From the NCBI GenBank assembly GCA_964393205.1, contig CAYMSV010000002.1, positions 96,843 through 160,842 on the forward strand: 64,000 nt of DNA, in the 5' to 3' direction. Under the pieces are notes generated by a model. That model made no database searches. It was not told where the DNA came from and saw nothing but the letters and a program-made list of their open reading frames with translations. Position numbers and translations under genes: made by a program. This DNA comes from an uncultured Pseudomonadales bacterium (GTDB lineage: Bacteria; Patescibacteriota; Microgenomatia; UBA1400; PJMF01). Shown one piece after another: positions 1 through 64,000 of the stretch (position 1 is its first letter; each line of letters begins with the position of its first letter).

Positions 1-560
1 GTATCAATAACTAAATCGTATATGTCTGGCCGCCAAAAATCAAGCTTTGCCTCTGCCACCACCTTACCAGTCTTAACTAGCCATTCATTCCATTCTTTTT
101 TGTACATGCGTTGCCATTTATTTAAATTGTTTTGATAACGAGTTAGGGCATTTTCTTTAGCTTCTTCTACACTAATCTCATCACGATTAACAATTCTATC
201 AATGCGTACTGAATCATCACTACAAGTCATTAAAATCTTTAAGGTACCAGGTATATTTTGTGCCATAAAACCAGATAGCCAAGATTCTATAATCCATCCT
301 TCTTCAGAACTCAGTTTTTCACGAATACCCATATCAATTTGACGATCAAAGTCATCACTATAAGCTAAAGCACTATGATGAGCTTTTGACTTGGCATCAA
401 ATAAACCTTTTTCCACTGCATAAGCTCGCATAAACTCTCCGCCAGAAAAACCTGTGAAGCCAGCATATTTGAGCTCTTCGCGCAACATCGCTAATAAAGT
501 GGTAGAACCACAACCTGGTAAGCCAGAAATGGTAATGTTTTTATAAGAAATATCATCCAT
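1..560 (-). CDS. Cytidylate kinase-like P-loop NMP kinase (partial, C-terminus lies beyond window start)
   Basis: Minus-strand ORF starts at the ATG at 558-560 and runs off the window edge. Translation MDDISYKNITISGLPGCGSTTLLAML... carries a Walker A (GxxGxGST) like cytidylate kinase family 2. It is not in the ORF track because it is truncated. Confidence 0.55.
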   Translation of the reverse strand, partial: MDDISYKNITISGLPGCGSTTLLAMLREELKYAGFTGFSGGEFMRAYAVEKGLFDAKSKAHHSALAYSDDFDRQIDMGIREKLSSEEGWIIESWLSGFMAQNIPGTLKILMTCSDDSVRIDRIVNRDEISVEEAKENALTRYQNNLNKWQRMYKKEWNEWLVKTGKVVAEAKLDFWRPDIYDLVID

Positions 561-567
561 AGACATA

Positions 568-1086
568 TCAACTTTCAATTGTCTTTTTATTTTCATTATG
601 CTTTGTTAATAATTCAACTATCACTGACATTAGCAATTGCATCTTTTTGAGACAAGCTATAGCTTCATCTAAATTTAATTCTTTTTCACCATTTGGAAAA
701 AAGTGAAAAACGTGATTACGACACTGCAACCAAGCTTGCCAAACATCTCTAGCTAACTCCTCATTAAATATACGGCAAAGATCATCATAAAGCCACCACT
801 TATCACGTTGTCCAGGTCTAACATCTGGATTAAGGGCTCGACCGATGCGAAAGCGGCGACCATAATAAACTTTGTGGCTAATTAACTGCAAATCAAGCAA
901 CATCTTCTTCAAAAAACCTTCATAAGCCTTGGACATTGGAAACACTATAAAGGAAAAATCATTAATGTCATTTTGTTCTTCTTTGCTAAAATGCTCACTC
1001 AAATAGACACTGGTCTTAATTAAATTTTGTTGAAAGGGGTCTAAGTATTTAAACCAGGAAGATTGTTGATCAATTTGTATAGACAT
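568..1086 (-). CDS. Hypothetical protein with a C-terminal Rx4H (HEPN-like) motif
   Basis: 172 aa ORF 7 nt upstream of the cmk-like gene on the same strand. It contains ...AWLQCRNHVFHFF..., which fits the HEPN R-[NDH]-x3-H signature, and a predicted helical C-terminus. I recognise no other family. Confidence 0.45.
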   Translation of the reverse strand: MSIQIDQQSSWFKYLDPFQQNLIKTSVYLSEHFSKEEQNDINDFSFIVFPMSKAYEGFLKKMLLDLQLISHKVYYGRRFRIGRALNPDVRPGQRDKWWLYDDLCRIFNEELARDVWQAWLQCRNHVFHFFPNGEKELNLDEAIACLKKMQLLMSVIVELLTKHNENKKTIES

Positions 1087-1179
1087 AAATAAGTATTACA
1101 GAAAATTATATATCGATTATAATTGAAAGACTAGAAAAAATCCAAATTTTAAATTTCTAAAAAAATTAAAAGCAAGATA

Positions 1180-3546
1180 ATGAAAAAAATGTGGAAAGTA
1201 AAAAGTAAACGGCATCGATCAAAAAGAAAAAGAAAAGGACTCTGGCATAAAAAGTCTTGGCAGATTAGTATGCTTATAGTTTTTCTTCTAAGTGTTTTTG
1301 GCATAATTTATTTAATTCAAGACTTACCTTCACCAAAAAACTTAACTGCTCCTGAAAATTATGCTGTTAGTACTCAAATTTTTGATCGCCATGGCCAACT
1401 ACTTTATGAAGTTTATAGTGATGAAAATCGAATCCCAATTGACATTGAACAAATACCAGAACATTTATTGCAAGCTACTATTGCTATTGAAGATCAAAAC
1501 TTCTATCGCCATCATGGTTTAGATATAAGAGGTTTAATAAGAGCAATTTTCAATAATCTAACTGGAGGATCAACACAAGGAGGATCAACCATTACTCAGC
1601 AATTGGTTAAAAACGCTTTGCTTAGTAATGAAAGAACTCTAAATCGCAAAGCTAAAGAAGCACTCTTATCCATATTAACAGAGATTATTTACAGCAAAGA
1701 AGAAATTCTAGAAATGTATCTCAATTACATTTCTTATGGTGGAACTGCTATTGGTATTGAAGCTGCCGCAAACCGCTTCTTTGCTAAATCAGCTAGTGAT
1801 CTAAGCTTAGCCGAAAGCGCATTGCTCGCTGGATTGCCACAAGCACCTAGTTCTTACTCACCTTTTGGTGCTTATCCAGAAAGAAGTAAATTGCGACAAA
1901 AAGAGGTTTTACGCCGTATGATGGAAGATGGATACATAGATCAAAATAAAGTTAATGAGGTAGAAAATGAATCATTAAATTTTGCCCTAAAAAAAACCGA
2001 TATTAAAGCTCCACACTTTGTTTTTTATGTAACAGATTTGCTTTACAAAGAGTATGGAGAAGAGATGGTTAAAACTGGTGGCTTGCGTGTCACCACTACT
2101 TTAGATTTAGATTTGCAAGAAAGCGCTCAGGCATCTTTGTCCGCAGAAGTTAATCAATTAAGTAATTTAAAAGTTGGTAATGGTGCAGCTTTAATTACCA
2201 AACCCAATACTGGCGAGATTATAGCTATGATTGGCAGCAAGGATTATTTTGATAGCAAAAATGATGGTCAAGTAAACGTTACTCTCGCTCTTAGACAACC
2301 TGGTTCGGCCATTAAGCCAATTATGTATGCCACTACTTTCCAAGAAAAAACCCTCAATCCTGGTTCTATGATTTTAGATATTCCCACTTGTTTCAAAATC
2401 CCCGGACAAAGAGATTATTGTCCAAAAAACTATACCGGTGGTTTTGCGGGACCAGTAACAATAAGACAATCTCTCGGTAACTCTTTTAATATTCCAGCTG
2501 TTAAAGCCCTCAGCACTATTGGTGTAGAAAAGTTTATGTTGCAAGCTAATAAAATGGGTATCAATAATTGGATAGATCCCAGTAAATATGGTTTGTCTCT
2601 AACCCTTGGTGGTGGTGAAGTTCAAATGACAGAAATGGCTACTGCTTTTGCTGTTTTGGCCAATCAAGGAGTTAAGGTACCACTAAGCTCCATTTTAGAA
2701 GTTAAAAACTATAAGGGCGAAATCTTGCAAAGCCTAGATATAGAAGAAAGAATTGAAGCTTTAAACGCCATGACTGAGGATGAAACTATCAGAAAAGAAG
2801 CGCAATTAGAACGAGTAATGCGTCGCGCACCTGCTTATCTAACCGCTCACATTATGCAAGACAACAATGCAAGACTAATGGCTTTTGGCAGCAACAACCA
2901 ACTCGTAATTAAAGATAAAGTGGTTAGTGCTAAAACCGGCACTACCAATGACTTAAAAGATAACTGGACAGTCGGTTTTACTCCGGAGCTTATGACTATT
3001 GTTTGGGTGGGTAATAATGACAATAGTTCAATGAGTTATTTAGCTTCTGGAATAACCGGTGCGGCTCCCATCTGGAATGATATTATGTCCTATCTTCTTA
3101 AAGATGAAGAAGTTGTGTGGCCAGAGCGTCCTAGCGATGTTAAAATGGCCAATGTTTGTTTAACCGGCATGCCAGTCGATCGAGGTCTAGGAAATAATCG
3201 TAATGACCTAGATAACATTAATAGTAATGACTCAACAGTTAAGATTTCCGATCAGGTTCAAACTTATTTAACAGATACCGATCCAGCCCAAACCTGTCAA
3301 TCAGTGGCACAAGAGTTATATTGGGAAGAGTCTTTTCCTAGTTATTCTGGTAGTTTTCAAAAAGAATTTTGGATTCGTAGTGAAACAGGTCTGCCTCCTG
3401 CCATAGGTGAAGAAGCTGAAGACTTAGTCTTGGAACTTCATCAATTTTACTACGATCCAGTTACTCACCTTTACTGTGCTGATTGCACTAGACCGGTGGA
3501 TGAAGAGAGTGGTAGGGTGATTTACGAAAGATATTACGTTAATTAA
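1180..3546 (+). CDS. mrcA: Class A penicillin-binding protein (PBP1A-type transglycosylase/transpeptidase)
   Basis: N-terminal TM, then GT51 motifs (IEDQNFYRHHGLD, GGSTITQQLVKN). Transpeptidase motifs follow: SAIK (SxxK), SFN (SxN) and KTGT. 788 aa. Confidence 0.9.
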   Translation: MKKMWKVKSKRHRSKRKRKGLWHKKSWQISMLIVFLLSVFGIIYLIQDLPSPKNLTAPENYAVSTQIFDRHGQLLYEVYSDENRIPIDIEQIPEHLLQATIAIEDQNFYRHHGLDIRGLIRAIFNNLTGGSTQGGSTITQQLVKNALLSNERTLNRKAKEALLSILTEIIYSKEEILEMYLNYISYGGTAIGIEAAANRFFAKSASDLSLAESALLAGLPQAPSSYSPFGAYPERSKLRQKEVLRRMMEDGYIDQNKVNEVENESLNFALKKTDIKAPHFVFYVTDLLYKEYGEEMVKTGGLRVTTTLDLDLQESAQASLSAEVNQLSNLKVGNGAALITKPNTGEIIAMIGSKDYFDSKNDGQVNVTLALRQPGSAIKPIMYATTFQEKTLNPGSMILDIPTCFKIPGQRDYCPKNYTGGFAGPVTIRQSLGNSFNIPAVKALSTIGVEKFMLQANKMGINNWIDPSKYGLSLTLGGGEVQMTEMATAFAVLANQGVKVPLSSILEVKNYKGEILQSLDIEERIEALNAMTEDETIRKEAQLERVMRRAPAYLTAHIMQDNNARLMAFGSNNQLVIKDKVVSAKTGTTNDLKDNWTVGFTPELMTIVWVGNNDNSSMSYLASGITGAAPIWNDIMSYLLKDEEVVWPERPSDVKMANVCLTGMPVDRGLGNNRNDLDNINSNDSTVKISDQVQTYLTDTDPAQTCQSVAQELYWEESFPSYSGSFQKEFWIRSETGLPPAIGEEAEDLVLELHQFYYDPVTHLYCADCTRPVDEESGRVIYERYYVN

Positions 3547-3566
3547 CAGCTAATTATTAGAAATTT

Positions 3567-4793
3567 GTGATCAAAAAACACAAAATATTACTTTTTATCA
3601 TCTTGACTTTTACCTTATTGTTTTCAGTTTTTCTAAGTCTTAAAATTTGGAAAAATAGTTTGTTGTCACCTATTGGCAAGGACTCCCAATTTACTTATTT
3701 AAAAAATTGGTTGTGGCCGGGTAATCAAAAGGAAGAATTTATAGTGTATGGTTTTCTACCATATTGGAATATAAATAAAGTGAAACTACAACCAGAACTT
3801 ACTCATCTTAGCTACTTTGCATTAGAAGTGGGAGCAGATGGACAAATTGTTACTGAAAATTTACCTGGAGAAAGTGAGCCTGGATATAGACAATTAAACA
3901 GCGAAAATTTTTTTCGTTTAATTAATGATAACAATATAACTAAAGAGTTAGTCTTGAGTCAATTTAACTCACAAAAAATTGAAGAACTTTTAAATAATCC
4001 AAGTAATTGGTTAACACTTTTAGAACAAATAGATGCCCTACTACTTGCCTATCCTTTTAGCGGACTTAATCTTGACTTTGAATATCAAGGCGAAGCAGAC
4101 GAGCAACTAAGGCAACAATTTGTAAACTTTATCATCAGTATTAAACAGCATTTAAACCAAAGAGAAGAAGAAATTAATTTAAGCATAGACGTCTATGCTA
4201 ATGCTGGTAATCAAAATAAAAAATTACTTTGGAACTTAGTAGCTCTAGAACCATATTTAGATCATGTCGTGGTAATGGCCTACGACTTTCACAGACAGAA
4301 TTCTGCTCAGGCTGGACCGGGAGCCCCTTTATTTGGTGGACAAGATTTATGGAGCAGTGATATTAATCGTTTAATGAAGGGTTTTTTCGATCAACTACCT
4401 AGACAAAAAATTTTATTAGGTATTCCTTTTTATGGATATGGTTGGCAAACTGATAGTTTAGAGCCTCAAGCTAATACTTATCCAAGTACTGGTTTTATGG
4501 TTAGCTATCAAGAATCATTGGATTTACAAAATTTAACTGGCCGTTGGCAAAACTGTTCAAACCTAGAAATTTATTGGCAAGAAGATGCATTGTCTCCTTT
4601 TGCTACTTTAACTTGTCCTAAAAATGAGAACAATGATGAAAAAAGTGAATCACTTAATTACTTAGTTTATTTCGAAAATACTCAATCGCTGCAATATAAA
4701 ATTGATTATGCCAAACAACTAGAAATAGCCGGAGTTGCTATCTGGGCTCTCGGATATGAAGGTAGCAGCAGGGATCTGTGGGAAATCTTTTAG
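3567..4793 (+). CDS. Glycoside hydrolase family 18-like (chitinase / YaaH-like) domain protein
   Basis: N-terminal signal anchor; GH18 catalytic DxxDxDxE-type motif (GLNLDFEY) and an MAYDFH motif. 408 aa. Confidence 0.6.
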   Translation: MIKKHKILLFIILTFTLLFSVFLSLKIWKNSLLSPIGKDSQFTYLKNWLWPGNQKEEFIVYGFLPYWNINKVKLQPELTHLSYFALEVGADGQIVTENLPGESEPGYRQLNSENFFRLINDNNITKELVLSQFNSQKIEELLNNPSNWLTLLEQIDALLLAYPFSGLNLDFEYQGEADEQLRQQFVNFIISIKQHLNQREEEINLSIDVYANAGNQNKKLLWNLVALEPYLDHVVVMAYDFHRQNSAQAGPGAPLFGGQDLWSSDINRLMKGFFDQLPRQKILLGIPFYGYGWQTDSLEPQANTYPSTGFMVSYQESLDLQNLTGRWQNCSNLEIYWQEDALSPFATLTCPKNENNDEKSESLNYLVYFENTQSLQYKIDYAKQLEIAGVAIWALGYEGSSRDLWEIF

Positions 4794-4838
4794 AAATTAC
4801 TAAAAAAATAATTTCGGCTTAAATTTCAAACCCTAAAT

Positions 4839-6746
4839 TTAAAATTCTTTTTTATTAAATTGTTGAGCTAAGAGAAATGACCAAACACCAGTTGCCAAAA
4901 AGAAAAGACCAAGCACTAACAAACCAAAGGTATTTGCTATCGAGCCCGCATTATAAGTTCCACTTTCAGTAGAAACTACAGTTTCTCTAGCACTTGATGT
5001 TGCCTCTTCTGTAGGAGTAACAACGGGGGGTGTTGGAGTTGGAATAGGTTCTGTCTCTGGTAAATAAGGATCACCTGTGCCGTGAGGTAGAGCTTGTGTT
5101 GTCTCAGCACTGGCTATAGTTCTATTCGAATCTGCTCCTCTACCCAAATCATCTAGCTCGCTAGAAACCGTAAAATTATAGCTTCGAACAACTTCTTCAC
5201 CTGTATTAGGGTCAATATAAGTATAACTTATTGTGTGTTCACCTGGTTCTAATTCACTCCCCAAATTAGCCAAATCAACTATTAAATTTCCCTCATCATC
5301 TGTTTCAACAATAGTCTCTATAGTTGTTTCTGAGTTTATTACAATTTCTACAGTTGTGTTGGGAGGTAAAGTAGCTCTAATAATTGGCTGGGAAGTATTG
5401 ACTACAATATCAGCTGCACTACTTGACTCTTCAATTTCATTTAGATCCAAGGTTCGTTCTGTCTCATCCAAGGTTAAATTTTCACCCAATAAGCCATCAG
5501 CGCTTTCCGTAGAAACAGGTACAGACTCATTCATATCTAAATTATCAACTACTTCATTTTCTTGATCGAAATTTGGTTCTGGACCAAGCCCTCCAATGTC
5601 ATCAGCCAAGAGTTCTTCTCTCGTCTCTGACAAATTTTCTTCTTCTGCACTAGCCTCCTGGCCCATAATGATTTCTGGAACTGGTTGAGCATTCTCAACA
5701 CTAACTATTCTATTTGTAATTAAACTAGGTTCTACTCCCTGAACCTTAATTGTCAACATGCTGTCATCATTTATCTCTGGATATGAATTAAGGTTTAAAT
5801 TAAAAGCATTACTGAGAGAAACGGCCCAACTACCAGAAGATTTTACCAAAGTTGATAATACTCCAGCTCCCTCTAAAGTAACAAAAACAACCGCTCCATC
5901 TCCAGCTTGGCCATTTGCTTGACTGACTGTTCCATAAATGGTTTGATTATTGGGAGAAGCACCATTCTGACTACTTGCAGTTTTGATTTCATAAGGACTA
6001 CCAGCGCTATCAAAAGTTGCATTGCTACCCGTACCCAATAAATAATAATAGTTAGTATTTGGCTCCAAACCTCTTACTGTTACCTGATGTAAATGGTATG
6101 GTTTAATTATTCCAGAAAGCTGATCCCTATCGTCACTTGCCTGTTCTTTGATGTCATTAGCGCTTGTTCCATACTTAATAAACCCAATAGTTTCTTCATC
6201 AGTGTAGAAAGTCACTGTAAAAGACTTATCTGTAACATTACTAAGTACAATATTTTTTGGAGTAGTTTCTGGTGTAGCTCTAGGTGCAAATAAACCAGTG
6301 CCGTCACCAAACAAAAAAACTCCTGCTACTAAAGAAACAACTAAAACTAATAATCCTAAAATAGTGGGTATTTTCTTTTGACCTGACTTTGCACCGCCTT
6401 TTTTGGATTTTTTACCCAGCTCTTCAGTTTGAACTGATTCTGTGCTTACTGATTTAGGAATCGTCGTCGGTGCTTTAAGGGTATCTTTTTTAGTTGATGA
6501 GTCGTCTTGTTTGTTGATGTTTGCACTTGAAAGTTGATTTTTATGATTTTGTGTAGGTTCTGTTTTGATAGGACTTGGCAGCTTAGCTTCTTGCTTTTGT
6601 GCAATTAATTCTTTTTTTTCAACAACTGGAAGATTTTTTTTAGTTGGTGTATTCGTTTTTGGTGTTAAAGATTGCGGAGGAGTAGGTTTCGGCAAATTAA
6701 GCCCAACTTGAGAGCTAGTCGATGAATTTTGATTTAAAACTTGCAT
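4839..6746 (-). CDS. Cell-surface protein: low-complexity K/T/P-rich N-terminus, TM helix, FN3/PAP-N-like beta-sandwich region, P/T-rich stalk and a C-terminal hydrophobic anchor with basic tail
   Basis: 635 aa. Internal TM IPTILGLLVLVVSLVAGVFLFG. Beta-sandwich-like stretch FTVTFYTDEE...LEPNTNYYY. Stalk PIPTPTPPVVTPTEE. C-terminal GLLVLGLFFLATGVWSFLLAQQFNKKEF. Confidence 0.55.
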   Translation of the reverse strand: MQVLNQNSSTSSQVGLNLPKPTPPQSLTPKTNTPTKKNLPVVEKKELIAQKQEAKLPSPIKTEPTQNHKNQLSSANINKQDDSSTKKDTLKAPTTIPKSVSTESVQTEELGKKSKKGGAKSGQKKIPTILGLLVLVVSLVAGVFLFGDGTGLFAPRATPETTPKNIVLSNVTDKSFTVTFYTDEETIGFIKYGTSANDIKEQASDDRDQLSGIIKPYHLHQVTVRGLEPNTNYYYLLGTGSNATFDSAGSPYEIKTASSQNGASPNNQTIYGTVSQANGQAGDGAVVFVTLEGAGVLSTLVKSSGSWAVSLSNAFNLNLNSYPEINDDSMLTIKVQGVEPSLITNRIVSVENAQPVPEIIMGQEASAEEENLSETREELLADDIGGLGPEPNFDQENEVVDNLDMNESVPVSTESADGLLGENLTLDETERTLDLNEIEESSSAADIVVNTSQPIIRATLPPNTTVEIVINSETTIETIVETDDEGNLIVDLANLGSELEPGEHTISYTYIDPNTGEEVVRSYNFTVSSELDDLGRGADSNRTIASAETTQALPHGTGDPYLPETEPIPTPTPPVVTPTEEATSSARETVVSTESGTYNAGSIANTFGLLVLGLFFLATGVWSFLLAQQFNKKEF

Positions 6747-6833
6747 ATCAAGACTAAGACTTATAAAATGTCCTGTTTTTACTCTATATTAATTAAATTT
6801 AGATCACAAGGCGAAGAAAATCCAAACAAAAAA

Positions 6834-7289
6834 TTATTCGTATGTTTCAACCTCAACTTCGGCTTCTGTTTCAATTTCAATTTCAGATTCTTCTTGACTA
6901 ATACTTTCATCCATAATGAATTCCTCTTCTAGATCATCAGCCTCATCTTCTTCGGTATTGCTTGATAAATCTGTAATATCAGTCAACACTCCTTCCTGAC
7001 TAAATTCTGTTGTTAAGTATACAAAAATAGGAAAATAACTTAATTCTTCATCGCTCAGCACTCTTTTTTGCTCTATCATTGAGAACACTTCAACATCCAG
7101 ACGTGGAACTAGTGGTTTTGCCAAGTCAGCCAAATGTTGATCAATTTTAACCTTTCTTTGCGAAGTAAAAACACTAACACTAGTCCAAAATAGTATCGCT
7201 ACCAAAAACAATATTCCTCCCCACAAAATGTTTTTTTGTCGACGTAATCGATTAAGTTCTTGTTTTAGCCTAATTCTTTCTTTACTCAT
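6834..7289 (-). CDS. Bitopic membrane protein with a highly acidic C-terminus (third gene of the PilN/PilO-like operon)
   Basis: 151 aa with one TM (ILWGGILFLVAILFWTSVSVF) and a Glu/Asp-rich tail. Its start overlaps the stop of the upstream gene (7286-7289). Confidence 0.4.
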   Translation of the reverse strand: MSKERIRLKQELNRLRRQKNILWGGILFLVAILFWTSVSVFTSQRKVKIDQHLADLAKPLVPRLDVEVFSMIEQKRVLSDEELSYFPIFVYLTTEFSQEGVLTDITDLSSNTEEDEADDLEEEFIMDESISQEESEIEIETEAEVEVETYE

Positions 7290-7921
7290 TTTTCATCCAT
7301 GCTTGAAGATAGCGAATAATAAGGTAAATTAATTTTTAATTGAGCAGATAAATTACTGGATTCTGTTTTTCTATCTATGACAACTTGATCAACTATTATT
7401 ACTTGACGCAAATCCATTATTTTTTCAACAAATTCCCTAATTTGTATATAATTACCCAGAACTTCTATATTAATTGGCAAGAAATCTCTTTGATAATCTT
7501 CAAACCTATCATTTAAAAACTCTTCACCAATTGGCTCCGGTACCTCTGCCAATGAAATTTGACTGATAACTAATTCTCCTTCTCCAGCTATCTTTTCAAA
7601 TTTCTTCAATGATTTCACTACATCAAATTTTCTAGGAATAGCTTCATCTAATAAATAAAAATTAGCCTGATGCTGTTCATATTGCTCCTGAGCTGTATAT
7701 AAACTAGCCAATTTTAAATCCATTTGCTGATCAAGTTCTTTTTTATCAGCTATCTCTTTAATCAAATCAGCCATAGTAATTAAAGTTGGTCGAATAGCAA
7801 AAACAGCAAAAAAAACTACTACTATAATAGATAAAACCAATTCTACCGAAACCCTAGCAACTGGTTTTTGATAGAAATCAATTAAAATTTTTGCTAGTTG
7901 TTCTTGTTTTGTTTTAGACAT
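7286..7921 (-). CDS. PilO-like pilus assembly protein (putative)
   Basis: 211 aa with an N-terminal TM then a coiled-coil region. It is translationally coupled to the PilN-like gene; the stop/start overlap is at 7921. Confidence 0.35.
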   Translation of the reverse strand: MSKTKQEQLAKILIDFYQKPVARVSVELVLSIIVVVFFAVFAIRPTLITMADLIKEIADKKELDQQMDLKLASLYTAQEQYEQHQANFYLLDEAIPRKFDVVKSLKKFEKIAGEGELVISQISLAEVPEPIGEEFLNDRFEDYQRDFLPINIEVLGNYIQIREFVEKIMDLRQVIIVDQVVIDRKTESSNLSAQLKINLPYYSLSSSMDEK

Positions 7922-8514
7922 TAATCTTCAATAGTTTTGTTTACCTCAATAACCCTGGCTTTAACATCAAAAGCTAAGCCAGGAGAATTCTCTCCTCTAG
8001 ATTCGATTTTCCCTATACTAACATTATCAAAGTGAGGAGATAATTTAACATTGTTAACTAAAATATTTAATGAAGTTTGAGATAAAGCCGTACCAGAAAA
8101 TACAACCTCACTACTCCTAATAGTAAGATCATCTAAAATAACATTACTGGGAATAGTTTCATTTAATATTGGAAAAATCTCCATTAGATTAGATTCTTGT
8201 TGAAGCTGTTTAATATCAGTAATTTGTTTTTGAATAAAAAGAAAACGTTTTTCCAGATCTTCATATGATTCAATCGCCATCTTTTTTTGATTAATAGTAG
8301 CATTTAAATCAGTTACCTGACGATCTAAAACAAAACGAGTGCTAAAACTTAAAATTACTACTAGCTGGGTAAAAATCACCACATAACGACCGACCGATAG
8401 GGTCCAATTTAAAATACGGCCCATTGGCGTCTCAAAAAAAGGATCCTTAGGCATCAGGTTTACGTCAAGCGAAACAGAACCTCGTTTTTTCTTTTTATTT
8501 TTAAATCTGGGCAT
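7921..8514 (-). CDS. PilN-like fimbrial assembly protein (putative)
   Basis: 197 aa with a basic N-terminus. It has a VNLMPKDP motif resembling the PilN INLLP box, followed by a TM helix and a coiled coil. Confidence 0.45.
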   Translation of the reverse strand: MPRFKNKKKKRGSVSLDVNLMPKDPFFETPMGRILNWTLSVGRYVVIFTQLVVILSFSTRFVLDRQVTDLNATINQKKMAIESYEDLEKRFLFIQKQITDIKQLQQESNLMEIFPILNETIPSNVILDDLTIRSSEVVFSGTALSQTSLNILVNNVKLSPHFDNVSIGKIESRGENSPGLAFDVKARVIEVNKTIED

Positions 8515-8554
8515 TATGTATATTGTAGATTAATTTAGGAGAGAGTAAAAGATC

Positions 8555-10243
8555 TTATTTAGATAAATCACCTTCGATAGAACTATCCAAGAGCATTTCC
8601 TGAGAATCTTTTAAAACTGGCTTCCACTTGCCAAATTTGGCAATTAAACTATTGAAATAATTAAGTTCTTTAATATCAAATAGAATTGAAAAATATAAAT
8701 AAACCAAAATGGCTATGGTACTAGTAGAAATAGTTAGAGCTAATAAATCCACAGTCCTGCTCGTATCAAAAATTACTTCATCTAAAATTTTAAAAGGTAA
8801 GTATAGAAAAATAGCCATAAAAAAACTAGCTAATAACATTTTTAGCTGAGGAAAAAAGAAGTCTTTAAAAGTAAAACATCCTAATTTCTTTTGTAAAATA
8901 AACAACATCAAAAACAATTCTATAAAAGCAGATATTAGAATTGCTATGCCTAAGCTGTATACTCCCCACTTAAAAACATAAATTCCCAAAGCGTTACTTA
9001 GCAAATAAACAATGACCGTAATCGCAGTAACCATAAATGGCGATTTAGTGTCTTTAAGTGCGTAAAAACTTCGAATAAGCAATTGCGTCATTGCTTGAGC
9101 AGTAATTGAAATCGCTATAATGGACACTAACCTGCCAGTAATAATAGTAGTTTGCCAAGGAAAATTAGCTGTACCAAAAACTAAACGCACAGCAGGAATA
9201 CGTAAAATTAATAAAAGAATTGAAGCTGGCATCGCTAAAAAAGAAATTTGATTGAGTGACTGTAAAAGAAGTTTATTAAATTTTTTACGATTAAGCTCAG
9301 CAGACTCCTCTGATAAAAACGGGAAAGAGGCTTGACTAATAGGTATTCCAAAAAAACGAATAGGCAGAGTCATTAAACGACGGGCTAAATTGACAATCAC
9401 AAAACTCAAATCGCCAATTGTAGTTGCAAAAAAACCCATGGCCAAATTTTGTAGTTCTGTTACTCCCACCGTCATTAAACGCGGTGGCATCATTTTAAAT
9501 AATTTTTTAACACCCACAAAATGCCAATTAAATGTAAACCGCCAATGAAATCCAGTCTTCTTAATTAGGGGGAGCTGAATAAACATGTGAAAGGCAGCAC
9601 CCACCACCACCCCTAAACCAGCAGCATAAATGCCAAAATACTTAGCTAAAAATATCGACGTCAACATAATGCCTAGGTTGTAAATTAAAGGCGCTAAAGC
9701 AGGAACAATAAATCGTTGATAGGCTTGCAAAATACCAGTTAGAAAGTTAGAAATAGCAAAGAAAAACTGAGCAAACAGCATAATTCTTGTCAAATTTACT
9801 GCAATTGCTACTTGTTCTGGAGTAAATTCAGCACCGGTACGAGCCATGGTAATTGGTCTGGCAAAAATAAAAGCAACAACTGAAAAAAAGATAAAAATCA
9901 ATAAGACTAAATTCATTACTATTGAAGTAAATTGAAATGCTTTTGCCGAATTTTTTTTCTTTAATTCAGTAAATAGTGGAATAAAAGCTGCTGATAATGC
10001 TCCAAGAACAATTAGTTGAAAAAGCATATCAGGAATCTGAAAAGCTACTTGAAATGCCTCATAAGCTTGTTGACTGGCTAATGTATTAAAAAAGAGCTTA
10101 ATTAATACTCTTTCTCTTAATAAACCTAATAGAGAAGAAAAAATATTAGCAGATGTAATAATGAACGCCGCTGATAAAATAGAATTTTGTTTTCTAGCCA
10201 ACCATTGAGAATTAGTTTTAAAAATTTTGTTAAAAGAAATCAT
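8555..10243 (-). CDS. murJ: Lipid II flippase MurJ (MviN family)
   Basis: 562 aa polytopic membrane protein. The N-terminal region (SAAFIITSANIFSSLLGLLRERVLIKLFF) and the 14-TM architecture are typical of MurJ/MOP flippases. Confidence 0.75.
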   Translation of the reverse strand: MISFNKIFKTNSQWLARKQNSILSAAFIITSANIFSSLLGLLRERVLIKLFFNTLASQQAYEAFQVAFQIPDMLFQLIVLGALSAAFIPLFTELKKKNSAKAFQFTSIVMNLVLLIFIFFSVVAFIFARPITMARTGAEFTPEQVAIAVNLTRIMLFAQFFFAISNFLTGILQAYQRFIVPALAPLIYNLGIMLTSIFLAKYFGIYAAGLGVVVGAAFHMFIQLPLIKKTGFHWRFTFNWHFVGVKKLFKMMPPRLMTVGVTELQNLAMGFFATTIGDLSFVIVNLARRLMTLPIRFFGIPISQASFPFLSEESAELNRKKFNKLLLQSLNQISFLAMPASILLLILRIPAVRLVFGTANFPWQTTIITGRLVSIIAISITAQAMTQLLIRSFYALKDTKSPFMVTAITVIVYLLSNALGIYVFKWGVYSLGIAILISAFIELFLMLFILQKKLGCFTFKDFFFPQLKMLLASFFMAIFLYLPFKILDEVIFDTSRTVDLLALTISTSTIAILVYLYFSILFDIKELNYFNSLIAKFGKWKPVLKDSQEMLLDSSIEGDLSK

Positions 10244-10377
10244 ATAGCTTCTTTTGATTATAGAGAAAATAAAGAAAAAAACAAAACAGGGTTTTAATTA
10301 TCGAGAGTTGAGATAACTTGTATCTTGAAGTTTTTTCTTGTATAATCACCTCTTGTTAAATTCAAAAGGAAAGCTTA

Positions 10378-10620
10378 ATGCCAATTTTAAAAAGTGCTAA
10401 AAAAGCCCTGAGAGTCAGCAAAAGAAAGAACACAATCAATCGAAAGCTGAAATCTCAAGTCAAAACGGCCATAGATCAAGTTAAAAAAACTCCTAGTGCA
10501 GATAATCTGTCTCTGGCTAGTAGTAAAATCGATCGTGCTGTCAAAAAAAATTTGATTCATAAAAATAAAGCAGCACGACTCAAATCTAAACTTGCTAAAC
10601 TTAAGCCACAATCAAAGTAA
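10378..10620 (+). CDS. rpsT: 30S ribosomal protein S20
   Basis: 80 aa basic protein. MPILKSAKKALRVSKRKNTINRKLKSQVKTAIDQ is the characteristic S20 N-terminus. Its stop overlaps the lepA start (TAATG). Confidence 0.9.
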   Translation: MPILKSAKKALRVSKRKNTINRKLKSQVKTAIDQVKKTPSADNLSLASSKIDRAVKKNLIHKNKAARLKSKLAKLKPQSK

Positions 10621-12446
10621 TGGCAAATTTATCTAGAATTAGAAATTTCTCTATTATTGCTCATGTTGATCATGGTAAAACTACCTTAACTGACGTTTTT
10701 TTACGCTTAACCAAAACCGTATCCGAAAATAAATTTCACGAACGCATGATGGATTCTAATCCCATCGAACAAGAAAAGGGAGTAACCATTAAACTGGCTC
10801 CAGTGCGCATGAATTACAAAGGGTATGTTCTGAACTTAATTGACACTCCAGGACATGTCGATTTTGCTTATGAGGTTAGTCGTTCGCTGGCAGCTTGTGA
10901 AGGAGCGGTGTTACTTGTCGATGCTAGTCAGGGAGTACAGGCTCAAACCTTAGCTAACTATCAAAAAGCTAAAGATCTTGGATTAGTTATTATTCCAGTT
11001 ATTAATAAAATTGATTTACCTTCAGCCAATATTGAACAGTGTTTGTTAGAAATGATGGAAATTTTTAATTTTAGTGAAGAAGAAATCCTGCAAGTTAGTG
11101 CAAAAACCCAGTTAGGTGTAGAAAAAATTTTGGAAGCAATTATTAAACGTATTCCTGCCCCACAATTCAAACTCACTCAAGAACAAAAAGAAACAACTAA
11201 GATAGAAAATCAAGATAAAGAAACAGATAATACTCAAGCATTAATTATTACCTCCACATTTGATAACCATCAGGGAGTAATTGCTTATATCAGGGTGGTG
11301 AGAGGTCAAATTAACAAAGAAGCTCTACATCTAATATCAACTGCTATCGATTTTAATCCAATTGAAATTGGAGTGTTTGTTCCTCACCCTGTTAAAAAAG
11401 AGTTTTTAACAGCCGGAGAAGTAGGTTACATTGCCACCGGACTAAAAGAAACCAGTCAGTTAAAAATTGGTGATACTATTACGTCTGTAAGAGAGAAAAA
11501 ACAAGCAGTTCCTTTACCCGGGTATCAAGAGCCTCAAGCTATGGTCTTTATGGAACTTTATCCAATTGATAGTAAAGATTTTACTGAATTAAAAGAAGCT
11601 ATGTCTAAATTAACTCTCCATGATAGCGCTCTGCAATATCAAGCTACCAACTCAGCAGCACTGGGTAATGGCTTGAGAGTAGGCTTCTTAGGTATTTTTC
11701 ATGCTGAAATTGTTAGAGAAAGATTATCGCGAGAATTCAATTTAGAATTGATTAGCACTGCTCCTTCAATTACTTATCAAATCACTTTAACTAATCAAGA
11801 AGAAACTTTAATTCACAGTCCAACTGAATTGCCAGATGCTGGTCAAATTAAAGAAATTAAAGAACCAATTTGTCAACTAAATATTTTCTCTCCAGAAAAG
11901 TACTTATCAGCAATCATGAAATTTTGTCAGGAAAGAAGAGCACAATTAAAAGATAGTATGCGAGCTGGAAATCGCAATCAACTCAAGTATGAAATTCCTT
12001 TAGCTGAACTTGTCAGTGACTTTCATGATCAACTTAAATCTATTACTTCTGGATTTGCTTCAATGGACTATCGTTTCAGCCATTACAAGGTGGTCGATGC
12101 CGTCAAAGTTGATATTTTGATTAATTTAATAAAAATTGAAGCTCTTAGCTTTATCATGATAAAAGATAATGCTGAAAAAAAAGCTAGAGCCATAGTTAAA
12201 AAACTCAAAGAAGTTGTACCTAGACAAATGTTTGAAGTACCAATCCAAGCTGCTATTGGTGGAAAAATTATTGCTCGAGAAACTATCAAAGCTTTTCGTA
12301 AAGACGTAACTGCTAAACTCTACGGAGGAGATCGTACACGACGTATGAAATTACTCAAGAAACAAAGTCAGGGTAAGAAAAGAATGAAGCAATTCGGTAA
12401 AGTCGAATTGAATCAAGAAGCTTTTTTAGCTATCTTAGAAAACTAA
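10620..12446 (+). CDS. lepA: Elongation factor 4 (LepA) GTPase
   Basis: GTPase motifs G1 AHVDHGKTT, G3 DTPGHVDF and G4 NKID. The LepA-specific C-terminal domain is present (LYGGDRTRRMKLLKKQSQGKKRMK). 608 aa. Confidence 0.95.
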   Translation: MANLSRIRNFSIIAHVDHGKTTLTDVFLRLTKTVSENKFHERMMDSNPIEQEKGVTIKLAPVRMNYKGYVLNLIDTPGHVDFAYEVSRSLAACEGAVLLVDASQGVQAQTLANYQKAKDLGLVIIPVINKIDLPSANIEQCLLEMMEIFNFSEEEILQVSAKTQLGVEKILEAIIKRIPAPQFKLTQEQKETTKIENQDKETDNTQALIITSTFDNHQGVIAYIRVVRGQINKEALHLISTAIDFNPIEIGVFVPHPVKKEFLTAGEVGYIATGLKETSQLKIGDTITSVREKKQAVPLPGYQEPQAMVFMELYPIDSKDFTELKEAMSKLTLHDSALQYQATNSAALGNGLRVGFLGIFHAEIVRERLSREFNLELISTAPSITYQITLTNQEETLIHSPTELPDAGQIKEIKEPICQLNIFSPEKYLSAIMKFCQERRAQLKDSMRAGNRNQLKYEIPLAELVSDFHDQLKSITSGFASMDYRFSHYKVVDAVKVDILINLIKIEALSFIMIKDNAEKKARAIVKKLKEVVPRQMFEVPIQAAIGGKIIARETIKAFRKDVTAKLYGGDRTRRMKLLKKQSQGKKRMKQFGKVELNQEAFLAILEN

Positions 12447-13234
12447 AAGAGACTAGTTGGCTCAAATTTAAAATAGCGGATATTAGCTTCTTCACGAATT
12501 GTTTCTAACCATTCTTGTTGAGCTTCAGTTCTTTTTTCTTGAATCACCTGAGCTTCAATCTGCTCCCTCATTTCTTCAAAATCAAGATCTTCACCCAAGA
12601 ATTCTTTATTGGTTTCGAAATATTCTAAGACTTCTTCTTCGCTAACCTGAATTTCTTCAGCTAAAATTTTATCAACTTGTAAGTTGAGACGAATATCTTC
12701 TTCAACATCTGCTCTAGTGAGGTTTTGCATAGCCAGAATATCATCTAAGTTTTGACCTTGAGCGCTTAAGCTCTCTTCAATCTCAGCTATTTGAGCAGCC
12801 ACTGCTTCCTCGTCGATCTCAACATTAGCTTCTTTAACAGCTTGATCAACTAGTTCTCTAGTGATTAAAGACTCCAAAATTTGACTGGCTCCTTGTTGTT
12901 CTAATTCTTTAATTACTTGAAAACGAGTGATGGGTTTACCATTAATAGTTGCTACAATTAATTGGTCTTTCAAAAACCAAAGTGCTAGCAATACTATTAA
13001 TATAATAATAGGCCACAATATTTTTTTGGGTTTTATGGTTTTGCTTACCTCTATCCTTTTATTAACAATCTGATTTGTTTTTTTATTTGCAACTTTTTTA
13101 GTTTTATTGGATTTTATTTCCTTTTTGCTATTTTTCTTTGTTGCTGGAACAGTTTTTTTAGACTCAGGTTTTTTCTTAACAGTCTTTTTTTTATTCATTT
13201 GTGACTGAGTTTTTTTAGTTTTTTTAGCTGGCAT
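12443..13234 (-). CDS. SurA N-terminal domain-like chaperone (PrsA/SurA family without a recognisable PPIase domain)
   Basis: 263 aa with a Lys-rich N-terminus, one TM, then ATINGKPITRFQVIKELEQQ, which resembles the SurA_N chaperone module. No FKBP/parvulin signature seen. Confidence 0.45.
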   Translation of the reverse strand: MPAKKTKKTQSQMNKKKTVKKKPESKKTVPATKKNSKKEIKSNKTKKVANKKTNQIVNKRIEVSKTIKPKKILWPIIILIVLLALWFLKDQLIVATINGKPITRFQVIKELEQQGASQILESLITRELVDQAVKEANVEIDEEAVAAQIAEIEESLSAQGQNLDDILAMQNLTRADVEEDIRLNLQVDKILAEEIQVSEEEVLEYFETNKEFLGEDLDFEEMREQIEAQVIQEKRTEAQQEWLETIREEANIRYFKFEPTSLF

Positions 13235-13390
13235 ATCAACCTTTCTCTTAATTAAAAATCTGATTTAATCATCTTTTCAATAAGAAAAAATCAGACTGTA
13301 TCAAAGTTATCATCTTTTTAAAAAAATTACTAGGGGAAAAAGCTGAGGATTAGAGGTATAATAATTTATTGGTATAATTATTTAAGAATC

Positions 13391-14008
13391 ATGAAAAAAA
13401 GAAAAGTTGAAGATTATTCTGAAATCATGAAGAACGAAAGAGTCAATAATAATCCTCTCAACTCTTATATTACTAAACCAAACAAAATTGCTTTTGAACT
13501 ACAAGATCGTGATGAAGAAATAATTTTGATTCTACGACAACACCCTATCACTCAATTAAAAAGTGCTTTACTTTTGATTTTTGGTTTTTTCATCGTGCCT
13601 TGGTTATTACAACTATCTGGATTAATTGATTTTTTACCATCTCAATTTCGCATCGCTTTTTATTTATTTATTATTGTACTTTTTATTGGCACAAGTCTTA
13701 GATGCTTTTTATTATGGTTTTTCAACGTTTATATCATCACTGACGAACGTATTATTGATGTTGATTTTCTGTCAATGATTTATAAAAACATCTCTACTGC
13801 TAAAACTGAAAATATTCAAGATGTTACTAAAAAAAGCTCTGGAATAATGGCTACAATTTTTGATTATGGAACAATACTCATTCAAACTTCAGCCACAAAA
13901 AATGAGTTTGAATTTGATCACGTACCGCATCCAGCCCGAGTTGCTAAATTACTTAATGAACTAATTCTTGAAGAAGAGAGAGAGAAAGTAGAAGGGAGAA
14001 TTAACTAG
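13391..14008 (+). CDS. Bacterial PH (bPH_2/DUF304, YdbT-like) domain membrane protein
   Basis: 205 aa with two TM helices followed by YIITDERIIDVDF, a bPH_2-like motif. Confidence 0.5.
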   Translation: MKKRKVEDYSEIMKNERVNNNPLNSYITKPNKIAFELQDRDEEIILILRQHPITQLKSALLLIFGFFIVPWLLQLSGLIDFLPSQFRIAFYLFIIVLFIGTSLRCFLLWFFNVYIITDERIIDVDFLSMIYKNISTAKTENIQDVTKKSSGIMATIFDYGTILIQTSATKNEFEFDHVPHPARVAKLLNELILEEEREKVEGRIN

Positions 14009-14232
14009 TGTTAGGCCCAACTATTAATCAAGATCTAATATTAGCATTATTTAAAATTGCTTTTGTTACAGGATCTTTTTTCTATTTAATTTATTCTTTT
14101 GTTATGGCTAAACAAATCAGAATTATGGAAAAAACCCTAATAACCGGCTTCAGTAGCATCATTACTCTGCTTGGATATATCAACTTAACTATAGCCGTAC
14201 TTACTTTACTTGGATTTTTATTATTCCTCTGA
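14008..14232 (+). CDS. Small two-TM membrane protein (hypothetical)
   Basis: 74 aa hydrophobic ORF whose start overlaps the stop of the bPH gene. Confidence 0.3.
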   Translation: MLGPTINQDLILALFKIAFVTGSFFYLIYSFVMAKQIRIMEKTLITGFSSIITLLGYINLTIAVLTLLGFLLFL

Positions 14233-14271
14233 AAATTGGCTTAAAAAAAGAGCTATAGATACAAAAAAAAC

Positions 14272-14400
14272 CCTTTGTTCTGGCCTCGACCTATCTTCGC
14301 AAGGGAAAATCCCTAACTATTGTCAGCGCTGAGACGTTTCAAGACTCTGTTCGGGATGGGAAGAGTTGGGACCATCTCGCTCCAGAGACCAGAACAAAAG
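14272..14400 (-). rRNA. rrf: 5S ribosomal RNA
   Basis: The reverse complement reads ...GGTCCCAACTCTTCCCATCCCGAACAGAGTC...GAAACGTCTCAGCGCTGACAATAGTTAGGG..., with terminal helix I pairing (CCTTTTGTTCTGG/CCAGAACAAAGGG). It lies just downstream of the 23S on the same strand. Ends are approximate. Confidence 0.8.
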
Positions 14401-14484
14401 GTTTTTTTCTAAAGAACAATTGTTAATTATATAACATAAATGCTCTTAAACATGTGAAGAAGTCAACTGCCGTCCAATAACAGT

Positions 14485-17425
<2,941 letters not shown>

Positions 17426-17608
17426 AATCATTGAAGTCTTCATTTTATTTCTCGACTATTATTGAATAACAGTTGATAAAATTCTTCACATGTTAAAGAG
17501 CACTTATTACTAGCCACCAATTAGTGACTACTTATTAGCCTCTAGAAGTTCCGCTAGGAAATCATCCAAAGCCTAATAAGTAAACACCAATGTTAATTCA
17601 ACTATAAG

Positions 17609-17685
17609 TGGTGGACCCTAAGGGGCTCGAACCCTTGACCTCCACATTGCAAATGTGGCGCTCTAGCCAACTGAGCTAAGGGCCC
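17609..17685 (-). tRNA. tRNA-Ala (anticodon UGC), CCA encoded
   Basis: The reverse complement is GGGCCCTTAGCTCAGTTGGCTAGAGCGCCACATTTGCAATGTGGAGGTCAAGGGTTCGAGCCCCTTAGGGTCCACCA. It shows a cloverleaf with anticodon loop TTTGCAA (TGC), the G3:U70 Ala identity pair (GGG...CCC stem with G-T) and a T-loop GGTTCGAGCC. Confidence 0.9.
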
Positions 17686-17820
17686 AATATTAAGCCGCTT
17701 TCAAAGATCATGCACTTAGTTGACGGAGGGAATCCTCAAGGCTGAGCCTTTGATAACGGATTGTCGCGAAGAGAGTGTAATTATAAGATTAAAAAAAACA
17801 AAAAGCAAGAGTAAATTTAC

Positions 17821-20160
17821 TTATAAAAGTTGGGCCCGTTGGCCAATTTCTTCCTCTAGCAATTCTTTATCTTTACCATATTTTAAACGAGATAATTTTT
17901 TAACTAATTCTGCTAGCTTAGGATTCATTTTAGCATCCTGAGCCTTCATATCTTTAATTAAGGACATACTAAAAGCACTTACAGGCTGATTATCAACAAT
18001 GGTTTTTACATAAGCATGATACTTTTCAACATTAGCCAAGTCTGTTTCATTAAAGGTTGGAGCAAACTCATGTTGCAAAAAATTAGCATCAGTCACACCT
18101 ACTCTAAAAGCTACCATCGTACCCACGTTGCCAAAAACTGCGTTTTTAATATCTTCCTCAATCTGTCCAATAAATTGATTAGCCACAATCAAATTCAACC
18201 GATATTTGCGAGCCTCAGAAAGAATAGAAGCAAAATCTTCGGTAGCAAAGTTTTGAAATTCATCTACATAAAGGAAAAAATCACTACGTTTGTCCATAGA
18301 TACGTTTTGTCGACTCATGGCTGCTGTTAGAATTTTTGGCACTAAAATTAAACCCAAGAATTTAGCATCTTCCTCGCCAATTACCCCTTTGCTCAAATTA
18401 CATAGAATAATTTTCTTTTCATCCATAGCTTTACGAAAATCAAAAGAACTTTCACTTTGACCAATAATGTTGCGCATCGTTTTATTAGTTACAAAACGAC
18501 CAAATTTAGAAACAATATAGTCAAGTACTTCAGACTTGTGAAAGTCACTGGTGCTGGCTATTTGATCAGTCCAATAACGCTTAACCATTGGGTCTTTGAT
18601 GAAAGGTAGATAGTCTTCAACATATTTGGTGTCAGTTAAAATTCTAACTAATTCAATAAAGGTTGCGCCTGGCTTAGACATAATAGTCAACATACCGTTG
18701 CGAATAGCATGCTCGAACCTTGGCCCAACAATACCAGTTCGATGGGGATCATAGAGTTTATACATTAAGCCAATCACAGCACTAGCCATAAACTGTTGTT
18801 GTTCATCATTGTGTGCTTCCATAATGTTCATACCTAATGGTCGTTCAGTATCTGCTGGATTAAAATAAATTACATCTTCTGCTCTTTCTGGCGGCATTAA
18901 TTGCAAAAGATCTTCAACTAAATCACCGTGCGGATCAATTACAGCTACACCTTGTCCAGATTGAATATCTTGAAGGGCCATATCTTTAAGAAACTCTGAC
19001 TTACCTGTGCCTGTTTTACCAATTATGTAAGTGTGGCGGCGGCGATCTTCAAGAGACATATAAATACCACGCTCAGTACCTCGATATTTGGATTTACCAA
19101 GATACAAACCTTTAGTAGGAATTTTGTTAGAAGCTGGTGCACTCTTAGCGCTAAGCCAACGGATATGATGGGTTTCCACTGTTTTATTAGGAAAGTGCAT
19201 GACTGTGGCTAATTCCTCAGTATTGAGAATAATTTTTTTACTAGAAAAAATAGAAAGATATCGATAAATGAAATCAATCATAAATAAATGTTTAAAGAAA
19301 ATTCTGGCTCGCTTAAATTGATTGTGTGGAGAGGAAAATTGAGAAAAAGCTCCAATTAAATTATTGAGGTGGGCTTTGGCAGTTACATCATTATTAGCGG
19401 ACACCACCATTCTAATAGAAATACGAAAACCTGGCTTACTGGTTTTGGTATTAATGGCCTCAACCTCTTTTGGATCATGAGTGTAACTAGCTGTATCTGG
19501 ATCTGCTTCTTGTTTCTTTTGTTTTTGATTATGGCGCTCACCCTTTTTTTGCCAAGGTCGACCAGCAGGTTGTAATAAAATTTGTAAACTAGCCCCTTCA
19601 CCATCACTCATCTTTGAAAGAGCACTAGTAATTAAAGATAAGCCATCAGTAGCCAAATCTTTGTAAGTTTTAATTGGGTAAAAATTAGCTTTTTCTAATT
19701 TAAGCTCACTAAAAGCTACCCGACCAGTATCATTGAAAATATTAACTTCATCAACTTCACTAATGGCAGCAGACGGATAAGCTCCATTAATTTGTTTTTC
19801 TACTAAATCCTGAATGTGGCGAGGACAAGTTACATAAAATGCAATATCCTCTTTCATACCAACAATTTCGAAGCCAATTGTTTCCTCAGGCTCTAAAAAA
19901 GAGAGAAAGCCAACTTTTTTGAGAGAATAAAGACCAGCAAACATTTGCTCAGCTGCATCAATCTTTATTTCATTACTTTTTGGTAATTTGACTAATAAAG
20001 TGACAAACTTCAGAGCATATTTTTCTCGGCGCCGATTCTTAATAAAAATACCTAAGGCATAAAGCAAAAAAGAAACAATGCCCAATAAAATAAAAACTGT
20101 TAAAAGATTAACAATAAAAACATTGGCTTGTGATAATATTTGTTCTCCTTGCGGTGACAT
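17821..20160 (-). CDS. Membrane-anchored FtsK/HerA/TraD-superfamily P-loop ATPase (T4SS coupling-protein/TraD-VirD4-like)
   Basis: 779 aa with an N-terminal TM and a ~380 aa middle region. Walker A is IIGKTGTGKSEF and Walker B is FFLYVDEFQNF. The C-terminal region resembles TraD/TrwB/VirD4-type substrate-recognition ATPases. Confidence 0.5.
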   Translation of the reverse strand: MSPQGEQILSQANVFIVNLLTVFILLGIVSFLLYALGIFIKNRRREKYALKFVTLLVKLPKSNEIKIDAAEQMFAGLYSLKKVGFLSFLEPEETIGFEIVGMKEDIAFYVTCPRHIQDLVEKQINGAYPSAAISEVDEVNIFNDTGRVAFSELKLEKANFYPIKTYKDLATDGLSLITSALSKMSDGEGASLQILLQPAGRPWQKKGERHNQKQKKQEADPDTASYTHDPKEVEAINTKTSKPGFRISIRMVVSANNDVTAKAHLNNLIGAFSQFSSPHNQFKRARIFFKHLFMIDFIYRYLSIFSSKKIILNTEELATVMHFPNKTVETHHIRWLSAKSAPASNKIPTKGLYLGKSKYRGTERGIYMSLEDRRRHTYIIGKTGTGKSEFLKDMALQDIQSGQGVAVIDPHGDLVEDLLQLMPPERAEDVIYFNPADTERPLGMNIMEAHNDEQQQFMASAVIGLMYKLYDPHRTGIVGPRFEHAIRNGMLTIMSKPGATFIELVRILTDTKYVEDYLPFIKDPMVKRYWTDQIASTSDFHKSEVLDYIVSKFGRFVTNKTMRNIIGQSESSFDFRKAMDEKKIILCNLSKGVIGEEDAKFLGLILVPKILTAAMSRQNVSMDKRSDFFLYVDEFQNFATEDFASILSEARKYRLNLIVANQFIGQIEEDIKNAVFGNVGTMVAFRVGVTDANFLQHEFAPTFNETDLANVEKYHAYVKTIVDNQPVSAFSMSLIKDMKAQDAKMNPKLAELVKKLSRLKYGKDKELLEEEIGQRAQLL

Positions 20161-20185
20161 ATTAGTTGTCTTATTTTAGCAAGTT

Positions 20186-20890
20186 TTAAACGTCTGTGCT
20201 ATTCTCGACTTCTTCTTTATATAGTACTGCGCCTGCAAAAATCTTCCTTATCTTGTCTGCCCATTCCGCAAGCCAACGTAAACTAAAATGGGTGTTTTTC
20301 TTTTTAGCAAGTTTTTGTTGAGTTTCAGTAATAGGCAATACTACCACTGGCTTAACTGTGCTTGATGGAGCCTGAGCCTGAGTTGCTAAGTTATTAATAG
20401 TAGCTTGCTGTTTTTTGATTGACTCTTGGTCCGCTTTTTCTTTATCAAACTCTTTAATTTCTGTCAATTCTTGACCAATTTCTGCTATTTCCGCAGACTC
20501 ATTATTTTTAGCCTTTTCAGCTGATTTTTGCTCAATCGCAGAATCTTGATCTGCAGCTTCAATCTGTTGCTGCTGCTCTGCTTTTGCTAAAGATTCCGGT
20601 GTAACTTGCTTTTCAGCTAAAATACTTTGATTTTTACTATCGAGTTCTTTTTGACGTGAAGTGCGCGCAGGCGTATTTACTGATAGAGAATTTTTCTCCT
20701 CCACTTCTCCAATCGCTTCCTCAAGTAAATCCAAGGCTTGCTTATTTGATAATACTTTTGGCTGTTCTTCATCTGTTTCTGATAAAGACTGTAGGCTTAA
20801 AAATTGCTTCAGCTTAGGATATTTCTTTAAATCAATGTTTTTTAGCAATGAAGCTGCAGCTCGATCGTTAGGCATGAGACCATCATACAA
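20186..20890 (-). CDS. Acidic, low-complexity coiled-coil protein (hypothetical)
   Basis: 234 aa, E/Q/K/A-rich; I recognise no domain. It is separated from the ATPase gene by 25 nt on the same strand. Confidence 0.4.
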   Translation of the reverse strand: MYDGLMPNDRAAASLLKNIDLKKYPKLKQFLSLQSLSETDEEQPKVLSNKQALDLLEEAIGEVEEKNSLSVNTPARTSRQKELDSKNQSILAEKQVTPESLAKAEQQQQIEAADQDSAIEQKSAEKAKNNESAEIAEIGQELTEIKEFDKEKADQESIKKQQATINNLATQAQAPSSTVKPVVVLPITETQQKLAKKKNTHFSLRWLAEWADKIRKIFAGAVLYKEEVENSTDV

Positions 20891-20981
20891 GTTTTTGCTT
20901 ATAGAGAAAAGAGAGAGTTAGAAAATTGCTATTTATCAAAATTAATTATTTAAAAAAACTATGGATAAAAAAACAAAAAAA

Positions 20982-21500
20982 TTAAAATAAATTTCTATAA
21001 AATTTTGCCCCAAACCATTCTTCTGTTAGAAGACCAGGTGCTGTCTCCAAAACCATGTCTACTGCTTGTGGTGATTGATAAATTGCTAATTGATCTTCAT
21101 CTTCTTCAAAAACTGGTCTGCTGGCTTGACGAGTACAATCTAGCAAAACATGCCTATCAAGCCAACAAATATCTATATCAAATTTCATATCCTTCATCCA
21201 AAACTGCTGAATCTTAGCCAAGGGAAAAACAAAAAGCATGCCATCTATTTCTTGACCACTTACAGTTTGCAATTGATCACGATTAGATAGACCTTTCTTT
21301 ATTGATCGACCATCTTTAACAAGCTCTACCAATATGCTCTGACCTTGAAAACTAAAGAAATTATCTTTTAAAACTAACTCAACTAATTGACCATCTCTTA
21401 CAAAAAATGACCAAAAAAAGCGCTGATAAAGAAAAATTAAAAAAATGAAAAAAGAGATGATTATTATTAATAGTTTAATAATTTTGAATTTACTTTGCAT
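20982..21500 (-). CDS. DUF192 (COG1430) family protein with N-terminal membrane anchor
   Basis: 172 aa. The stretch GMLFVFPLAKIQQFWMKDMKFDIDICWLD matches the DUF192 signature (GMLF....FWM.nt..PLDi.fld). Confidence 0.6.
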   Translation of the reverse strand: MQSKFKIIKLLIIIISFFIFLIFLYQRFFWSFFVRDGQLVELVLKDNFFSFQGQSILVELVKDGRSIKKGLSNRDQLQTVSGQEIDGMLFVFPLAKIQQFWMKDMKFDIDICWLDRHVLLDCTRQASRPVFEEDEDQLAIYQSPQAVDMVLETAPGLLTEEWFGAKFYRNLF

Positions 21501-21502
21501 AA

Positions 21503-22003
21503 TCAGTACTTAAATAATAAAAATAATAATATTAGAAAATAAAGAAAAGAAACCATTTTAACAATTTTAATCTCTGAAACTGCCAATTTCTTTTTTACAC
21601 CCATTAAAAAGTATTGATTAAATTTTTCTGTTCGTGGTGCTAATTGATAAATTTCTATAAAAATCACTAAATTTAATGCCAAAATTAAAGCTATTCCTGC
21701 GATGCTGCCAGTAGAAGTTAACATAAAAATACTTAAAAACGGCAAACTAACTAAGAACAAAGGGCTTCTGGTTATTAAAATTTTCTGTTCCAATTCTTCA
21801 GAATAAATTTTTTGTAAATATTTTTCGTCTCCTAACATTAAAAATAAACCCAAGGTGTAGGCAAAAATAAACATCAAAATTTGTAAATAAAAGTTATTGA
21901 TTTGCCACTGCTCTCTAATCATGCAAATTAGAACAAATAAAAATAATGCTACAAACAAGAATATTTTTTTACTTTTTTGTTGAGACTTGCTAAAAACCCT
22001 CAT
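21503..22003 (-). CDS. Polytopic membrane protein (hypothetical)
   Basis: 166 aa with 4-5 predicted TM helices and no recognisable motif. Confidence 0.4.
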   Translation of the reverse strand: MRVFSKSQQKSKKIFLFVALFLFVLICMIREQWQINNFYLQILMFIFAYTLGLFLMLGDEKYLQKIYSEELEQKILITRSPLFLVSLPFLSIFMLTSTGSIAGIALILALNLVIFIEIYQLAPRTEKFNQYFLMGVKKKLAVSEIKIVKMVSFLYFLILLFLLFKY

Positions 22004-22013
22004 AGTTCTAAAG

Positions 22014-23213
22014 CTACTTGTTAATTCTTTTTAAAGATAAAACCTTATTACTAGCCCGATCAACCTGATTTTGAAAATCAAGTGAATCTTCGTATTTTTT
22101 CTCCAAATTATTTAACAACGAAGGTAATTGCTCATAATCAAAACCCAGGCCAAAAAGTAAAACATGATTGCCAGCTTCAATGGCGCTGATAGCAATTTCT
22201 GAAAGACTTCGTGTTTCACTAGTACCAGGTAAATAACTTGCTGAATCCATCAATAAATCATCACTAATCACTAGAGTTTCTGGATAAAACTGGAAAAGTT
22301 GGTCCAAACATTGCTTGCTTAGTGAACAAGGCTGACCAGCCAACTTGTCTCGTAAACGCAAATGAGCAGACATCACTCCTAGATTGGGATATTGATCAAG
22401 TAATTTTTCAAAAATAAGAGTGTCGTTTTTGTCTAAATCAACCGTATCTGGAGTAATGTGTAAATCCTTTTGACTACTACCTATTCCAGGAAAATGCTTT
22501 AATACCGGCATAATTTGCCAATTAGAAAAAGCTTGGATATACTCTTTGGCAATTTGCACTATTTTGTCCGGATCATCACCTATTCTACTAGTCAAAATTG
22601 GGTGAGCATTTGGTGAATAATCGACTACTGGAGCTAAAACCAAATTAATTCCTACTTCAGACAATTCTTTGGCTGACTGATTGAGCAAACTATTGCGCTC
22701 CCTAGCATTTAACAAATTTGAATTTTGATTATCTTCCGAAATTCCAATGCTAGCTGTTAATTGACGCATACTAGGAAGAGTGGTAAATCCTTCTCCACTC
22801 AAACGCTGTACCAGTCCACCTTCATGATCAACAGCTATTAGAGGTAAAACTCCATCTTCCTCAAAAATTTCTAATAAACTATCTTGATATGCTTTCGCTG
22901 TATTAAAACTCACTTCTTCACCAAAATAAACAATAAATCCAGGTTGATATTCTTTTAATAGTTTTAGGGTTTCCTTATCTTCTATACCCATTTTGTTATC
23001 TAGCAATAATGGTAAGGCTAACATTTGACTAATTTTTTCTCTAGTAGATAAATCTTTAATAGAAGATAACTCAACTTCTTCTACAGATTCTTTGTCAAAT
23101 TCTTCCACCACTGGTTCAGGAAAATATTTTAGAAAAGGTTGTTGAAAATAATTGTAAGCCAGAAAAGAGGCTAAAAGAGTTAATAAAATAATTAAAACAT
23201 TACGCCATTTCAT
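22014..23213 (-). CDS. nagZ: Glycoside hydrolase family 3 beta-N-acetylhexosaminidase (NagZ-like)
   Basis: N-terminal TM/signal anchor. GH3 N-domain motifs are present: NLVLAPVVDY, and KHFPGIGSSQKDLH (KHFPGHG...DSH in NagZ). 399 aa. Confidence 0.75.
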   Translation of the reverse strand: MKWRNVLIILLTLLASFLAYNYFQQPFLKYFPEPVVEEFDKESVEEVELSSIKDLSTREKISQMLALPLLLDNKMGIEDKETLKLLKEYQPGFIVYFGEEVSFNTAKAYQDSLLEIFEEDGVLPLIAVDHEGGLVQRLSGEGFTTLPSMRQLTASIGISEDNQNSNLLNARERNSLLNQSAKELSEVGINLVLAPVVDYSPNAHPILTSRIGDDPDKIVQIAKEYIQAFSNWQIMPVLKHFPGIGSSQKDLHITPDTVDLDKNDTLIFEKLLDQYPNLGVMSAHLRLRDKLAGQPCSLSKQCLDQLFQFYPETLVISDDLLMDSASYLPGTSETRSLSEIAISAIEAGNHVLLFGLGFDYEQLPSLLNNLEKKYEDSLDFQNQVDRASNKVLSLKRINK

Positions 23214-23231
23214 AAAACTATTCTACTAGAA

Positions 23232-24251
23232 TTACTTATGATAGGCACTGGGGATTTTGGGAATAATTGCTTCGTATAGTAACTCAGCATATAACTCATG
23301 GACTAAAGCTGAAGGATGACCATCTTTTTTGGAAACAAGCAATGAACTATAGTTTCCTCGCTCATAATCATCTAAATGTTTTTCATATTTAGGTAGATCG
23401 ATTATTTTTTTAGAATCAATAATAGTTTTGTTTTCTAGTTCCAAAATTTCCCTAAAAAAATCTAAGCGCTCTTTTGCCCACACAAAATAACTTTCAGTTA
23501 ATAAGTAAATTGATTTTTCTGTTGGTAATTGCTTAATGCTTTCTTGTACAAAACATTCATTTATTGGATTTCCTAAAACAAAAGGATCAAAAAGTTCTTG
23601 ATTTTCAAGATAATCAACATCAGAATTACGCTCTATATTAGCTTCTTCTCTGGGAAAATTACTTTCACAGACTCTGATTATTGGCTCATCTTTTAGCTGC
23701 TCATAAGTAGAAATATGAGGAGCTAAGTCATTAACTACTAAAGCAAACACATAAAAATCAGGATTGTAAATTTTTTTGACTTGACGATAATCTAGTAAAT
23801 AATCAACAATAAAATCTCCACAGTTGGCTACAGTTATAACCCTCACATTAAAGTCCTTTTGAAGTTTTTTTTCCAAAATCTGGCTAAAAGTCTTTGGCCA
23901 ACGCACTCCTTGACCCCAAGTGTATGAATCACCAATGACTGCTATTGTAAATAAATGTTCGTCATTTAGGTGATTGGGTAATAAATCATCCACATTAGTG
24001 CCGTGACGTAATTGTCGATAATAAAGAGATCGTTCTCCAAAATCTTCATAAGAAACTGTGGACGGTTTATCTTTCTCAAAGACCCAATAACCATGATCCA
24101 CACTTTTATAATAGAAAAACCTATCAAAAAAATATTTTTCTGCCAAAAAATAAAAGAATAAGATACTAATGACCAATAACAAAAGAGAGACTAGTAATAG
24201 TATCGTTTTTTTATAAAATAAAGTTTGTTTCTTCTTCTTTTTTTGAGACAT
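23232..24251 (-). CDS. Membrane-anchored SGNH/GDSL-like hydrolase, paralog 1
   Basis: 339 aa with an N-terminal TM. It has a conserved FLAEKYFFDRFFYYKSVDHGYW box and a GDS block, AVIGDSYTWGQGV. It is a paralog of 24265-25317, 46012-47031 and 62844-end. Confidence 0.5.
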   Translation of the reverse strand: MSQKKKKKQTLFYKKTILLLVSLLLLVISILFFYFLAEKYFFDRFFYYKSVDHGYWVFEKDKPSTVSYEDFGERSLYYRQLRHGTNVDDLLPNHLNDEHLFTIAVIGDSYTWGQGVRWPKTFSQILEKKLQKDFNVRVITVANCGDFIVDYLLDYRQVKKIYNPDFYVFALVVNDLAPHISTYEQLKDEPIIRVCESNFPREEANIERNSDVDYLENQELFDPFVLGNPINECFVQESIKQLPTEKSIYLLTESYFVWAKERLDFFREILELENKTIIDSKKIIDLPKYEKHLDDYERGNYSSLLVSKKDGHPSALVHELYAELLYEAIIPKIPSAYHK

Positions 24252-24264
24252 TTTTTAATCAAAA

Positions 24265-25317
24265 TTAATTTTCAATAAAGCCCCATTTTGGATTATTTGT
24301 TATTTCCTCAAATAATTTTTGCGCATACTGATAATGAGCAAATTTAGAAGGATGCCCCTCTGCTTTACTCACATGAGGATTTTCATCTGGATAAATTGAA
24401 AAAACTTCGTTAGGACCATCAATAATCTTAATACCAGCATCCTTAAAAACTCGCAAATATTTATCAATTAAAATATTAAATTTGTGAGTATATTCATTCT
24501 CAATATGACTTTGCTGAGTCATCATAACAGAATAGAAATAATTGAAGTTAAAAGCCATGGTGTGATTCGAATCAAATGATTCAACAATCTTTCTAGCTAC
24601 ACAAAGATTTCCATATTTTTCCTCCATCACCATTGGATAAAACAAGTAGTTTATTTCATCCTCTCGAACGCTAATAGGATTTACAATCTGCTTCCCCATG
24701 AGTTCTCCATAGCCAACTTTTAGTTCTTTGCAACCCTCACTCAAGTCATCAAGTGTTTTTTTGAAATTTGGGTAATCATCATAATGTTCAACATAATTAA
24801 AATCATCATCAACCAATCCAAAAATAAACAAATCGATATCCATATGTTCTTTAGCCAAATTATATTTAATGTAGTTATCCACTAAGTTGTCACCCATATT
24901 TCCAAAATTATAAACAATGCTTGGACGAATTTGATTAAGCTTATCTTCTAAGATATTACTGGTTCGCTCCGATTCCTTCACACCTAAACCATAGACAAAA
25001 GAATCTCCTATAAAGGCAACTTTAAACTTCTCCTTTGTTTTTTGCGGATCGTACCTCTTTGAATTTGGCTCTTGTTTTAAAAGAAATGCTAAATCTTTAC
25101 TTCTATTTATAGCAGTTCTTTCTCTACCCCTAAAAATTAGAGCATGCAAAAAAGTCTTATCAAAGAAATCATTATAAAAATAACCGTGGTTATAACTTTT
25201 TTGATAAAAAATCTTGTCAAAAAAATAGTTTTCTGCTAAAAAATAAACTAAACGATAAGTTAAAAAAACAGAAACAATAAATACTAGCCCCAATATTAAT
25301 TTTTTATTTTTATTCAT
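24265..25317 (-). CDS. Membrane-anchored SGNH/GDSL-like hydrolase, paralog 2
   Basis: 350 aa with FLAENYFFDKIFYQKSYNHGYFY and AFIGDSFVYGLGV (GDS motif). It sits in tandem with paralog 1. Confidence 0.5.
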   Translation of the reverse strand: MNKNKKLILGLVFIVSVFLTYRLVYFLAENYFFDKIFYQKSYNHGYFYNDFFDKTFLHALIFRGRERTAINRSKDLAFLLKQEPNSKRYDPQKTKEKFKVAFIGDSFVYGLGVKESERTSNILEDKLNQIRPSIVYNFGNMGDNLVDNYIKYNLAKEHMDIDLFIFGLVDDDFNYVEHYDDYPNFKKTLDDLSEGCKELKVGYGELMGKQIVNPISVREDEINYLFYPMVMEEKYGNLCVARKIVESFDSNHTMAFNFNYFYSVMMTQQSHIENEYTHKFNILIDKYLRVFKDAGIKIIDGPNEVFSIYPDENPHVSKAEGHPSKFAHYQYAQKLFEEITNNPKWGFIEN

Positions 25318-25562
25318 TTTATGACTAGTGATAAAAATTATACTAAATAATTCTCATTAGAACCAAGATTTTAAGACCGATTATCATTTAATTATATCTC
25401 ACAATCTACTGAGATTCACAAGTTCCTTTAAAACTTAAAAATCCTCAAAATAAAATTATTTAATACCATAATTAAATAAGTATGAGAGATTTTTTATCTA
25501 TGAAAATCTGAGCAAGTAATCTATGATAATAAAAAGTAAATAATAGACTTTTTGACATAATC

Positions 25563-26318
25563 ATGCTTTACAAAGATCTTCAACTAACTTTTATCTTGGG
25601 TAACTGGCAAACAGTTGTTGTTTTTTTCAAAAAAGCAATTAAAAAAAAGGAAGGCTTCGTTTGTTTACCCTGCTCTTTAAATGATTTAACTTACAAAGAA
25701 ATTGAACCCTACAGGTCTAATTATCAGTCTGTAGACTATTGTACTGCTGATGGGATGCCTCTTGTCATTTATTTTCAACATTTAAAAAAAATTGGAAAAC
25801 TTGACAGAATTTACGGCGCAGACCTAATGAAAAAAATCTTACAAGAGACTCAACAAGAAAATCATTTTTTTTGTGGCACAACACCAGAAACTCTTAAAAA
25901 ATTAGAGAAAAAGATTGTAGAATATTGCCCAGATATCAAATCTTTATCAACATATAGCCCTCCTTTTGCAGAAGTACAAATTTTTCAAGAAAAATTACTT
26001 GAAAAATTAAAAAAACAATCTACAAATATTTTATGGATCGGACTGTCTAGCCCCAAACAAATTATCTTAGCTTCCTACATTAAAAAAAATTTACCTAACT
26101 TAAAAATATTTTGCGTTGGAGCTGCTTTTGATTTTTTATCTGGTCAAAAAAAAAGAGCTCCAAAAATTTTGCAAAAATTGGCTTTAGAATGGCTATATAG
26201 ATTAATTCAAGAGCCAGTTCGCTTAAGTGAAAGATATCTTTATAGAATTCCGATTTTTCTATTAAAAAAATTTGGAAAATTATTAAAAAAATTATTATTC
26301 AAAAACACAGAAGTCTAA
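25563..26318 (+). CDS. WecB/TagA/CpsF family glycosyltransferase (GT26)
   Basis: 251 aa. Motifs: FFCGTTPETLKKLEKKI..., ILWIGLSSPKQIILAS and CVGAAFDFLSGQKKRAP...EWLYRLIQEP. This is typical of UDP-ManNAc(A) transferases. Confidence 0.8.
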   Translation: MLYKDLQLTFILGNWQTVVVFFKKAIKKKEGFVCLPCSLNDLTYKEIEPYRSNYQSVDYCTADGMPLVIYFQHLKKIGKLDRIYGADLMKKILQETQQENHFFCGTTPETLKKLEKKIVEYCPDIKSLSTYSPPFAEVQIFQEKLLEKLKKQSTNILWIGLSSPKQIILASYIKKNLPNLKIFCVGAAFDFLSGQKKRAPKILQKLALEWLYRLIQEPVRLSERYLYRIPIFLLKKFGKLLKKLLFKNTEV

Positions 26319-27934
26319 TAAAAAGCTCCTAAGTCTATATCTTTGCACTTCTCATAATCGTAATTGTATACAATAGCCCACTGATCATTTTCCCACTCAT
26401 ATGCTTTTGGTATGTCGACCCTAAACAAAGCTGTCAAACATAAATTTTCCAAATCATTATTAAAAACCAAAACAGACATCTCTTTGAGTTTAAAATCATC
26501 GATTCTCTGACTATCAGCAGTTTTAACCACCCATACATCTCGCTCTACTTCAAACTCATGTAAAAGACACTGAACACTAATGCAATCTCCATAAGCATCT
26601 AGATATATCGCTTTATCATTCAAATTAAAATGATTGAAAATTTCAAAACTTATTACATACTGCTCCTCATCAAACTCTTGTTGATTAATCCAAGTCATAA
26701 CTCTCTTTATTTCTAATCCTTGCTTTTTGACAATATTTAAAAATGTGTTTATTTCTACGAAACTTGCTTGGGCAATATAAATTGAAAAAATTAGAAAGAA
26801 AACAGAGGTGAGTGTTTGAAAAAAATGACTTGTGCGTTCTATATTGAGATTAATAATCAAACGGTCTATAGCAAAACCTAAAACGTAAACGCTAGGAATT
26901 AAAACAGCAAAAAAATATCTATAGGGAGTAGCTGGAAAAAAAACATGAATCAGCAAATAAAAAACAATGAAAAATATGTGAGCTATAACCAACTTATTTT
27001 TTTTTCTGACAGCAAAAAAGAATGAAACTATGAATAAATATAAAATAAATAAACTCAACATAGAGTTGGATACAGCATATTCTTGAGGGACATCCCACCA
27101 ATCTTCTAATAAAAATAAATTGCTAAACTTAGTAAAAAAGATCCAATTTGGAATATCATTAATACGAGAAAATATTTCGTAAATATAATAGTTTCCATGT
27201 TTGTGAATACTTTCTCTAGTATTATACCAACTATGAAAATGAACAAATAAAAACCAAAGCAATATTATTAATCCTGCTTTTAGTGCTGATTTAAACCAAA
27301 CCTGATGACGAATAGCCAATATATTTTCTTTATTAAATTTCTTTTTTGTATCAAAAAAATAGAATAATAAATCAGTTAAGAAAAAAGCAGCAAATATAGC
27401 TACTGATTCGTAACGAACTAAAATAAATAAAGCACTCAAGGTATAGGCAAGTTTTTTATTTTTTTCATAAGCAACCAAGCTTAATAAAGCCACAAAACCA
27501 AATAAGGCATCTGAATTGCCATCCCAAACCACCCTAAATAGCGAAGAACTAAAAATTAAAAAAATAAAGATAGGTAATAATAAAAGATGATTTTTTAAGT
27601 GACGTTTTACAAAAAAGAAAAAAACTATTAAAGCTAAAATAACAGCAATTGTACTGATTGAGGTCGCTGCTCTTACAGCTGGAAAATCTACTTTTAAGAA
27701 TGGAGTAATTAGAGCAATCAAAATTGGATTTGCTGGTGAAGCATGAATTTTATATGGTAAGCGAAATTGAGAATAAAGCTGACTGTCATCAATAAATTGA
27801 AAAGTATCACTAACCGGCACTTCCATAAAATTTATATTTAATAAAAAATACACACTCGAAATAAGAATAAAGATCAAAATCAAAAACTCTATAGCTTTTT
27901 GACTGAATAAAAAAAACTTTATCTTTTTTAACAT
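26315..27934 (-). CDS. Large polytopic membrane protein, possible GT-C-fold glycosyltransferase
   Basis: 539 aa with more than 10 TM helices and a soluble C-terminal domain. There is an early Asp-rich loop (FIDDSQLY). Family assignment is uncertain. Confidence 0.35.
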   Translation of the reverse strand: MLKKIKFFLFSQKAIEFLILIFILISSVYFLLNINFMEVPVSDTFQFIDDSQLYSQFRLPYKIHASPANPILIALITPFLKVDFPAVRAATSISTIAVILALIVFFFFVKRHLKNHLLLLPIFIFLIFSSSLFRVVWDGNSDALFGFVALLSLVAYEKNKKLAYTLSALFILVRYESVAIFAAFFLTDLLFYFFDTKKKFNKENILAIRHQVWFKSALKAGLIILLWFLFVHFHSWYNTRESIHKHGNYYIYEIFSRINDIPNWIFFTKFSNLFLLEDWWDVPQEYAVSNSMLSLFILYLFIVSFFFAVRKKNKLVIAHIFFIVFYLLIHVFFPATPYRYFFAVLIPSVYVLGFAIDRLIINLNIERTSHFFQTLTSVFFLIFSIYIAQASFVEINTFLNIVKKQGLEIKRVMTWINQQEFDEEQYVISFEIFNHFNLNDKAIYLDAYGDCISVQCLLHEFEVERDVWVVKTADSQRIDDFKLKEMSVLVFNNDLENLCLTALFRVDIPKAYEWENDQWAIVYNYDYEKCKDIDLGAFY

Positions 27935-27951
27935 GAATAAAACAATATTAC

Positions 27952-29682
27952 TTATTTATATAAAATAAAATCCCCAATAACTAATATATCAATGCCCGTG
28001 CTATAAAAACAACGTAATGCATCTAAAGGCGTACAAGCTATTGGCTCACCTTTTACATTAAGTGAGGTGTTGATCAAAATTTCATGACCACTTAATTTAG
28101 CAAAGTCTTTGAGCAATTTATGAAAACGAGGATTAGTATTTTTATCTACAACTTGAGGACGTGCTGAACCATCAATGTGAGTAATTGCTGCAATATGTTT
28201 TTGCATTGATTTTTTCACTTGATAAGCAACAATCATGTATTTGCCTTCATCACCAATATTTTCAAAATAACGGCCCGCTTTCTCTTTTGTAACAGAAGGA
28301 CAAAAAGGTCTCCAAGCATCTCGATACTTTACTTGCTGATTAACCAAATCTGGCATTTCTGGATTTAGTGGATTAGCCAAAATAGATCGATTGCCTAGAG
28401 CCCGTGGACCTCCTTCCATTGCTCCTTGGAACCATGCGACAATTTTATTGCCAGCCAAAGCTTTAGCAGTCAATTGACTAATTTTCTCGAAAGGAAGTTT
28501 TTTGTATTTAACTTTTGCATTATCTAACAAATCTTTTATTTCTTGATCATTGTAACTTGGACCCAAATAAACACTTTCTAGAGCTTTTGAACGCTTAGAA
28601 CCAAGCTCTAAACTTGCTAACAAACCAGCACCAATAGCTGCGCCACCGTCATGACTAATTGGCTGCACAAATATTGACTTGAACAAAGCGCTTTCTTTAA
28701 TCCTACCATTCAGCTTAACATTTTGGGCCAAACCTCCAGCTAAACATAGATTGTTTAGATGATATCTTTCTTTCAAATAACTCAAATATTTAAGAACTGT
28801 TTCTTCTAAATGAAATTGTACTGTTCTGGCTAAATCACGATGTTCTTGGGTTATTTCTTCTTTTTTTAGGCGTTGCTCGCCAAACAACTCTATTAAACGA
28901 TCGCTAAAATCCTCATGATAATTATGTCGACCAAGAAGCAAATAGTCTCCTTTAACTTTTATTTGACCATTCTTTATTTCTAAAATATTTTGTATTTTTT
29001 TCAGTAAATCTGGCTGTACCTCTCCATAAGCAGCTAAACCCATTAAAAAGCCCGCTTCACTATAAGGCTGAAACCCTAAAAAAGCAGAAAAGGCTGCATA
29101 AAACCAACCCAAGGAATTAGGTAGTTCTGTTTTACTCAGTTCTTTTAAATTTTTTCCTTGTCCTTCATAAACACTAATTGTGCGTTCTTCACCACTACCA
29201 TCCATGACCAACACTAAAGACTTTTTAAAAGAAGATAAATAAAAAGCACTGGCCGCATGAGACAGGTGATGAGAAAAAAATCTAATCTTATCTTTAATGG
29301 GAGTCTTCTCAATTTGTTTTAAAGCTAAAGCCGTTTTATGTTTAATTAAAGCTGGCTTCCTAGATAAAATACTGAGTAGAAAAGAACTGGATTGATTCCC
29401 TCCCAACAAACTAGGCCAATATTTAAGAGTAGATTTTAAGGAAAACCAGGGTATAAACCACTGATACTTTTGATAGTCCCAACCTATGGCAATTTGGTCT
29501 ACATCAGCTAAATTCAATTTGGTTTTTTTTAAGCAAAACTCAACTGCTTTGATTGGAAAGAAACCATCTGCATTTTTAAAACGAATAAAGCGCTCTTCTT
29601 CAGCATAAACTATAAGCTCTCCATCAATAATAATTGCTGCTGCTGGGTTGTGTTCGAAAATTGATAAGCCTAAAATAATCAT
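27952..29682 (-). CDS. Carbamoyltransferase (NodU/CmcH family)
   Basis: 576 aa. The N-terminus MIILGLSIFEHNPAAAIIIDGELIVYAEEERFIRFK is the Carbam_trans_N ASKHA-like signature, and the C-terminal YrdC-like carbamoyltransferase domain is present. Confidence 0.85.
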   Translation of the reverse strand: MIILGLSIFEHNPAAAIIIDGELIVYAEEERFIRFKNADGFFPIKAVEFCLKKTKLNLADVDQIAIGWDYQKYQWFIPWFSLKSTLKYWPSLLGGNQSSSFLLSILSRKPALIKHKTALALKQIEKTPIKDKIRFFSHHLSHAASAFYLSSFKKSLVLVMDGSGEERTISVYEGQGKNLKELSKTELPNSLGWFYAAFSAFLGFQPYSEAGFLMGLAAYGEVQPDLLKKIQNILEIKNGQIKVKGDYLLLGRHNYHEDFSDRLIELFGEQRLKKEEITQEHRDLARTVQFHLEETVLKYLSYLKERYHLNNLCLAGGLAQNVKLNGRIKESALFKSIFVQPISHDGGAAIGAGLLASLELGSKRSKALESVYLGPSYNDQEIKDLLDNAKVKYKKLPFEKISQLTAKALAGNKIVAWFQGAMEGGPRALGNRSILANPLNPEMPDLVNQQVKYRDAWRPFCPSVTKEKAGRYFENIGDEGKYMIVAYQVKKSMQKHIAAITHIDGSARPQVVDKNTNPRFHKLLKDFAKLSGHEILINTSLNVKGEPIACTPLDALRCFYSTGIDILVIGDFILYK

Positions 29683-30464
29683 AAATAATTAGAAACTTGA
29701 TCGAATTCAAATTCCTCTTCTTTTAAATAAATAATAAAATCTTCTAGATATTGTAAACCACGATTGCTATTTCTTGAATAAATAAAACGCCAAAATAGAT
29801 CAAGATTTTTGCTAGACTGATTGGGAAATAAATCATGAAGATGAAAAACAAAAATCATAGGCCGTTGATTTTTCTTTAAATTACTATTAAGCCGAAAACA
29901 ACGAATAAAATTATTAAAACCCAAAAGTTTTATCCAGCTTAAGGCATTAGGAATACCAAGGGGATCAAGCACTGTAACCGGCAATTCTTTTACATATTTA
30001 TTTTTTAAAAATAAATGTTTTTGAAAAAAATGTCTAGGCATCTGCCATAAACTAGGCAAACAACTAGAATCCAAATTAATTTTGTGTTCTTTTAAAATCT
30101 CTAGATCGCTAATTTTGATTTGGTAAGCCGGAGCTCGATATGCAAGAGGCCTATGTCCAAAAAAATCCTTAAAAGCAACAGTGCCCAATTCTAATTCTTC
30201 GTGAAGATTGTTTTCCGCCTGTTGATGTGAAAAAGAGTGCAAATAAAATTCTGCCCCAAATTTTTTAAATAATTCAATAACCTCTCTATTTTTTCTATTT
30301 AGAGCTTTAGCCACTACAAAAACCGATAAAGTTGCTTGATGTTTTTTTAATAAGTTTAATAAAGATACGATATTCTCTTTTTTCCACATCTGATAATTAG
30401 CCGAAATTAAACCAGCGTGATCAGCTTCCAAATCTAAAGTAAGAATAAAATTTTTTTGCTTCAT
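29679..30464 (-). CDS. Polysaccharide deacetylase (CE4/NodB-like), putative
   Basis: 261 aa. ILTLDLEAD is a metal-binding Asp box. FYLHSFSHQ is an H-S-x-x-H-type motif. The start overlaps the carbamoyltransferase stop (ATGA), indicating translational coupling. Confidence 0.5.
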   Translation of the reverse strand: MKQKNFILTLDLEADHAGLISANYQMWKKENIVSLLNLLKKHQATLSVFVVAKALNRKNREVIELFKKFGAEFYLHSFSHQQAENNLHEELELGTVAFKDFFGHRPLAYRAPAYQIKISDLEILKEHKINLDSSCLPSLWQMPRHFFQKHLFLKNKYVKELPVTVLDPLGIPNALSWIKLLGFNNFIRCFRLNSNLKKNQRPMIFVFHLHDLFPNQSSKNLDLFWRFIYSRNSNRGLQYLEDFIIYLKEEEFEFDQVSNYL

Positions 30465-30494
30465 TTTTGACTTCTTTATGTTAACATAGAACCC

Positions 30495-32501
30495 ATGTGT
30501 GGCATATTTGGTTTTGTTAATAACAATCCTATCAATCTACCAAAACGTTCTTTAAAAAAAGAACTAGATAGACTATTTGTCTTGGCTCAATCTAGAGGCA
30601 AAGAAGCTGCTGGTTTAGCTTTAAATAATAAACAAAATATCGCTATTTATAAAGCTCCTCTACCTGCTAAACAACTAATCAAATTAAAAAGCTATCAAAA
30701 TTTTATTGATGAGCAACTAAAAAAAACAATTAATTCAGCTTTGGGACAAGCTAGGTTGGCTACACATGGCTTTCAAGCTAAAAATGACAATAATCAACCA
30801 ACAATAAGCCAAAACTTTGTTGCCGTCCATAATGGAATTATCACCAATCACCAAGAATTATGGTCTAAAAACCATAAAAAAAACTGTCCGGAATCAGACA
30901 CTCAAGTCTTGTTAGATTATTTACAGAAAACTTTTAATAAAAACAATGATTTTATATTCAGCTTACAAAATCTTTATCAAAATATCGAAGGTTCGGCCAG
31001 TCTCATTATAGCTAATAATTTTAATCAAGAAATTTGTATCAGCACTAATACTGGTTCCTTATACTGGATGAACATGCCTGATCTAGGAGCTTATTTTTTT
31101 GCTTCAGAATCATGGATGTTGAAAAATTTTATTAAAAAAGTATATCCAAACCATAATTCAAAAAAAATTAAAATCAAACAACTCAAACCTCAGAAAGCAA
31201 TTATTTTTACGGAAAATAAAAAGAAAAAGCGAATAATAAACTTAAATAAAAAAGTAAAAAATCCCAAACAACAAATAAAAAACAAAGTTGAGATTAGTAG
31301 AAAAATTATTGACAGCTCACCCAATGACATTCCAATGGATCACAGGCTTAATAATCTTTACTCAATTAACAATGATTTTAAAAAGATAAAGAAACATCAT
31401 TTTCCAACAGAAAAAATCAAAAAAATCCACCGCTGTAGTCGCTGTATTCTGCCATCCACTACTCCTTTTATCAGTTTTGATAAAAATGGAGTTTGCAATT
31501 ATTGTCATGACCACAAAAAAATCAGTTATAAAGGTATTAAAGAGCTTAGAAAAATAGTGGCTCCTTTTCGTAAAAAAAATGGTCAAGCAGATTGTTTAAT
31601 TGCCTTCAGTGGTGGAAGAGACAGCTCTTATGGCTTGCACTTTTTAAAAAAAGAATTGGGCATGAATCCCATAGCCTATACTTATGACTGGGGAATGGTT
31701 ACTGATATTGCCCGTCGCAATCAAGCTCGCATAGTCAGTAAGTTGGGAGTTGAACACATTATTATTTCGGCAGATATCACTCAAAAACGTCAACATATTC
31801 AAGAGCATATTAAGGCTTGGTTAAAAAAACCAGAATTGGGGATGGTTCCTCTCTTTATGGAGGGTGACAAACAATGTGAATTTTATGCAGACCAATTAAT
31901 GAAAAAATATGATCTGGAATTAATGTTTTTTTGCAGAGGTAATGAATTTGAAAAAGAAGAGTTTAAGGCTGGACATTGTGGAATTAGAGATGCTGATCCA
32001 GATGGAGTAATCCATCACCTATCTTTAAAAAATAAAATCAGAATAGCTGCTTACTATTTGAGTCAATATATCAAAAATCCGGCCTACATTAATATTTCAC
32101 TGCTAGATACCATGTTGGCGTTCTTTGCCACCTATATTCAAAAACACCAATATCTCTTTCTCTGGCATTACGTTCCTTGGAATGAACAGCAAATTATTAA
32201 AACTTTAAAAAATGAATATAACTGGGAAAGTAGCGACGAAACTCTTAGTACTTGGCGTACAGATGATGGCAGTTCAGCTTTTTATAACTATATTTATTAC
32301 ACTGTTCAAGGTTTTACTGAGAACGACTCTTTTAGATCAAGACAAATCAGAGAAAAATTGATTGATCGTTCCACAGCACTTGAATTAGTTAATGAAGAAA
32401 ATGCTCCAAGATATAAAGCACTTAAATGGTATTTTGATCAGGTAGGACTAGATGGACATAAGGTTTTAACTCAAGTGGATCGAATCAGTAAATTTTATTA
32501 A
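30495..32501 (+). CDS. Glutamine amidotransferase (class II, Ntn) fused to PP-loop N-acetyl-sugar amidotransferase (WbuX/WbpG/PseA-like)
   Basis: 668 aa. N-terminal MCGIFGF carries the class II GATase catalytic Cys2. There is a Cys-rich zinc-ribbon-like segment, CSRCILPSTTPFISFDKNGVCNYC. The PP-loop SGGRDSS lies in the C-terminal half. Confidence 0.65.
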   Translation: MCGIFGFVNNNPINLPKRSLKKELDRLFVLAQSRGKEAAGLALNNKQNIAIYKAPLPAKQLIKLKSYQNFIDEQLKKTINSALGQARLATHGFQAKNDNNQPTISQNFVAVHNGIITNHQELWSKNHKKNCPESDTQVLLDYLQKTFNKNNDFIFSLQNLYQNIEGSASLIIANNFNQEICISTNTGSLYWMNMPDLGAYFFASESWMLKNFIKKVYPNHNSKKIKIKQLKPQKAIIFTENKKKKRIINLNKKVKNPKQQIKNKVEISRKIIDSSPNDIPMDHRLNNLYSINNDFKKIKKHHFPTEKIKKIHRCSRCILPSTTPFISFDKNGVCNYCHDHKKISYKGIKELRKIVAPFRKKNGQADCLIAFSGGRDSSYGLHFLKKELGMNPIAYTYDWGMVTDIARRNQARIVSKLGVEHIIISADITQKRQHIQEHIKAWLKKPELGMVPLFMEGDKQCEFYADQLMKKYDLELMFFCRGNEFEKEEFKAGHCGIRDADPDGVIHHLSLKNKIRIAAYYLSQYIKNPAYINISLLDTMLAFFATYIQKHQYLFLWHYVPWNEQQIIKTLKNEYNWESSDETLSTWRTDDGSSAFYNYIYYTVQGFTENDSFRSRQIREKLIDRSTALELVNEENAPRYKALKWYFDQVGLDGHKVLTQVDRISKFY

Positions 32502-34852
32502 ATTCTTGACAATTCCCAGGTAATTTCGGGAGCTAAAAGCAAAGCGTCTTGTTGATATCGTTCAGCAAGATTTGGCTCGTTTGTCTCTAACTGTCGATAA
32601 AAACGCCACAACTGTTTAGCCAACCTTTCTTTTTCTTCCCACGGCCAAGGCTTATCAGGGTTTTCTATAAAAAAGTGCATAAAATTAGCTATCAACCACT
32701 GTTTTCGCTCCTGATTAATCTTAATATCAGTGCCCAATTCTTTTATTAAAGGACGCATTAAGTCTTGACCAAAATCGTAAAATTTTTTTTGAAATTTACT
32801 TGCTACAAAGCGATCAGCTAAAATCTTAAAATCTGTATAGTTCAAGCTAAAAAATAAGTCAATTAAGACATCTGCATAAAAACGATAAAAAGATTCATAG
32901 TTTTGATAAAATAAGTCTGAATCTAATTGTAGAAATTCTTTTAAAAAATCTGAGTGCTTTGCTTCACCATCAAATTCTAAAAACACCGGTTTATAGCCTT
33001 CAGGTTGCCAAGTATTTAATAGATAATACTGATAGTAAAATTGCCCAGCAAGTTGCAAGTCATCTTTTACAAAAGCCTCATCTGCAAAATTCAACAATAA
33101 TGATCCAATTAATTCTTTATGTTTAATATCAATAGCTAAATTTTTACTTTCCAAATAAATAACCTCTTTGTTTACCCAATGTGAAGTTTTTAATAAGACT
33201 TCGACCCTTTCTTGCCAATCCCAAAGCTCATCCTCCATCAAAAATTCAAAAAAATCAGGTTTAATCACAAATCTTGGATTTATATTTAGAAGTTCTAAAT
33301 AAATTTTCTTTTGTAGATTTTTATCATCAGTATATTCAAAATAGTTTAATAAAAAATTAGCATCATTTCTATAAATATTAAATATAAAATCTTGATTTTC
33401 TTGACTTAAAACATTAATACTTGCTGAATAATCGGGATTCTCCAATAAAGGAAACGTGATAAAAGCTCGATTTGCTGTAGAAAATTCTTTAAATAATTTA
33501 GAAGCAAGATGTGTAAAAGAAATTATAATTAACAAAATACTGCTTATAGAAAAAATCAAACAAGCTATAACTGAGAGGAAAGATCTTGAATAGATGGTCT
33601 TAGCCCTTGATTTCTTAGCGAGAAATAAATTCTGACGAAAAACAATTGCTAAAAAAACTAAAAGTAAAGAAAAAATAGCGCTAAATTGCCAATCAAAATC
33701 AAAGATTGCCATTAAATAAAGAGACAAAATTCCCAACAATAAACCCTGATTTCTTGAAGATGGTTTTTTGACAACTAACATTACACCTGATATTAGCAAA
33801 GCAAAAAAAGACAGAAAATACAAAAAAAATCCTATCAAACCAGTGTCTGTTAAAATTTGTAAAAATTCATTATGAACATATCTAGCAACTGAAATGTCAC
33901 TACTAGCTTGATTGCGAAAAACAAGAACAAAACTATTTAGACCATAACCAATTAGAGGTCTTTGTCTAAAAAAATCTATGGCCTGTTTCCAATATATTAA
34001 TCTGTCATCCTGAGTGATATCCTTGCAAAAATGCTGGAAATTAGAGTCTCTATTCCTACAAAGTTCACTAGGAGCATAATGAAGCTTAAATACAAAAGCA
34101 ATTAAAAAAACCAAGCTTAATAAAAAAAATAAAGACAAGTTTTTGAGAAGTCTCTGCTTAAGTGGATTTAACTTTTTTAGTTTTTGAAAATTTAAAAAAA
34201 CAAGAACCAATAGCTGTAAAACTGCCAAGAAGATAGCGACTCGAGCAAAACTCAAAAGTAAAACAATATAAAAAAATAATAACCAATATAATTCTGAAGT
34301 TTTTTTTATTTCCTTTTCTAGGATAATGTTTTGCCAAAAATAAGGTAAAAATAAAATTAACAAAGTTGCAAAATGGTTATGTCCATAACTGGCATAAAGC
34401 AGATTCATTTTTGGCAGTAAATCTCCTAGACTAGGCACCAACATTAAGAGTAAAACCAGTATTGAAAAAAATTTCATTAAGTTAAAAAATTTCTTAAATA
34501 AAATTCTCTCATCGGGCAATAACTTTTGATCATAAAATAAAAAAACAATCAAACTTAGGAAACCAAGTAACAGAGAAAAATAGCGACTTAAAGATTGGCT
34601 CCAGGCCACTCCTAAATAGGCATTTATGGGGAGATAAAAAAGTAATAATAAAATTGAAAGCAAAGAAATTAATAAAATATTATAAAAAACCGGCTTAGTC
34701 TGCTTTAGCAATTCTATTTGTTTAAAGCTGAGGTGTTTTTTTTGACTTAAATAAAAAAGCGCTAAAATTCCTCCAATACAAAAAATCCATTGAGTTTCCG
34801 CAAATATAATCAAAAAAGATAGTAAAATGACAAATATAGTTGTAAAAACCAT
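32498..34852 (-). CDS. O-antigen ligase/Wzy_C-domain membrane protein with long C-terminal soluble extension
   Basis: 784 aa. Motifs: SYGHNHFATLLILFLPYFW, a Wzy_C-like HNEFLQILTDTGLIGFFLYF block, and an SFARVAIF (SR-type) loop. About 12 TM are followed by a ~330 aa non-membrane C-terminus. It is a paralog of 60625-62796. Confidence 0.55.
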   Translation of the reverse strand: MVFTTIFVILLSFLIIFAETQWIFCIGGILALFYLSQKKHLSFKQIELLKQTKPVFYNILLISLLSILLLLFYLPINAYLGVAWSQSLSRYFSLLLGFLSLIVFLFYDQKLLPDERILFKKFFNLMKFFSILVLLLMLVPSLGDLLPKMNLLYASYGHNHFATLLILFLPYFWQNIILEKEIKKTSELYWLLFFYIVLLLSFARVAIFLAVLQLLVLVFLNFQKLKKLNPLKQRLLKNLSLFFLLSLVFLIAFVFKLHYAPSELCRNRDSNFQHFCKDITQDDRLIYWKQAIDFFRQRPLIGYGLNSFVLVFRNQASSDISVARYVHNEFLQILTDTGLIGFFLYFLSFFALLISGVMLVVKKPSSRNQGLLLGILSLYLMAIFDFDWQFSAIFSLLLVFLAIVFRQNLFLAKKSRAKTIYSRSFLSVIACLIFSISSILLIIISFTHLASKLFKEFSTANRAFITFPLLENPDYSASINVLSQENQDFIFNIYRNDANFLLNYFEYTDDKNLQKKIYLELLNINPRFVIKPDFFEFLMEDELWDWQERVEVLLKTSHWVNKEVIYLESKNLAIDIKHKELIGSLLLNFADEAFVKDDLQLAGQFYYQYYLLNTWQPEGYKPVFLEFDGEAKHSDFLKEFLQLDSDLFYQNYESFYRFYADVLIDLFFSLNYTDFKILADRFVASKFQKKFYDFGQDLMRPLIKELGTDIKINQERKQWLIANFMHFFIENPDKPWPWEEKERLAKQLWRFYRQLETNEPNLAERYQQDALLLAPEITWELSRI

Positions 34853-34884
34853 TGATCTTTGTAATCATAGCAAAAAAAAATAAA

Positions 34885-36003
34885 ATGTCGAAAGCACAAA
34901 TAAAAAATCAAAAGAAGATTCTTCTAATCATTAACAACTATGAATTAAATTCTATTAATAAAATTATTTTGAGCATTATTAAAACTAATCAAAGTTTGCT
35001 CTTTTATGTATTAAGCCTTGAGGATTTTGGTGAATATCAGAGTGATTTTAGTAACAAAAAAAACCTTATTATCATTGATAAAGGTAAAAAGCTTAGACAA
35101 AAAATGATTAAAACGAAGAAAATAATTTTTCAAGAAAAGATTAAACTAATTCACACCCATAGTCTTCGTCCAGAACTCTGCGCCTTTTATTTTAAAATTT
35201 TTTTTCCTAAATTATTTCTAATAAGTAACCGCCATAATCCCCTGTTTCTACACTTTAATATTAAAAGTAGATTACAAAATACAAGTTATCGTTTATTTTC
35301 CAAGTATACCAATCAAAATATTTGTGTGGCCCCTCACATATACAAGACTTTATTAGAAGATTTCAAAATTTCCCAGAAAAAATTATTATTAATAGAAAAT
35401 GCTTTAATTGAAAATAAAGAATCTAAGATTAAAACAAAAAACAAAAAAAGAAAAACAAAACAAATCATCTATTTTGGCCAATTGATTAAAAGAAAAAATA
35501 TAGAAACCCTTATTCTAGCCTGGAAAAAAATCAAAGAAGCTCCACAACTAACAATCATGGGACGAGGTAAAGAATTAAAAAAACTTAAAATCCTAGCCTC
35601 AAAGTGTTCTGCAGAAAACACAAAAACTATTAAATTTTTACCTTTTCATCCCAATCCGGAAAACTTTTATAAAAAAGGAGATATTTTTGTTTTGCCTAGT
35701 TTAAACGAAGGTCTCTCACTGAGTTTACTAGAGTCTATGAAAAGTGCTTTGGTTTGCGTAGCCAGTGATATTCCTGCCAATAAATTTATTATTAAATCTG
35801 GTCGCAATGGCCTACTGTTTAAAGCTGGTTCTGTGAAAAGTTTAAAAAAGCAATTAGTTAAACTAATAAATAAACCTCAACTTTGCAAACAACTAATAAA
35901 ACAAGCCCAAAAAGACGTGGAAGATAATTTTAATAATAAAAAAATGACTCTGTCCTACAAAATTAACTACCAAAAACTTTTCCAGTTAATCGAAAATAGA
36001 TAA
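34885..36003 (+). CDS. Glycosyltransferase family 4 (GT-B fold)
   Basis: GT4 C-terminal signature LPSLNEGLSLSLLESMKSALVCVASD. The track ORF begins at a TTG at 34852; I prefer the in-frame ATG at 34885 (MSKAQIKNQ...). Confidence 0.7.
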   Translation: MSKAQIKNQKKILLIINNYELNSINKIILSIIKTNQSLLFYVLSLEDFGEYQSDFSNKKNLIIIDKGKKLRQKMIKTKKIIFQEKIKLIHTHSLRPELCAFYFKIFFPKLFLISNRHNPLFLHFNIKSRLQNTSYRLFSKYTNQNICVAPHIYKTLLEDFKISQKKLLLIENALIENKESKIKTKNKKRKTKQIIYFGQLIKRKNIETLILAWKKIKEAPQLTIMGRGKELKKLKILASKCSAENTKTIKFLPFHPNPENFYKKGDIFVLPSLNEGLSLSLLESMKSALVCVASDIPANKFIIKSGRNGLLFKAGSVKSLKKQLVKLINKPQLCKQLIKQAQKDVEDNFNNKKMTLSYKINYQKLFQLIENR

Positions 36004-37087
36004 ATTTGAAAGTCTGATCACGAATCGCCTCATAAGTGTTGCAAGAACTATTACAATGTAAACAATCTTTTTTTCTCATTTCCCGACGCTTTTTAAGATT
36101 TCCTGATTCAAAAAATACTTCTGACAAACTTTTATTTAATTTAGCAGTTTTTTGATTAAATACTTGGCCAATAGGTTGACTAGAAAAACACCAATAAAGC
36201 TGACCATAAGCATCTATTACCACACTATCTACTAAGAATGGACAAGGAGTAGTTCGATTAGTTTTTTTACTATACATTGATAAAATATCTGCCCAATAAT
36301 AAGCATTAAAATCTAAAAAATGTTTTGGTTTTGCTAATTTTTTCAAAAATCTATTTAAAAGTGGCCAATCTTGAGAGCGAAAATTAACAAAATCTTCTGT
36401 ATCTAGATTCCGCACATAAGTATCGTGAAAGCCAACAATCTGCCAAGTATATTGATAAGCATGTTTTTTCAACCAATAAGTCAGGTGCTTTACGGTTCTT
36501 AGATTTTGTCGCATCAATAAAACACCTACAAATAAAGACAAACAAGAATATTGTTTTTCTAAATCACGAATTTTTTCTAAACTTAGCTTAACCCGATCAA
36601 ATGCACGACTCACACCACGAATTTTTTGATGACCTTCAGTATAATCATCCAGAGAAACACTAATTATTAAATCTATTCCTTTTTCTTGACATAGTTTCAC
36701 TATCTTTTCTAATTCTTTAAAACCAGATTTACTTATAAATCCATTAGTAACTAATGAAATTTTTTTTAATTTGGGTAAATTATTTATAAACAAGGATAAA
36801 ATGGCAAAAAATTCAGGATGAAGTAATGCTTCGCCTCCAGTCAAATCTAAACTACGTAAGTTACTTAAAAAAGGATCTTTGACTAAAACTCTCCACTCTT
36901 TCAAAGACAGCTCTCTAAGTTTAGGCATTTGCCAAATATTACACATGATGCAACGAGAATTACACTGATAGGTAAGGGCTAATAATAATTTTCGAGGTTT
37001 TAATTTAAAAAACTTACCAAAAAAAATATAAAAATAATAAAGAGTAAAACTTTTTAAAAAATTGCTAAATCTTTTTAATTGAGACAT
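35963..37087 (-). CDS. Radical SAM enzyme with C-terminal SPASM/twitch-like Cys cluster
   Basis: 374 aa. The CNSRCIMC stretch is a Cx3Cx2C radical SAM cluster. The downstream GGEALL segment is a SAM-binding motif. C-terminal cysteines (CPFLVDS...YWCF...CLHCNSSC) look like an auxiliary-cluster domain. Confidence 0.7.
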   Translation of the reverse strand: MSQLKRFSNFLKSFTLYYFYIFFGKFFKLKPRKLLLALTYQCNSRCIMCNIWQMPKLRELSLKEWRVLVKDPFLSNLRSLDLTGGEALLHPEFFAILSLFINNLPKLKKISLVTNGFISKSGFKELEKIVKLCQEKGIDLIISVSLDDYTEGHQKIRGVSRAFDRVKLSLEKIRDLEKQYSCLSLFVGVLLMRQNLRTVKHLTYWLKKHAYQYTWQIVGFHDTYVRNLDTEDFVNFRSQDWPLLNRFLKKLAKPKHFLDFNAYYWADILSMYSKKTNRTTPCPFLVDSVVIDAYGQLYWCFSSQPIGQVFNQKTAKLNKSLSEVFFESGNLKKRREMRKKDCLHCNSSCNTYEAIRDQTFKFIYFRLTGKVFGS

Positions 37088-38214
37088 AGACCTAAAATTT
37101 CAAAATACTTTTCCAAATTAGTAACATTATAATCTTTTTTTACCCTACGTTGACCAAACAAAGCTAATTTTTTTCTTAAAGAATCGTTTTTAAGCAATAA
37201 CATAATTTTATCGCTCATATCTTTGATCGAATAGGCAATTAAACCTGCTTCTTGGTTATGAAAATAAAGTTTAAGCCCAGGATAATTCATCACTACTGCT
37301 GGTAAAGCGGTGCTCCAAGCCTCTAACAAAACTACCGGCTGCCCCTCATATTTGGAACTAAGAACAAAAATCTTTGATTGAGCATAAAAACTAGCAACAT
37401 CACGATTTGGCTTAGCAAATCTGACGTTTTTAACTAATTTATTACTTTTAACATACTTTTTTAATGACTGCTCTTCTTTACCCTCACCCACCATTAATAA
37501 ACTAATATCTTTTTTATTCTTCTTTAATTCTTTAACTACTTTGATTAAGGTTAGTAAGTTTTTTTGCGGCGCAAAACGACCAATAAAAAGCAAATCAAAT
37601 ATTTTTTTATCAGCTTTTTTTGCTTTGGATTTAGAATTTTTCTTTGTATTTTTAAAATTTGTTACCACCCAATTAGGAACCACAAAAATTTTGTCAGCTG
37701 ATATATTTAAATAATCAATTAAATCCTGTTTAGCTACTTGATTTTGAACAATGATCGCTTTAGCAGCTGGATAAAAGATTTTTCCCAAAACTTTTTGATA
37801 AAACCGCGGATTCTCATATGAAAAGATATTGTCTTGGCTAATAAAAACCTCAATTTTTTTCCAAAAAAATAATTTACTCAAAAAAATACTTCTAACTGAA
37901 GAGTGTAAAACATGACTTAAGATCAAATTAATATCAAATCTAAGAATATTAATGCCCCAGTGAATAAAACTGGGCAAATAAAATGTTTTTCCAAGTACTC
38001 TTAGTGCCTTGGGTCTAATAAGTTGCTTAAATTGTGGATCTAATTGGTCAAGAAAGTCAAAATCTGCCTCAGCAGTGTATAGTAAGTAGGGCTCAATCCT
38101 CTCACTTAGTTCATTTTGATAAATATAGTTAATCAAATCAACAATTTTACGCTGAATACCTCCAAGACCCATATTGTAAAATATGAAAGCTAATTTAACT
38201 TTTTTGTGAGACAT
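37075..38214 (-). CDS. Glycosyltransferase family 4 (GT-B fold)
   Basis: 379 aa with the GT4 EX7E-type signature VLSSKYEGQPVVLLEAWSTALPAVVMN. It overlaps the radical SAM gene start. Confidence 0.75.
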   Translation of the reverse strand: MSHKKVKLAFIFYNMGLGGIQRKIVDLINYIYQNELSERIEPYLLYTAEADFDFLDQLDPQFKQLIRPKALRVLGKTFYLPSFIHWGINILRFDINLILSHVLHSSVRSIFLSKLFFWKKIEVFISQDNIFSYENPRFYQKVLGKIFYPAAKAIIVQNQVAKQDLIDYLNISADKIFVVPNWVVTNFKNTKKNSKSKAKKADKKIFDLLFIGRFAPQKNLLTLIKVVKELKKNKKDISLLMVGEGKEEQSLKKYVKSNKLVKNVRFAKPNRDVASFYAQSKIFVLSSKYEGQPVVLLEAWSTALPAVVMNYPGLKLYFHNQEAGLIAYSIKDMSDKIMLLLKNDSLRKKLALFGQRRVKKDYNVTNLEKYFEILGLCLN

Positions 38215-38219
38215 AATTA

Positions 38220-39059
38220 CTACTCAGGAAAAGTGTAATCAAGCACTGTGCCGAATAAAAACACACTTTCAGTGTCATTATAAAAGTAATCATTAACCAT
38301 AAGAGGGCGTCGATAACTATAAAAACAGTTGTTAGTGTTTTCTTTGAGACACCAAACCCTAAGGGAAATATTAAAATAAACGTCAGAGTGTAGCGGGTCA
38401 TAAGCAACTACTTTTCTACCCCTACTATCTAATTCTGAACTTTTGGCTGGCTCATATTTAAAACTATTAAATTTTAATATGTCTTGATTGCTGTAGTCCT
38501 CAAGAAATAAACGATGAAAATATTTAATCACTACATTTTCAATTTCAGGGATTTTAACATCAACTAAAGCAATTCTCTCTACAAATTTACTCATCCTATC
38601 TTCAACATTTTGGTAAACATCAATAATCTCTCCCTCAAAGAAATATTTTTCGGTAGTAAAATCAAAATTTTTACCCACTACCAGGGGTTTTCCCAAATAA
38701 GAGTAAGTTCTTTTTCTCTTATCATAAAGTGCTTCTATTTCTAAAGTTAAATAGACATCAAATTTTTGATCACCTCCAAAAGAAACCTTATCAATAAATA
38801 CCACCTCGGCAATTTTATCACCAGCAAAATTATAAATTTCATCTCCAACTGCCATTTGTAAAAATTGCCATTTTTCTATAGGCATTATTACTCCAAAATC
38901 TTGATCACTCACCAACATATCTATATGAATAGTTTGTTTCTCTCGATCAAAATAAAAAATAGCAAACACCAAAGCTAATAAGGCCATTAAAGCTAGTAGA
39001 TAATCAACTATTGATAGTTGTTTAAAAAATTTAATAATTTTTCTCTTGTATTTTTGCAT
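38220..39059 (-). CDS. Bitopic membrane protein (hypothetical)
   Basis: 279 aa with an N-terminal TM (IVDYLLALMALLALVFAIFYF) and a soluble domain in which I recognise no motif. Confidence 0.4.
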   Translation of the reverse strand: MQKYKRKIIKFFKQLSIVDYLLALMALLALVFAIFYFDREKQTIHIDMLVSDQDFGVIMPIEKWQFLQMAVGDEIYNFAGDKIAEVVFIDKVSFGGDQKFDVYLTLEIEALYDKRKRTYSYLGKPLVVGKNFDFTTEKYFFEGEIIDVYQNVEDRMSKFVERIALVDVKIPEIENVVIKYFHRLFLEDYSNQDILKFNSFKYEPAKSSELDSRGRKVVAYDPLHSDVYFNISLRVWCLKENTNNCFYSYRRPLMVNDYFYNDTESVFLFGTVLDYTFPE

Positions 39060-40578
39060 AAGCCATTCCTATTATAATCCAAAAAAAAGCTGTAATTTGA
39101 AACTCATATAACCAAGGATAAAACTGGGCTACTAAAATGTAATTAAAAGCAGCTAACAATAAGGCTAAAAGCTCCACATCCTGCCTCTTTTTTCTTCGTT
39201 CCTTAAAAAAATATTTTGCAAAGACTAAAATTAGCCCAATAAAAACCATTAAACCAAAGGCACCAATAGCATTAAGAACTTCAAATAACAAATTGTGAAC
39301 AGATGCTGGATTTCTAAAAAAAAGATCTGGTGGAAAATCATGAATAATTGAATATTTAAAAACATTATGACCTAAACCCAATGGTTTTTGCATCATATAA
39401 ACCCAAGACATTTCAAATTGTCTAATACGAGACAAGATAGTACTGTGATTAAAATTCCTAAAAAGATTTAAAAAATGTTCACTTAAGAAACGAGACGAAA
39501 AACCAAACGTAATAATCATGATGATTATTAAAATGAATAAAAAATTTCTAGAAAAAATAAATTTAAATTTATTTTTTTTAAGAGACTTTTTGACATATTT
39601 TTTCATTAAAGGTAATAAAAACAAAAAATTAAATAAGAGAACTAACCACACGCCTCTACTCAAACTTAAAATAATACCAGCTATCGAAGCAATAATAGTA
39701 AAAAAAAGCAACTTTCGGTCAACAACATTGTGATTCTTTAAATAAAGAAAAGAAGCTAAACTGCCAAAAAACATCAAGATTGAAGAACTTAAATTAGCAT
39801 CCCAAAATAAACCACCAGGACGATAAAATTCTGGATTATCAGTAGAAAAACGAGCTGGTAATCCCGTATCAACAACCATGCCCAAATTGCCACCACTAAT
39901 TTTTTGCAAAAACATAGTGACACCACCAATGATAGCGTAAATAAAGAGTGTTTCTAAAACTATTCGGCGAATTTTTACATCTTTAGAAAAAATGAATGAT
40001 AAATAAAAAAGTAATAAATACTTAAAGAAAATCCATAAATAAAACCAGGCAAATAAACTTATGTCAGTAAAAAAAGTAGCTATTAGTGAACTAATAAATA
40101 GTAAAAATATTAAAAAATCAATAATTCCTGGTTTCCAAAATTTATTTTTAAAATTGGTTCTAGTTTTTAATAGATAAATTAATATAAATATCAAAGGATC
40201 AAAAAAAGCCAGATATAGATGGGGATTAAACAGGTCTGTTTTAAATTTGGCTAAAGAACTATCCAATATGCTATAAAAATAATTTCCATAATAATTAATC
40301 TCAAAATGATAAGCCTTTTTAAAAAAAATCAGAAAAAAAATCATCAACCAAAGCGTTTTGTTTAAATCTTGTTTTAACAGATATAATATGATTAAGCTAA
40401 GAGCTAATAAAAGTAAATAAAATAGTATGCGATCTATCAAAACATTAGCTAATAAGAAAAAAAGGAAAAAATATGTTTCTTTTTGCAGCTTTGGCCAAAA
40501 AGAAATCGCTTTAAAAATGATTTTGCTGAAAAAAGATCTTGATTGAGATAAAAAATTTATGCTTAGAGATAAACTCAT
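39031..40578 (-). CDS. Wzy/O-antigen polymerase-ligase-like polytopic membrane protein
   Basis: 515 aa with more than 10 TM helices and an SRG-containing loop (IILSLSRGVWLVLLF) as in Wzy_C proteins. The N-terminal start assignment is uncertain because it overlaps the divergent gene at 40559-40578. Confidence 0.4.
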   Translation of the reverse strand: MSLSLSINFLSQSRSFFSKIIFKAISFWPKLQKETYFFLFFLLANVLIDRILFYLLLLALSLIILYLLKQDLNKTLWLMIFFLIFFKKAYHFEINYYGNYFYSILDSSLAKFKTDLFNPHLYLAFFDPLIFILIYLLKTRTNFKNKFWKPGIIDFLIFLLFISSLIATFFTDISLFAWFYLWIFFKYLLLFYLSFIFSKDVKIRRIVLETLFIYAIIGGVTMFLQKISGGNLGMVVDTGLPARFSTDNPEFYRPGGLFWDANLSSSILMFFGSLASFLYLKNHNVVDRKLLFFTIIASIAGIILSLSRGVWLVLLFNFLFLLPLMKKYVKKSLKKNKFKFIFSRNFLFILIIIMIITFGFSSRFLSEHFLNLFRNFNHSTILSRIRQFEMSWVYMMQKPLGLGHNVFKYSIIHDFPPDLFFRNPASVHNLLFEVLNAIGAFGLMVFIGLILVFAKYFFKERRKKRQDVELLALLLAAFNYILVAQFYPWLYEFQITAFFWIIIGMAYAKIQEKNY

Positions 40579-41725
40579 TGTTTTATTATTGTATCAGCCG
40601 TGGCAATGGTCTACTGATTATCAAAACCAGACAGTAAAAACTTTAGAAAAACTTAATAACAAAGTCATTATTTATTATGGACATAAAGAAACAGTCTTGT
40701 GGAAAAAAGACGGATTACAATCACTTTTTATTAAGAAAAATAAAAAATTAAACTTCTTCATTCCAATTCATTTTTTGCCTTTACGCCGACTAACTTTTGT
40801 AAAAAAAGCTAATCAATTCATAAACCTTCAAAGATTTAATCATTATTGCAAAAACTTATTTAGAAAATACGAGAAAAAAATAACTCCTTCTCAAGCTATT
40901 TTCTGGTTTTTTGAACCAAACTCCTTGATTCAAAACCTTCATTTATTAGATATCAAACACAAACATTTAATTTTTGACTGTGTAGATTACTTTTCAATAA
41001 AAGAATTAAAGTTTGCACTGCAAAAAAGCACTAGTATTTTTTGTATTTCACAAACCATGCAGGAGTTACTGAGTAAACTAATCAAATCTAAAAAAATAAT
41101 AAATTTGGTACCTCAAGGATTTGATCTAAACACTTTTAAAAAATATAAATTGTTCATCAATACTACTTCTTCTAAAGATAAAAGATATAAAATTGGTTTT
41201 ATCGGAGGAATTGATAATCGACTCAAATATTCACTGTTAATCAATCTAGTCAAAAGCAACCCTCAGTGGCAGTTTCTTTTTTATGGACCTCAGCAAAAAC
41301 TAAGCAAAAAAAACAAAAAACTACTAAACAAACTTCAAGCTTTCTCCAATACCGACTGGGGAAATGTGACAAAAAAAGAATTACCTAGAATTATTCATAG
41401 TTTCGATGTCGGTATTATTCCCTATGAGATCAGACAAAAGAAAAATTACTACTGTTATCCAATGAAAATTTTTGAATATTTTTATCTAGGAAAACCCGTG
41501 GTGAGCACTCCTATAGCAGAACTGCAGCATAAAAGGTTTAGCAATTTTGTTAGAATAGCTAAAGACAGTCATCAATTCGAAAATTCAATTAAAAAATTGT
41601 TATCTAAAAGCTGGTCAATTTCCTTAAAAAAACAACAAAGACAAATGGCCATAATTAATTCTTGGCAAAAAAAAATTAACACAATAAATGATCAACTAAA
41701 ACTGTTCGTAAAACAAAAAAAATGA
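40559..41725 (+). CDS. Glycosyltransferase (GT-B, GT1/GT4-like C-terminal domain), putative
   Basis: 388 aa. The C-terminal half (IGFIGGIDNRL...DVGIIPY...KIFEYFYLGKPVVSTP) resembles a GT-B donor-binding domain. Confidence 0.45.
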   Translation: MLRDKLIVLLLYQPWQWSTDYQNQTVKTLEKLNNKVIIYYGHKETVLWKKDGLQSLFIKKNKKLNFFIPIHFLPLRRLTFVKKANQFINLQRFNHYCKNLFRKYEKKITPSQAIFWFFEPNSLIQNLHLLDIKHKHLIFDCVDYFSIKELKFALQKSTSIFCISQTMQELLSKLIKSKKIINLVPQGFDLNTFKKYKLFINTTSSKDKRYKIGFIGGIDNRLKYSLLINLVKSNPQWQFLFYGPQQKLSKKNKKLLNKLQAFSNTDWGNVTKKELPRIIHSFDVGIIPYEIRQKKNYYCYPMKIFEYFYLGKPVVSTPIAELQHKRFSNFVRIAKDSHQFENSIKKLLSKSWSISLKKQQRQMAIINSWQKKINTINDQLKLFVKQKK

Positions 41726-44622
41726 AAAATAAAAAACAAATCATTCTCTTAACTATCTTAGTTTTTTTGTTTATCTCATTATTATTTTTTCAAAGAAATA
41801 ATAGAAAAACTTTTTGGCAAATTCGTCCTGCTAAAGAAATTGTTTCCGGTGGAGAGTTTGATGGAAAACATATTCTTATTCCCATCGATAGAAATAAAAT
41901 TCAAGCCATTGATCATAAATCTGGAAAAGTCAGCTGGCAATTTGAAGCTGATACTTCCATTAACTCTGGGTTAACAATTATAAATAACGGATTGTTCTTT
42001 ATAACTGAAAATCAAAATCTATTTTCTCTTAATCTTAAAAGCGGAAAATTAATTTGGAAAAAGACCCTAGATTTACAAAGAAACAACCTTCAAGAATACA
42101 AAAAACAACTACTCTTGAGTCAAGCAGGTGGAAGAATTACTTTAATGAATACCAAGGGTGAAATCCTATGGGAAAATTTTTTAGAAATTAATAATACCAA
42201 GCCCTCAGACCAAAATCTAAATAATCTAGAAAAACAAATATCTGACTGGGAAATGTATTTTTCTTATGAAAACGAGCTTATATATGTCACCTTTGAAAAT
42301 TCTATATATAAACTAAGCGGTGAAACAGGGGAATTAATCTGGAGTCAACATTTTGAAAAAGAAATTTTGAGCAAACCTCAACAAATATATGGCGACCTGA
42401 CTTTCATTGATGGAGAAGGTAGCTTGACTAAAGTTGACACAAAGGATGGAAAAATAGTCTGGCAAACACAAGAAAATTTTGAACAAATTACTGAACTTTT
42501 AGAAATAAATAATTTAACGGCAAGTAAGAGACAATTACTAAATGTCGTTGATCAATTTATAAAAACTTTAATTAAAAAAAATCTGTGGATTTCCAATCTG
42601 ATTATGGATAGTCTAGGAGCTTGGAAAGATAACTTAATACAATCTAATTTACTTGCTCTTAATCAAAAAGGCATTTTAAGACGCCTCAGTCACAGTGGTG
42701 AAGAAAAAATTTGGGAGCTTGATACTGAATTAGATAAACCTCGAATTTTAGAAACAAAAAATAAATATATTTTGATTGCTGATCAAAAAATAATTTTAGC
42801 TATCAATCTAGATGGCTATATTGTTTGGCAACAAGAAATTCCCCACATCAAACAACTTTCCTTAGTAACAAAACCTGTTTATAAGTGGTTACCAATCTCA
42901 AACAAACCACAAATTCTAGTAAATAGTTTTGAAAAAAATATTTATGCTCTAGATCATGAATCGGGAAAAATACTTTGGCAATTCAATAGTAATGTACCAA
43001 TAAGCTCAAACACAATGGAGCTACCCAACACTTTATTAGTTATTACTAATAATGGAATTATTTATCAAATTGACAAATTCAAGGGCACTATATCTGAAAA
43101 AATCAAAATTAAACATCAAGTGAAAAATACTAATATAAAGGATAAAGAGATCTTCACCATTGATTTTTTTAGTAAAAAGAATTACTTCACAAGCCCTTTT
43201 TACCAAGTAAAGATAAGTTGTAGTTTTGAGTCTCCAGAAGGGAAAAAATATCCAATAAATGGTTTTTATTATAACTACAATCATTGGCAAGTACGTTTTA
43301 ACCCTCAAGAAATTGGAGATTGGCAGTGGGATTGCATCTTTCAAACCCCAGAATCAGAAAGGTTCTTTTCTGGAAAGTTTTATAGTGAAAAGAAAAAAGA
43401 TCAATTCATTAAAATCGCCGAAAACTCAAATGGTCAATTTTTAACTTTAGACGGAGAGAAAATATTCTTCCCTTTAGGATTAAATCAAACTATTATAGAT
43501 TTTAACCAAAACGGTATCTTTTTTGATGATTTCGCTATTGGAGAAGATCATAAAAATAGAAGGATTCAACTAGATGAATATTTAGATGTATATTTTAAAG
43601 AAAGTGGCTTTAATACTTTTCGTTGGAATCCTGGTAATTATCAATTTTCAGTAGCTTCAATGATCCATTATCCAGAAAACGATTACTCTCTATACAGGGC
43701 TGGATTAGGAGATCACTTACTTGAGAATCTTTATCAAAGAGACATTCAGGTTTATTTAACCCTGTTTGCCTGGGGCTTGCCATTTGGCACCACTGTCAAA
43801 AACTTACAAGAAGAATGGGCCATAAACCATTATTTAGAATACATGGTAGCTCGTTACGGAGCCTATACTTCCGCCTGGGAATTAACAAATGAAGGAGTAT
43901 TGGAAGATGCTACCGCTCACAAATTTTTAAGTAAGTTAAAATCTTTAGATCAAAAAAAATTAGTAAGCATCAGTTTTGAAAAACCCAATTTAAAATCAGT
44001 TGACATCATCTCTCCCCACTGGTATTCAACTAGTACTCCAGAAATTGCAGATACGGAAATTTTAGAAGTAATAAATAAATTTGAAAAAAAAGCTAAACCC
44101 ATTATTTTTGGAGAAATTGGTAATGGAAAGAGTAGTTGGGATAAAAACTCAGCCTTAATCATGCGAGTTAGAGCTTGGGTATCTCTATTTAATGGAGCAG
44201 GTTTAATTTTTTGGAATCAAAGTAATTCAAAAAGTTTTTATAATGAAGCTTTTGAAAATGCTAATCAATATATAGGTGAAGAAGAGCGCACTTACATGAA
44301 AGTAATCAGTGATTTTAGCAAAGAACTAGACGTTACTTTAAAACCAGCAAGTTTTTATAAAAAGATAGGTGGCGATGGTGTTAGAACTTATGGCTTAGCC
44401 TCTGAAAAAGAGTTACTAGTTTATGCCTATCACCACTACAATCAATATACCAATAATGCCACTTTTACAATCAATGTTGATCTCTCAAAACCAGCATCTT
44501 TAGAGTGGATTAATCCCCAAAACGGTGAAGTAATAAGCAGTTATCCTCTCCAAACAGGATCAAACACTATTATTTCTCCTGAATTTAGAGAAGATTTAGT
44601 TCTAAAAATTTCTCTCAGTTAA
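41722..44622 (+). CDS. Membrane-anchored PQQ-like beta-propeller protein fused to a GH-A clan (GH5/DUF4038-like) glycoside hydrolase domain
   Basis: 966 aa with an N-terminal TM. Repeated GK[LIV][IVS]W[QKS] blades (GKVSWQF, GKLIWKK, GELIWSQ, GKIVWQT, GKILWQF) indicate a propeller. The C-terminal TIM-barrel-like region has an NE acid/base (WELTNEG) and a nucleophile-like IIFGEIG. Confidence 0.5.
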   Translation: MKNKKQIILLTILVFLFISLLFFQRNNRKTFWQIRPAKEIVSGGEFDGKHILIPIDRNKIQAIDHKSGKVSWQFEADTSINSGLTIINNGLFFITENQNLFSLNLKSGKLIWKKTLDLQRNNLQEYKKQLLLSQAGGRITLMNTKGEILWENFLEINNTKPSDQNLNNLEKQISDWEMYFSYENELIYVTFENSIYKLSGETGELIWSQHFEKEILSKPQQIYGDLTFIDGEGSLTKVDTKDGKIVWQTQENFEQITELLEINNLTASKRQLLNVVDQFIKTLIKKNLWISNLIMDSLGAWKDNLIQSNLLALNQKGILRRLSHSGEEKIWELDTELDKPRILETKNKYILIADQKIILAINLDGYIVWQQEIPHIKQLSLVTKPVYKWLPISNKPQILVNSFEKNIYALDHESGKILWQFNSNVPISSNTMELPNTLLVITNNGIIYQIDKFKGTISEKIKIKHQVKNTNIKDKEIFTIDFFSKKNYFTSPFYQVKISCSFESPEGKKYPINGFYYNYNHWQVRFNPQEIGDWQWDCIFQTPESERFFSGKFYSEKKKDQFIKIAENSNGQFLTLDGEKIFFPLGLNQTIIDFNQNGIFFDDFAIGEDHKNRRIQLDEYLDVYFKESGFNTFRWNPGNYQFSVASMIHYPENDYSLYRAGLGDHLLENLYQRDIQVYLTLFAWGLPFGTTVKNLQEEWAINHYLEYMVARYGAYTSAWELTNEGVLEDATAHKFLSKLKSLDQKKLVSISFEKPNLKSVDIISPHWYSTSTPEIADTEILEVINKFEKKAKPIIFGEIGNGKSSWDKNSALIMRVRAWVSLFNGAGLIFWNQSNSKSFYNEAFENANQYIGEEERTYMKVISDFSKELDVTLKPASFYKKIGGDGVRTYGLASEKELLVYAYHHYNQYTNNATFTINVDLSKPASLEWINPQNGEVISSYPLQTGSNTIISPEFREDLVLKISLS

Positions 44623-44642
44623 AAATTCAATAAAAATAGTTT

Positions 44643-45047
44643 TTATTCTTTGTTTTTTGATTTCTTCAGTAAATTTAATTTCCACATAAATAATTTAGCC
44701 TTACTTCTAGCGCTTTCAGCGTCACTAACAAAGGCTAAGGCTTGTTCTAGTAAGGCGCGTGGATAAGTTTTAGCTAATTTAATATAAAGCGAGGTATGAG
44801 CTTGATCTCCTAAAACTGTCGCCATATGACAACCAAATGCCTGAAATTCCTGGCTAATATATTTATTGTGTTTTTTTATTGGATGGTGAGTTAATAGCTT
44901 GGCTACAGCACTAAAACCTGGATTTAAATTTTCTTTTCGATCTTCAGACTCAGCTTCTCCACTTGCTTGTAAACTATCAAATAAACTTTGCTCAACGATG
45001 ATAGGTTTTTTAGCTTTTTTTTGACCCTTATGTTTTTTAACAGGCAT
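44643..45047 (-). CDS. Hypothetical basic protein
   Basis: 134 aa with Lys-rich termini; no family recognised. Confidence 0.35.
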   Translation of the reverse strand: MPVKKHKGQKKAKKPIIVEQSLFDSLQASGEAESEDRKENLNPGFSAVAKLLTHHPIKKHNKYISQEFQAFGCHMATVLGDQAHTSLYIKLAKTYPRALLEQALAFVSDAESARSKAKLFMWKLNLLKKSKNKE

Positions 45048-45092
45048 AAAAAAACTTATTTTGTTGATAAATCTTAGTTAAAACAGCTAAAA

Positions 45093-45782
45093 TCAAGTCA
45101 AGATTTTATTTAAAATTTGATGATTTTTTTTACTTAAATCTTTACTAAAAGGACCTTTTTCTTCAATCAAAATTTTTAATTTGGTGTCCCCAGCTAAACT
45201 TTGATAAAAATCTAACTGAATTTTTAGAAGCTCTTTGGCTTGCGACATATTTTTTTTACCATTATTAGTAAAATCAACTAACCAATCAGCGCTAATTAAA
45301 TATTGACCTAAATTATAAACTTCTTCTCCTCCACCAATTGTGAAACAAACTTGATTAGCTAAATGCATGTTGTGAGGGCGAACCATATGACCCTTAACCC
45401 CTGCTTCTAATTCCTTAGGATCGGCAAAGGGTAAAATTCCCACATATTCGAGTTTTAATTGATCAGCTAATGCAGCTAAATGTTGTTGAGTGCTAGCATT
45501 GGTTTCGTCCCAATCGTTAAGATTAAGCTCTTGTTTAAACCAAGCATTTTCTTCACTAGCAGCAATTTTCAATTTTTTATCTTTTTGCTCTTTAGGGAAA
45601 TTATTTAAAATTGTTTTCTGTAAGGCATCAACCACTTGAGAAAAATATGCTAAACGAAAACCAGAACCTAAAAAAGCAAAGCGACGACCATGATTGAGTT
45701 GTACTCCTTCATCACCATCTGCAATCACTAAAGGAACAGCTTGATAGTCGACAGACTGAGCTGATTGCTTACTTTTGCTCAT
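45093..45782 (-). CDS. Hypothetical protein (possible Rossmann-like fold)
   Basis: 229 aa. The FTIGGGEEVYNL segment is reminiscent of LOG/SLOG-type glycine-rich loops. This is weak. Confidence 0.3.
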   Translation of the reverse strand: MSKSKQSAQSVDYQAVPLVIADGDEGVQLNHGRRFAFLGSGFRLAYFSQVVDALQKTILNNFPKEQKDKKLKIAASEENAWFKQELNLNDWDETNASTQQHLAALADQLKLEYVGILPFADPKELEAGVKGHMVRPHNMHLANQVCFTIGGGEEVYNLGQYLISADWLVDFTNNGKKNMSQAKELLKIQLDFYQSLAGDTKLKILIEEKGPFSKDLSKKNHQILNKILT

Positions 45783-45804
45783 GAAAACCCTTTTTATTAA
45801 TTAA

Positions 45805-45957
45805 TTACTCAGCCATAGCTTGCACTGCAGCTAAGTATTGATTCATTTCTTTTTCCACCTGCTCCCAATCACCATCGACCTCTCGAATCGCATTAAATAA
45901 CAACTCCATATCGATTAATAATTGGTCGTCAGTAACGATCATTCTTTGTTTCGCCAT
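45805..45957 (-). CDS. Small ORF (50 aa), hypothetical
   Basis: It translates to MAKQRMIVTDDQLLIDMELLFNAIREVDGDWEQVEKEMNQYLAAVQAMAE. It is absent from the ORF track and lies in the same-strand gap between the SGNH paralog and the 229 aa ORF. Confidence 0.25.
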   Translation of the reverse strand: MAKQRMIVTDDQLLIDMELLFNAIREVDGDWEQVEKEMNQYLAAVQAMAE

Positions 45958-46011
45958 AGACCTTTATTATACCATTAGTCGAGAAATAAATCTAGTTTAG
46001 AGGTCAACTTT

Positions 46012-47031
46012 TTATTGAAATATAGGATATTTTTCAATAACAAAATCCCTTAACTTTTTAGCAATCAGCAAATTGCTTAAACTATTGTAATGAGATTCCT
46101 TTTCAGACACTGGATTTATTTCTTCACCACAGAGATCAACTATTGGTAACTGTTTTTTACAAGCAGAATGAAATTTATAATAAATATCTGAAACTAAACA
46201 ATCGTTATAACTACCTTCACTATCACAAAAATGATTTAAACAAGCAAAAAGAAAAAAAATGGTATCTTCTTTAGAGAAATTTTTAATTAAATTTGTAAGA
46301 AAACAATAATTTTGAGTTTCATGTCCAAAGGTCGGATGATAAATTAATCTAGTCATATCACGACTGGAAACGTCTTTTTTTCCTTCAATTAATTGCCTGT
46401 TTGGACAAGTTTTGATCAGTTCTTGATAAATAACTTCCTTAGTTGGATATCTTTGAAAACTATTAAAAAGAAGATCGTTGTCAACTAAGCCAAAAATAAT
46501 TAAATCAGGTTTTAAATATTTTTTTACTAATTGGTATTTTGCGTAATTATCTAAAAAATCATCACCAAAAAAACTATAATTATAAACTTTAACATCACGT
46601 ATTTTTTTTACTTCTTGCTCTAAAAAATAAGCTATAGTTTGACTACTTCTTACACCTGTACCAAAAAACATTGAATCTCCAATTATAGCTATTTTTAAAA
46701 CAGAGTCTTTTTGTTCTTTTTCCAAAAGATCTATTGCTTCTTGATCACCTAATCCTGCCGAAATAAGATTTAATAAATCAGTATTTCTTTGATCGTGATT
46801 AAATTTCTCAGCTACTATTTGCCAATCTTCTATGTCATATGGCCAAACTGAATAATAACCATGAGGAAGACTCTTTTTATAAAACAGTTTATCAAAAAAA
46901 CATTTTTCTGATAAAAAGAAGAGACCAAAAAATAACAAAACACTAATGATTAAAGCCATTAGCACAACCGAAATTTTCTTGATAACTAGGAAAACATTAG
47001 TGGACTTAATAATACTCAACATCAGCAACAC
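46012..47031 (-). CDS. Membrane-anchored SGNH/GDSL-like hydrolase, paralog 3
   Basis: 339 aa. It shares the FLSEKCFFDKLFYKKSLPHGYY box and the GDS block IAIIGDSMFFGTGV with paralogs 1 and 2. Confidence 0.5.
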   Translation of the reverse strand: MLLMLSIIKSTNVFLVIKKISVVLMALIISVLLFFGLFFLSEKCFFDKLFYKKSLPHGYYSVWPYDIEDWQIVAEKFNHDQRNTDLLNLISAGLGDQEAIDLLEKEQKDSVLKIAIIGDSMFFGTGVRSSQTIAYFLEQEVKKIRDVKVYNYSFFGDDFLDNYAKYQLVKKYLKPDLIIFGLVDNDLLFNSFQRYPTKEVIYQELIKTCPNRQLIEGKKDVSSRDMTRLIYHPTFGHETQNYCFLTNLIKNFSKEDTIFFLFACLNHFCDSEGSYNDCLVSDIYYKFHSACKKQLPIVDLCGEEINPVSEKESHYNSLSNLLIAKKLRDFVIEKYPIFQ

Positions 47032-47194
47032 TATAAATATTAAAGCTTTTGTAGATCGAGATCTATCTCACAAAAAAATGATAAAGTAAAAAAGCATCTT
47101 AAACAAGAATAAAACTTAAATTTAAGATCTATTATTTACAAGATATTTTTATTTTTGTCGGTAAAATTAGCTAACTAAAAAACTTATACAAATA

Positions 47195-48817
47195 CTAGTT
47201 CAAAAGTTTTTCTAACAAAAGAACTTGGAAATCATGATTATTAAATGATAAATAAAAGTTATCCTTAATTATCAGTTTAGAAAAGCTATCTCCTTCAAAC
47301 TCACTAATTCCTTGTGTAAATTTATCAAAACATTGATTGCCAGTCTTATAATCATTATAAACAAGAAAATAGAACCGATTGCCAGCATTATAATTATCCA
47401 AGGACTGATATTTAAAGTTGATTGAATCTCTAATCATAAGTTTTTTATTTATCAAATGATCTATGGGTTGTGCTAAAAATCTAGTTTTTCCTAAATAATC
47501 ATTTTCACAAATATCTTCACCTAAATAATCTCTATTAAAATGGTAAAAAATCATAACATCACTACGATTTAATCTATATTCATCTATTTTTTGAATAATA
47601 GCTTCACTAACGATTTCATTAAAAGCATAAGAACTAGAATCCTTCATACCTGGTTTAGGCAAAACAAGAGAAATATTGTGAAGAAAAAATAATATTAAAA
47701 AAGCAATAATCGGTAGAATTAAAATGATTTTATAAATATTTTTTTTACAATTCAAAATTTGTTTCATTTTTATTGATAAAAAAATAAAAAAAACAATAAC
47801 AATTAAGTCTATCCTATGTGGTGCATAAGGAGCATCTATATTAATTAGAAAATAAGGGGTTAATAAAATCCACAACAAAAGCCAAAAATTATCAAAAACT
47901 TTGTTAGATAAATCTGATTCATGCTTAAAAAACTTATTGATTAATAATAAAAAAATTATGAATATTATAAATAATACTTTCCAAAACACATGTTGATTGT
48001 TAAAAAGCAAACTAAAAAAAACTTCAAAAATGTTCCAATAATGTGTCGTTACCCTACTTAGATTAATTGGCAATAGATTTTCACGATGTTTTAAAATGGC
48101 TAAAATAGATGGCCAATTATTGAGAATTTCAAAAATAAGCTGTGATGAATATGTAATAATAAAAAAAACTAACATTGAATAAACTAATAAAAAGTAACTT
48201 CGCAGAGACGTGTTGTTTAATTTTTTAAAAAATAGATAGGAGTTTAAACAAATAACGGGTAAAATAAAAAATGAAGAAGGATAAATAGTTAAGGCAATGA
48301 AAAAAGAAAATTGGCTTAAAAAAAGAAAAAGTAATTTACTAGATTTTAGAGAAATCAAACCTAAAAAAATTGATAAAGAACTAAAAAAAATGCTTGGATG
48401 AGGATGCCAAACAGTTCTGCTTAAGAAAACATGATAATGCCAAAAAGTAAAAATTCCTAAAAATACAAGACTAATTAGCTTATCTTTATTATTTAACAAA
48501 TATATAGATAAAAATAAAAATAAAATCGAAAATAAACCCATTAAGGCATAAAAAACAGATACTAAAAAAAATTCGCCATGAGCAAGAAAATAAAAAAAAG
48601 AAATTAAATACAAATAGGTTGGTGGTATAAATAAACCACTAATACCAATTGCTGGATTAACTAAGGGAAACTTCTTTTCTAAGTTGATCGTTCTAGCAAC
48701 TTCCAACTCATAACCAACATCAACAGTCATGTCAGAAAATTCCAGATTGGTAAGCCTTAAAAATCCAGCTAATAAAAATAATATTAAGAAGATATTTAGA
48801 AAAATAGCCTTTTTCAT
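47195..48817 (-). CDS. GT-C fold glycosyltransferase (PMT/ArnT family-like), paralog A
   Basis: 540 aa. Its N-terminus aligns closely with that of 51870-53576 (FLRLTNLEFSDMTVDVGYELEVAR versus YLRFYNLQANTLYGDSGYELEKAR). The first-loop acidic motif after TM1 and the 11-13 TM architecture are as in PMT_2/ArnT. Confidence 0.5.
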   Translation of the reverse strand: MKKAIFLNIFLILFLLAGFLRLTNLEFSDMTVDVGYELEVARTINLEKKFPLVNPAIGISGLFIPPTYLYLISFFYFLAHGEFFLVSVFYALMGLFSILFLFLSIYLLNNKDKLISLVFLGIFTFWHYHVFLSRTVWHPHPSIFFSSLSIFLGLISLKSSKLLFLFLSQFSFFIALTIYPSSFFILPVICLNSYLFFKKLNNTSLRSYFLLVYSMLVFFIITYSSQLIFEILNNWPSILAILKHRENLLPINLSRVTTHYWNIFEVFFSLLFNNQHVFWKVLFIIFIIFLLLINKFFKHESDLSNKVFDNFWLLLWILLTPYFLINIDAPYAPHRIDLIVIVFFIFLSIKMKQILNCKKNIYKIILILPIIAFLILFFLHNISLVLPKPGMKDSSSYAFNEIVSEAIIQKIDEYRLNRSDVMIFYHFNRDYLGEDICENDYLGKTRFLAQPIDHLINKKLMIRDSINFKYQSLDNYNAGNRFYFLVYNDYKTGNQCFDKFTQGISEFEGDSFSKLIIKDNFYLSFNNHDFQVLLLEKLLN

Positions 48818-48950
48818 AAATTTTCACAAACTCAACAATAGTGGCCATTATATTTCAATTAACTATACAAAGCATTAATAAAATAAACACAAAAAACAAA
48901 AATAACACCTTCTCGGTGGATAAAATAAATCCAATTAAGTTAAAACAAAA

Positions 48951-50102
48951 CTATTTGTAAGCAACTGGCAAATCTGTCTGAACAATGGATAAACTCATTC
49001 GACGTTGTTCTGGAACTACATTTTCTACATTAACTGTCACTTCATCACCAACTTTGAGCTCTTTACTTGGATCAAGTTTGGTAGAGTGAATTAAGCCATC
49101 AACGCCTTTTTCCACGTTAACAAAAACACCAAATGGTTCGATACGAGTAACCTTACCAGTAAAGGTGGTACCAGCCGCATAACGTGACTCTAAAGTGGTC
49201 CAGGGGTCTTCTTCTAACTGTTTAATAGATAAATTTAATTTATTGGTTCTCTCATCAATACCTAGCACCTTAACTTTAATTCTGTCACCAACCTTATGAT
49301 AATCTCTGGGATGATTAACCTTTTCCCATGAAATTTCAGAAATATGAATTAAACCTTCAATATAACCAGTACTATCCTTATCATCCTCATCTTTAACTGG
49401 TACTTCTACCGTAACAAATAAGCCAAAATGCATAACTCCGGAAACTACTCCCTCGTAAATCTCACCCTCCTTAACACTTTCGACTGCCAAATCTTTTTGA
49501 GCTAGTTCTTTGGCTTCACTCACATGTCGTTCAGAGAAAATCAAACGATTTTTCTCTCGATCAACTTCAATTGCCTTAACCTTAAATGTTTCTCCTTTAA
49601 GAGAGGCAATTTTACCCATATATTGACGCCCAAATTGACTAGAAGGTACAAAACCTCTTACCCCATTAACCAAAACAATTAATCCACCACGATTTAACTC
49701 TACTCCTTTAGCTTCTATGCTCAAGTCCTTATCAAGCGCTTCCTCAAAATATTCCCATTTAGCATCAGAAGCTGCTCCTTTCAGGGATAAGAGCACTTGA
49801 CCATTTTCATAATCAGTAGAAACGACAATTGCTTTAATTTCATCACCAACTTTTAAATCATCAATAAAGTCGCTAGCAAATTCGAATTCTTTGTCAGCTA
49901 CATAAGCTTCTGTTTTAGATCCTAAATCAATAACTAAATTTTTCTTATTTTTTTCAACGATAACACCAGTTATTGTGTCCCCTTTGTGAGGGACAACTAA
50001 TTTATCAGCATTAGCTTTTAAAAGCTCCTCCATGTTCATTTTTTTTGTACTCTTAGCCATATCAAAATAGTTCCTTTCTTTTTGATCTGTGTATTGTAAC
50101 AC
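48951..50102 (-). CDS. rpsA: 30S ribosomal protein S1 (four S1 domains)
   Basis: 383 aa containing repeated S1 OB-fold units (GDTITGVIVE..., GDEIKAIVV..., GEIYEGVVSGVMHFGLFV..., GTTFTGKVTRIEPFGVFV...). Confidence 0.85.
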   Translation of the reverse strand: MLQYTDQKERNYFDMAKSTKKMNMEELLKANADKLVVPHKGDTITGVIVEKNKKNLVIDLGSKTEAYVADKEFEFASDFIDDLKVGDEIKAIVVSTDYENGQVLLSLKGAASDAKWEYFEEALDKDLSIEAKGVELNRGGLIVLVNGVRGFVPSSQFGRQYMGKIASLKGETFKVKAIEVDREKNRLIFSERHVSEAKELAQKDLAVESVKEGEIYEGVVSGVMHFGLFVTVEVPVKDEDDKDSTGYIEGLIHISEISWEKVNHPRDYHKVGDRIKVKVLGIDERTNKLNLSIKQLEEDPWTTLESRYAAGTTFTGKVTRIEPFGVFVNVEKGVDGLIHSTKLDPSKELKVGDEVTVNVENVVPEQRRMSLSIVQTDLPVAYK

Positions 50103-50173
50103 AAGTATCTAGCAGTTTCCTCTAAAAAAAGGCACTGAGCTTCGTAATTAAACGATTGGAAATCAGGATTTAC

Positions 50174-50905
50174 TCATTTTGATATTTCAATCAATCTGTT
50201 GCAATATTTTTTTAAGTGATCAACAAAATGGCTGACCAATATGAGGGTAACATCGTTATTAAACATCTTTTTCATTACTTGCCTAGACTTTTCTTGAAAA
50301 TCCCTGTCTCCCATACTCATTACCTCATCCAACAAGAGAATGTTAGGTTTTGCATGAATAGCTATACTAAAACCCAACCTCAACTTCATTCCATTAGAAT
50401 AAGTATATAAAGGAGCAGTAACAAAATCTCCAATTCCAGCAAAATCAATTATTTGATTAAATTTGTCTCTAATCTCTTCTCTAGACATACCAATAACTAA
50501 ACCGTTTAAAAAAATATTTTCTTGTCCAGTTAAATCTGGATGAAAACCGGCCGCTAAATCTATTAAAGAAATAATCCTCCCTTTTGTCTGTACTTTTCCA
50601 GAAGTTGGCGAACTAATTCTAGCAATAATTTTTAGTAAAGTTGTTTTTCCAGCACCATTTGCTCCGAAAAGACCAATTTTTTCTCCCTTGTGAATTTTTA
50701 AATTAACATTTTCTAAGGCCCAATACTCCTCTTTTTTTTCAAAACGTAAAATTCGATTAACGTCCTCAATGAGAGTTGGTTTATCGTGGGTAATAATATA
50801 TTTTTTACTAACATCAGTTAAATTGATTACTACCTCACCAGATTTTTTTCTATTACGCAAAGTTTTTTCTTTAAAAACTGTCATATTTCTCCAAATTATA
50901 ACCAA
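50174..50905 (-). CDS. ABC transporter ATP-binding protein, Wzt/TagH/KpsT type (polysaccharide export)
   Basis: Walker A GANGAGKTT, signature-like YSNGMKLRLGFSIAIH and Walker B ILLLDEV. No C-terminal substrate-binding extension. It overlaps the upstream permease gene. Confidence 0.8.
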   Translation of the reverse strand: MVIIWRNMTVFKEKTLRNRKKSGEVVINLTDVSKKYIITHDKPTLIEDVNRILRFEKKEEYWALENVNLKIHKGEKIGLFGANGAGKTTLLKIIARISSPTSGKVQTKGRIISLIDLAAGFHPDLTGQENIFLNGLVIGMSREEIRDKFNQIIDFAGIGDFVTAPLYTYSNGMKLRLGFSIAIHAKPNILLLDEVMSMGDRDFQEKSRQVMKKMFNNDVTLILVSHFVDHLKKYCNRLIEISK

Positions 50906-51702
50906 TCATCAAAATTGACATTTTCTTTTTTGAAAACACGATAACCAAAGTAAAAAATGCCAATAATTAAAATAACTGCTACCCAAATAAAGTTTATTAA
51001 AGTAATAGGCAATCCCATCAAAGCAAAGTGAAATAATTCAATAATAGTTGTCATAGGATTTAAATAAAAAATTGGCCACAAAAATTCTGGCAATAAGTTT
51101 AGTGCATAGATCACTGGAGTGGCATAGAACCACAACATAACTGCCAACTGAATTATAAAATTGATATCACGAAACCTGACGTTTAAAGAAGAAGTAAAAA
51201 GCGATAAACCAATTGTAAAAAACAATAACAAAATTAACGCTGGAAAAAGCCATAACATACGTGAGACATAAAAAACCAGTTGTATTAAGCCATAATTTTC
51301 AAAAAATAATTTGTCTCCAATTAAAGCGCCTATTAATAATAATAAAGCTACTAAAAAATGAAAGAAATTGGAAAAAATAATTGATAAAACAATACTTTCT
51401 CTAGGAAATTTGGCCTTTTTAATTAAATTTCTCTCATAAAAAAAAGCTGGAGTAGATTTGGTCAAACTTTGAGAAAAAAAGTTCCAAGGCAAAAGTCCTG
51501 CAAATAAATATAGAAAATAGTTATCAACAGAAACCGGTACAAAAAACTGAAAAACAAAACCCATAACCACCATTTGTAAAATTGGATTTAAAATTATCCA
51601 CAAAAAACCAAAAGTAGCTCGTTTATAGCGAGCTTTAATCTCTTTTTCAGTCATGGCTACTAAAAAATCAAACCAGTGACGTCGCTTATTCTTCAAGAAC
51701 AT
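50896..51702 (-). CDS. ABC-2 type transporter permease (Wzm/TagG-like)
   Basis: 268 aa with six TM. The N-terminus (EIKARYKRATFGFLWIILNP) matches the ABC-2 permease N-terminal amphipathic helix motif. Confidence 0.7.
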   Translation of the reverse strand: MFLKNKRRHWFDFLVAMTEKEIKARYKRATFGFLWIILNPILQMVVMGFVFQFFVPVSVDNYFLYLFAGLLPWNFFSQSLTKSTPAFFYERNLIKKAKFPRESIVLSIIFSNFFHFLVALLLLIGALIGDKLFFENYGLIQLVFYVSRMLWLFPALILLLFFTIGLSLFTSSLNVRFRDINFIIQLAVMLWFYATPVIYALNLLPEFLWPIFYLNPMTTIIELFHFALMGLPITLINFIWVAVILIIGIFYFGYRVFKKENVNFDDWL

Positions 51703-51869
51703 AAATTAATTTTATTATTATATATCCATTCTAAAACATTTGTTCGTTGGGCACTCAAACTTCGAACGGCTATAGCTTAAAATAAAACAATTTTATTGAC
51801 AAGCCTCATAAATAATTAAGTAACAATTGTAATTCAATTAGCAAATGAGACTGCTTTGATTATTATTTT

Positions 51870-53576
51870 TTATTTTAACTTGCTTTGTTTTTTTATTAAA
51901 AATATAACCTCTGGCGAATAATTTTCATTTTGATCTACAAAATAATAAGAGCTAAGAGTTAAAAATAAGTGCCTATTGTGCACATCTATATTTTTTAAGT
52001 TAAATAAAACTTCTTGTAAACATGCTTCTGATTCTTGAATAATTAATTCTGTTTCATAATTTCCCGAATCACAAATCAAAAAATAATAATCAATATTATT
52101 CAAAAAATGAGTGTGATCTGAAAGAAAACGGATAAATAGATTATAATTTTCTACAGACCGTTCTTCATTAAAGCTCGATTTATTTATAAAAAAATCGTTA
52201 GATTGAGCTATATGTCTTAATAATCTTAAATAATTTAAGGAATTATTGGCGTCATAAGTAAATGTATCTTCTCCAAAGTTTGCCTTGTTTAAAACCATTG
52301 TTCTGCTTCTTTCTAAATTTTTTGTGACAATCTCATCAGCAATTAAGTTAGAAACTTTCTCATAAGAATAAATGGTTCCCGAAGACCACTTGTCAGATTT
52401 AAAAATAAGAAAAGAGTTTCGAATATTTATATAAAAATAAATAGATAAAAAAATAATAACAGGTAACAGTAAACAAATTTTTAGAAAGCTGTTTGCTTTG
52501 AAACTTAAAATAAGCTCTAAACCTATGGCCAATAAAATAAAAAACAAGAAAAACAGAACATCAAGTCTGTGAAAGTCTTGAGCTCCTGCTATATTCAATA
52601 GATAAACAATGGCTAAAATCCACAAATATAAAAAGGGATTAATATAAATTTTAGTTAAAAAATTAAGTCTTTTTTTATAAAAAACTAACAAACTGAACAA
52701 AAAAAACAAAAATAAAAAAAATAATAAATGAAGTTGTGGGGAAACATCCCAAGAAAAGAAAACTTGAGATAAAATTTTAGAAATGTTGAAAAAAGTTTCA
52801 ACTATTATTTCAGAATTAATGCTTACATTATCTCGAAAAATTCCTAATACAGAAGAAAGCCGTGAGAAAAAACCAAAATTTATCTCGTTGACCAATAAGG
52901 GAAGATAAACTAATAGTATAAATACTGAGTTACTCAATAAAATATAAATTAAACTTTTTATCTTGGAATAAGCTTCAATTCTGTTAAAAAAAACATATGA
53001 ATAATATAAAACTATTGGTAAAACAAAGATCGGAGAAGGATAAATTGATAAAGATATAAAAAATAAAAATTGTCCTAAGAATAAGTATGGTTTTTTCTTC
53101 ATTCTTAAAGATAAAGTTAGAAACAAAAACGATAGTGATAAAAAAAACAATACAGGGTGAGGATGCCAAATCATTCTGCTAACATGAATAAAATAGTGAC
53201 TAATTGAAAAAATTGCAATAAATAAAACAGCAATGCCTTTATTTTTGCTTAAAATATAAACTAAAAAAGAAAAAATAATAACAGTCAAGAAACCCATTAA
53301 AGCAAATAACGCAGAAATAATTTTTATTTCGCCTCCAGCAATAAAATATAAGAATGCTATTAGGTAAAGGTAGGTCGGTGGAATCACAACATCTACCAAC
53401 TCTAAAGTTGGACCCAAAAGGGGTAACTTTTTAAATTGATTAATTTGCCTGGCTTTCTCTAATTCATATCCTGAATCACCATACAAAGTATTGGCTTGCA
53501 GATTATAAAATCTTAAATATGCAGCTAATATTATAAAAAATAAGACAAGTAAAAATATAAATTTATTTCTTTTCAT
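51870..53576 (-). CDS. GT-C fold glycosyltransferase (PMT/ArnT family-like), paralog B
   Basis: 568 aa; N-terminal ~150 aa are highly similar to 47195-48817. Confidence 0.5.
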   Translation of the reverse strand: MKRNKFIFLLVLFFIILAAYLRFYNLQANTLYGDSGYELEKARQINQFKKLPLLGPTLELVDVVIPPTYLYLIAFLYFIAGGEIKIISALFALMGFLTVIIFSFLVYILSKNKGIAVLFIAIFSISHYFIHVSRMIWHPHPVLFFLSLSFLFLTLSLRMKKKPYLFLGQFLFFISLSIYPSPIFVLPIVLYYSYVFFNRIEAYSKIKSLIYILLSNSVFILLVYLPLLVNEINFGFFSRLSSVLGIFRDNVSINSEIIVETFFNISKILSQVFFSWDVSPQLHLLFFLFLFFLFSLLVFYKKRLNFLTKIYINPFLYLWILAIVYLLNIAGAQDFHRLDVLFFLFFILLAIGLELILSFKANSFLKICLLLPVIIFLSIYFYINIRNSFLIFKSDKWSSGTIYSYEKVSNLIADEIVTKNLERSRTMVLNKANFGEDTFTYDANNSLNYLRLLRHIAQSNDFFINKSSFNEERSVENYNLFIRFLSDHTHFLNNIDYYFLICDSGNYETELIIQESEACLQEVLFNLKNIDVHNRHLFLTLSSYYFVDQNENYSPEVIFLIKKQSKLK

Positions 53577-53738
53577 CTAAAAAAACAAAAAAATAATAAA
53601 GGCTAATTAATAGTATCACCCTCCAGTTGAAAACAATACTAACACTTATATTAACCAGCAACTTATAAAAAAATTAAAACCACATTTATTAACTATTTGT
53701 GTATTTGTGTATTATAGTTACAATGAGAAAATATCATT

Positions 53739-54986
53739 ATGTTTGGCGTTAAAACTAAAATTATTAATCGATTGAAGAAAAATTTTTATAATATTAATTT
53801 TAATAGTTTAACGTCTTCTGTAAAAAGAAAAACTTTAGCCTTGCTAGTAAAATCAGAACTAGAGAGAGAACTTCAATACGTAGATATTCAACAACCCATA
53901 GCTAAAAAAACCAATCATTTTGCTTCTTATATACTAAAAAAAACCACTGACTATATGCCAAATAATTTGGGCAATTGGTCAATTAAAAAACCAGGCACTC
54001 TGAGTGGAAAACTCGAACTAACCATCATTGAAACTCTAAAAAAACAATACAATTGTAACAAAGAGATTGTTGGTCATTTTGGATCAGGGACAACAGAGGG
54101 CAATATTTATGCTGCCTGGATTGGAAGAAATTACTTATCCAAAAAACTAAAAAGCAAAAATTTTGATAAGCTGATCCTAATCAAAAGTAGTTTAAGCCAC
54201 TATTCTCTTGATAAAGCAAGCGATATTATAGGCATTAAAAACTTTGAAGTTAGTATTGATCAAACTAAGTTCAATCTTGATTTAGCAGAATTTGAGCTCA
54301 TCATTAATAAACTTTATAAGCGTGGCTACAGAGGTTTCTTAGTTCCCCTCACTCTAGGCTATACCGTGACAGGCACCGATGATGATTATCTTGCAATTAT
54401 TAAAATTGTAGAAAAATTTAAGAAAGAAAAAAAAGATTGTGAATTCTTCATATGGCTTGATGCTGCCTTCACTGGAATAAGTAAAATATTTGATCAAAAA
54501 AAATTTGAACCATTTAAAAACAAACAAATACAATTATTAAGTACAGATTTACATAAATTTTTAGCCGTTCCTTATCCGGCTAGCGTTTTGCTTTACAGAA
54601 AAAATTTGCTAAAACATGTTGCCAAGCCAATTCCCTACATTGATCAACTAGATAGTACTTTACTGGGTTCTAGATCTGGAAACATGGTTATAGCTAGTTG
54701 GTTTACCTTAATTAACTTAAATCATCAAAAAATGCGCAAGCTCATTAACGAGAGCCTGAAGGAAAAAGAAAATTACTTAGACAAAATTGTCAAAGAGAAA
54801 ATCAAGGTTACCATCATTAATAATAAAAATAGTTTACAAGCTTGTTTAATTTCTCACAATAAAAAAGCTGACGAAATATTATCTAAAAAATATGGTCTCT
54901 CTAGCATCGAATATCCTCTACTAATTAAAAATAAGACACAAGTTACCAAGATTTATAAATTATATTTTTTTACAACACTGAGATAA
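53739..54986 (+). CDS. PLP-dependent group II decarboxylase-like protein
   Basis: 415 aa. HFGSGTTEGNIYAAWIGRN resembles the Gly-rich cofactor loop. STDLHKFLAVPYP is the S-x-x-HK PLP-lysine motif of MfnA/GAD/SPL-type enzymes. WLDAAFTG is also present. Confidence 0.5.
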   Translation: MFGVKTKIINRLKKNFYNINFNSLTSSVKRKTLALLVKSELERELQYVDIQQPIAKKTNHFASYILKKTTDYMPNNLGNWSIKKPGTLSGKLELTIIETLKKQYNCNKEIVGHFGSGTTEGNIYAAWIGRNYLSKKLKSKNFDKLILIKSSLSHYSLDKASDIIGIKNFEVSIDQTKFNLDLAEFELIINKLYKRGYRGFLVPLTLGYTVTGTDDDYLAIIKIVEKFKKEKKDCEFFIWLDAAFTGISKIFDQKKFEPFKNKQIQLLSTDLHKFLAVPYPASVLLYRKNLLKHVAKPIPYIDQLDSTLLGSRSGNMVIASWFTLINLNHQKMRKLINESLKEKENYLDKIVKEKIKVTIINNKNSLQACLISHNKKADEILSKKYGLSSIEYPLLIKNKTQVTKIYKLYFFTTLR

Positions 54987-54988
54987 TA

Positions 54989-55834
54989 ATGACACAATCA
55001 TCAATTAAAAAAATCTATCATCAATCCAAATTTAATCTGGGTTTCAAAAGAAACTTAGAAAAATATTTCGGTTTTGAAACTTTTTTGAAAAACCAATACA
55101 ACAAAAGTAAGTTCTTTTTTGATAATAAAATTATTTACCCCGTATTTGCAAAAATTAGTCATTATTTATATCAACAAGTTATTGATTATTACGGAGCTGA
55201 TTATAGGTGGAACGATCAAAAAAGCCAAAATATAGATAAAAAAACCAATAATTATGGCTATGGTCTCTTTCATTACTCAATGATTAGAAATCAAAAACCA
55301 AAGCGTGTTTTATGTATCGGTTCAATGTACGGGTATATTCCCTACATGATGGCTAAAGCCTGCCAAGATAATAATTTTGGTAGCATTGATTTTGTTGACG
55401 CTAATTATAATCTTAAAGATGATGAGAATAATCAGAATCATTATTTTGGAGAAGGTTTCTGGAATAAAGACCGCGTAGCAAATCATTTTAATTATTTATT
55501 GAATCAAAAATTCATAAACACCTACGTCATGCGCACTGATCAATTTGCTCATAAATATTCAAGTAGAAAATACGATTATGTTTGCTTAGACGGGGATCAT
55601 TCATACAAAGGAGTAAAAACAGATTTTAAGCTATTTTGGCCAAAAATTAAGAAGAATGGCTTTCTTTGTTTACATGATATTGATCTTGTAGTTGACCCTA
55701 AAAATCCAGATTTTATGAATTTAGAGTTCAACTATAAAAAATTTTGGGAAGAATTAGTAGCAAAAAAGAGTTTTCAATATAAATTTGAAATCTCTAATCA
55801 ATATTCAGGCCTAGGTTTTATTCAAAAAAAATAA
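54989..55834 (+). CDS. Class I SAM-dependent methyltransferase (Methyltransf_24 / CmcI-TylF-like)
   Basis: 281 aa with VLCIGSMYGY and DYVCLDGDHSYKGVKTDFKLFWPKIKKNGFLCLHDI. These are typical of the cephalosporin hydroxylase / macrocin O-MTase-like family. Confidence 0.55.
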   Translation: MTQSSIKKIYHQSKFNLGFKRNLEKYFGFETFLKNQYNKSKFFFDNKIIYPVFAKISHYLYQQVIDYYGADYRWNDQKSQNIDKKTNNYGYGLFHYSMIRNQKPKRVLCIGSMYGYIPYMMAKACQDNNFGSIDFVDANYNLKDDENNQNHYFGEGFWNKDRVANHFNYLLNQKFINTYVMRTDQFAHKYSSRKYDYVCLDGDHSYKGVKTDFKLFWPKIKKNGFLCLHDIDLVVDPKNPDFMNLEFNYKKFWEELVAKKSFQYKFEISNQYSGLGFIQKK

Positions 55835-55839
55835 TTTAT

Positions 55840-56802
55840 TTATACTTTTATCAATGCTTTTTTCAATCTTTGACGAATTGTATACCACAAATTAAACATA
55901 TAGATTGTCTTATCCTCAACACCAGCCTCTTTAAAAGAGTTTCTTCTATCAACACAGGTGGCACAAGCATCACCACATTGAAATAGCTTATGTTGATAAC
56001 AAGACCAAGTTTTTTCAAAAGGAACCTTTAAATGTTTACCTAGCTTAATTGTTTCTTTTTTATCTAACATAAGCCCCATTTCCCTTTCCAAAAAAACTGA
56101 TGAAAAATTCCAATCATATTCAGCTTTAGCGCCACAAATGGACAATAAGGTTGTTCTAAGCGAAGTAAAGGATTGGCTAGGAATCACAAAACCGTCAGAA
56201 AAATTTATACCTGTATATATATCTTTAATGTTAATGCCCTTGGTATATTTTAAATAATCAGCATAAAACACTGCATAAAAAGACATTAAATAAGGTGAGA
56301 TTCCATTAGCTCTAGTAATTACAACGTTAGATTGATTATTAACCATCTTATTGTTTTGGTTGAAATTATTTAGTAAATCATTGGCAGTGAGAAGTTTTTC
56401 ATTACTTAAGTCTAAAACTTCTTTTGGAGTAGGATTAACATGTAAATGAAAAGGTTTTATGTAATTCTCTGGATATTTTGCTGAAAAATGTTTTTCTAAA
56501 TTTTTAACGGCTCTCAACTCTCTCTTAGCTCTTTTCTTTAATCCTCTATCAATAATTAAAGGATAAACTTGATAATTATATATATCCAATAAAGCAGCCC
56601 AAGCTACGGTCGAATCTATCCCTCCAGAAAGCAATAAAATAACTTTTGTTTTAGCTTTTGGTTTGCGAAATACATAACCCCTTTTTTTGATAAAAAAATT
56701 ATCAACAGCGTCAATTAAATCCAAATCTTCTACTTTTCTTTCTTTAAGCAAATTATCAAACCTTGATTTTGAAATTTTAGGCAAATATTTCTTTTTTCTC
56801 AT
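55840..56802 (-). CDS. QueC-like (ExsB family) PP-loop ATPase, extended
   Basis: 320 aa. The PP-loop is VILLLSGGIDSTVAWAAL. The C-terminal segment WSCYQHKLFQCGDACATCVDRRNSFKEAGVEDKT matches the QueC Zn-binding tail (CY...CG.C..C..R..GF..AG..D). There is an extra ~50 aa N-terminal basic extension. Confidence 0.55.
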   Translation of the reverse strand: MRKKKYLPKISKSRFDNLLKERKVEDLDLIDAVDNFFIKKRGYVFRKPKAKTKVILLLSGGIDSTVAWAALLDIYNYQVYPLIIDRGLKKRAKRELRAVKNLEKHFSAKYPENYIKPFHLHVNPTPKEVLDLSNEKLLTANDLLNNFNQNNKMVNNQSNVVITRANGISPYLMSFYAVFYADYLKYTKGINIKDIYTGINFSDGFVIPSQSFTSLRTTLLSICGAKAEYDWNFSSVFLEREMGLMLDKKETIKLGKHLKVPFEKTWSCYQHKLFQCGDACATCVDRRNSFKEAGVEDKTIYMFNLWYTIRQRLKKALIKV

Positions 56803-56911
56803 CGGCTTTCATCTTAATCTAAAGACTCCTGCTTTTCAAGAAAAAAGAAACATCATAACGATCGTTGACAACTCCTAATAATTGAGTCTAGAATAATAAA
56901 GAGATAAAAAT

Positions 56912-56989
56912 ATGAAAAAATATACAAAACCAAGCCTGAAAAAAAGCAAAATCAAGATAAACTTTGCTTTTACTATTGTCAAAACATAA
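56912..56989 (+). CDS. Small ORF (25 aa), candidate precursor/leader peptide
   Basis: ATG at 56912 with AAAGAG 8 nt upstream. It translates to MKKYTKPSLKKSKIKINFAFTIVKT* and ends 22 nt before the PqqD-like gene on the same strand. It is not in the ORF track. Confidence 0.25.
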   Translation: MKKYTKPSLKKSKIKINFAFTIVKT

Positions 56990-57011
56990 ATTAGAAAATT
57001 TATAATCCTTT

Positions 57012-57320
57012 ATGTTTAATTCTGAAAAACTGTTTTCTAGTTTTGTTTTTTGTCGCTCAAGTGTTAATTTTAGCAAAAAAAAAGATACTTTCTTAGTTTT
57101 ATCTCAAGACCGCAAACACATTCTGGAACTTAAAGATGTATCTTTTAGTATTTGGCAAAATTTAGAAAAACCAATCTCTTTTTCTGCATTGATAAAGAAA
57201 CTCCAAAAGGAGTATGACGTGGCAGAAGAAGTTTTAGAAAAAGATTTAAAATCTTGGTTAAAAGAAGCTTTAAAAGAAAAGATTATTAAAAAAGTAAAAT
57301 TAAACAACCTTAATCATTAA
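57012..57320 (+). CDS. PqqD-like protein (RiPP recognition element family)
   Basis: 102 aa. The stretch FLVLSQDRKHILELKDVSFSIWQNLEKPISFSALIKKLQKEYDVAEEVLEKDLKSWLKEALKEKII follows the PqqD pattern (l.l.....g..y.LN.tg..iW.ll.g..t..ei...l...Y.v......Dv..fl..L...gli). Confidence 0.55.
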   Translation: MFNSEKLFSSFVFCRSSVNFSKKKDTFLVLSQDRKHILELKDVSFSIWQNLEKPISFSALIKKLQKEYDVAEEVLEKDLKSWLKEALKEKIIKKVKLNNLNH

Positions 57321-58343
57321 GCCTAAAAAATTTTTACGATCGACATAGCCTGGGTCTGAATACAAATTACTGTCGCCTTTAGTGATAATTTTGCCTTTTT
57401 CTAGACCATGAAAACGATGCACCACTACGTTTTTCAGCTCCTGATGCCAAAAAGCAATAATGTCTCCCTTTTTTAAATTTTTAAAGTTAATTCTCTTTAT
57501 CAAAACTTCATCACCTTTTAAGACCAAGGGTTCCATACTTCCACTGCCAGCAGTTGCTACAAACTTTTCACCTATTGGTAAATTTTTTAAAAAATTAAAC
57601 ACCAACCCAGCCTTTTTATTATCAGGCATCTTCTCTAGCACCAAAGAGTTGCAATATTTTTTATATTCTAGCAACACTTCCTGACCACCATCCATAAACA
57701 ACTGACCCTTCTCTAACCAAATAAAACGATTACATAGTCTACGAAGTAGAGGTAATAGATGGCTACATAAAACAATTGTTTTGCCTTGCTTAAAAATCTC
57801 TTCTACCTTGTCAAAAGCTTTTTTTTGAAAATCATTGTCTCCTACCACAATGCCCTCATCAATAATAAAAATATCTGGATCACAGTGTACAGCTATAGAA
57901 AAAGCTAAACGTAAAATCATTCCCGATGAATAAGTATATAGAGGTCGGTCTATAAATTGAGCAATACCAGAAAATTCAATAATTGTACTTTCTAATTTTT
58001 TAATTTTATTCAGTGAAGTACCCAAAACTACAGCATTTAAATAAATATTTTCCCTACCAGAGGATTGAGGATAAAAACCAGCAGTTAAATCAATCAGAGA
58101 AATAATTTTCCCAAAATGCTTAACCCGACCCTCACTAGCTTGAGCTATACCAGTAATTAACTTTAGTAAAGTTGTTTTTCCAGCTCCATTATTACCTAAA
58201 ACAGCTACTTTTTCTCCTTTATATATTTTTAAGTCAATGTTTTTTAAAGCATAAAAAGTTTTTTCTTTGTCAGAGTCAATTGAAGGATAAATCTTATTAA
58301 CCTTGTCCAGTTCTATTGCTAATCTTTGCTTTTGTTTAGACAT
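57300..58343 (-). CDS. Wzt-type ABC transporter ATP-binding protein fused to a C-terminal Sec11/SipW-type (S26) signal-peptidase-like domain
   Basis: 347 aa. The N-terminal ~230 aa are an ABC ATPase (GNNGAGKTT, YSSGMILRLAFSIAVH, IFIIDEG). The C-terminal ~100 aa read GSGSMEPLVLKGDEVLIKR...GDIIAFW...VVHRFHG...ITKGDSNLYSD. This reproduces SPase I boxes B (SGSMEP), C, D (VHR, the ER/archaeal His type) and E (GDN..D). Confidence 0.7.
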   Translation of the reverse strand: MSKQKQRLAIELDKVNKIYPSIDSDKEKTFYALKNIDLKIYKGEKVAVLGNNGAGKTTLLKLITGIAQASEGRVKHFGKIISLIDLTAGFYPQSSGRENIYLNAVVLGTSLNKIKKLESTIIEFSGIAQFIDRPLYTYSSGMILRLAFSIAVHCDPDIFIIDEGIVVGDNDFQKKAFDKVEEIFKQGKTIVLCSHLLPLLRRLCNRFIWLEKGQLFMDGGQEVLLEYKKYCNSLVLEKMPDNKKAGLVFNFLKNLPIGEKFVATAGSGSMEPLVLKGDEVLIKRINFKNLKKGDIIAFWHQELKNVVVHRFHGLEKGKIITKGDSNLYSDPGYVDRKNFLGLMIKVV

Positions 58344-58346
58344 TTA

Positions 58347-59141
58347 CTATAACCAATCATCTACTTTTTTACTTTGTTTTCTAAAAAAATCTAGAGAAAA
58401 AACTAAAAATAATATAGAAAATAAGCCATTTATCAAATATTCCTGAAAACTCATGCCTAAATCTAAAAATATCGAGCGAAACATTTCAATGAACTGAAAT
58501 AAAGGGTTTAAAGACAAGATTCCAGCTAAATTGTTAGGAAGTAAGTCGCGAGCATAAAAAATTGGTACCATAAAAAAAGATAGTTGAATAATAAAATCTA
58601 TTACCACCATAAACTTTTTAACTCTTGCAACTAAAATTGAAAAAAACAGAGCTACAGCTAGAGAAAAAAAGGCTAAAAAAATTGATAAAACACTAAATAA
58701 AAAAAAGGATTTAATAAAATAAGCAAAAGCCACTCCAAAATTAACAGAAGAAAAACTTACAAAAAGCAATATTAATAAACTAGTAATAAAATAAGGAATA
58801 AAACTTACTATCAAAGTTTTTATCAATAAAAGTTCTCTAGGAAAAACCGCTTTTTTAATAAGATTTTGTTCATCAACTAAAATTATTGCAGAACTCTTAA
58901 TAAATTTGGCAAAAAAACTCCAGGAGATTAATCCTGATAATATAAATAAAAAATAATTATTATCTTTAGAAACAAGCATAAAAGATAAAATGAAAGAAAG
59001 AATAAATGCTTTAATAATAGGAGTGCTAATTTCCCATACTAAGCTCAAAAAACTCCTTTTACTACTCACGTTCAAATCTTTTTTTGTCATCAGAAGCAAA
59101 AAATCTAAGTATGGAAATTTTTCTTTATATTCTTGAGTCAT
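58347..59141 (-). CDS. ABC-2 type transporter permease (Wzm-like), partner of the Wzt-peptidase fusion
   Basis: 264 aa with six TM helices. It lies 3 nt upstream of the ATPase gene on the same strand. Confidence 0.7.
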   Translation of the reverse strand: MTQEYKEKFPYLDFLLLMTKKDLNVSSKRSFLSLVWEISTPIIKAFILSFILSFMLVSKDNNYFLFILSGLISWSFFAKFIKSSAIILVDEQNLIKKAVFPRELLLIKTLIVSFIPYFITSLLILLFVSFSSVNFGVAFAYFIKSFFLFSVLSIFLAFFSLAVALFFSILVARVKKFMVVIDFIIQLSFFMVPIFYARDLLPNNLAGILSLNPLFQFIEMFRSIFLDLGMSFQEYLINGLFSILFLVFSLDFFRKQSKKVDDWL

Positions 59142-59300
59142 AATCGATATTTAAATGCAACTAAAACTAAAGCATTATAATATAGAGCTACATAGAAAAA
59201 CTAATCAACTTAAACAAAAATTTCCATAATTTTTATCAATAACACATCAATCATAGAGTTTCCGGTTGTTTACTCTATAAAAAAATGACAAAATGAAAAG

Positions 59301-60614
59301 ATGATTAACTGCCCAAAAATTAAAGATATTAGAAATAAAAAAATCTTAGTCAGGGTTGACTTCAATGTCCCCTTAAAGTTAGTTGCAGGTAAAGCTGGAA
59401 ATAAAAATGCAGTTTGGAGAGTAGCTGATAGTGACAGAATCAGTAGTGCTCTGGAAACTATCAATTTTTTAATCGATCATAAGGCAAAAGTAGTTTTAAT
59501 TTCACATCTCGGCAGAGCTGAAGGTAAAAAAAATCATGATTTGAGTTTATTACCAGTGGCCAAATTTTTGAAAAATAATTTAGATTTACCTGTTGAATTC
59601 GTTGACGATTGTGTGGGTTTAAAAGTTGCAGAAAAATCAAAAAAATTAGTCAGTGGCCAAGCCTTATTATTAGAAAATCTGCGTTTTTACCCTGGAGAAG
59701 AAGTAAATGATCTGAATTTTACCAAACAACTAATTAAAGACAGTGGGGCTGAAATATTTATTAATGAAGCTTTTAGTGCTAGTCATCGAGCCCATGCTAG
59801 CGTAGTTGGCTTGGCTAAGCGCTTACCTAGTTACGCTGGTTTTAATTTAAAACGAGAAGTTGAACATTTCAATAAAGCTCTAGAAAATATTAAGCGACCA
59901 CTAATTTTAGTGATGGGTGGCGCTAAAATTTCTGACAAAGTAGCTACTATGCAAAATTTATCTCGCTTAGCAGATGTTGTTTTGGTAGGAGGTGGGATTG
60001 CCAATGCCATGCTTCGAGCCGGAGGAATTGAAACCCATCGCTCTTTCATTGGCGCAAACGAAGAAAAAGAACCAGATGAAGTTAAAAAAATTATGAATAT
60101 GGCAAAAGAAATATTAGTTGAACATGCTACAGAACGAGTTTTGTTTGAAGAGCTTGGCAAAGATCGTAAAAATCTACCGCTTCCTAAAATTGTTTTACCA
60201 ATCGATGTATTAGCAGCTAAAAATGCAAAGGCTACAAAAACTGAAAAAATCACTTTGCTATCAGATGTTGCAGACACTGACAATGATCGCGATATTAAAT
60301 ATTTAGATATTGGTCCAGAAACTATTAGACTCTATCGCTATATTCTAAAAGAAGCAAAAACTATTGTTTGGAATGGTCCAATGGGTGTATTCGAAAATCC
60401 TAATTTTGCTCGTGGCAGTCGAGAGATTGCGCGCGCGATTGCGCGCGCTACTCAAAAAGGCGCTATTTCTCTAGTAGGTGGTGGAGAAAGCAATAGTGTT
60501 ATTAATCGAACAGGATTACACGAACAGTTTACTCATATATCTACTGCTGGTGGAGCTGCGCTAGAATTTTTGAGCGGTAAAGAGTTGCCTGGAGTTAAAG
60601 AATTAAAAAAATAA
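59301..60614 (+). CDS. pgk: Phosphoglycerate kinase
   Basis: KKILVRVDFNVPL is the N-terminal substrate-binding motif. PGK hinge and ATP-binding regions are present (GGGIANAM..., GGGESNS, TGGGA). 437 aa. Confidence 0.95.
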   Translation: MINCPKIKDIRNKKILVRVDFNVPLKLVAGKAGNKNAVWRVADSDRISSALETINFLIDHKAKVVLISHLGRAEGKKNHDLSLLPVAKFLKNNLDLPVEFVDDCVGLKVAEKSKKLVSGQALLLENLRFYPGEEVNDLNFTKQLIKDSGAEIFINEAFSASHRAHASVVGLAKRLPSYAGFNLKREVEHFNKALENIKRPLILVMGGAKISDKVATMQNLSRLADVVLVGGGIANAMLRAGGIETHRSFIGANEEKEPDEVKKIMNMAKEILVEHATERVLFEELGKDRKNLPLPKIVLPIDVLAAKNAKATKTEKITLLSDVADTDNDRDIKYLDIGPETIRLYRYILKEAKTIVWNGPMGVFENPNFARGSREIARAIARATQKGAISLVGGGESNSVINRTGLHEQFTHISTAGGAALEFLSGKELPGVKELKK

Positions 60615-60624
60615 TTTTGATATT

Positions 60625-62796
60625 TTAAAAAGAATACCGTTCATCTAATTTTTGTAAAATAATTTTCTTTTGCTTATCATCTAAACCAACTTCTAAATGA
60701 CCTGTTAAATAACCCTTAACACCTGCTTCTTTATCAAGCATTGCTTTTACTAATTGTTCAAACTTTAATAGCTGATTTTCTTCAAAAAGATTAGTTGTCA
60801 CTTGTCTATACAAAAATAAATAATGATGATAGTCGCCACTTTCTTTGGCTGAAAAATCTTTAAAATTTAAAAAAAAGTGACTTAATTGATCTAAATTGTT
60901 TTCATCTAAAAAAACTGCTCGCTCTTTAAAGAATATATAAGAATCAAAAAAATATGCTGACTGATAAAAATAGCTAGCTCTCGACCAATCACCTTGCAAA
61001 TAAGCATTTTGTGCTAAATTATAAATTTGCCTCGCTAAATCTATTTGTTGTTTGTAGCTAATAAAATAGTAATCATTAAACATTTTATAGTCTCTTTTGA
61101 TTTCAAATAGCTTCTTCAAGAGAATCTCTGAATCTTGTAGAGACATATCTTTGAAATTAACTTGATTTACAAAAGCCACTGGATCTATCTTAGCCAAATC
61201 TAAATATAAATCTTTCTTTCTTGATTTATCTAAATCTTGCAAATTTAAAAAACGAGTAATAAATTCGCCATCATAACGATACCAACTGTACAGATTCTCA
61301 TAATTAACAGAGTTAATTGCTGAATCATTCATTGGAGCTTTGGCTGCAAAATTAAGAAATGGTGTAAATTTTAACCAAAGCTCAGGTTTCTTTGACTGCC
61401 AATAAACTGTCAAAAGATCAGCAAGCACTAAAGAAACAGTAACAAAAAATAAAAATGATAAATAAAAAAACCACAACTTGTTTGATTTTTTTTGAGCATG
61501 ATTTTTAACATCACCTGACAAAATAAGAGCCAAAAATATAAGTGTCAATAAAAAAATAATAAAAAAATTCCAATCAAAATCTAGCATTGCATTTATTAAA
61601 GAACTAATAGCAGCCAAATAAAGAAAATTATTTAAAGATTTTTTTGAGTCTAAAACTAGACTTCCAGCTTGATAGAAAATAAACAAACTAAAGAGAATAA
61701 AACTTCCTCCACCGATAACACCCATCTCTGCCAAATTATGAAAAAAAATGTTATGTGCATAAGCGCTATGAGTTTCATTAGCTATTGGAAAACGACGAGA
61801 TACATATTTAAAAGAACCTAAACCATAACCAACAAGTGGATAGTTTTTAAAACTCAACCAAGCTTGTCTCCAATAAAAAAACCGACTGTTCTCACTTACT
61901 GAAATACACAAATCCTTACGATATAAACGCAAAGGACACTTACGCTCATCATTAATGAGTAATGGCAAAGACAAAAGTAAAAAAATCAAGGCAGCTGATA
62001 AAAAACTCAAGACGATACTTTTAATTAAAAAGTAAAAAATTTTATTTTTACGTAACTTATAAAAATCCTTTTTGAGTAATAAAAAAATAATAAAAAATTG
62101 CACAATACTAATAAACAAAGCCCAACGAGATAAACTAATCAATAATAAAAAATAAGAACTAATTAATAAAAAAATATCAAAAAATGATTTAAGTTTATTT
62201 TTAAAAAAATAAGAAGAATTTTTTTTGAATAAATGCCACCAAACTAGAGGTAAAAGTAAAAGTAAAAAAGCTGCGTAATGATTGTGGCCATAGCTCCTAA
62301 CTAATAAGTTCATTCCTTGAAAAAAATCTTGTGAATTGCTGACAAAACTCAAAACAATAACCAAAATATTCAATATGAAAGTAAGTAATAAAAGATATTC
62401 AACAAACAGTTGGGCCTTAAAATACTTATTTTTAAGTTTTAAAACGAATAGAAAAATACTAATAGCTGTTAAATAAAACAAATATTTTTCCAAAGAAAGA
62501 GGTTTGTGGTGAGAAAAAATGCTGCTGACAAAGGCTAGTAATAAGAAACAACAACTTAAAACACAAGTTTTATCTAAAAAAATTTCTTTTATTTTTAGTG
62601 AAAAAACACTATTTTTATCTGAATTTGAAGACTTTAATATCACTTTCTTGTCTTTTTTTACAAAAGTATAAGTTAGCAGGAATAATGACCACAAGGCAAA
62701 TAAATAGAATTTGTATTCTGTTTCCATCAAAAAAAGAGACAACAGAGCAAGCGTTGAAAAAAATGGATAAAAGTATTTAAACAAAAAATTAGTCAT
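60625..62796 (-). CDS. O-antigen ligase/Wzy_C-domain membrane protein with long C-terminal soluble extension (paralog of 32498-34852)
   Basis: 723 aa with SYGHNHYAAFLLLLLPLVWWHLF, a Wzy_C block HNIFFHNLAEMGVIGGGSF and an SRW loop (LLISLSRWALFISIVQ). A ~300 aa C-terminal non-membrane region follows. Confidence 0.55.
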   Translation of the reverse strand: MTNFLFKYFYPFFSTLALLSLFLMETEYKFYLFALWSLFLLTYTFVKKDKKVILKSSNSDKNSVFSLKIKEIFLDKTCVLSCCFLLLAFVSSIFSHHKPLSLEKYLFYLTAISIFLFVLKLKNKYFKAQLFVEYLLLLTFILNILVIVLSFVSNSQDFFQGMNLLVRSYGHNHYAAFLLLLLPLVWWHLFKKNSSYFFKNKLKSFFDIFLLISSYFLLLISLSRWALFISIVQFFIIFLLLKKDFYKLRKNKIFYFLIKSIVLSFLSAALIFLLLSLPLLINDERKCPLRLYRKDLCISVSENSRFFYWRQAWLSFKNYPLVGYGLGSFKYVSRRFPIANETHSAYAHNIFFHNLAEMGVIGGGSFILFSLFIFYQAGSLVLDSKKSLNNFLYLAAISSLINAMLDFDWNFFIIFLLTLIFLALILSGDVKNHAQKKSNKLWFFYLSFLFFVTVSLVLADLLTVYWQSKKPELWLKFTPFLNFAAKAPMNDSAINSVNYENLYSWYRYDGEFITRFLNLQDLDKSRKKDLYLDLAKIDPVAFVNQVNFKDMSLQDSEILLKKLFEIKRDYKMFNDYYFISYKQQIDLARQIYNLAQNAYLQGDWSRASYFYQSAYFFDSYIFFKERAVFLDENNLDQLSHFFLNFKDFSAKESGDYHHYLFLYRQVTTNLFEENQLLKFEQLVKAMLDKEAGVKGYLTGHLEVGLDDKQKKIILQKLDERYSF

Positions 62797-62843
62797 AAAT
62801 GACTTGTTAGTTATAACTTATTTTATTATAGTTATAGAGTTTA

Positions 62844-64000
62844 ATGAAAATCAAAAATAAAAAAACTTTTAACATCCTTATCTTTTTCATAACTTTCAGT
62901 TTGCAGATTCTACTTATTGCTAGCCTGCTACTAAACTACCTTGTTTTCAACAACACTCTTTCTCAAAATAAAAGTTGGCAAACTACCAAAAATGACTTGT
63001 TTAATCCAGCTTCTGATGGCACAGTTTTTGCTGATCAAACTCAATCACTAGCTACAAATTCACTAAACCTATCCGCTTGGAGAGCTTGGAATGAGGTTTA
63101 TCTGAAAGACATCTTTTCTTGGAAAACATTGTCTTTAATGTTTCTTCCAAATGAAAACTCTTACATTTACGTGATATTTAATAGAACTGAAGAAAATTTT
63201 TCAGCAATCAGGATTAGTTATTCCCCATTTTTTGACAATGCCTTAATAAGTGCTAAATATACTGGAGAGTTTACTAAAATTACGCCTATTTCAATACCAA
63301 ATTTAAATAGTTCTGGATGGCAACAATTATTATTGAAAAAAGACAGTGAGGATGACCAAACTATTGAATTTTGGTATAACGAACAACTCATAGCTAAACA
63401 AACCTTCTCTGAATCTCCTAAAGGAAATGTTGCCTTCAGAGCAGGCAAAGAGCAAATGTTGATTGACAATATTGAAATCAGAAATAACCAGGATCAAATT
63501 ATTTTCAGCGAAAATTTTGATCAATTAGATAAATTTTGGCCTAAATTCTTTTTTCTAATAACAGTAATTATTCTCCTCGATTTAATCATCTGTTTGTTAG
63601 TGAAAAATAGAGAAAAAAAGATTAAACCATTTATTCAAAAAAACTTCAGTTTATGTTTGGTATTTATTTTAATTAATCTAGTTTTTCTATTGTTAAATAA
63701 TCACATAAGAAGTCGTTATCCTCGAGATGATTCTTTTATTAAAAAAATTAGATTTAACGACCGAAAACAAACTAAAATTAATCATGCTGAAAGTAGTCAG
63801 CTTTTAAATAAACATTCAGTAGAATTCGATCAAACAAATATCACTAGAATTATGTTTATTGGTTCTTCTCAAACTAAAGGAGAAGGGAGTAGTTTAGAGG
63901 GTGAAGATTTTGTTTCTCAATTTGCTAGTTTAGTAAAAAAACACAATAAAAATGATGAAAAGAAGTTTGAAGTTATTAATGCTAGTATAGCTGGTTTCCC
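62844..64000 (+). CDS. Membrane protein with N-terminal beta-sandwich-like ectodomain and C-terminal SGNH/GDSL-like hydrolase domain (partial, continues past window end)
   Basis: ATG at 62844 (MKIKNKKTFNILIFFITFSLQILLIASLL...). There is an internal TM (FFFLITVIILLDLIICLLV), then ITRIMFIGSSQTKGEGSS, a GDS-like block with Ser nucleophile. No stop occurs before the window end, so it is absent from the ORF track. Confidence 0.45.
   Translation, partial: MKIKNKKTFNILIFFITFSLQILLIASLLLNYLVFNNTLSQNKSWQTTKNDLFNPASDGTVFADQTQSLATNSLNLSAWRAWNEVYLKDIFSWKTLSLMFLPNENSYIYVIFNRTEENFSAIRISYSPFFDNALISAKYTGEFTKITPISIPNLNSSGWQQLLLKKDSEDDQTIEFWYNEQLIAKQTFSESPKGNVAFRAGKEQMLIDNIEIRNNQDQIIFSENFDQLDKFWPKFFFLITVIILLDLIICLLVKNREKKIKPFIQKNFSLCLVFILINLVFLLLNNHIRSRYPRDDSFIKKIRFNDRKQTKINHAESSQLLNKHSVEFDQTNITRIMFIGSSQTKGEGSSLEGEDFVSQFASLVKKHNKNDEKKFEVINASIAGF

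Follow-up and report, generated by a model that had tools for sequence, protein, structure and literature searches.

The question raised by this locus is whether a short, lysine-rich open reading frame (ORF) lying immediately upstream of a PqqD-like gene encodes a precursor peptide that is recognised by the PqqD-like protein, and, if it does, to which kind of pathway the pair belongs. The locus lies within a 64,000-nucleotide stretch of DNA (the window). A first-pass annotation of the window had placed a 25-codon ORF, a PqqD-like gene, a 22-nt gap between them (56990-57011) and an overlapping antisense ORF, and all of these coordinates proved correct:

56912-56989, plus strand: small ORF, ATG start, encoding the 25-residue peptide MKKYTKPSLKKSKIKINFAFTIVKT
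56987-56989, plus strand: TAA stop codon of the small ORF
57012-57320, plus strand: PqqD-like discrete RRE of 102 aa, Pfam PqqD (PF05402)
56888-57076, minus strand: antisense ORF of 62 aa, TTG start, overlapping the small ORF

A conserved small gene

Taken alone, the small ORF is at chance level. When the intergenic region (209 nt, 26% G+C) was shuffled, a complete ATG-initiated ORF of at least 25 codons arose in 34% of the shuffles, and the richness of the peptide in lysine (9 of its 25 residues) is that expected at the local base composition. However, all related loci for which sequence could be compared have a homologous ORF of 22-29 codons directly 5' of the PqqD homologue (the loci with the small ORF being the window, L001-L009, L012, L015-L019, L021 and L022), giving about 15 distinct small-ORF sequences. 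Loss or frame disruption of the ORF was looked for in the relatives that keep the PqqD-like gene, and it was intact throughout, while PqqD identity across the compared loci ran from 81% down to about 22-45%.

The comparison of synonymous sites across homologous loci, which the first-pass annotation had suggested, gave a pS of 0.73 versus a pN of 0.22 (17 aligned codons, 66 sequence pairs), the substitutions thus being mostly synonymous. The third position varied in 16/17 codons, the first in 10/17 and the second in 9/17; Leu9, for example, is encoded by CTG, CTT, CTC, CTA or TTA in different relatives. Changes in length are of whole codons, with the N-terminal difference amounting to a four-codon block. 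A search over six frames for the pattern M..Y.[KRPA]P...stop returned exactly one match per locus, always 5' of PqqD, and none in L020, a locus without PqqD. Matches between a profile of the small peptide and PDB chains were at chance level only, with E values of 2 or more. Gene callers miss the small ORF.

It could still be argued that the ORF arose by chance, the divergent promoter region being AT-rich, and that what is conserved is non-coding promoter or UTR sequence, or that the antisense ORF is the real gene. The frequency of such frames in the shuffles and the presence of promoter-like sites on both strands of the region are in keeping with this, but it is already contradicted by the coding-type substitutions and by about 15 divergent loci that, with differing nucleotide sequences, all maintain the frame and its start and stop codons. 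An Rfam scan of 56500-57400 returned nothing at E values up to 1, and hence no known riboswitch or leader RNA, and in L001 and L003 the small ORF is not covered on the opposite strand by any ORF of 20 aa or more, the only equivalent being found in the very close relative L005. The chance reading is therefore scarcely credible, and the antisense ORF, which had been thought less likely to be real from the outset, is on its distribution not a gene. It is because the small ORF is conserved in relatives, and not because of its length, that we judge it to stand above chance and to be a real, conserved protein-coding gene.

Leader motif and recognition protein

The peptide can be divided into two predicted parts:

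56912-56968, plus strand: predicted leader, residues 1-19, MKKYTKPSLKKSKIKINFA, with the motif Y4-x-x-P7-x-L9 and ending at Ala19
56969-56986, plus strand: predicted core or tail, FTIVKT, the variable part of the peptide

The Tyr and Pro of the leader motif are invariant in 14 peptides, and Leu or Ile is usual at its end (YxxPx[L/I]). YxxPxL is the established binding motif of lasso-type RREs, and is also the leader motif of the linear polyphosphorylated peptide (LPP) clusters of Bacillota, which comprise the precursor LppA, the discrete RRE LppB and the SipW-like signal peptidase I LppS (Popov et al., Nat Commun 2026, PMC13381572). Within the window's own family, made up of the 12 closest peptides, an Ala is invariant at position 16 counting from the Tyr, and the residue at -3 of the predicted cleavage site is N, S, A or T; the Ala is not conserved in the more distant peptides of L019, L021 and L022. 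From the LPP spacing, with Tyr at -16, and the signal-peptidase -3/-1 rule, the boundary between leader and core is predicted to fall after Ala19.

The PqqD-like protein matches PF05402 with an E value of 5.6e-11 (43 bits versus a cut-off of 23.4), and its top NCBIfam model is lasso_PqqD_Bac (37 bits versus a cut-off of 80). TIGR03859 (PqqD) reaches 22.7 bits versus a cut-off of 46, and the NCBIfam lasso, PqqD and WgkC models all remain under cut-off. When the family profile was compared with solved structures, the matches were 9x90_B (3.4e-7), TbiB1 (3.4e-5), LppB 9x8z_B (1.7e-3) and TfuB1 (0.017), with PqqD 3g2b (0.068) ranking behind the lasso and LPP RREs. An AF2 model built from 11 sequences was poor (pLDDT 53.6), its secondary structure following the order beta-beta-beta-alpha-alpha-alpha. 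One source mislabels this RRE as 'uracil DNA glycosylase', and in Smithella distant relatives of the protein adjoin an asparagine-synthase-like gene.

Three invariant residues, Y68, D78 and W82, align with Y60, D70 and F74 of LppB. In the solved LppB complex D70 hydrogen-bonds the leader Tyr and F74 stacks on the Pro, and the alignment shows that the PqqD-like protein keeps the Asp and the aromatic residues that contact the leader Tyr and Pro in the LppB and PbaB1 crystal structures. The arrangement of precursor peptide and RRE proposed at the outset is thus supported by the conservation of the ORF, by its YxxPxL motif and by the matching pocket residues. We consider it likely that the small ORF encodes a peptide serving a RiPP-type pathway as precursor or scaffold, and that the recognition protein of this peptide is encoded by the next gene.

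Promoter-like sites and translation signals

Two sites bear on how the pair may be expressed:

56865-56894, plus strand: promoter-like site TTGACA-18 nt-TAGAAT, 11/12 matches, ending 17 nt before the small-ORF ATG
57001-57006, plus strand: TATAAT hexamer, 5 nt before the PqqD-like ATG

The first was the top site in a promoter scan of 56600-57500. Most copies of the small ORF are preceded by their own promoter-like site and a Shine-Dalgarno motif, an equivalent TTGACA-N17-TATACT or TATAAT being found 5' of it in L001, L002, L003, L007, L012, L015, L016, L017 and L018. The site at 56865-56894 is likely the promoter of the peptide and PqqD pair. The TATAAT that the first-pass annotation had pointed out is indeed located at 57001-57006, but it is not conserved in relatives and the scan paired it with no -35 element. 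We retain it as a possible signal because TAnAAT often precedes start codons in this genome: 16/47 gene starts in the window have it within 40 nt on their 5' side, frequently at a distance of 5-14 nt, the corresponding figure for random positions being 11%. The hexamer could represent an internal promoter from which a leaderless mRNA starts, or could have arisen by chance.

The closeness of the two genes also suggests another role for the ORF, namely that of a regulatory uORF that sets PqqD-like expression through coupling, stalling at its K-rich or KP stretches, or re-initiation, its peptide not being a substrate. The distance from stop to start is 0-48 nt in 14/15 loci (TAAATG in L012, 1 nt in L016), and relatives have a clear Shine-Dalgarno motif (AAGGA or GGAGG) at the small ORF and usually none at the PqqD start. 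A missing Shine-Dalgarno before PqqD can be read as a sign of translational coupling for the relatives only, this motif being rare anyway in the window's own genome (4/48 genes). Against a uORF, the conserved residues are exactly those of Y-x-x-P-x-L, with their matching pocket in the PqqD-like protein, whereas the spacing and intervening sequence are unconserved and no Rfam element is present. Coupled translation would in any case be compatible with a precursor role, and is no substitute for it. We regard a purely regulatory ORF as very unlikely.

The surrounding module

The pair is in every case found with the QueC-like ATPase gene, a methyltransferase gene and the SipW/Sec11-type serine peptidase domain, the last being usually a fusion with the ATPase of an ABC-2 exporter. 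On one side of the pair lie:

55840-56802, minus strand: QueC-like PP-loop ATPase of 320 aa, divergent in sequence and transcribed away from the small ORF
54989-55834, plus strand: class I SAM-dependent methyltransferase, Methyltransf_24 (Pfam E=1.3e-14)
53739-54986, plus strand: group II PLP-dependent decarboxylase, histidine/tyrosine-decarboxylase-like (Pfam Pyridoxal_deC E=1.1e-11)

On the other side lie:

57300-57641, minus strand: archaeal/SipW/Sec11-type signal peptidase I domain, a C-terminal fusion to the ABC ATPase
57642-58343, minus strand: ABC transporter ATPase domain, TagH/Wzt-like, the N-terminal part of a 347-aa protein (Pfam ABC_tran E=2.7e-20)
58347-59141, minus strand: ABC-2 type permease, partner of the ATPase-peptidase (Pfam ABC2_membrane E=7.5e-12)

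The module is always found inside glycan-synthesis loci. Its relatives come from genomes named Pacebacteria, Microgenomatus and Roizmanbacteria, and from these names we infer that the hosts are Microgenomates-group CPR bacteria.

The type of partner that the first-pass annotation had named, a radical SAM/SPASM protein, was not borne out: across about 12 loci the conserved module contains no radical SAM enzyme, and what accompanies the pair is the QueC-like ATPase, the methyltransferase, the PLP decarboxylase and the SipW-type peptidase-exporter. The window's sole radical SAM gene (35963-37087) lies 20 kb off among glycosyltransferases, is in no other locus's module and was rejected as a partner. 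A 668-aa GATase protein (30495-32501) was likewise rejected as a lasso cyclase, since it is a WbuX-type sugar amidotransferase and lies 25 kb away.

These observations bear on whether the pair belongs to a canonical PqqD-dependent class, making a lasso peptide, PQQ or a radical-SAM/SPASM-modified peptide. Such a class would account for the Pfam PqqD match, the lasso chaperone as best NCBIfam model, the lasso-like leader motif and the asparagine-synthase-like neighbour in Smithella, and the window does hold a radical SAM gene and an amidotransferase. The RRE is most like the B1 proteins of split-B1/B2 lasso pathways (TbiB1, TfuB1, PbaB1/paeninodin), and these pathways resemble the module in combining an RRE, a leader peptidase, an amide-forming enzyme of the ATP-pyrophosphatase superfamily and an ABC exporter. 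However, the Asn-synthetase-like macrolactam cyclase and the transglutaminase-type B2 cysteine protease are absent from all copies of the module, and it is by analogy only that the QueC-like enzyme and the serine peptidase fill their places. A lasso core needs at least about 14 residues, a Gly/Ala/Ser/Cys start and an Asp or Glu at positions 7-9, a combination not found here, where only 5-9 residues follow the leader-motif region, too few for a lasso fold, with no acidic residue at the required distance. With respect to PQQ, the peptide lacks the PqqA-type E-x-x-x-Y and the module lacks PqqB, PqqC and PqqE. Membership of a canonical class is already contradicted by gene content, as well as by NCBIfam scores under cut-off, and is extremely unlikely.

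A QueC-like enzyme and its companions

The 320-aa protein matches Pfam QueC (E=4.3e-19) but reaches only 49.8 bits versus the cut-off of 150 for TIGR00364. Its AF2 model has a pLDDT of 87.9, and the top Foldseek matches of the model are QueC 3bl5 and 2pg3. The SGGxDS PP-loop is kept (S58, G59, G60 and D62 are invariant), as is a Zn Cys cluster (C267, C275, C279 and C282, also invariant) in which the spacing is Cx7Cx3Cx2C versus the canonical Cx8Cx2Cx2C. The canonical motifs YxQxHxxE, VPxRN and YPDC and the canonical length of about 220 aa are not found in this protein: DYGQRH has become IDRGxxxR, YPDC has become SQxFTxLR, and a 45-aa N-terminal extension and a central insert have been added. 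About 33 proteins of 283-340 aa form the clade, which a score gap of 132 to 72 bits separates from canonical QueC. With a single exception, all loci link the QueC-like gene to PqqD and the small ORF, and sampled members of the clade occur with PqqD in 4/5 distant loci.

Genes for 7-deazaguanine synthesis were not encountered in the window. QueC-family proteins can also form an amide bond to a polypeptide using ATP, as in Cap9 (type IV CBASS) and QatC (QatABCD), which are protein ligases that deazaguanylate protein N-termini. The QueC-like protein has the fold and PP-loop/Zn architecture in common with both, and like QatC has remodelled canonical substrate motifs and terminal extensions. In contrast to these systems, no CD-NTase, QatA, QatB or QatD partner is found here, the QatC models of PADLOC and NCBIfam score 24-29 bits versus 280, and the partner is predicted to be an RRE-bound 25-aa peptide. 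A defence-system reading was rejected, PADLOC having given only a generic QueC match and sub-threshold QatC and ABC-like matches. In the literature searched, QueC was not found paired with a RiPP, PqqD or RRE; the RRE-Finder paper, a 2025 RRE structure paper and a 2026 QueC-family survey mention no peptide- or PqqD-linked QueC pairing.

The QueC-like ATPase is predicted to be an RRE-dependent tailoring enzyme. The methyltransferase adjoins its gene in every locus of sufficient length, while the decarboxylase, for which histidine decarboxylase is the closest NCBIfam model (130 bits, under cut-off), is a variable member of the module. L020, which belongs to the QueC-like clade, has the methyltransferase and decarboxylase, and no PqqD, peptidase or small ORF was found there within 15 kb. 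Because L020 has the enzymes without these three genes, the QueC-like protein, methyltransferase and decarboxylase may have a role that is independent of the peptide, for example in glycan modification.

A peptidase fused to an exporter

The C-terminal domain of the 347-aa protein scores 63.7 bits with TIGR02228 (sigpep_I_arch; cut-off 51.85) and aligns with human SEC11A/C (7p2q, E=1.8e-4) over SGSMEP, VHR and TKGDxN. S269, H309, D324 and D330 are invariant in 8 homologues, and the intact Ser/His/Asp set supports an active enzyme. By analogy with the LPP system, in which a SipW-like peptidase cleaves the RRE-presented leader 16 residues after the motif Tyr (PMC13381572), the domain is predicted to be the leader peptidase. 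Fused or not, it accompanies PqqD and the QueC-like gene: the fusion to the ATPase is also present in L019 and L022, and the peptidase stands free beside PqqD in L021 and in the P0042 locus. Proteins that combine ABC_tran and S26 domains form at least 10 clusters at 50% identity.

The ATPase domain scores 163-175 bits with the NCBIfam TagH and Wzt/RfbE-type models, under their equivalog cut-offs, and the permease adjoins the ATPase in all loci. The ABC-2 transporter most resembles exporters of glycans and teichoic acids. Because of this likeness, and because the neighbourhood is one of glycan synthesis, the exporter may move a polymer and not a peptide.

A precedent for cleavage during export is provided by the PCATs, ABC transporters whose N-terminal C39 peptidase domain removes double-glycine leaders in the course of export. 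The present protein is similar in having a leader peptidase fused to an exporter, such that cleavage and export could be coupled. It differs in that the peptidase is an S26B serine enzyme and not a C39 cysteine enzyme, is joined C-terminally to an ABC-2 ATPase that forms a subunit of its own and not to a half-transporter, would cut at an A-x-A-like site instead of GG, and works in a setting that involves an RRE.

The short tails

Cleavage after the conserved Ala would leave a predicted core of only 3-6 residues, which is unusually short for a RiPP and counts against that assignment. The tails are of two types, a Lys type (FTIVKT, FTLVKQ, FAVAK, FAAAKI and FAAMKT) and a Glu type (AVEMN, VAEAI, PTEPM, LAEIP and INE, the last from L018), with Lys21 or Glu19 conserved within the respective subgroups. 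The type of tail tracks the PLP decarboxylase, which is present in 4/4 loci with Lys-type tails (the window, L001, L007 and L016) and, among loci with Glu-type tails, absent in 3/3 (L003, L009 and L015) and fragmented in L017. This correlation covers 8 loci and a neighbour-joining tree that is itself unsupported, and in which L017 clusters with the Lys-type loci.

Given such tails, it is possible that the peptide is a reusable scaffold, bound to the RRE through its conserved leader. A QueC-like ligase would then build a small molecule on its C-terminus or tail, the methyltransferase, the decarboxylase and, in some loci, a sulfotransferase would modify that molecule, and the peptidase would free the product for export or attachment to a surface glycan, somewhat as in the small-molecule RiPPs of the pearlin/3-thiaglutamate or pantocin type. 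Tails as short as the INE of L018, the typical small-molecule chemistry of the PLP decarboxylase, the methyltransferase and the sulfotransferases present in L019 and L022, the constant position within glycan loci and the occurrence of the enzymes without the peptide in L020 would all fit this. On the other hand, the subgroup conservation of Lys21 and Glu19 and its correlation with the decarboxylase suggest that the tail residues themselves are the substrates, and neither an aminoacyl-tRNA-dependent ligase nor any other enzyme known to extend scaffolds is present. Such a scaffold, which departs from the precursor reading solely in the final product, appears unlikely.

The closest known system

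The LPP family of Bacillota is the closest known system. Both have a discrete lasso-type RRE, an N-terminal YxxP motif in the precursor, an archaeal/SipW-type Ser/His/Asp peptidase adjoining the RRE, a proposed cleavage site that lies 16 residues from the motif Tyr, and a location within cell-surface polysaccharide loci. However, the core HprK-like kinase and NTP transferase of the LPP pathway and its MsbA-like exporter were found neither in the 38 kb that was scanned with Pfam (25563-62796) nor in related modules; the distant P0042 locus alone has ScmC/HprK-like and NTP_transf_5 genes beside its S24, PqqD and QueC-like genes. Export here would use an ABC-2 permease with a TagH/Wzt-like ATPase to which the peptidase is C-terminally fused, whereas the LPP peptidase is free, and tailoring would fall to the QueC-like ATPase, the Methyltransf_24 enzyme and the PLP decarboxylase. 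The precursors are of 22-29 aa, versus 35-200 aa for LPPs, and of the LPP consensus YxxPxVLxHQxIxFETxxS only YxxPx[L/I] is shared, VLxHQxIxFETxxS being absent. Finally, LPPs have been described as restricted to Bacillota (PMC13381572), and the hosts here appear to be Microgenomates-group CPR bacteria. We regard the module as a variant, so far undescribed, of a pathway for peptide natural products in CPR bacteria, with LPP as its nearest kin.

A possible pathway

Taking the small ORF as the precursor gene, a possible pathway can be proposed. A promoter 5' of the small ORF would transcribe peptide and RRE jointly, and the RRE would bind the N-terminal leader as an added beta-strand and present the variable C-terminal tail (FTIVKT here) to the QueC-like enzyme. 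By ATP-driven adenylation this enzyme could convert a carboxylate to an amide, or possibly a nitrile; the carboxylate could be the tail's own, from its C-terminus or a Glu, or could be supplied by a small acid that is attached to the tail Lys. The methyltransferase would modify the product further, as would the PLP decarboxylase in the Lys-tail variants. The RRE would then offer the end of the leader to the cytoplasmic, exporter-borne peptidase, which would cut after Ala19 with a small residue at -3, and the ABC-2 transporter would export a very short modified product. Its destination may perhaps be the cell surface, a possibility raised because the module is always inside glycan-synthesis loci.

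We further propose, tentatively, that this represents a new RiPP class, in which a ligase or nitrile synthetase of the QueC family is recruited via a lasso-type RRE to modify a ribosomal peptide with a functional part of only 3-6 residues, and the product is released by a peptidase fused to a glycan-type ABC-2 exporter and delivered onto or to the surface glycan of ultra-small CPR bacteria. This full proposal is possible, though on balance doubtful. If it is true, it is QueC-type chemistry, be it the amidation of a peptide, the formation of a nitrile or conjugation to a nucleobase, that would define the class, and the peptidase-ABC-2 fusion would be the first to serve as a leader-cleaving exporter.

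Implications

So far, QueC-family ATPases were known to act in the small-molecule synthesis of 7-deazaguanine and in two anti-phage systems that modify proteins, and confirmation of the present pathway would make a PP-loop ATPase of this family a new type of class-defining RiPP enzyme. Leader cleavage by a signal peptidase, published only in 2026 and thought to be limited to Bacillota, would be extended to CPR bacteria, and the fusion of such a peptidase to an ABC-2 ATPase suggests a second, independent origin of transporters that cleave while exporting, beside the C39-type PCATs. The uncalled small gene and the mislabelled RRE illustrate how such systems remain hidden in annotation. Few specialised metabolites are known from CPR bacteria, whose genomes are tiny, and a conserved peptide pathway within their surface-glycan loci could be relevant to the way in which these episymbionts decorate or use their surfaces.

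Small ORF upstream of the PqqD-like gene

The first-pass annotation had proposed that a 25-codon ORF directly upstream of a PqqD-like gene encodes a precursor peptide, with the PqqD-like protein as its RiPP recognition element (RRE). The features that it named, namely the two ORFs, the gap between them, a TATAAT hexamer and an antisense ORF, are all present in the sequence as described.

Features around the small ORF
56865-56894, promoter-like site TTGACA-18-TAGAAT, best-scoring in the region, ending 17 nt before the small-ORF ATG
56888-57076 (-), antisense ORF, 62 aa, TTG start
56912-56989 (+), small ORF, ATG start, product MKKYTKPSLKKSKIKINFAFTIVKT
56990-57011, 22-nt gap
57001-57006, TATAAT hexamer
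57012-57320 (+), PqqD-like ORF, 102 aa

Complete ATG ORFs of at least 25 codons occurred in 34% of shuffles of the intergenic region (209 nt, 26% G+C), so the small ORF is unsurprising on its own and the case for a gene rests on comparative evidence. The PqqD-like protein has only 11 relatives (90% clustering, 5.8 billion proteins searched), and their contigs were compared together with further loci. A same-strand small ORF lies directly 5' of the PqqD-like gene in every such relative locus (12 distinct sequences, among them MKKQAKKYSKPEITKNKVKINFAFAVAK, MKKYNKPVLKKAKVKISIAAVEMN, MKKEVKKYVKPSLKKNKIKVSLAPTEPM and MKKQLKKYLKPELKKVFIKLTAAINE), and in all fetched relatives that keep the PqqD-like gene it was intact, with neither loss nor a broken frame. 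The synonymous-site comparison suggested in the earlier annotation gave a mean pairwise pS of 0.73 versus a pN of 0.22 for a stretch of 17 codons that starts at the conserved Tyr. Within this span third positions vary in 16 of 17 codons, first and second positions in 10 and 9; five different codons are used for the conserved Leu, and the peptides differ in N-terminal length by a four-codon block. This substitution pattern marks the small ORF as a coding gene conserved among the relatives and excludes both a chance ORF and an antisense gene. The minus-strand ORF, already suspected of not being real, has no counterpart in L001 or L003.

In the relatives, Shine-Dalgarno motifs of the AAGGA or GGAGG type lie upstream of the small ORF, and so does a promoter-like site, TTGACA-N17-TATACT/TATAAT. 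In six-frame translations the pattern M..Y.[KRPA]P...stop matched once per locus, always 5' of PqqD, and only once in the whole 64-kb window. An Rfam search of the small-ORF region matched no family.

Fit of the peptide to the RRE

The PqqD-like ORF matches PF05402 (E=5.6e-11, 43 bits against a cut-off of 23.4). One public source names its product 'uracil DNA glycosylase', a mis-annotation, as the models for that enzyme give only a partial match of 17-19 bits against cut-offs of 162-186 bits. A family-profile search found RREs as the best solved relatives.

Solved relatives of the PqqD-like family profile
9x90_B, PbaB1, E 3.4e-7
5v1u, TbiB1, E 3.4e-5
9x8z_B, LppB, E 1.7e-3
6jx3, TfuB1, E 0.017
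3g2b, PqqD itself, E 0.068

The Tyr and Pro of a Y-x-x-P motif are invariant in 14 of 14 aligned peptides, and the 12 close peptides carry Leu or Ile two residues past the Pro; [Y/W]xxPx[L/V/I..] is the motif reported in the literature to be bound by discrete lasso-type RREs. In an ungapped alignment with LppB (chain numbering = paper numbering + 18), Asp78 of the PqqD-like protein falls on Asp70, which hydrogen-bonds the leader Tyr, Trp82 on Phe74, which packs on the Pro, and Tyr68 on Tyr60 of the first pocket; all three residues are invariant across the PqqD-like family. AF2 modelled the RRE poorly (pLDDT 53.6). The short spacing to PqqD would also suit a purely regulatory uORF, a reading against which the mutual match of motif and RRE pocket speaks. 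The PF05402 match, the conserved coding ORF and the motif with its aligned pocket thus uphold the precursor-plus-RRE arrangement, in which the PqqD-like protein probably binds the small peptide.

Gene neighbourhood and distribution

Synteny across related loci defined the following module.

Module gene order
1, Methyltransf_24 methyltransferase
2, Group II PLP decarboxylase (some loci only)
3, QueC-like protein, opposite strand; 55840-56802 (-) in the window
4, small ORF
5, PqqD-like RRE
6, ABC ATPase with C-terminal peptidase domain, convergent, overlapping the end of the RRE gene; 57300-58343 (-)
7, ABC-2 permease

The radical SAM/SPASM partner envisaged in the first-pass annotation was not borne out: no locus compared has a radical SAM enzyme in the module, and the single such gene of the window (35963-37087) lies 20 kb away among glycosyltransferases. 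Gene content excludes the lasso, PQQ and rSAM classes. Five distant members of the QueC-like clade (34-43% identity) were also sampled.

Loci of distant QueC-like proteins
L019: small ORF MTKKKYIPPSHKSIALVGFLMACSSECG; PqqD, ABC-peptidase fusion, decarboxylase, methyltransferase
L022: small ORF MKKYEAPKHKTIGIEALLFTTG, GGAGG Shine-Dalgarno; PqqD, sulfotransferase, ABC-peptidase fusion
L021: small ORF MKKRLKKKYSRPKIKKVSPKIFLLTSS, TTG start, GGAGG Shine-Dalgarno; PqqD, free 129-aa peptidase homologue
P0042 locus: free S24-type peptidase, ScmC-like, PqqD, QueC-like
L020: enzymes only; no PqqD, peptidase or small ORF within 15 kb

RRE, QueC-like enzyme and peptidase occur jointly in the first four loci, and the small ORF accompanies them in L019, L021 and L022, so that the four components move as a set; L020 is the one exception among the loci sampled. 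The hosts are Pacebacteria, Microgenomatus and Roizmanbacteria-type CPR genomes. Two distant versions have an additional sulfotransferase (arylsulfotransferase, L019 10213-11526; Sulfotransfer_1, L022 6926-7855, directly 3' of PqqD), which hints at sulfation as an extra tailoring step there. The nearest non-CPR PqqD relatives, at about 35% identity, are in Smithella MAGs (L010 1640-4984; L011 4921-5202). The L010 relative has a GT2 glycosyltransferase and an asparagine-synthase-like protein of 649 aa as neighbours, a lasso-cyclase-like arrangement; neither a B2 protease nor a precursor was obvious in the fetched DNA.

The module is embedded in a large cell-surface glycan locus (25563-51702 and 59301-62796) with several GT4 glycosyltransferases, a carbamoyltransferase, a polysaccharide deacetylase, WecG/TagA, three Wzy_C/O-antigen-ligase-like membrane proteins and a twitch-type radical SAM protein. 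At least five of its proteins have no Pfam match (47195-48817, 46012-47031, 45093-45782, 44643-45047, 26315-27934). Three loci that otherwise differ share, close to the QueC-like module, a protein of roughly 966 aa that combines PQQ_2 beta-propeller repeats with DUF5060 (window 41722-44622 (+); L020 12824-15008 (-); L022 2578-5481 (+), directly upstream). Among the gene starts of the window (for example those of 22014-23213 (-), 7921-8514 (-), 39031-40578 (-), 50896-51702 (-) and 57012 (+)), only 4 of 48 have a Shine-Dalgarno-like motif within 20 nt, while TAnAAT occurs within 40 nt upstream of 16 of 47 starts versus 11% of random positions, often just 5-14 nt from the start codon. Many mRNAs of this genome may have short leaders or none.

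Tailoring, cleavage and export

From the observed gene content, conservation, motifs and catalytic residues, we infer that peptide and RRE would be co-transcribed, the leader bound by the RRE, the tail (the variable C-terminal part) acted on by the QueC-like enzyme, and the leader removed by the exporter's peptidase domain, the product leaving through the ABC-2 transporter.

The 320-aa QueC-like protein has the QueC fold (AF2 pLDDT 87.9; best Foldseek matches 3bl5 and 2pg3) and retains the PP-loop and Cys cluster. Its N-terminus is extended by 45 aa and its centre by an insert, and it has lost two motifs on which preQ0 synthesis depends, DYGQRH and YPDC. Some 33 proteins of 283-340 aa make up its clade, which is a separate one. 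According to the literature, QueC-family enzymes adenylate a carboxylate and transfer it to an amine; canonical QueC proceeds to a nitrile, and Cap9 and QatC acylate protein N-termini. ATP-dependent amide or nitrile formation on the tail is therefore to be expected by analogy. The searchable literature yielded no description of a pairing between a QueC-like enzyme and an RRE or precursor peptide. The glycan cluster also encodes, at a distance of 25 kb, a 668-aa protein (30495-32501 (+)) with a glutamine amidotransferase domain at its N-terminus and, fused to it, the PP-loop domain of a WbuX-type N-acetyl-sugar amidotransferase, a group also assigned to the wider QueC superfamily (2026 survey).

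A conserved Lys (position 21 from the Tyr) co-occurs with the PLP decarboxylase in the window, L001, L007 and L016; where a Glu is conserved instead (position 19), in L003, L009 and L015, the decarboxylase is absent. In this small sample the match hints that the tail is the enzyme substrate. L017 has a Glu-type tail yet groups with the Lys-type loci in an unsupported NJ tree, which, given the small sample, does no more than suggest a second, independent switch; at 3016-4736 it retains only decarboxylase fragments (216, 76 and 90 aa), after which comes a methyltransferase fragment of 96 aa. A scaffold role would also suit the very short tails, the small-molecule type of the enzymes and the peptide-free L020, with a small molecule built on the tail and then released; the genomic evidence does not separate this role from the leader-and-tail model.

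As for leader removal in that model, residues ~235-347 of the 347-aa ABC ATPase score above the cut-off of the NCBIfam model for archaeal-type signal peptidase I (63.7 bits, cut-off 51.85) and align with human SEC11A/C via SGSMEP, VHR and TKGDxN. Eight homologues all keep Ser269, His309, Asp324 and Asp330, and also a helix that immediately precedes the catalytic Ser. Exhaustive searching with the domain returned many free homologues of 100-200 aa and at least ten clusters (50% identity) of proteins of 326-359 aa that carry it at the C-terminus; all five of the latter that were scanned have an N-terminal ABC_tran, and the ATPase-peptidase fusion is thus a recurrent architecture. We found no description of such a fusion in the searchable literature. 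The window has two ABC-2 exporter pairs, as does L019. The permease beside the fusion (58347-59141 (-)) shares only 33-36% identity with the relatives' module permeases, versus 45-47% for that of the second pair (50174-51702 (-); permease 50896-51702), whose ATPase lacks the peptidase domain, which suggests a swap or divergence.

The closest known system is the LPP clusters of Bacillota, to which LPPs are described as restricted (2026, PMC13381572). There the discrete RRE is LppB, and LppS, a SipW-like signal peptidase I (Ser/His/Asp), cuts the leader only when it is RRE-presented; precursors carry YxxPxVLxHQxIxFETxxS, in which the Tyr occupies position -16 and F-3, E-2 and T-1 matter for cleavage, the clusters lie within capsular polysaccharide loci, and ABC transporters are not mentioned (PMC13381572). 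The present module resembles them in RRE, peptidase type, YxxP motif and glycan-locus setting. It differs in having no kinase, NTP transferase or MsbA-like exporter, in much shorter precursors without the extended leader consensus, and in occurring in CPR genomes. Transferring the 16-residue distance predicts cleavage after Ala19 of the window peptide; all 12 close peptides have Ala at this distance, with N, S, A or T at -3. Signal peptidases classically follow a rule of small residues at -3/-1, with which these residues are consistent. The predicted cores would comprise 3-6 residues, FTIVKT in the window. Since the RRE plus SipW-type peptidase logic is already published (PMC13381572), the module is a variant and not a new category. 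At the genomic level the finding is solid, and it suggests that a phylum so far little explored has RiPP chemistry of a new kind.

Follow-up and report, generated by a model that had tools for sequence, protein, structure and literature searches.

The window, the stretch of 64,000 nucleotides that was analysed here, carries on its reverse strand an open reading frame (57300..58343) encoding a protein of 347 aa, in which an ABC transporter ATPase is continuous with a peptidase-like domain. Residues 1-235 (57639..58343, reverse strand) are a nucleotide-binding domain (NBD) of the Wzt/TagH type, as judged from its motifs, from the structure 6amx and from NCBIfam. The Walker A (GNNGAGKT), signature (YSSGM), Walker B (IFIIDE) and H-loop (SH) motifs are intact and their columns are invariant in an alignment of homologous fusions. 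In the PDB the NBD matches the Wzt structure 6amx (E 7e-56) and TarH/TagH (E 1e-44 to 1e-48), and in NCBIfam it matches TagH with 175 bits (cut-off 320) and Wzt/RfbE with 163 bits (cut-off 400), reaching neither equivalog cut-off. A domain search of the fusion gave no match to the Wzt_C carbohydrate-binding domain (PF14524), the extension being S26-like instead, nor to a C39 peptidase domain. PF14524 is present in another of the proteins searched, P0120.

The NBD is followed by a linker (residues 236-258; 57570..57638, reverse strand), defined from the AlphaFold model and a profile alignment, which contains a conserved short helix, AGLVFNFLKNL, modelled at residues 245-253 and with the consensus LLFxFLKxLP in relatives. 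The helix is a feature of the anchor-less class only and occupies the place of the transmembrane (TM) anchor of classical SipW/Sec11 proteins, with anchor-less relatives aligning to the profile from position ~8 and TM-anchored ones only from position ~28. No hydrophobic segment or membrane anchor is found in the linker or S26 domain of the fusion, and the standalone members of the anchor-less class are likewise without one.

The remaining ~90 residues (259-347; 57303..57569, reverse strand) are an S26 peptidase core of the Sec11/SipW type. TIGR02228 is matched with 66.9 bits by the domain alone and 63.7 bits by the full-length protein, against a curated cut-off of 51.85. The putative catalytic residues S269 (codon at 57537..57539), H309 (57417..57419), D324 (57372..57374) and D330 (57354..57356), all encoded on the reverse strand, align with S56, H96, D116 and D122 of SEC11A, and the spacing between the two Asp residues is the same in both proteins. 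The original prediction had recognised signal peptidase boxes in this domain, with a His in the position of the bacterial Lys, and had described it as lacking its own TM anchor and as attached to a cytoplasmic NBD; all of this is confirmed, and the S24/S26 beta-barrel fold that it pointed to is present when the predicted structure is submitted to fold comparison.

The fusion is not peculiar to this contig. A protein identical over all 347 aa is recorded in 34 blocks of the collection, with the listed loci coming from separate JGI and ENA samples, and the same continuous architecture is found in ~30 clusters (90 % identity clustering) at 45-66 % identity, as well as in 16 more divergent representatives. 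Elsewhere the two parts are separate genes of the same cassette, with a peptidase gene of 104-147 aa lying directly 3' of an unfused 244-aa ATPase (L016/L017 and L032) or overlapping the PqqD gene (L033). The occurrence of fused and separate peptidases in different genomes is Rosetta-stone evidence for a partnership of ATPase and peptidase. A word-indexed search for homologues of the isolated domain had returned only 3 matches, short proteins on short contigs which are probably gene fragments; relatives were then gathered by an exhaustive profile search (~1,700 at E <= 1e-10), and scans of metagenomes and genomes with one degenerate pattern gave 8 and 9 loci. Members of the anchor-less branch exceed the signal peptidase I cut-off, and fragments of them are called 'signal peptidase I' by JGI. 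Further anchor-less relatives are fused to a radical-SAM enzyme, an NTP_transf_5 protein, a GNAT and a spermine-synthase-like protein, partners that look like a peptide-tailoring setting; a convergent PqqD gene adjoins the NTP_transf_5 fusion, and the contigs with the radical-SAM and GNAT fusions are too short to give gene context.

It is from its neighbours that the fusion takes its meaning, as it belongs to a peptide-handling cassette that was absent from the original prediction. Upstream of the ATPase, here and in every locus with enough flank, is the gene for a Wzm-like ABC-2 permease of 264 aa (58347..59141, reverse strand; Pfam ABC2_membrane, E 7.5e-12), which ends 3 nt before the ATPase-peptidase gene starts; the permease has ~6-7 hydrophobic segments and matches the NCBIfam Wzm/RfbD and KpsM-like models below cut-off. 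On the other side, in convergent orientation and with an overlap of 21 nt at the 3' end of the fusion gene, lies a gene for a PqqD-family protein of 102 aa (57012..57320, forward strand; Pfam PqqD, 43 bits, cut-off 23.4), a peptide chaperone of the RiPP-recognition-element (RRE) type whose top NCBIfam match is lasso_PqqD_Bac (37, cut-off 80). A PqqD gene adjoins the peptidase in all loci.

Beyond PqqD is a QueC-like PP-loop ATPase of 320 aa (55840..56802, reverse strand; Pfam QueC, E 4e-19), with an SGGIDS loop and a C-terminal Cys cluster, which is far from canonical QueC (TIGR00364, 49.8 bits, cut-off 150) and for which a sequence search found no related solved structure. Next come a class I SAM-dependent methyltransferase of the Methyltransf_24 family (281 aa; 54989..55834, forward strand; Pfam E 1.3e-14) and a group II PLP-dependent amino-acid decarboxylase resembling histidine and tyrosine decarboxylases (415 aa; 53739..54986, forward strand; Pfam Pyridoxal_deC), which matches the NCBIfam histidine decarboxylase with 130 bits, below cut-off. 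The QueC-like gene is in every cassette and Methyltransf_24 in every one with enough flank, in some of them as two copies, whereas the decarboxylase is an accessory member of about half of the cassettes, one of which (L028) has an Orn/DAP/Arg-type decarboxylase instead. Wherever the flanks are long enough, the genes for permease, ATPase (with or without its peptidase), PqqD, QueC-like enzyme and Methyltransf_24 occur together, in genomes that range from Microgenomates-type CPR to a complete TM6 chromosome, and at three loci (L012, L013 and L033) some of these genes lie in a same-strand operon. A PADLOC search found no defence system.

The cassette holds a further gene that had not been called, encoding a peptide of 25 aa (MKKYTKPSLKKSKIKINFAFTIVKT; 56912..56989, forward strand), 22 nt upstream of PqqD and on the same strand, and this peptide is the only candidate found for the substrate or precursor. 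The pair is preceded by a promoter-like site, TTGACA-N18-TAGAAT (56865..56894, forward strand), which with 11 of 12 consensus matches is the best of the region, although such sites are no more numerous in this AT-rich DNA than chance would give. Homologous ORFs, 19 of them distinct and 21-29 aa long, occur always within the cassette, one in every cassette; none has an NCBIfam model. Tyr and the Pro three residues after it are invariant (Y-x-x-P), the usual form being Y-x-K-P-x-L. The peptide gene exists and is coding: the ORFs show an excess at the third codon position (214 against 101 and 103), and the strict motif occurs once in the six frames of the window and never in 100 shuffles. PqqD-type RREs are known to bind the motif YxxPxL. 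In lasso-peptide leaders YxxPxL is the conserved motif at positions -17 to -12 (PMC10368454).

The original prediction had left two functions for the S26 domain, a catalytic protease on the cis side or a repurposed binding barrel. Judging from the sequences the former, acting on a peptide, is favoured, because the Ser/His/Asp/Asp set is conserved and because PqqD and the peptide gene are always alongside, whilst a non-catalytic binding barrel is disfavoured, as a homologue such as SipA would not need catalytic residues. The cassette has the generic layout of a RiPP cluster, with a short precursor gene, an RRE, tailoring enzymes, a protease and an exporter that are co-located and co-conserved. 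On balance we lean towards a cassette for the production, processing and export of a small peptide of ribosomal origin, or of a metabolite that stems from such a peptide. The fusion itself would probably, though with a good deal of reserve, be the ATPase of an ABC-2 exporter made of two components, with a soluble Sec11/SipW-type serine peptidase joined to that ATPase.

In such a pathway the PqqD chaperone may bind the 21-29-aa peptide through Y-x-K-P-x-L, and the QueC-like PP-loop enzyme could convert an ATP-activated carboxylate to an amide (or a nitrile). A QueC-family enzyme, Cap9, forms an amide bond on a protein amine (bioRxiv 10.1101/2025.04.06.647259). The carboxylate might come from the C-terminal region of the peptide, or from a small molecule that is joined to a peptide amine, with the PLP decarboxylase possibly supplying the amine partner at some loci, and Methyltransf_24 would then methylate the product. 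The S26 domain, at the cytoplasmic face of the exporter, would cut the peptide, and the Wzm-like channel would export the product. The likeliest cut may be near the C-terminus, after the small residues that peak in the peptide alignment at Tyr+15 and Tyr+17, where an acidic residue follows at Tyr+18. Type I signal peptidases follow a -3/-1 rule, to which these two peaks are a fit, with the small-residue pattern present in about half of the peptides (10 of 19 at each position). The peptides have 17-21 residues after the Tyr. A cut at this site would release only 1-4 residues, and either fragment could be the product; this and the limited reach of the small-residue pattern weigh against the proposal.

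Counting against a peptide pathway are the NBD and permease, which are closest to glycan and teichoic-acid exporters, the glycan genes around many of the loci, the match of PqqD to its lasso-specific model below cut-off, and a top structural match for the S26 core, SipA, that is non-catalytic. The first two of these are what an exporter of a cell-surface glycopolymer or teichoic acid would explain. The peptidase-like domain would then replace the Wzt carbohydrate-binding domain, and its task would be to recognise or trim a cap, built by the neighbouring enzymes, that carries a peptide or an amine and sits on a lipid-linked polymer. The nearest relatives of the NBD are indeed Wzt/TagH and those of the permease Wzm/KpsM, and glycan genes (Wzy_C, GT2, Bac_transf, GLF, RGP) flank the cassette in many loci. 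Some relatives of Methyltransf_24 are moreover O-methyltransferases that act on sugars, and there are known systems in which the Wzt C-domain recognises a methyl cap. However, a glycopolymer leaves PqqD and a ribosomal peptide with a leader motif without a role, unless it is the peptide that serves as the cap. Moreover, glycan genes are so common all over these small genomes that adjacency to them is weak evidence, and the composition of the cassette is kept whilst the glycan genes around it vary from locus to locus. A second, unfused Wzm/Wzt-like pair also lies within the window, and could serve ordinary glycan export. We consider the glycopolymer explanation unlikely, and the O-antigen terms in which the transporter was originally framed are probably wrong.

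The non-catalytic match raises the question of whether the S26 domain is silent, a SipA-like peptide-binding or chaperone module which holds the PqqD-bound peptide at the transporter uncut. SipA, a non-catalytic signal-peptidase homologue, is indeed the best structural match of the core. Against this, the Ser, the His and both Asp hardly vary, even at low identity, whether the domain is fused or stands alone. In 30 close fusions the set is invariant, with D330 at 90 % or more, it is kept in 16 of 16 divergent fusions, and of 92 other anchor-less relatives 88-92 retain the catalytic residues, a strictness equal to that of 40 TM-anchored SipW-type proteins, although among search matches some of this conservation is to be expected from the profile itself, which favours those columns. 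The conservation of Ser and His that the original prediction had proposed to check is borne out. Small S26-type cores can also be active, since the NiSOD maturation protease, with a profile of only 90 positions (TIGR02754), cleaves the NiSOD preprotein (PMC8346466); the S26 core of the fusion matches that profile weakly, with 24.8 bits, below cut-off. It is hence rather improbable that the domain is silent.

A switch of the LexA/UmuD kind, in which autoproteolysis within the linker regulates the transporter, is very improbable. The S24 dyad is Ser-Lys, whereas here a His within VHR is the general base and the GDxxxxxD box follows the Sec11/SipW pattern. Where the domain is a protein of its own there is moreover no partner from which it could cut itself free, and the alignment of fusions has no conserved Ala-Gly-type site in the linker. 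An artefact of assembly or a frameshift that joined two genes, for which the adjacent separate genes of some genomes might speak, can be set aside as next to impossible, with the identical protein in independent assemblies and the same architecture across so many clusters.

For the peptide cassette no description was found in the searchable literature, and a 2026 survey of the QueC family makes no mention of a peptide, PqqD or ABC context (PMC13329287). It may tentatively be proposed that the cassette represents a ribosomal-peptide pathway of a class not yet described, widespread among the CPR/Patescibacteria and also found in TM6/Dependentiae, in which a PqqD-presented Y-x-K-P-x-L peptide of ~25 aa is tailored by a QueC-family enzyme and cut by a cytoplasmic Sec11-type peptidase at the exporter. 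If so, this would be the first Sec11/SipW-type peptidase to work on the cis side on a substrate that is not a signal peptide, the first case other than the C39 PCATs of a peptidase fused to an ABC exporter, and the first QueC-family enzyme to take part in the chemistry of peptide natural products. The Sec11/SipW family would gain a soluble branch in the cytoplasm, and the reach of the QueC scaffold would go beyond nucleobase chemistry and phage defence to include the tailoring of peptides. Specialised metabolism is usually said to be scarce in the CPR/Patescibacteria, whose genomes are tiny; a conserved peptide cassette of seven genes in them would be an exception to this, unexpected but open to testing. 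The components are small and the 25-mer substrate can be made by synthesis, which opens the central claims to direct tests in vitro.

Amongst known systems, the Sec11/SipW/archaeal type I signal peptidases (MEROPS S26B) share with the fusion the order of boxes, the Ser/His/Asp/Asp set, the S24/S26 fold and the TIGR02228 score. The fusion core differs in having neither an N- nor a C-terminal TM anchor and in lacking the C-terminal third of the Sec11 domain. It is cytoplasmic, on the NBD, whereas the anchor of Sec11/SipW puts the active site on the trans side, and its likely substrate is the cassette peptide rather than a Sec signal peptide. The Wzt/TagH ATPases (A. aeolicus Wzt, 6amx/7k2t) have in common with it the NBD sequence, a Wzm-like permease partner and a C-terminal extension, but the Wzt extension is a carbohydrate-binding sandwich, not a peptidase, and the genes linked to the fusion are peptide-handling, not glycan-capping. 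A small S26 protease at work in the cytoplasm has a precedent in SodX. This NiSOD maturation protease cuts a preprotein, not a Sec signal peptide (PMC8346466), although it differs in substrate and genomic context and carries no transporter fusion. The QueC-like enzyme shares its PP-loop and Cys-cluster scaffold with Cap9 of type IV CBASS and with QatC, but matches QatC only distantly (29 bits against 280) and has no TGT-like, QatABD or CBASS partner in the cassette.

The lasso-peptide clusters come close in layout, as all five of their roles (A precursor, B1 PqqD, B2 protease, C lactam synthetase, D ABC exporter) are matched in the cassette. The B2 protease of lasso clusters is however a transglutaminase-like Cys protease and their cyclase is asparagine-synthetase-like, as against the S26 protease and the QueC-like PP-loop enzyme here. 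A lasso peptide was rejected on this ground, the counterparts of B2 and C belonging to other families, and also on length, as the lasso register leaves a core of 1-5 residues instead of at least ~14 with an Asp/Glu at 7-9.

The proposed logic is closest to that of the PCAT/AMS exporters, where a cytoplasmic protease joined to a ribosomal-peptide exporter couples cleavage to export, and we are somewhat inclined to think that the fusion would function in the same way as the C39-type PCATs, as a peptidase-containing ABC exporter built from unrelated parts. The PCAT protease is a C39 Cys protease at the N-terminus of a TMD-NBD half-transporter, whereas the unrelated Ser/His S26 peptidase of the fusion is C-terminal on a separate NBD, the cassette transporter has an ABC-2 (type V) fold, and the cassette peptides have no double-glycine motif and no leader of that kind. 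The likeness to PCATs is one of analogy and not of membership, and the cassette would be a second, independently evolved coupling of peptide cleavage to ABC export.

The gene at 57300..58343 on the minus strand, exactly where the original prediction had placed it, encodes a protein of 347 aa and starts 3 nt past the stop of an ABC-2 permease gene (58347..59141). Residues 1-235 are an ABC nucleotide-binding domain (NBD) of the Wzt/TagH kind, with Wzt of Aquifex aeolicus as its nearest solved structure (6amx, E 7e-56) and TarH and TagH next in rank. The top NCBIfam models are TagH and Wzt/RfbE, both scoring well under their equivalog cut-offs, and the Walker A (GNNGAGKT), signature (YSSGM) and Walker B (IFIIDE) motifs and the H-loop are intact. 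The C-terminal ~90 residues match TIGR02228, the NCBIfam model of archaeal/ER-type signal peptidase I; the isolated domain reaches 66.9 bits over model positions 29-119 of 158 (E 1.8e-18; curated cut-off 51.85), with lower scores for the bacterial SPase I, SipW and NiSOD maturation protease models and borderline matches to Pfam S24 and S26. Human SEC11A and SEC11C come out on top when the domain profile is compared with solved sequences (E ~2e-11), and SGSMEP, VHR and TKGDxN...D match SEC11A column by column (S269=S56, H309=H96, D324=D116, D330=D122). The proposed Wzt-type ATPase with a Sec11/SipW-type domain is thus borne out and, by sequence and fold, the C-terminal domain is an S26B peptidase.

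A gene for a PqqD-family protein (57012..57320, plus strand; Pfam PqqD 43 bits against a cut-off of 23.4) shares 21 nt with the end of the convergent fusion gene; the best NCBIfam match of this protein is the lasso-peptide PqqD chaperone. A terminator-like hairpin of the permease-ATPase operon lies within the PqqD coding region (57200..57213, minus strand), 87 nt beyond the fusion stop. Further genes encode a QueC-like PP-loop enzyme (55840..56802, minus strand), a Methyltransf_24 methyltransferase (54989..55834, plus strand) and a group II PLP decarboxylase (53739..54986, plus strand). In tblastn searches of the comparison loci with the window's cassette proteins, the permease, fusion, PqqD, QueC-like and Methyltransf_24 genes co-occur wherever a locus has sufficient flank (L001, L002, L007, L009, L010, L012 and L013); in L011 the downstream genes are present, the contig starting within the fusion gene so that the permease position is off it. 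In L012 and L013, the latter a TM6 chromosome, PqqD and QueC-like genes directly follow the fusion on the same strand. The decarboxylase is found in about half of the cassettes compared. The cassette is kept around the most divergent fusion (P0035, 45 % identity; locus L028), except that an Orn/DAP/Arg-type PLP decarboxylase (L028 9259..10542) replaces the group II PLP enzyme of the window and other loci; as the two families have unrelated folds this swap would be a non-orthologous displacement. The swap suggests that amino-acid decarboxylation is a real step in those cassettes that have a decarboxylase.

The neighbourhood of the cassette holds further genes. Two paralogues of 568 and 540 aa (51870..53576 and 47195..48817, both minus strand) are 37 % identical and without a Pfam match, and one directly adjoins the cassette. 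PQQ_2 beta-propeller and DUF5060 domains occur together in a 966-aa protein (41722..44622, plus strand) and again in a 996-aa protein that flanks the cassette of L028 (12143..13059). Two distant loci have mevalonate-pathway genes (GHMP kinases, diphosphomevalonate decarboxylase) at a distance of ~5 kb from the cassette (L001 1..2664, L002 453..2353), after which come three unannotated genes that are similar in size. Elsewhere in the window, 5S rRNA, 23S rRNA and one tRNA (14278..17685, minus strand) explain a GC-rich block (0.44 against ~0.30 elsewhere); no 16S rRNA was found in the 64 kb, and CPR genomes commonly have their 16S gene unlinked.

When all small ORFs of the compared loci were clustered, a family of 21-29-aa peptides, uncalled in public annotations, turned out to have a member in every cassette. 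The window gene, encoding MKKYTKPSLKKSKIKINFAFTIVKT, lies at 56912..56989 on the plus strand, 22 nt upstream of PqqD, and is preceded by TTGACA-N18-TAGAAT (11/12 consensus matches). Most loci have the gene immediately before PqqD and on its strand; L002 has it just downstream of PqqD, and in L012, L013, L027 and the second copy of L001 it comes after the QueC-like gene on the opposite strand. Orthologues differ mainly at third codon positions (214 differences against 101 and 103), synonymous changes exceed non-synonymous ones in the closer pairs, and a six-frame scan of the window gives a single hit to the strict motif, against none in 100 shuffles; judged by these sequence measures, the ORF is a real, conserved coding gene.

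An alignment of 19 distinct peptides, anchored on Tyr, has invariant Tyr and Pro(+3), with Lys at +2 in 16 of the 19, a hydrophobic residue at +5 in 17 and a basic one at +6 in 15. Position +10 is hydrophobic in all 19 and alternates with +12 and +14 in what looks like a strand pattern. Small residues are most frequent at +15 and +17 (10/19 each), +18 is acidic in 10/18, the C-terminus follows 17-21 residues beyond Tyr and most peptides have a net charge of +4 to +9. PqqD-type RREs bind a Y-x-x-P-x-L motif, and PqqA has a similar W-x-K-P-x-F. The Y-x-x-P-x-L motif is conserved at -17 to -12 of lasso-peptide leaders (PMC10368454).

Some of the peptides end in Glu. Their genes carry a conserved CTA(A/G)CATTAA element 6-9 nt before the ATG (minus strand: L001 7073..7097, L012 4023..4047, L013 11724..11748, L027 2576..2600, L002 9093..9117), no Shine-Dalgarno site was found at the genes carrying it, and the element may be the -10 box of a leaderless transcript. 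In L001 a second PqqD and QueC-like pair with its own Glu-ending peptide, MKKYIKPRLKKVILKALLARSE, lies upstream of the permease (5755..7072) and a Lys-ending set downstream, thus two peptide types share one exporter.

Each part to be expected in a ribosomal-peptide pathway has its counterpart in the cassette, from the precursor and recognition element, through the ATP-dependent tailoring enzyme and the methyltransferase, to the protease and the exporter. In the chief alternative reading the pump would export a glycopolymer, as the closest relatives of its NBD and permease do, and glycan genes do surround the cassette in many loci. However, those genes vary by locus whilst the cassette is constant, the window holds a second, unfused Wzm/Wzt-like ABC-2 pair (50174..51702, minus strand; a 243-aa ATPase and a 268-aa permease), and a glycan-only reading offers no explanation for PqqD and the peptide. 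In other loci the cassette permeases are nearer to the permease of this second pair (42-48 %) than to the window's cassette permease (33-39 %).

The original prediction had left it between a cis-side protease acting on a peptide or lipid-linked substrate and a repurposed binding module, and had singled out the Ser of SGSMEP and the His of VHR. Both are invariant in an alignment of 30 fusions, as are M270, P272, R310, G323 and D324, with D330 conserved in >=90 %. Among the best 150 representatives of a profile search, Ser, His and both Asp are all present in 16/16 divergent fusions; other anchor-less relatives keep Ser in 90/92, His in 92/92, D324 in 91/92 and D330 in 88/92, and membrane-anchored SipW/Sec11-type proteins keep each in 39-40/40. 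The anchor-less class is therefore as strict as bona fide signal peptidases, although part of this conservation is expected as the search profile rewards those columns. The top structural match of the domain is SipA, a non-catalytic homologue, which would have no need for these residues; their retention points to a domain that is probably catalytic. The protease reading is thus favoured over that of a silent binding module. A LexA-like self-cleaving switch is less likely too, since the domain has a His where such switches have a Lys and is also found as a standalone protein.

That the fusion is an assembly or frameshift artefact joining two genes is excluded: the identical protein is recorded in 34 blocks of the public assembly collection (the three exact-match loci shown are separate JGI and ENA samples), and the same architecture is common to ~30 clusters at 90 % identity (336-357 aa, 45-66 % identical to the window protein) and at least 16 further divergent representatives (50 % level) from the exhaustive profile search. 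The genomes are Microgenomates/Pacebacteria-type CPR MAGs and the complete TM6 (Dependentiae) chromosome CP011212.

The profile search returned 1,679 representatives at E <= 1e-10. Within the top 150, classical members have an N-terminal TM, often a C-terminal one too, and match only from position ~28. A larger group without TM matches from position ~8, taking in a short helix before the core (consensus LLFxFLKxLP, residues 245-253 of the window protein), and contains NBD fusions and many standalone proteins of 100-170 aa. The domain belongs to this distinct anchor-less class. Other members are fused to a radical-SAM enzyme (P0219), an NTP_transf_5 nucleotidyltransferase (P0189, L031), a GNAT acetyltransferase (P0211) or a spermine-synthase-like domain (P0164), the last a separate gene in L033; this variety suggests a wider family of cytoplasmic peptide-processing systems.

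Standalone anchor-less peptidases also occur within the same cassette type, which makes the window protein a fusion of two components of one system. In L016/L017 an unfused 244-aa ATPase has its stop overlapped by the gene of a 147-aa peptidase, after which come PqqD, QueC-like and Methyltransf_24 genes, and in L032 a 104-aa peptidase gene follows the ATPase, with a previously uncalled PqqD-like ORF present. In L018/L019 the peptidase adjoins PqqD, in L031 a convergent PqqD lies beside the NTP_transf_5-fused relative, and L033 has spermine-synthase-like, PqqD, peptidase, QueC-like, Methyltransf_24 and decarboxylase genes on one strand, those of PqqD and peptidase overlapping. At the gene level, the peptidase goes with one of two partners, the ATPase or PqqD.

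In the proposed mechanism the Y-x-K-P-x-L segment of the peptide would be bound by PqqD, and the QueC-like enzyme would, with ATP, activate a carboxylate to give an amide, the amine possibly being the decarboxylase product where that enzyme is present. Cap9, likewise a QueC-like enzyme, offers a precedent, as it attaches a 7-deazaguanine to the N-terminus of a protein (bioRxiv 10.1101/2025.04.06.647259). The methyltransferase would then add a methyl group, the S26 domain would cleave the peptide on the cytoplasmic side of the pump and the product would exit via the Wzm-like channel. Type I signal peptidases follow a -3/-1 rule of small residues, which those at +15 and +17 fit, placing the putative cut between +17 and +18 and releasing 1-4 residues, often a single Glu. 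This site is the weakest step of the model, as the pattern is seen in only about half of the peptides. The product may be a trimmed cationic ~20-mer, perhaps with a modified new C-terminus, or a small molecule made from the C-terminal residues, as PQQ and mycofactocin are.

In public sources the fragments carry the label 'signal peptidase I', the fusions that of a 'polysaccharide/polyol phosphate ABC ATPase'. No account of the cassette, of a link between PqqD and anchor-less Sec11-type peptidases or of a peptide pathway with a QueC-family enzyme was found in the searchable literature, NCBIfam or PADLOC. At the level of sequence, where its unusual parts are confirmed, the cassette is best read as a RiPP-type pathway with a transporter-linked protease. 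The S26 domain should not be filed as a signal peptidase, since it lacks one defining feature, the membrane anchor by which the active site comes to lie on the trans side. In its proposed working the system resembles a peptidase-containing ABC exporter, and role for role it resembles a lasso-peptide cluster, but it is neither, as the protease, PP-loop enzyme, transporter fold and peptide length all differ.
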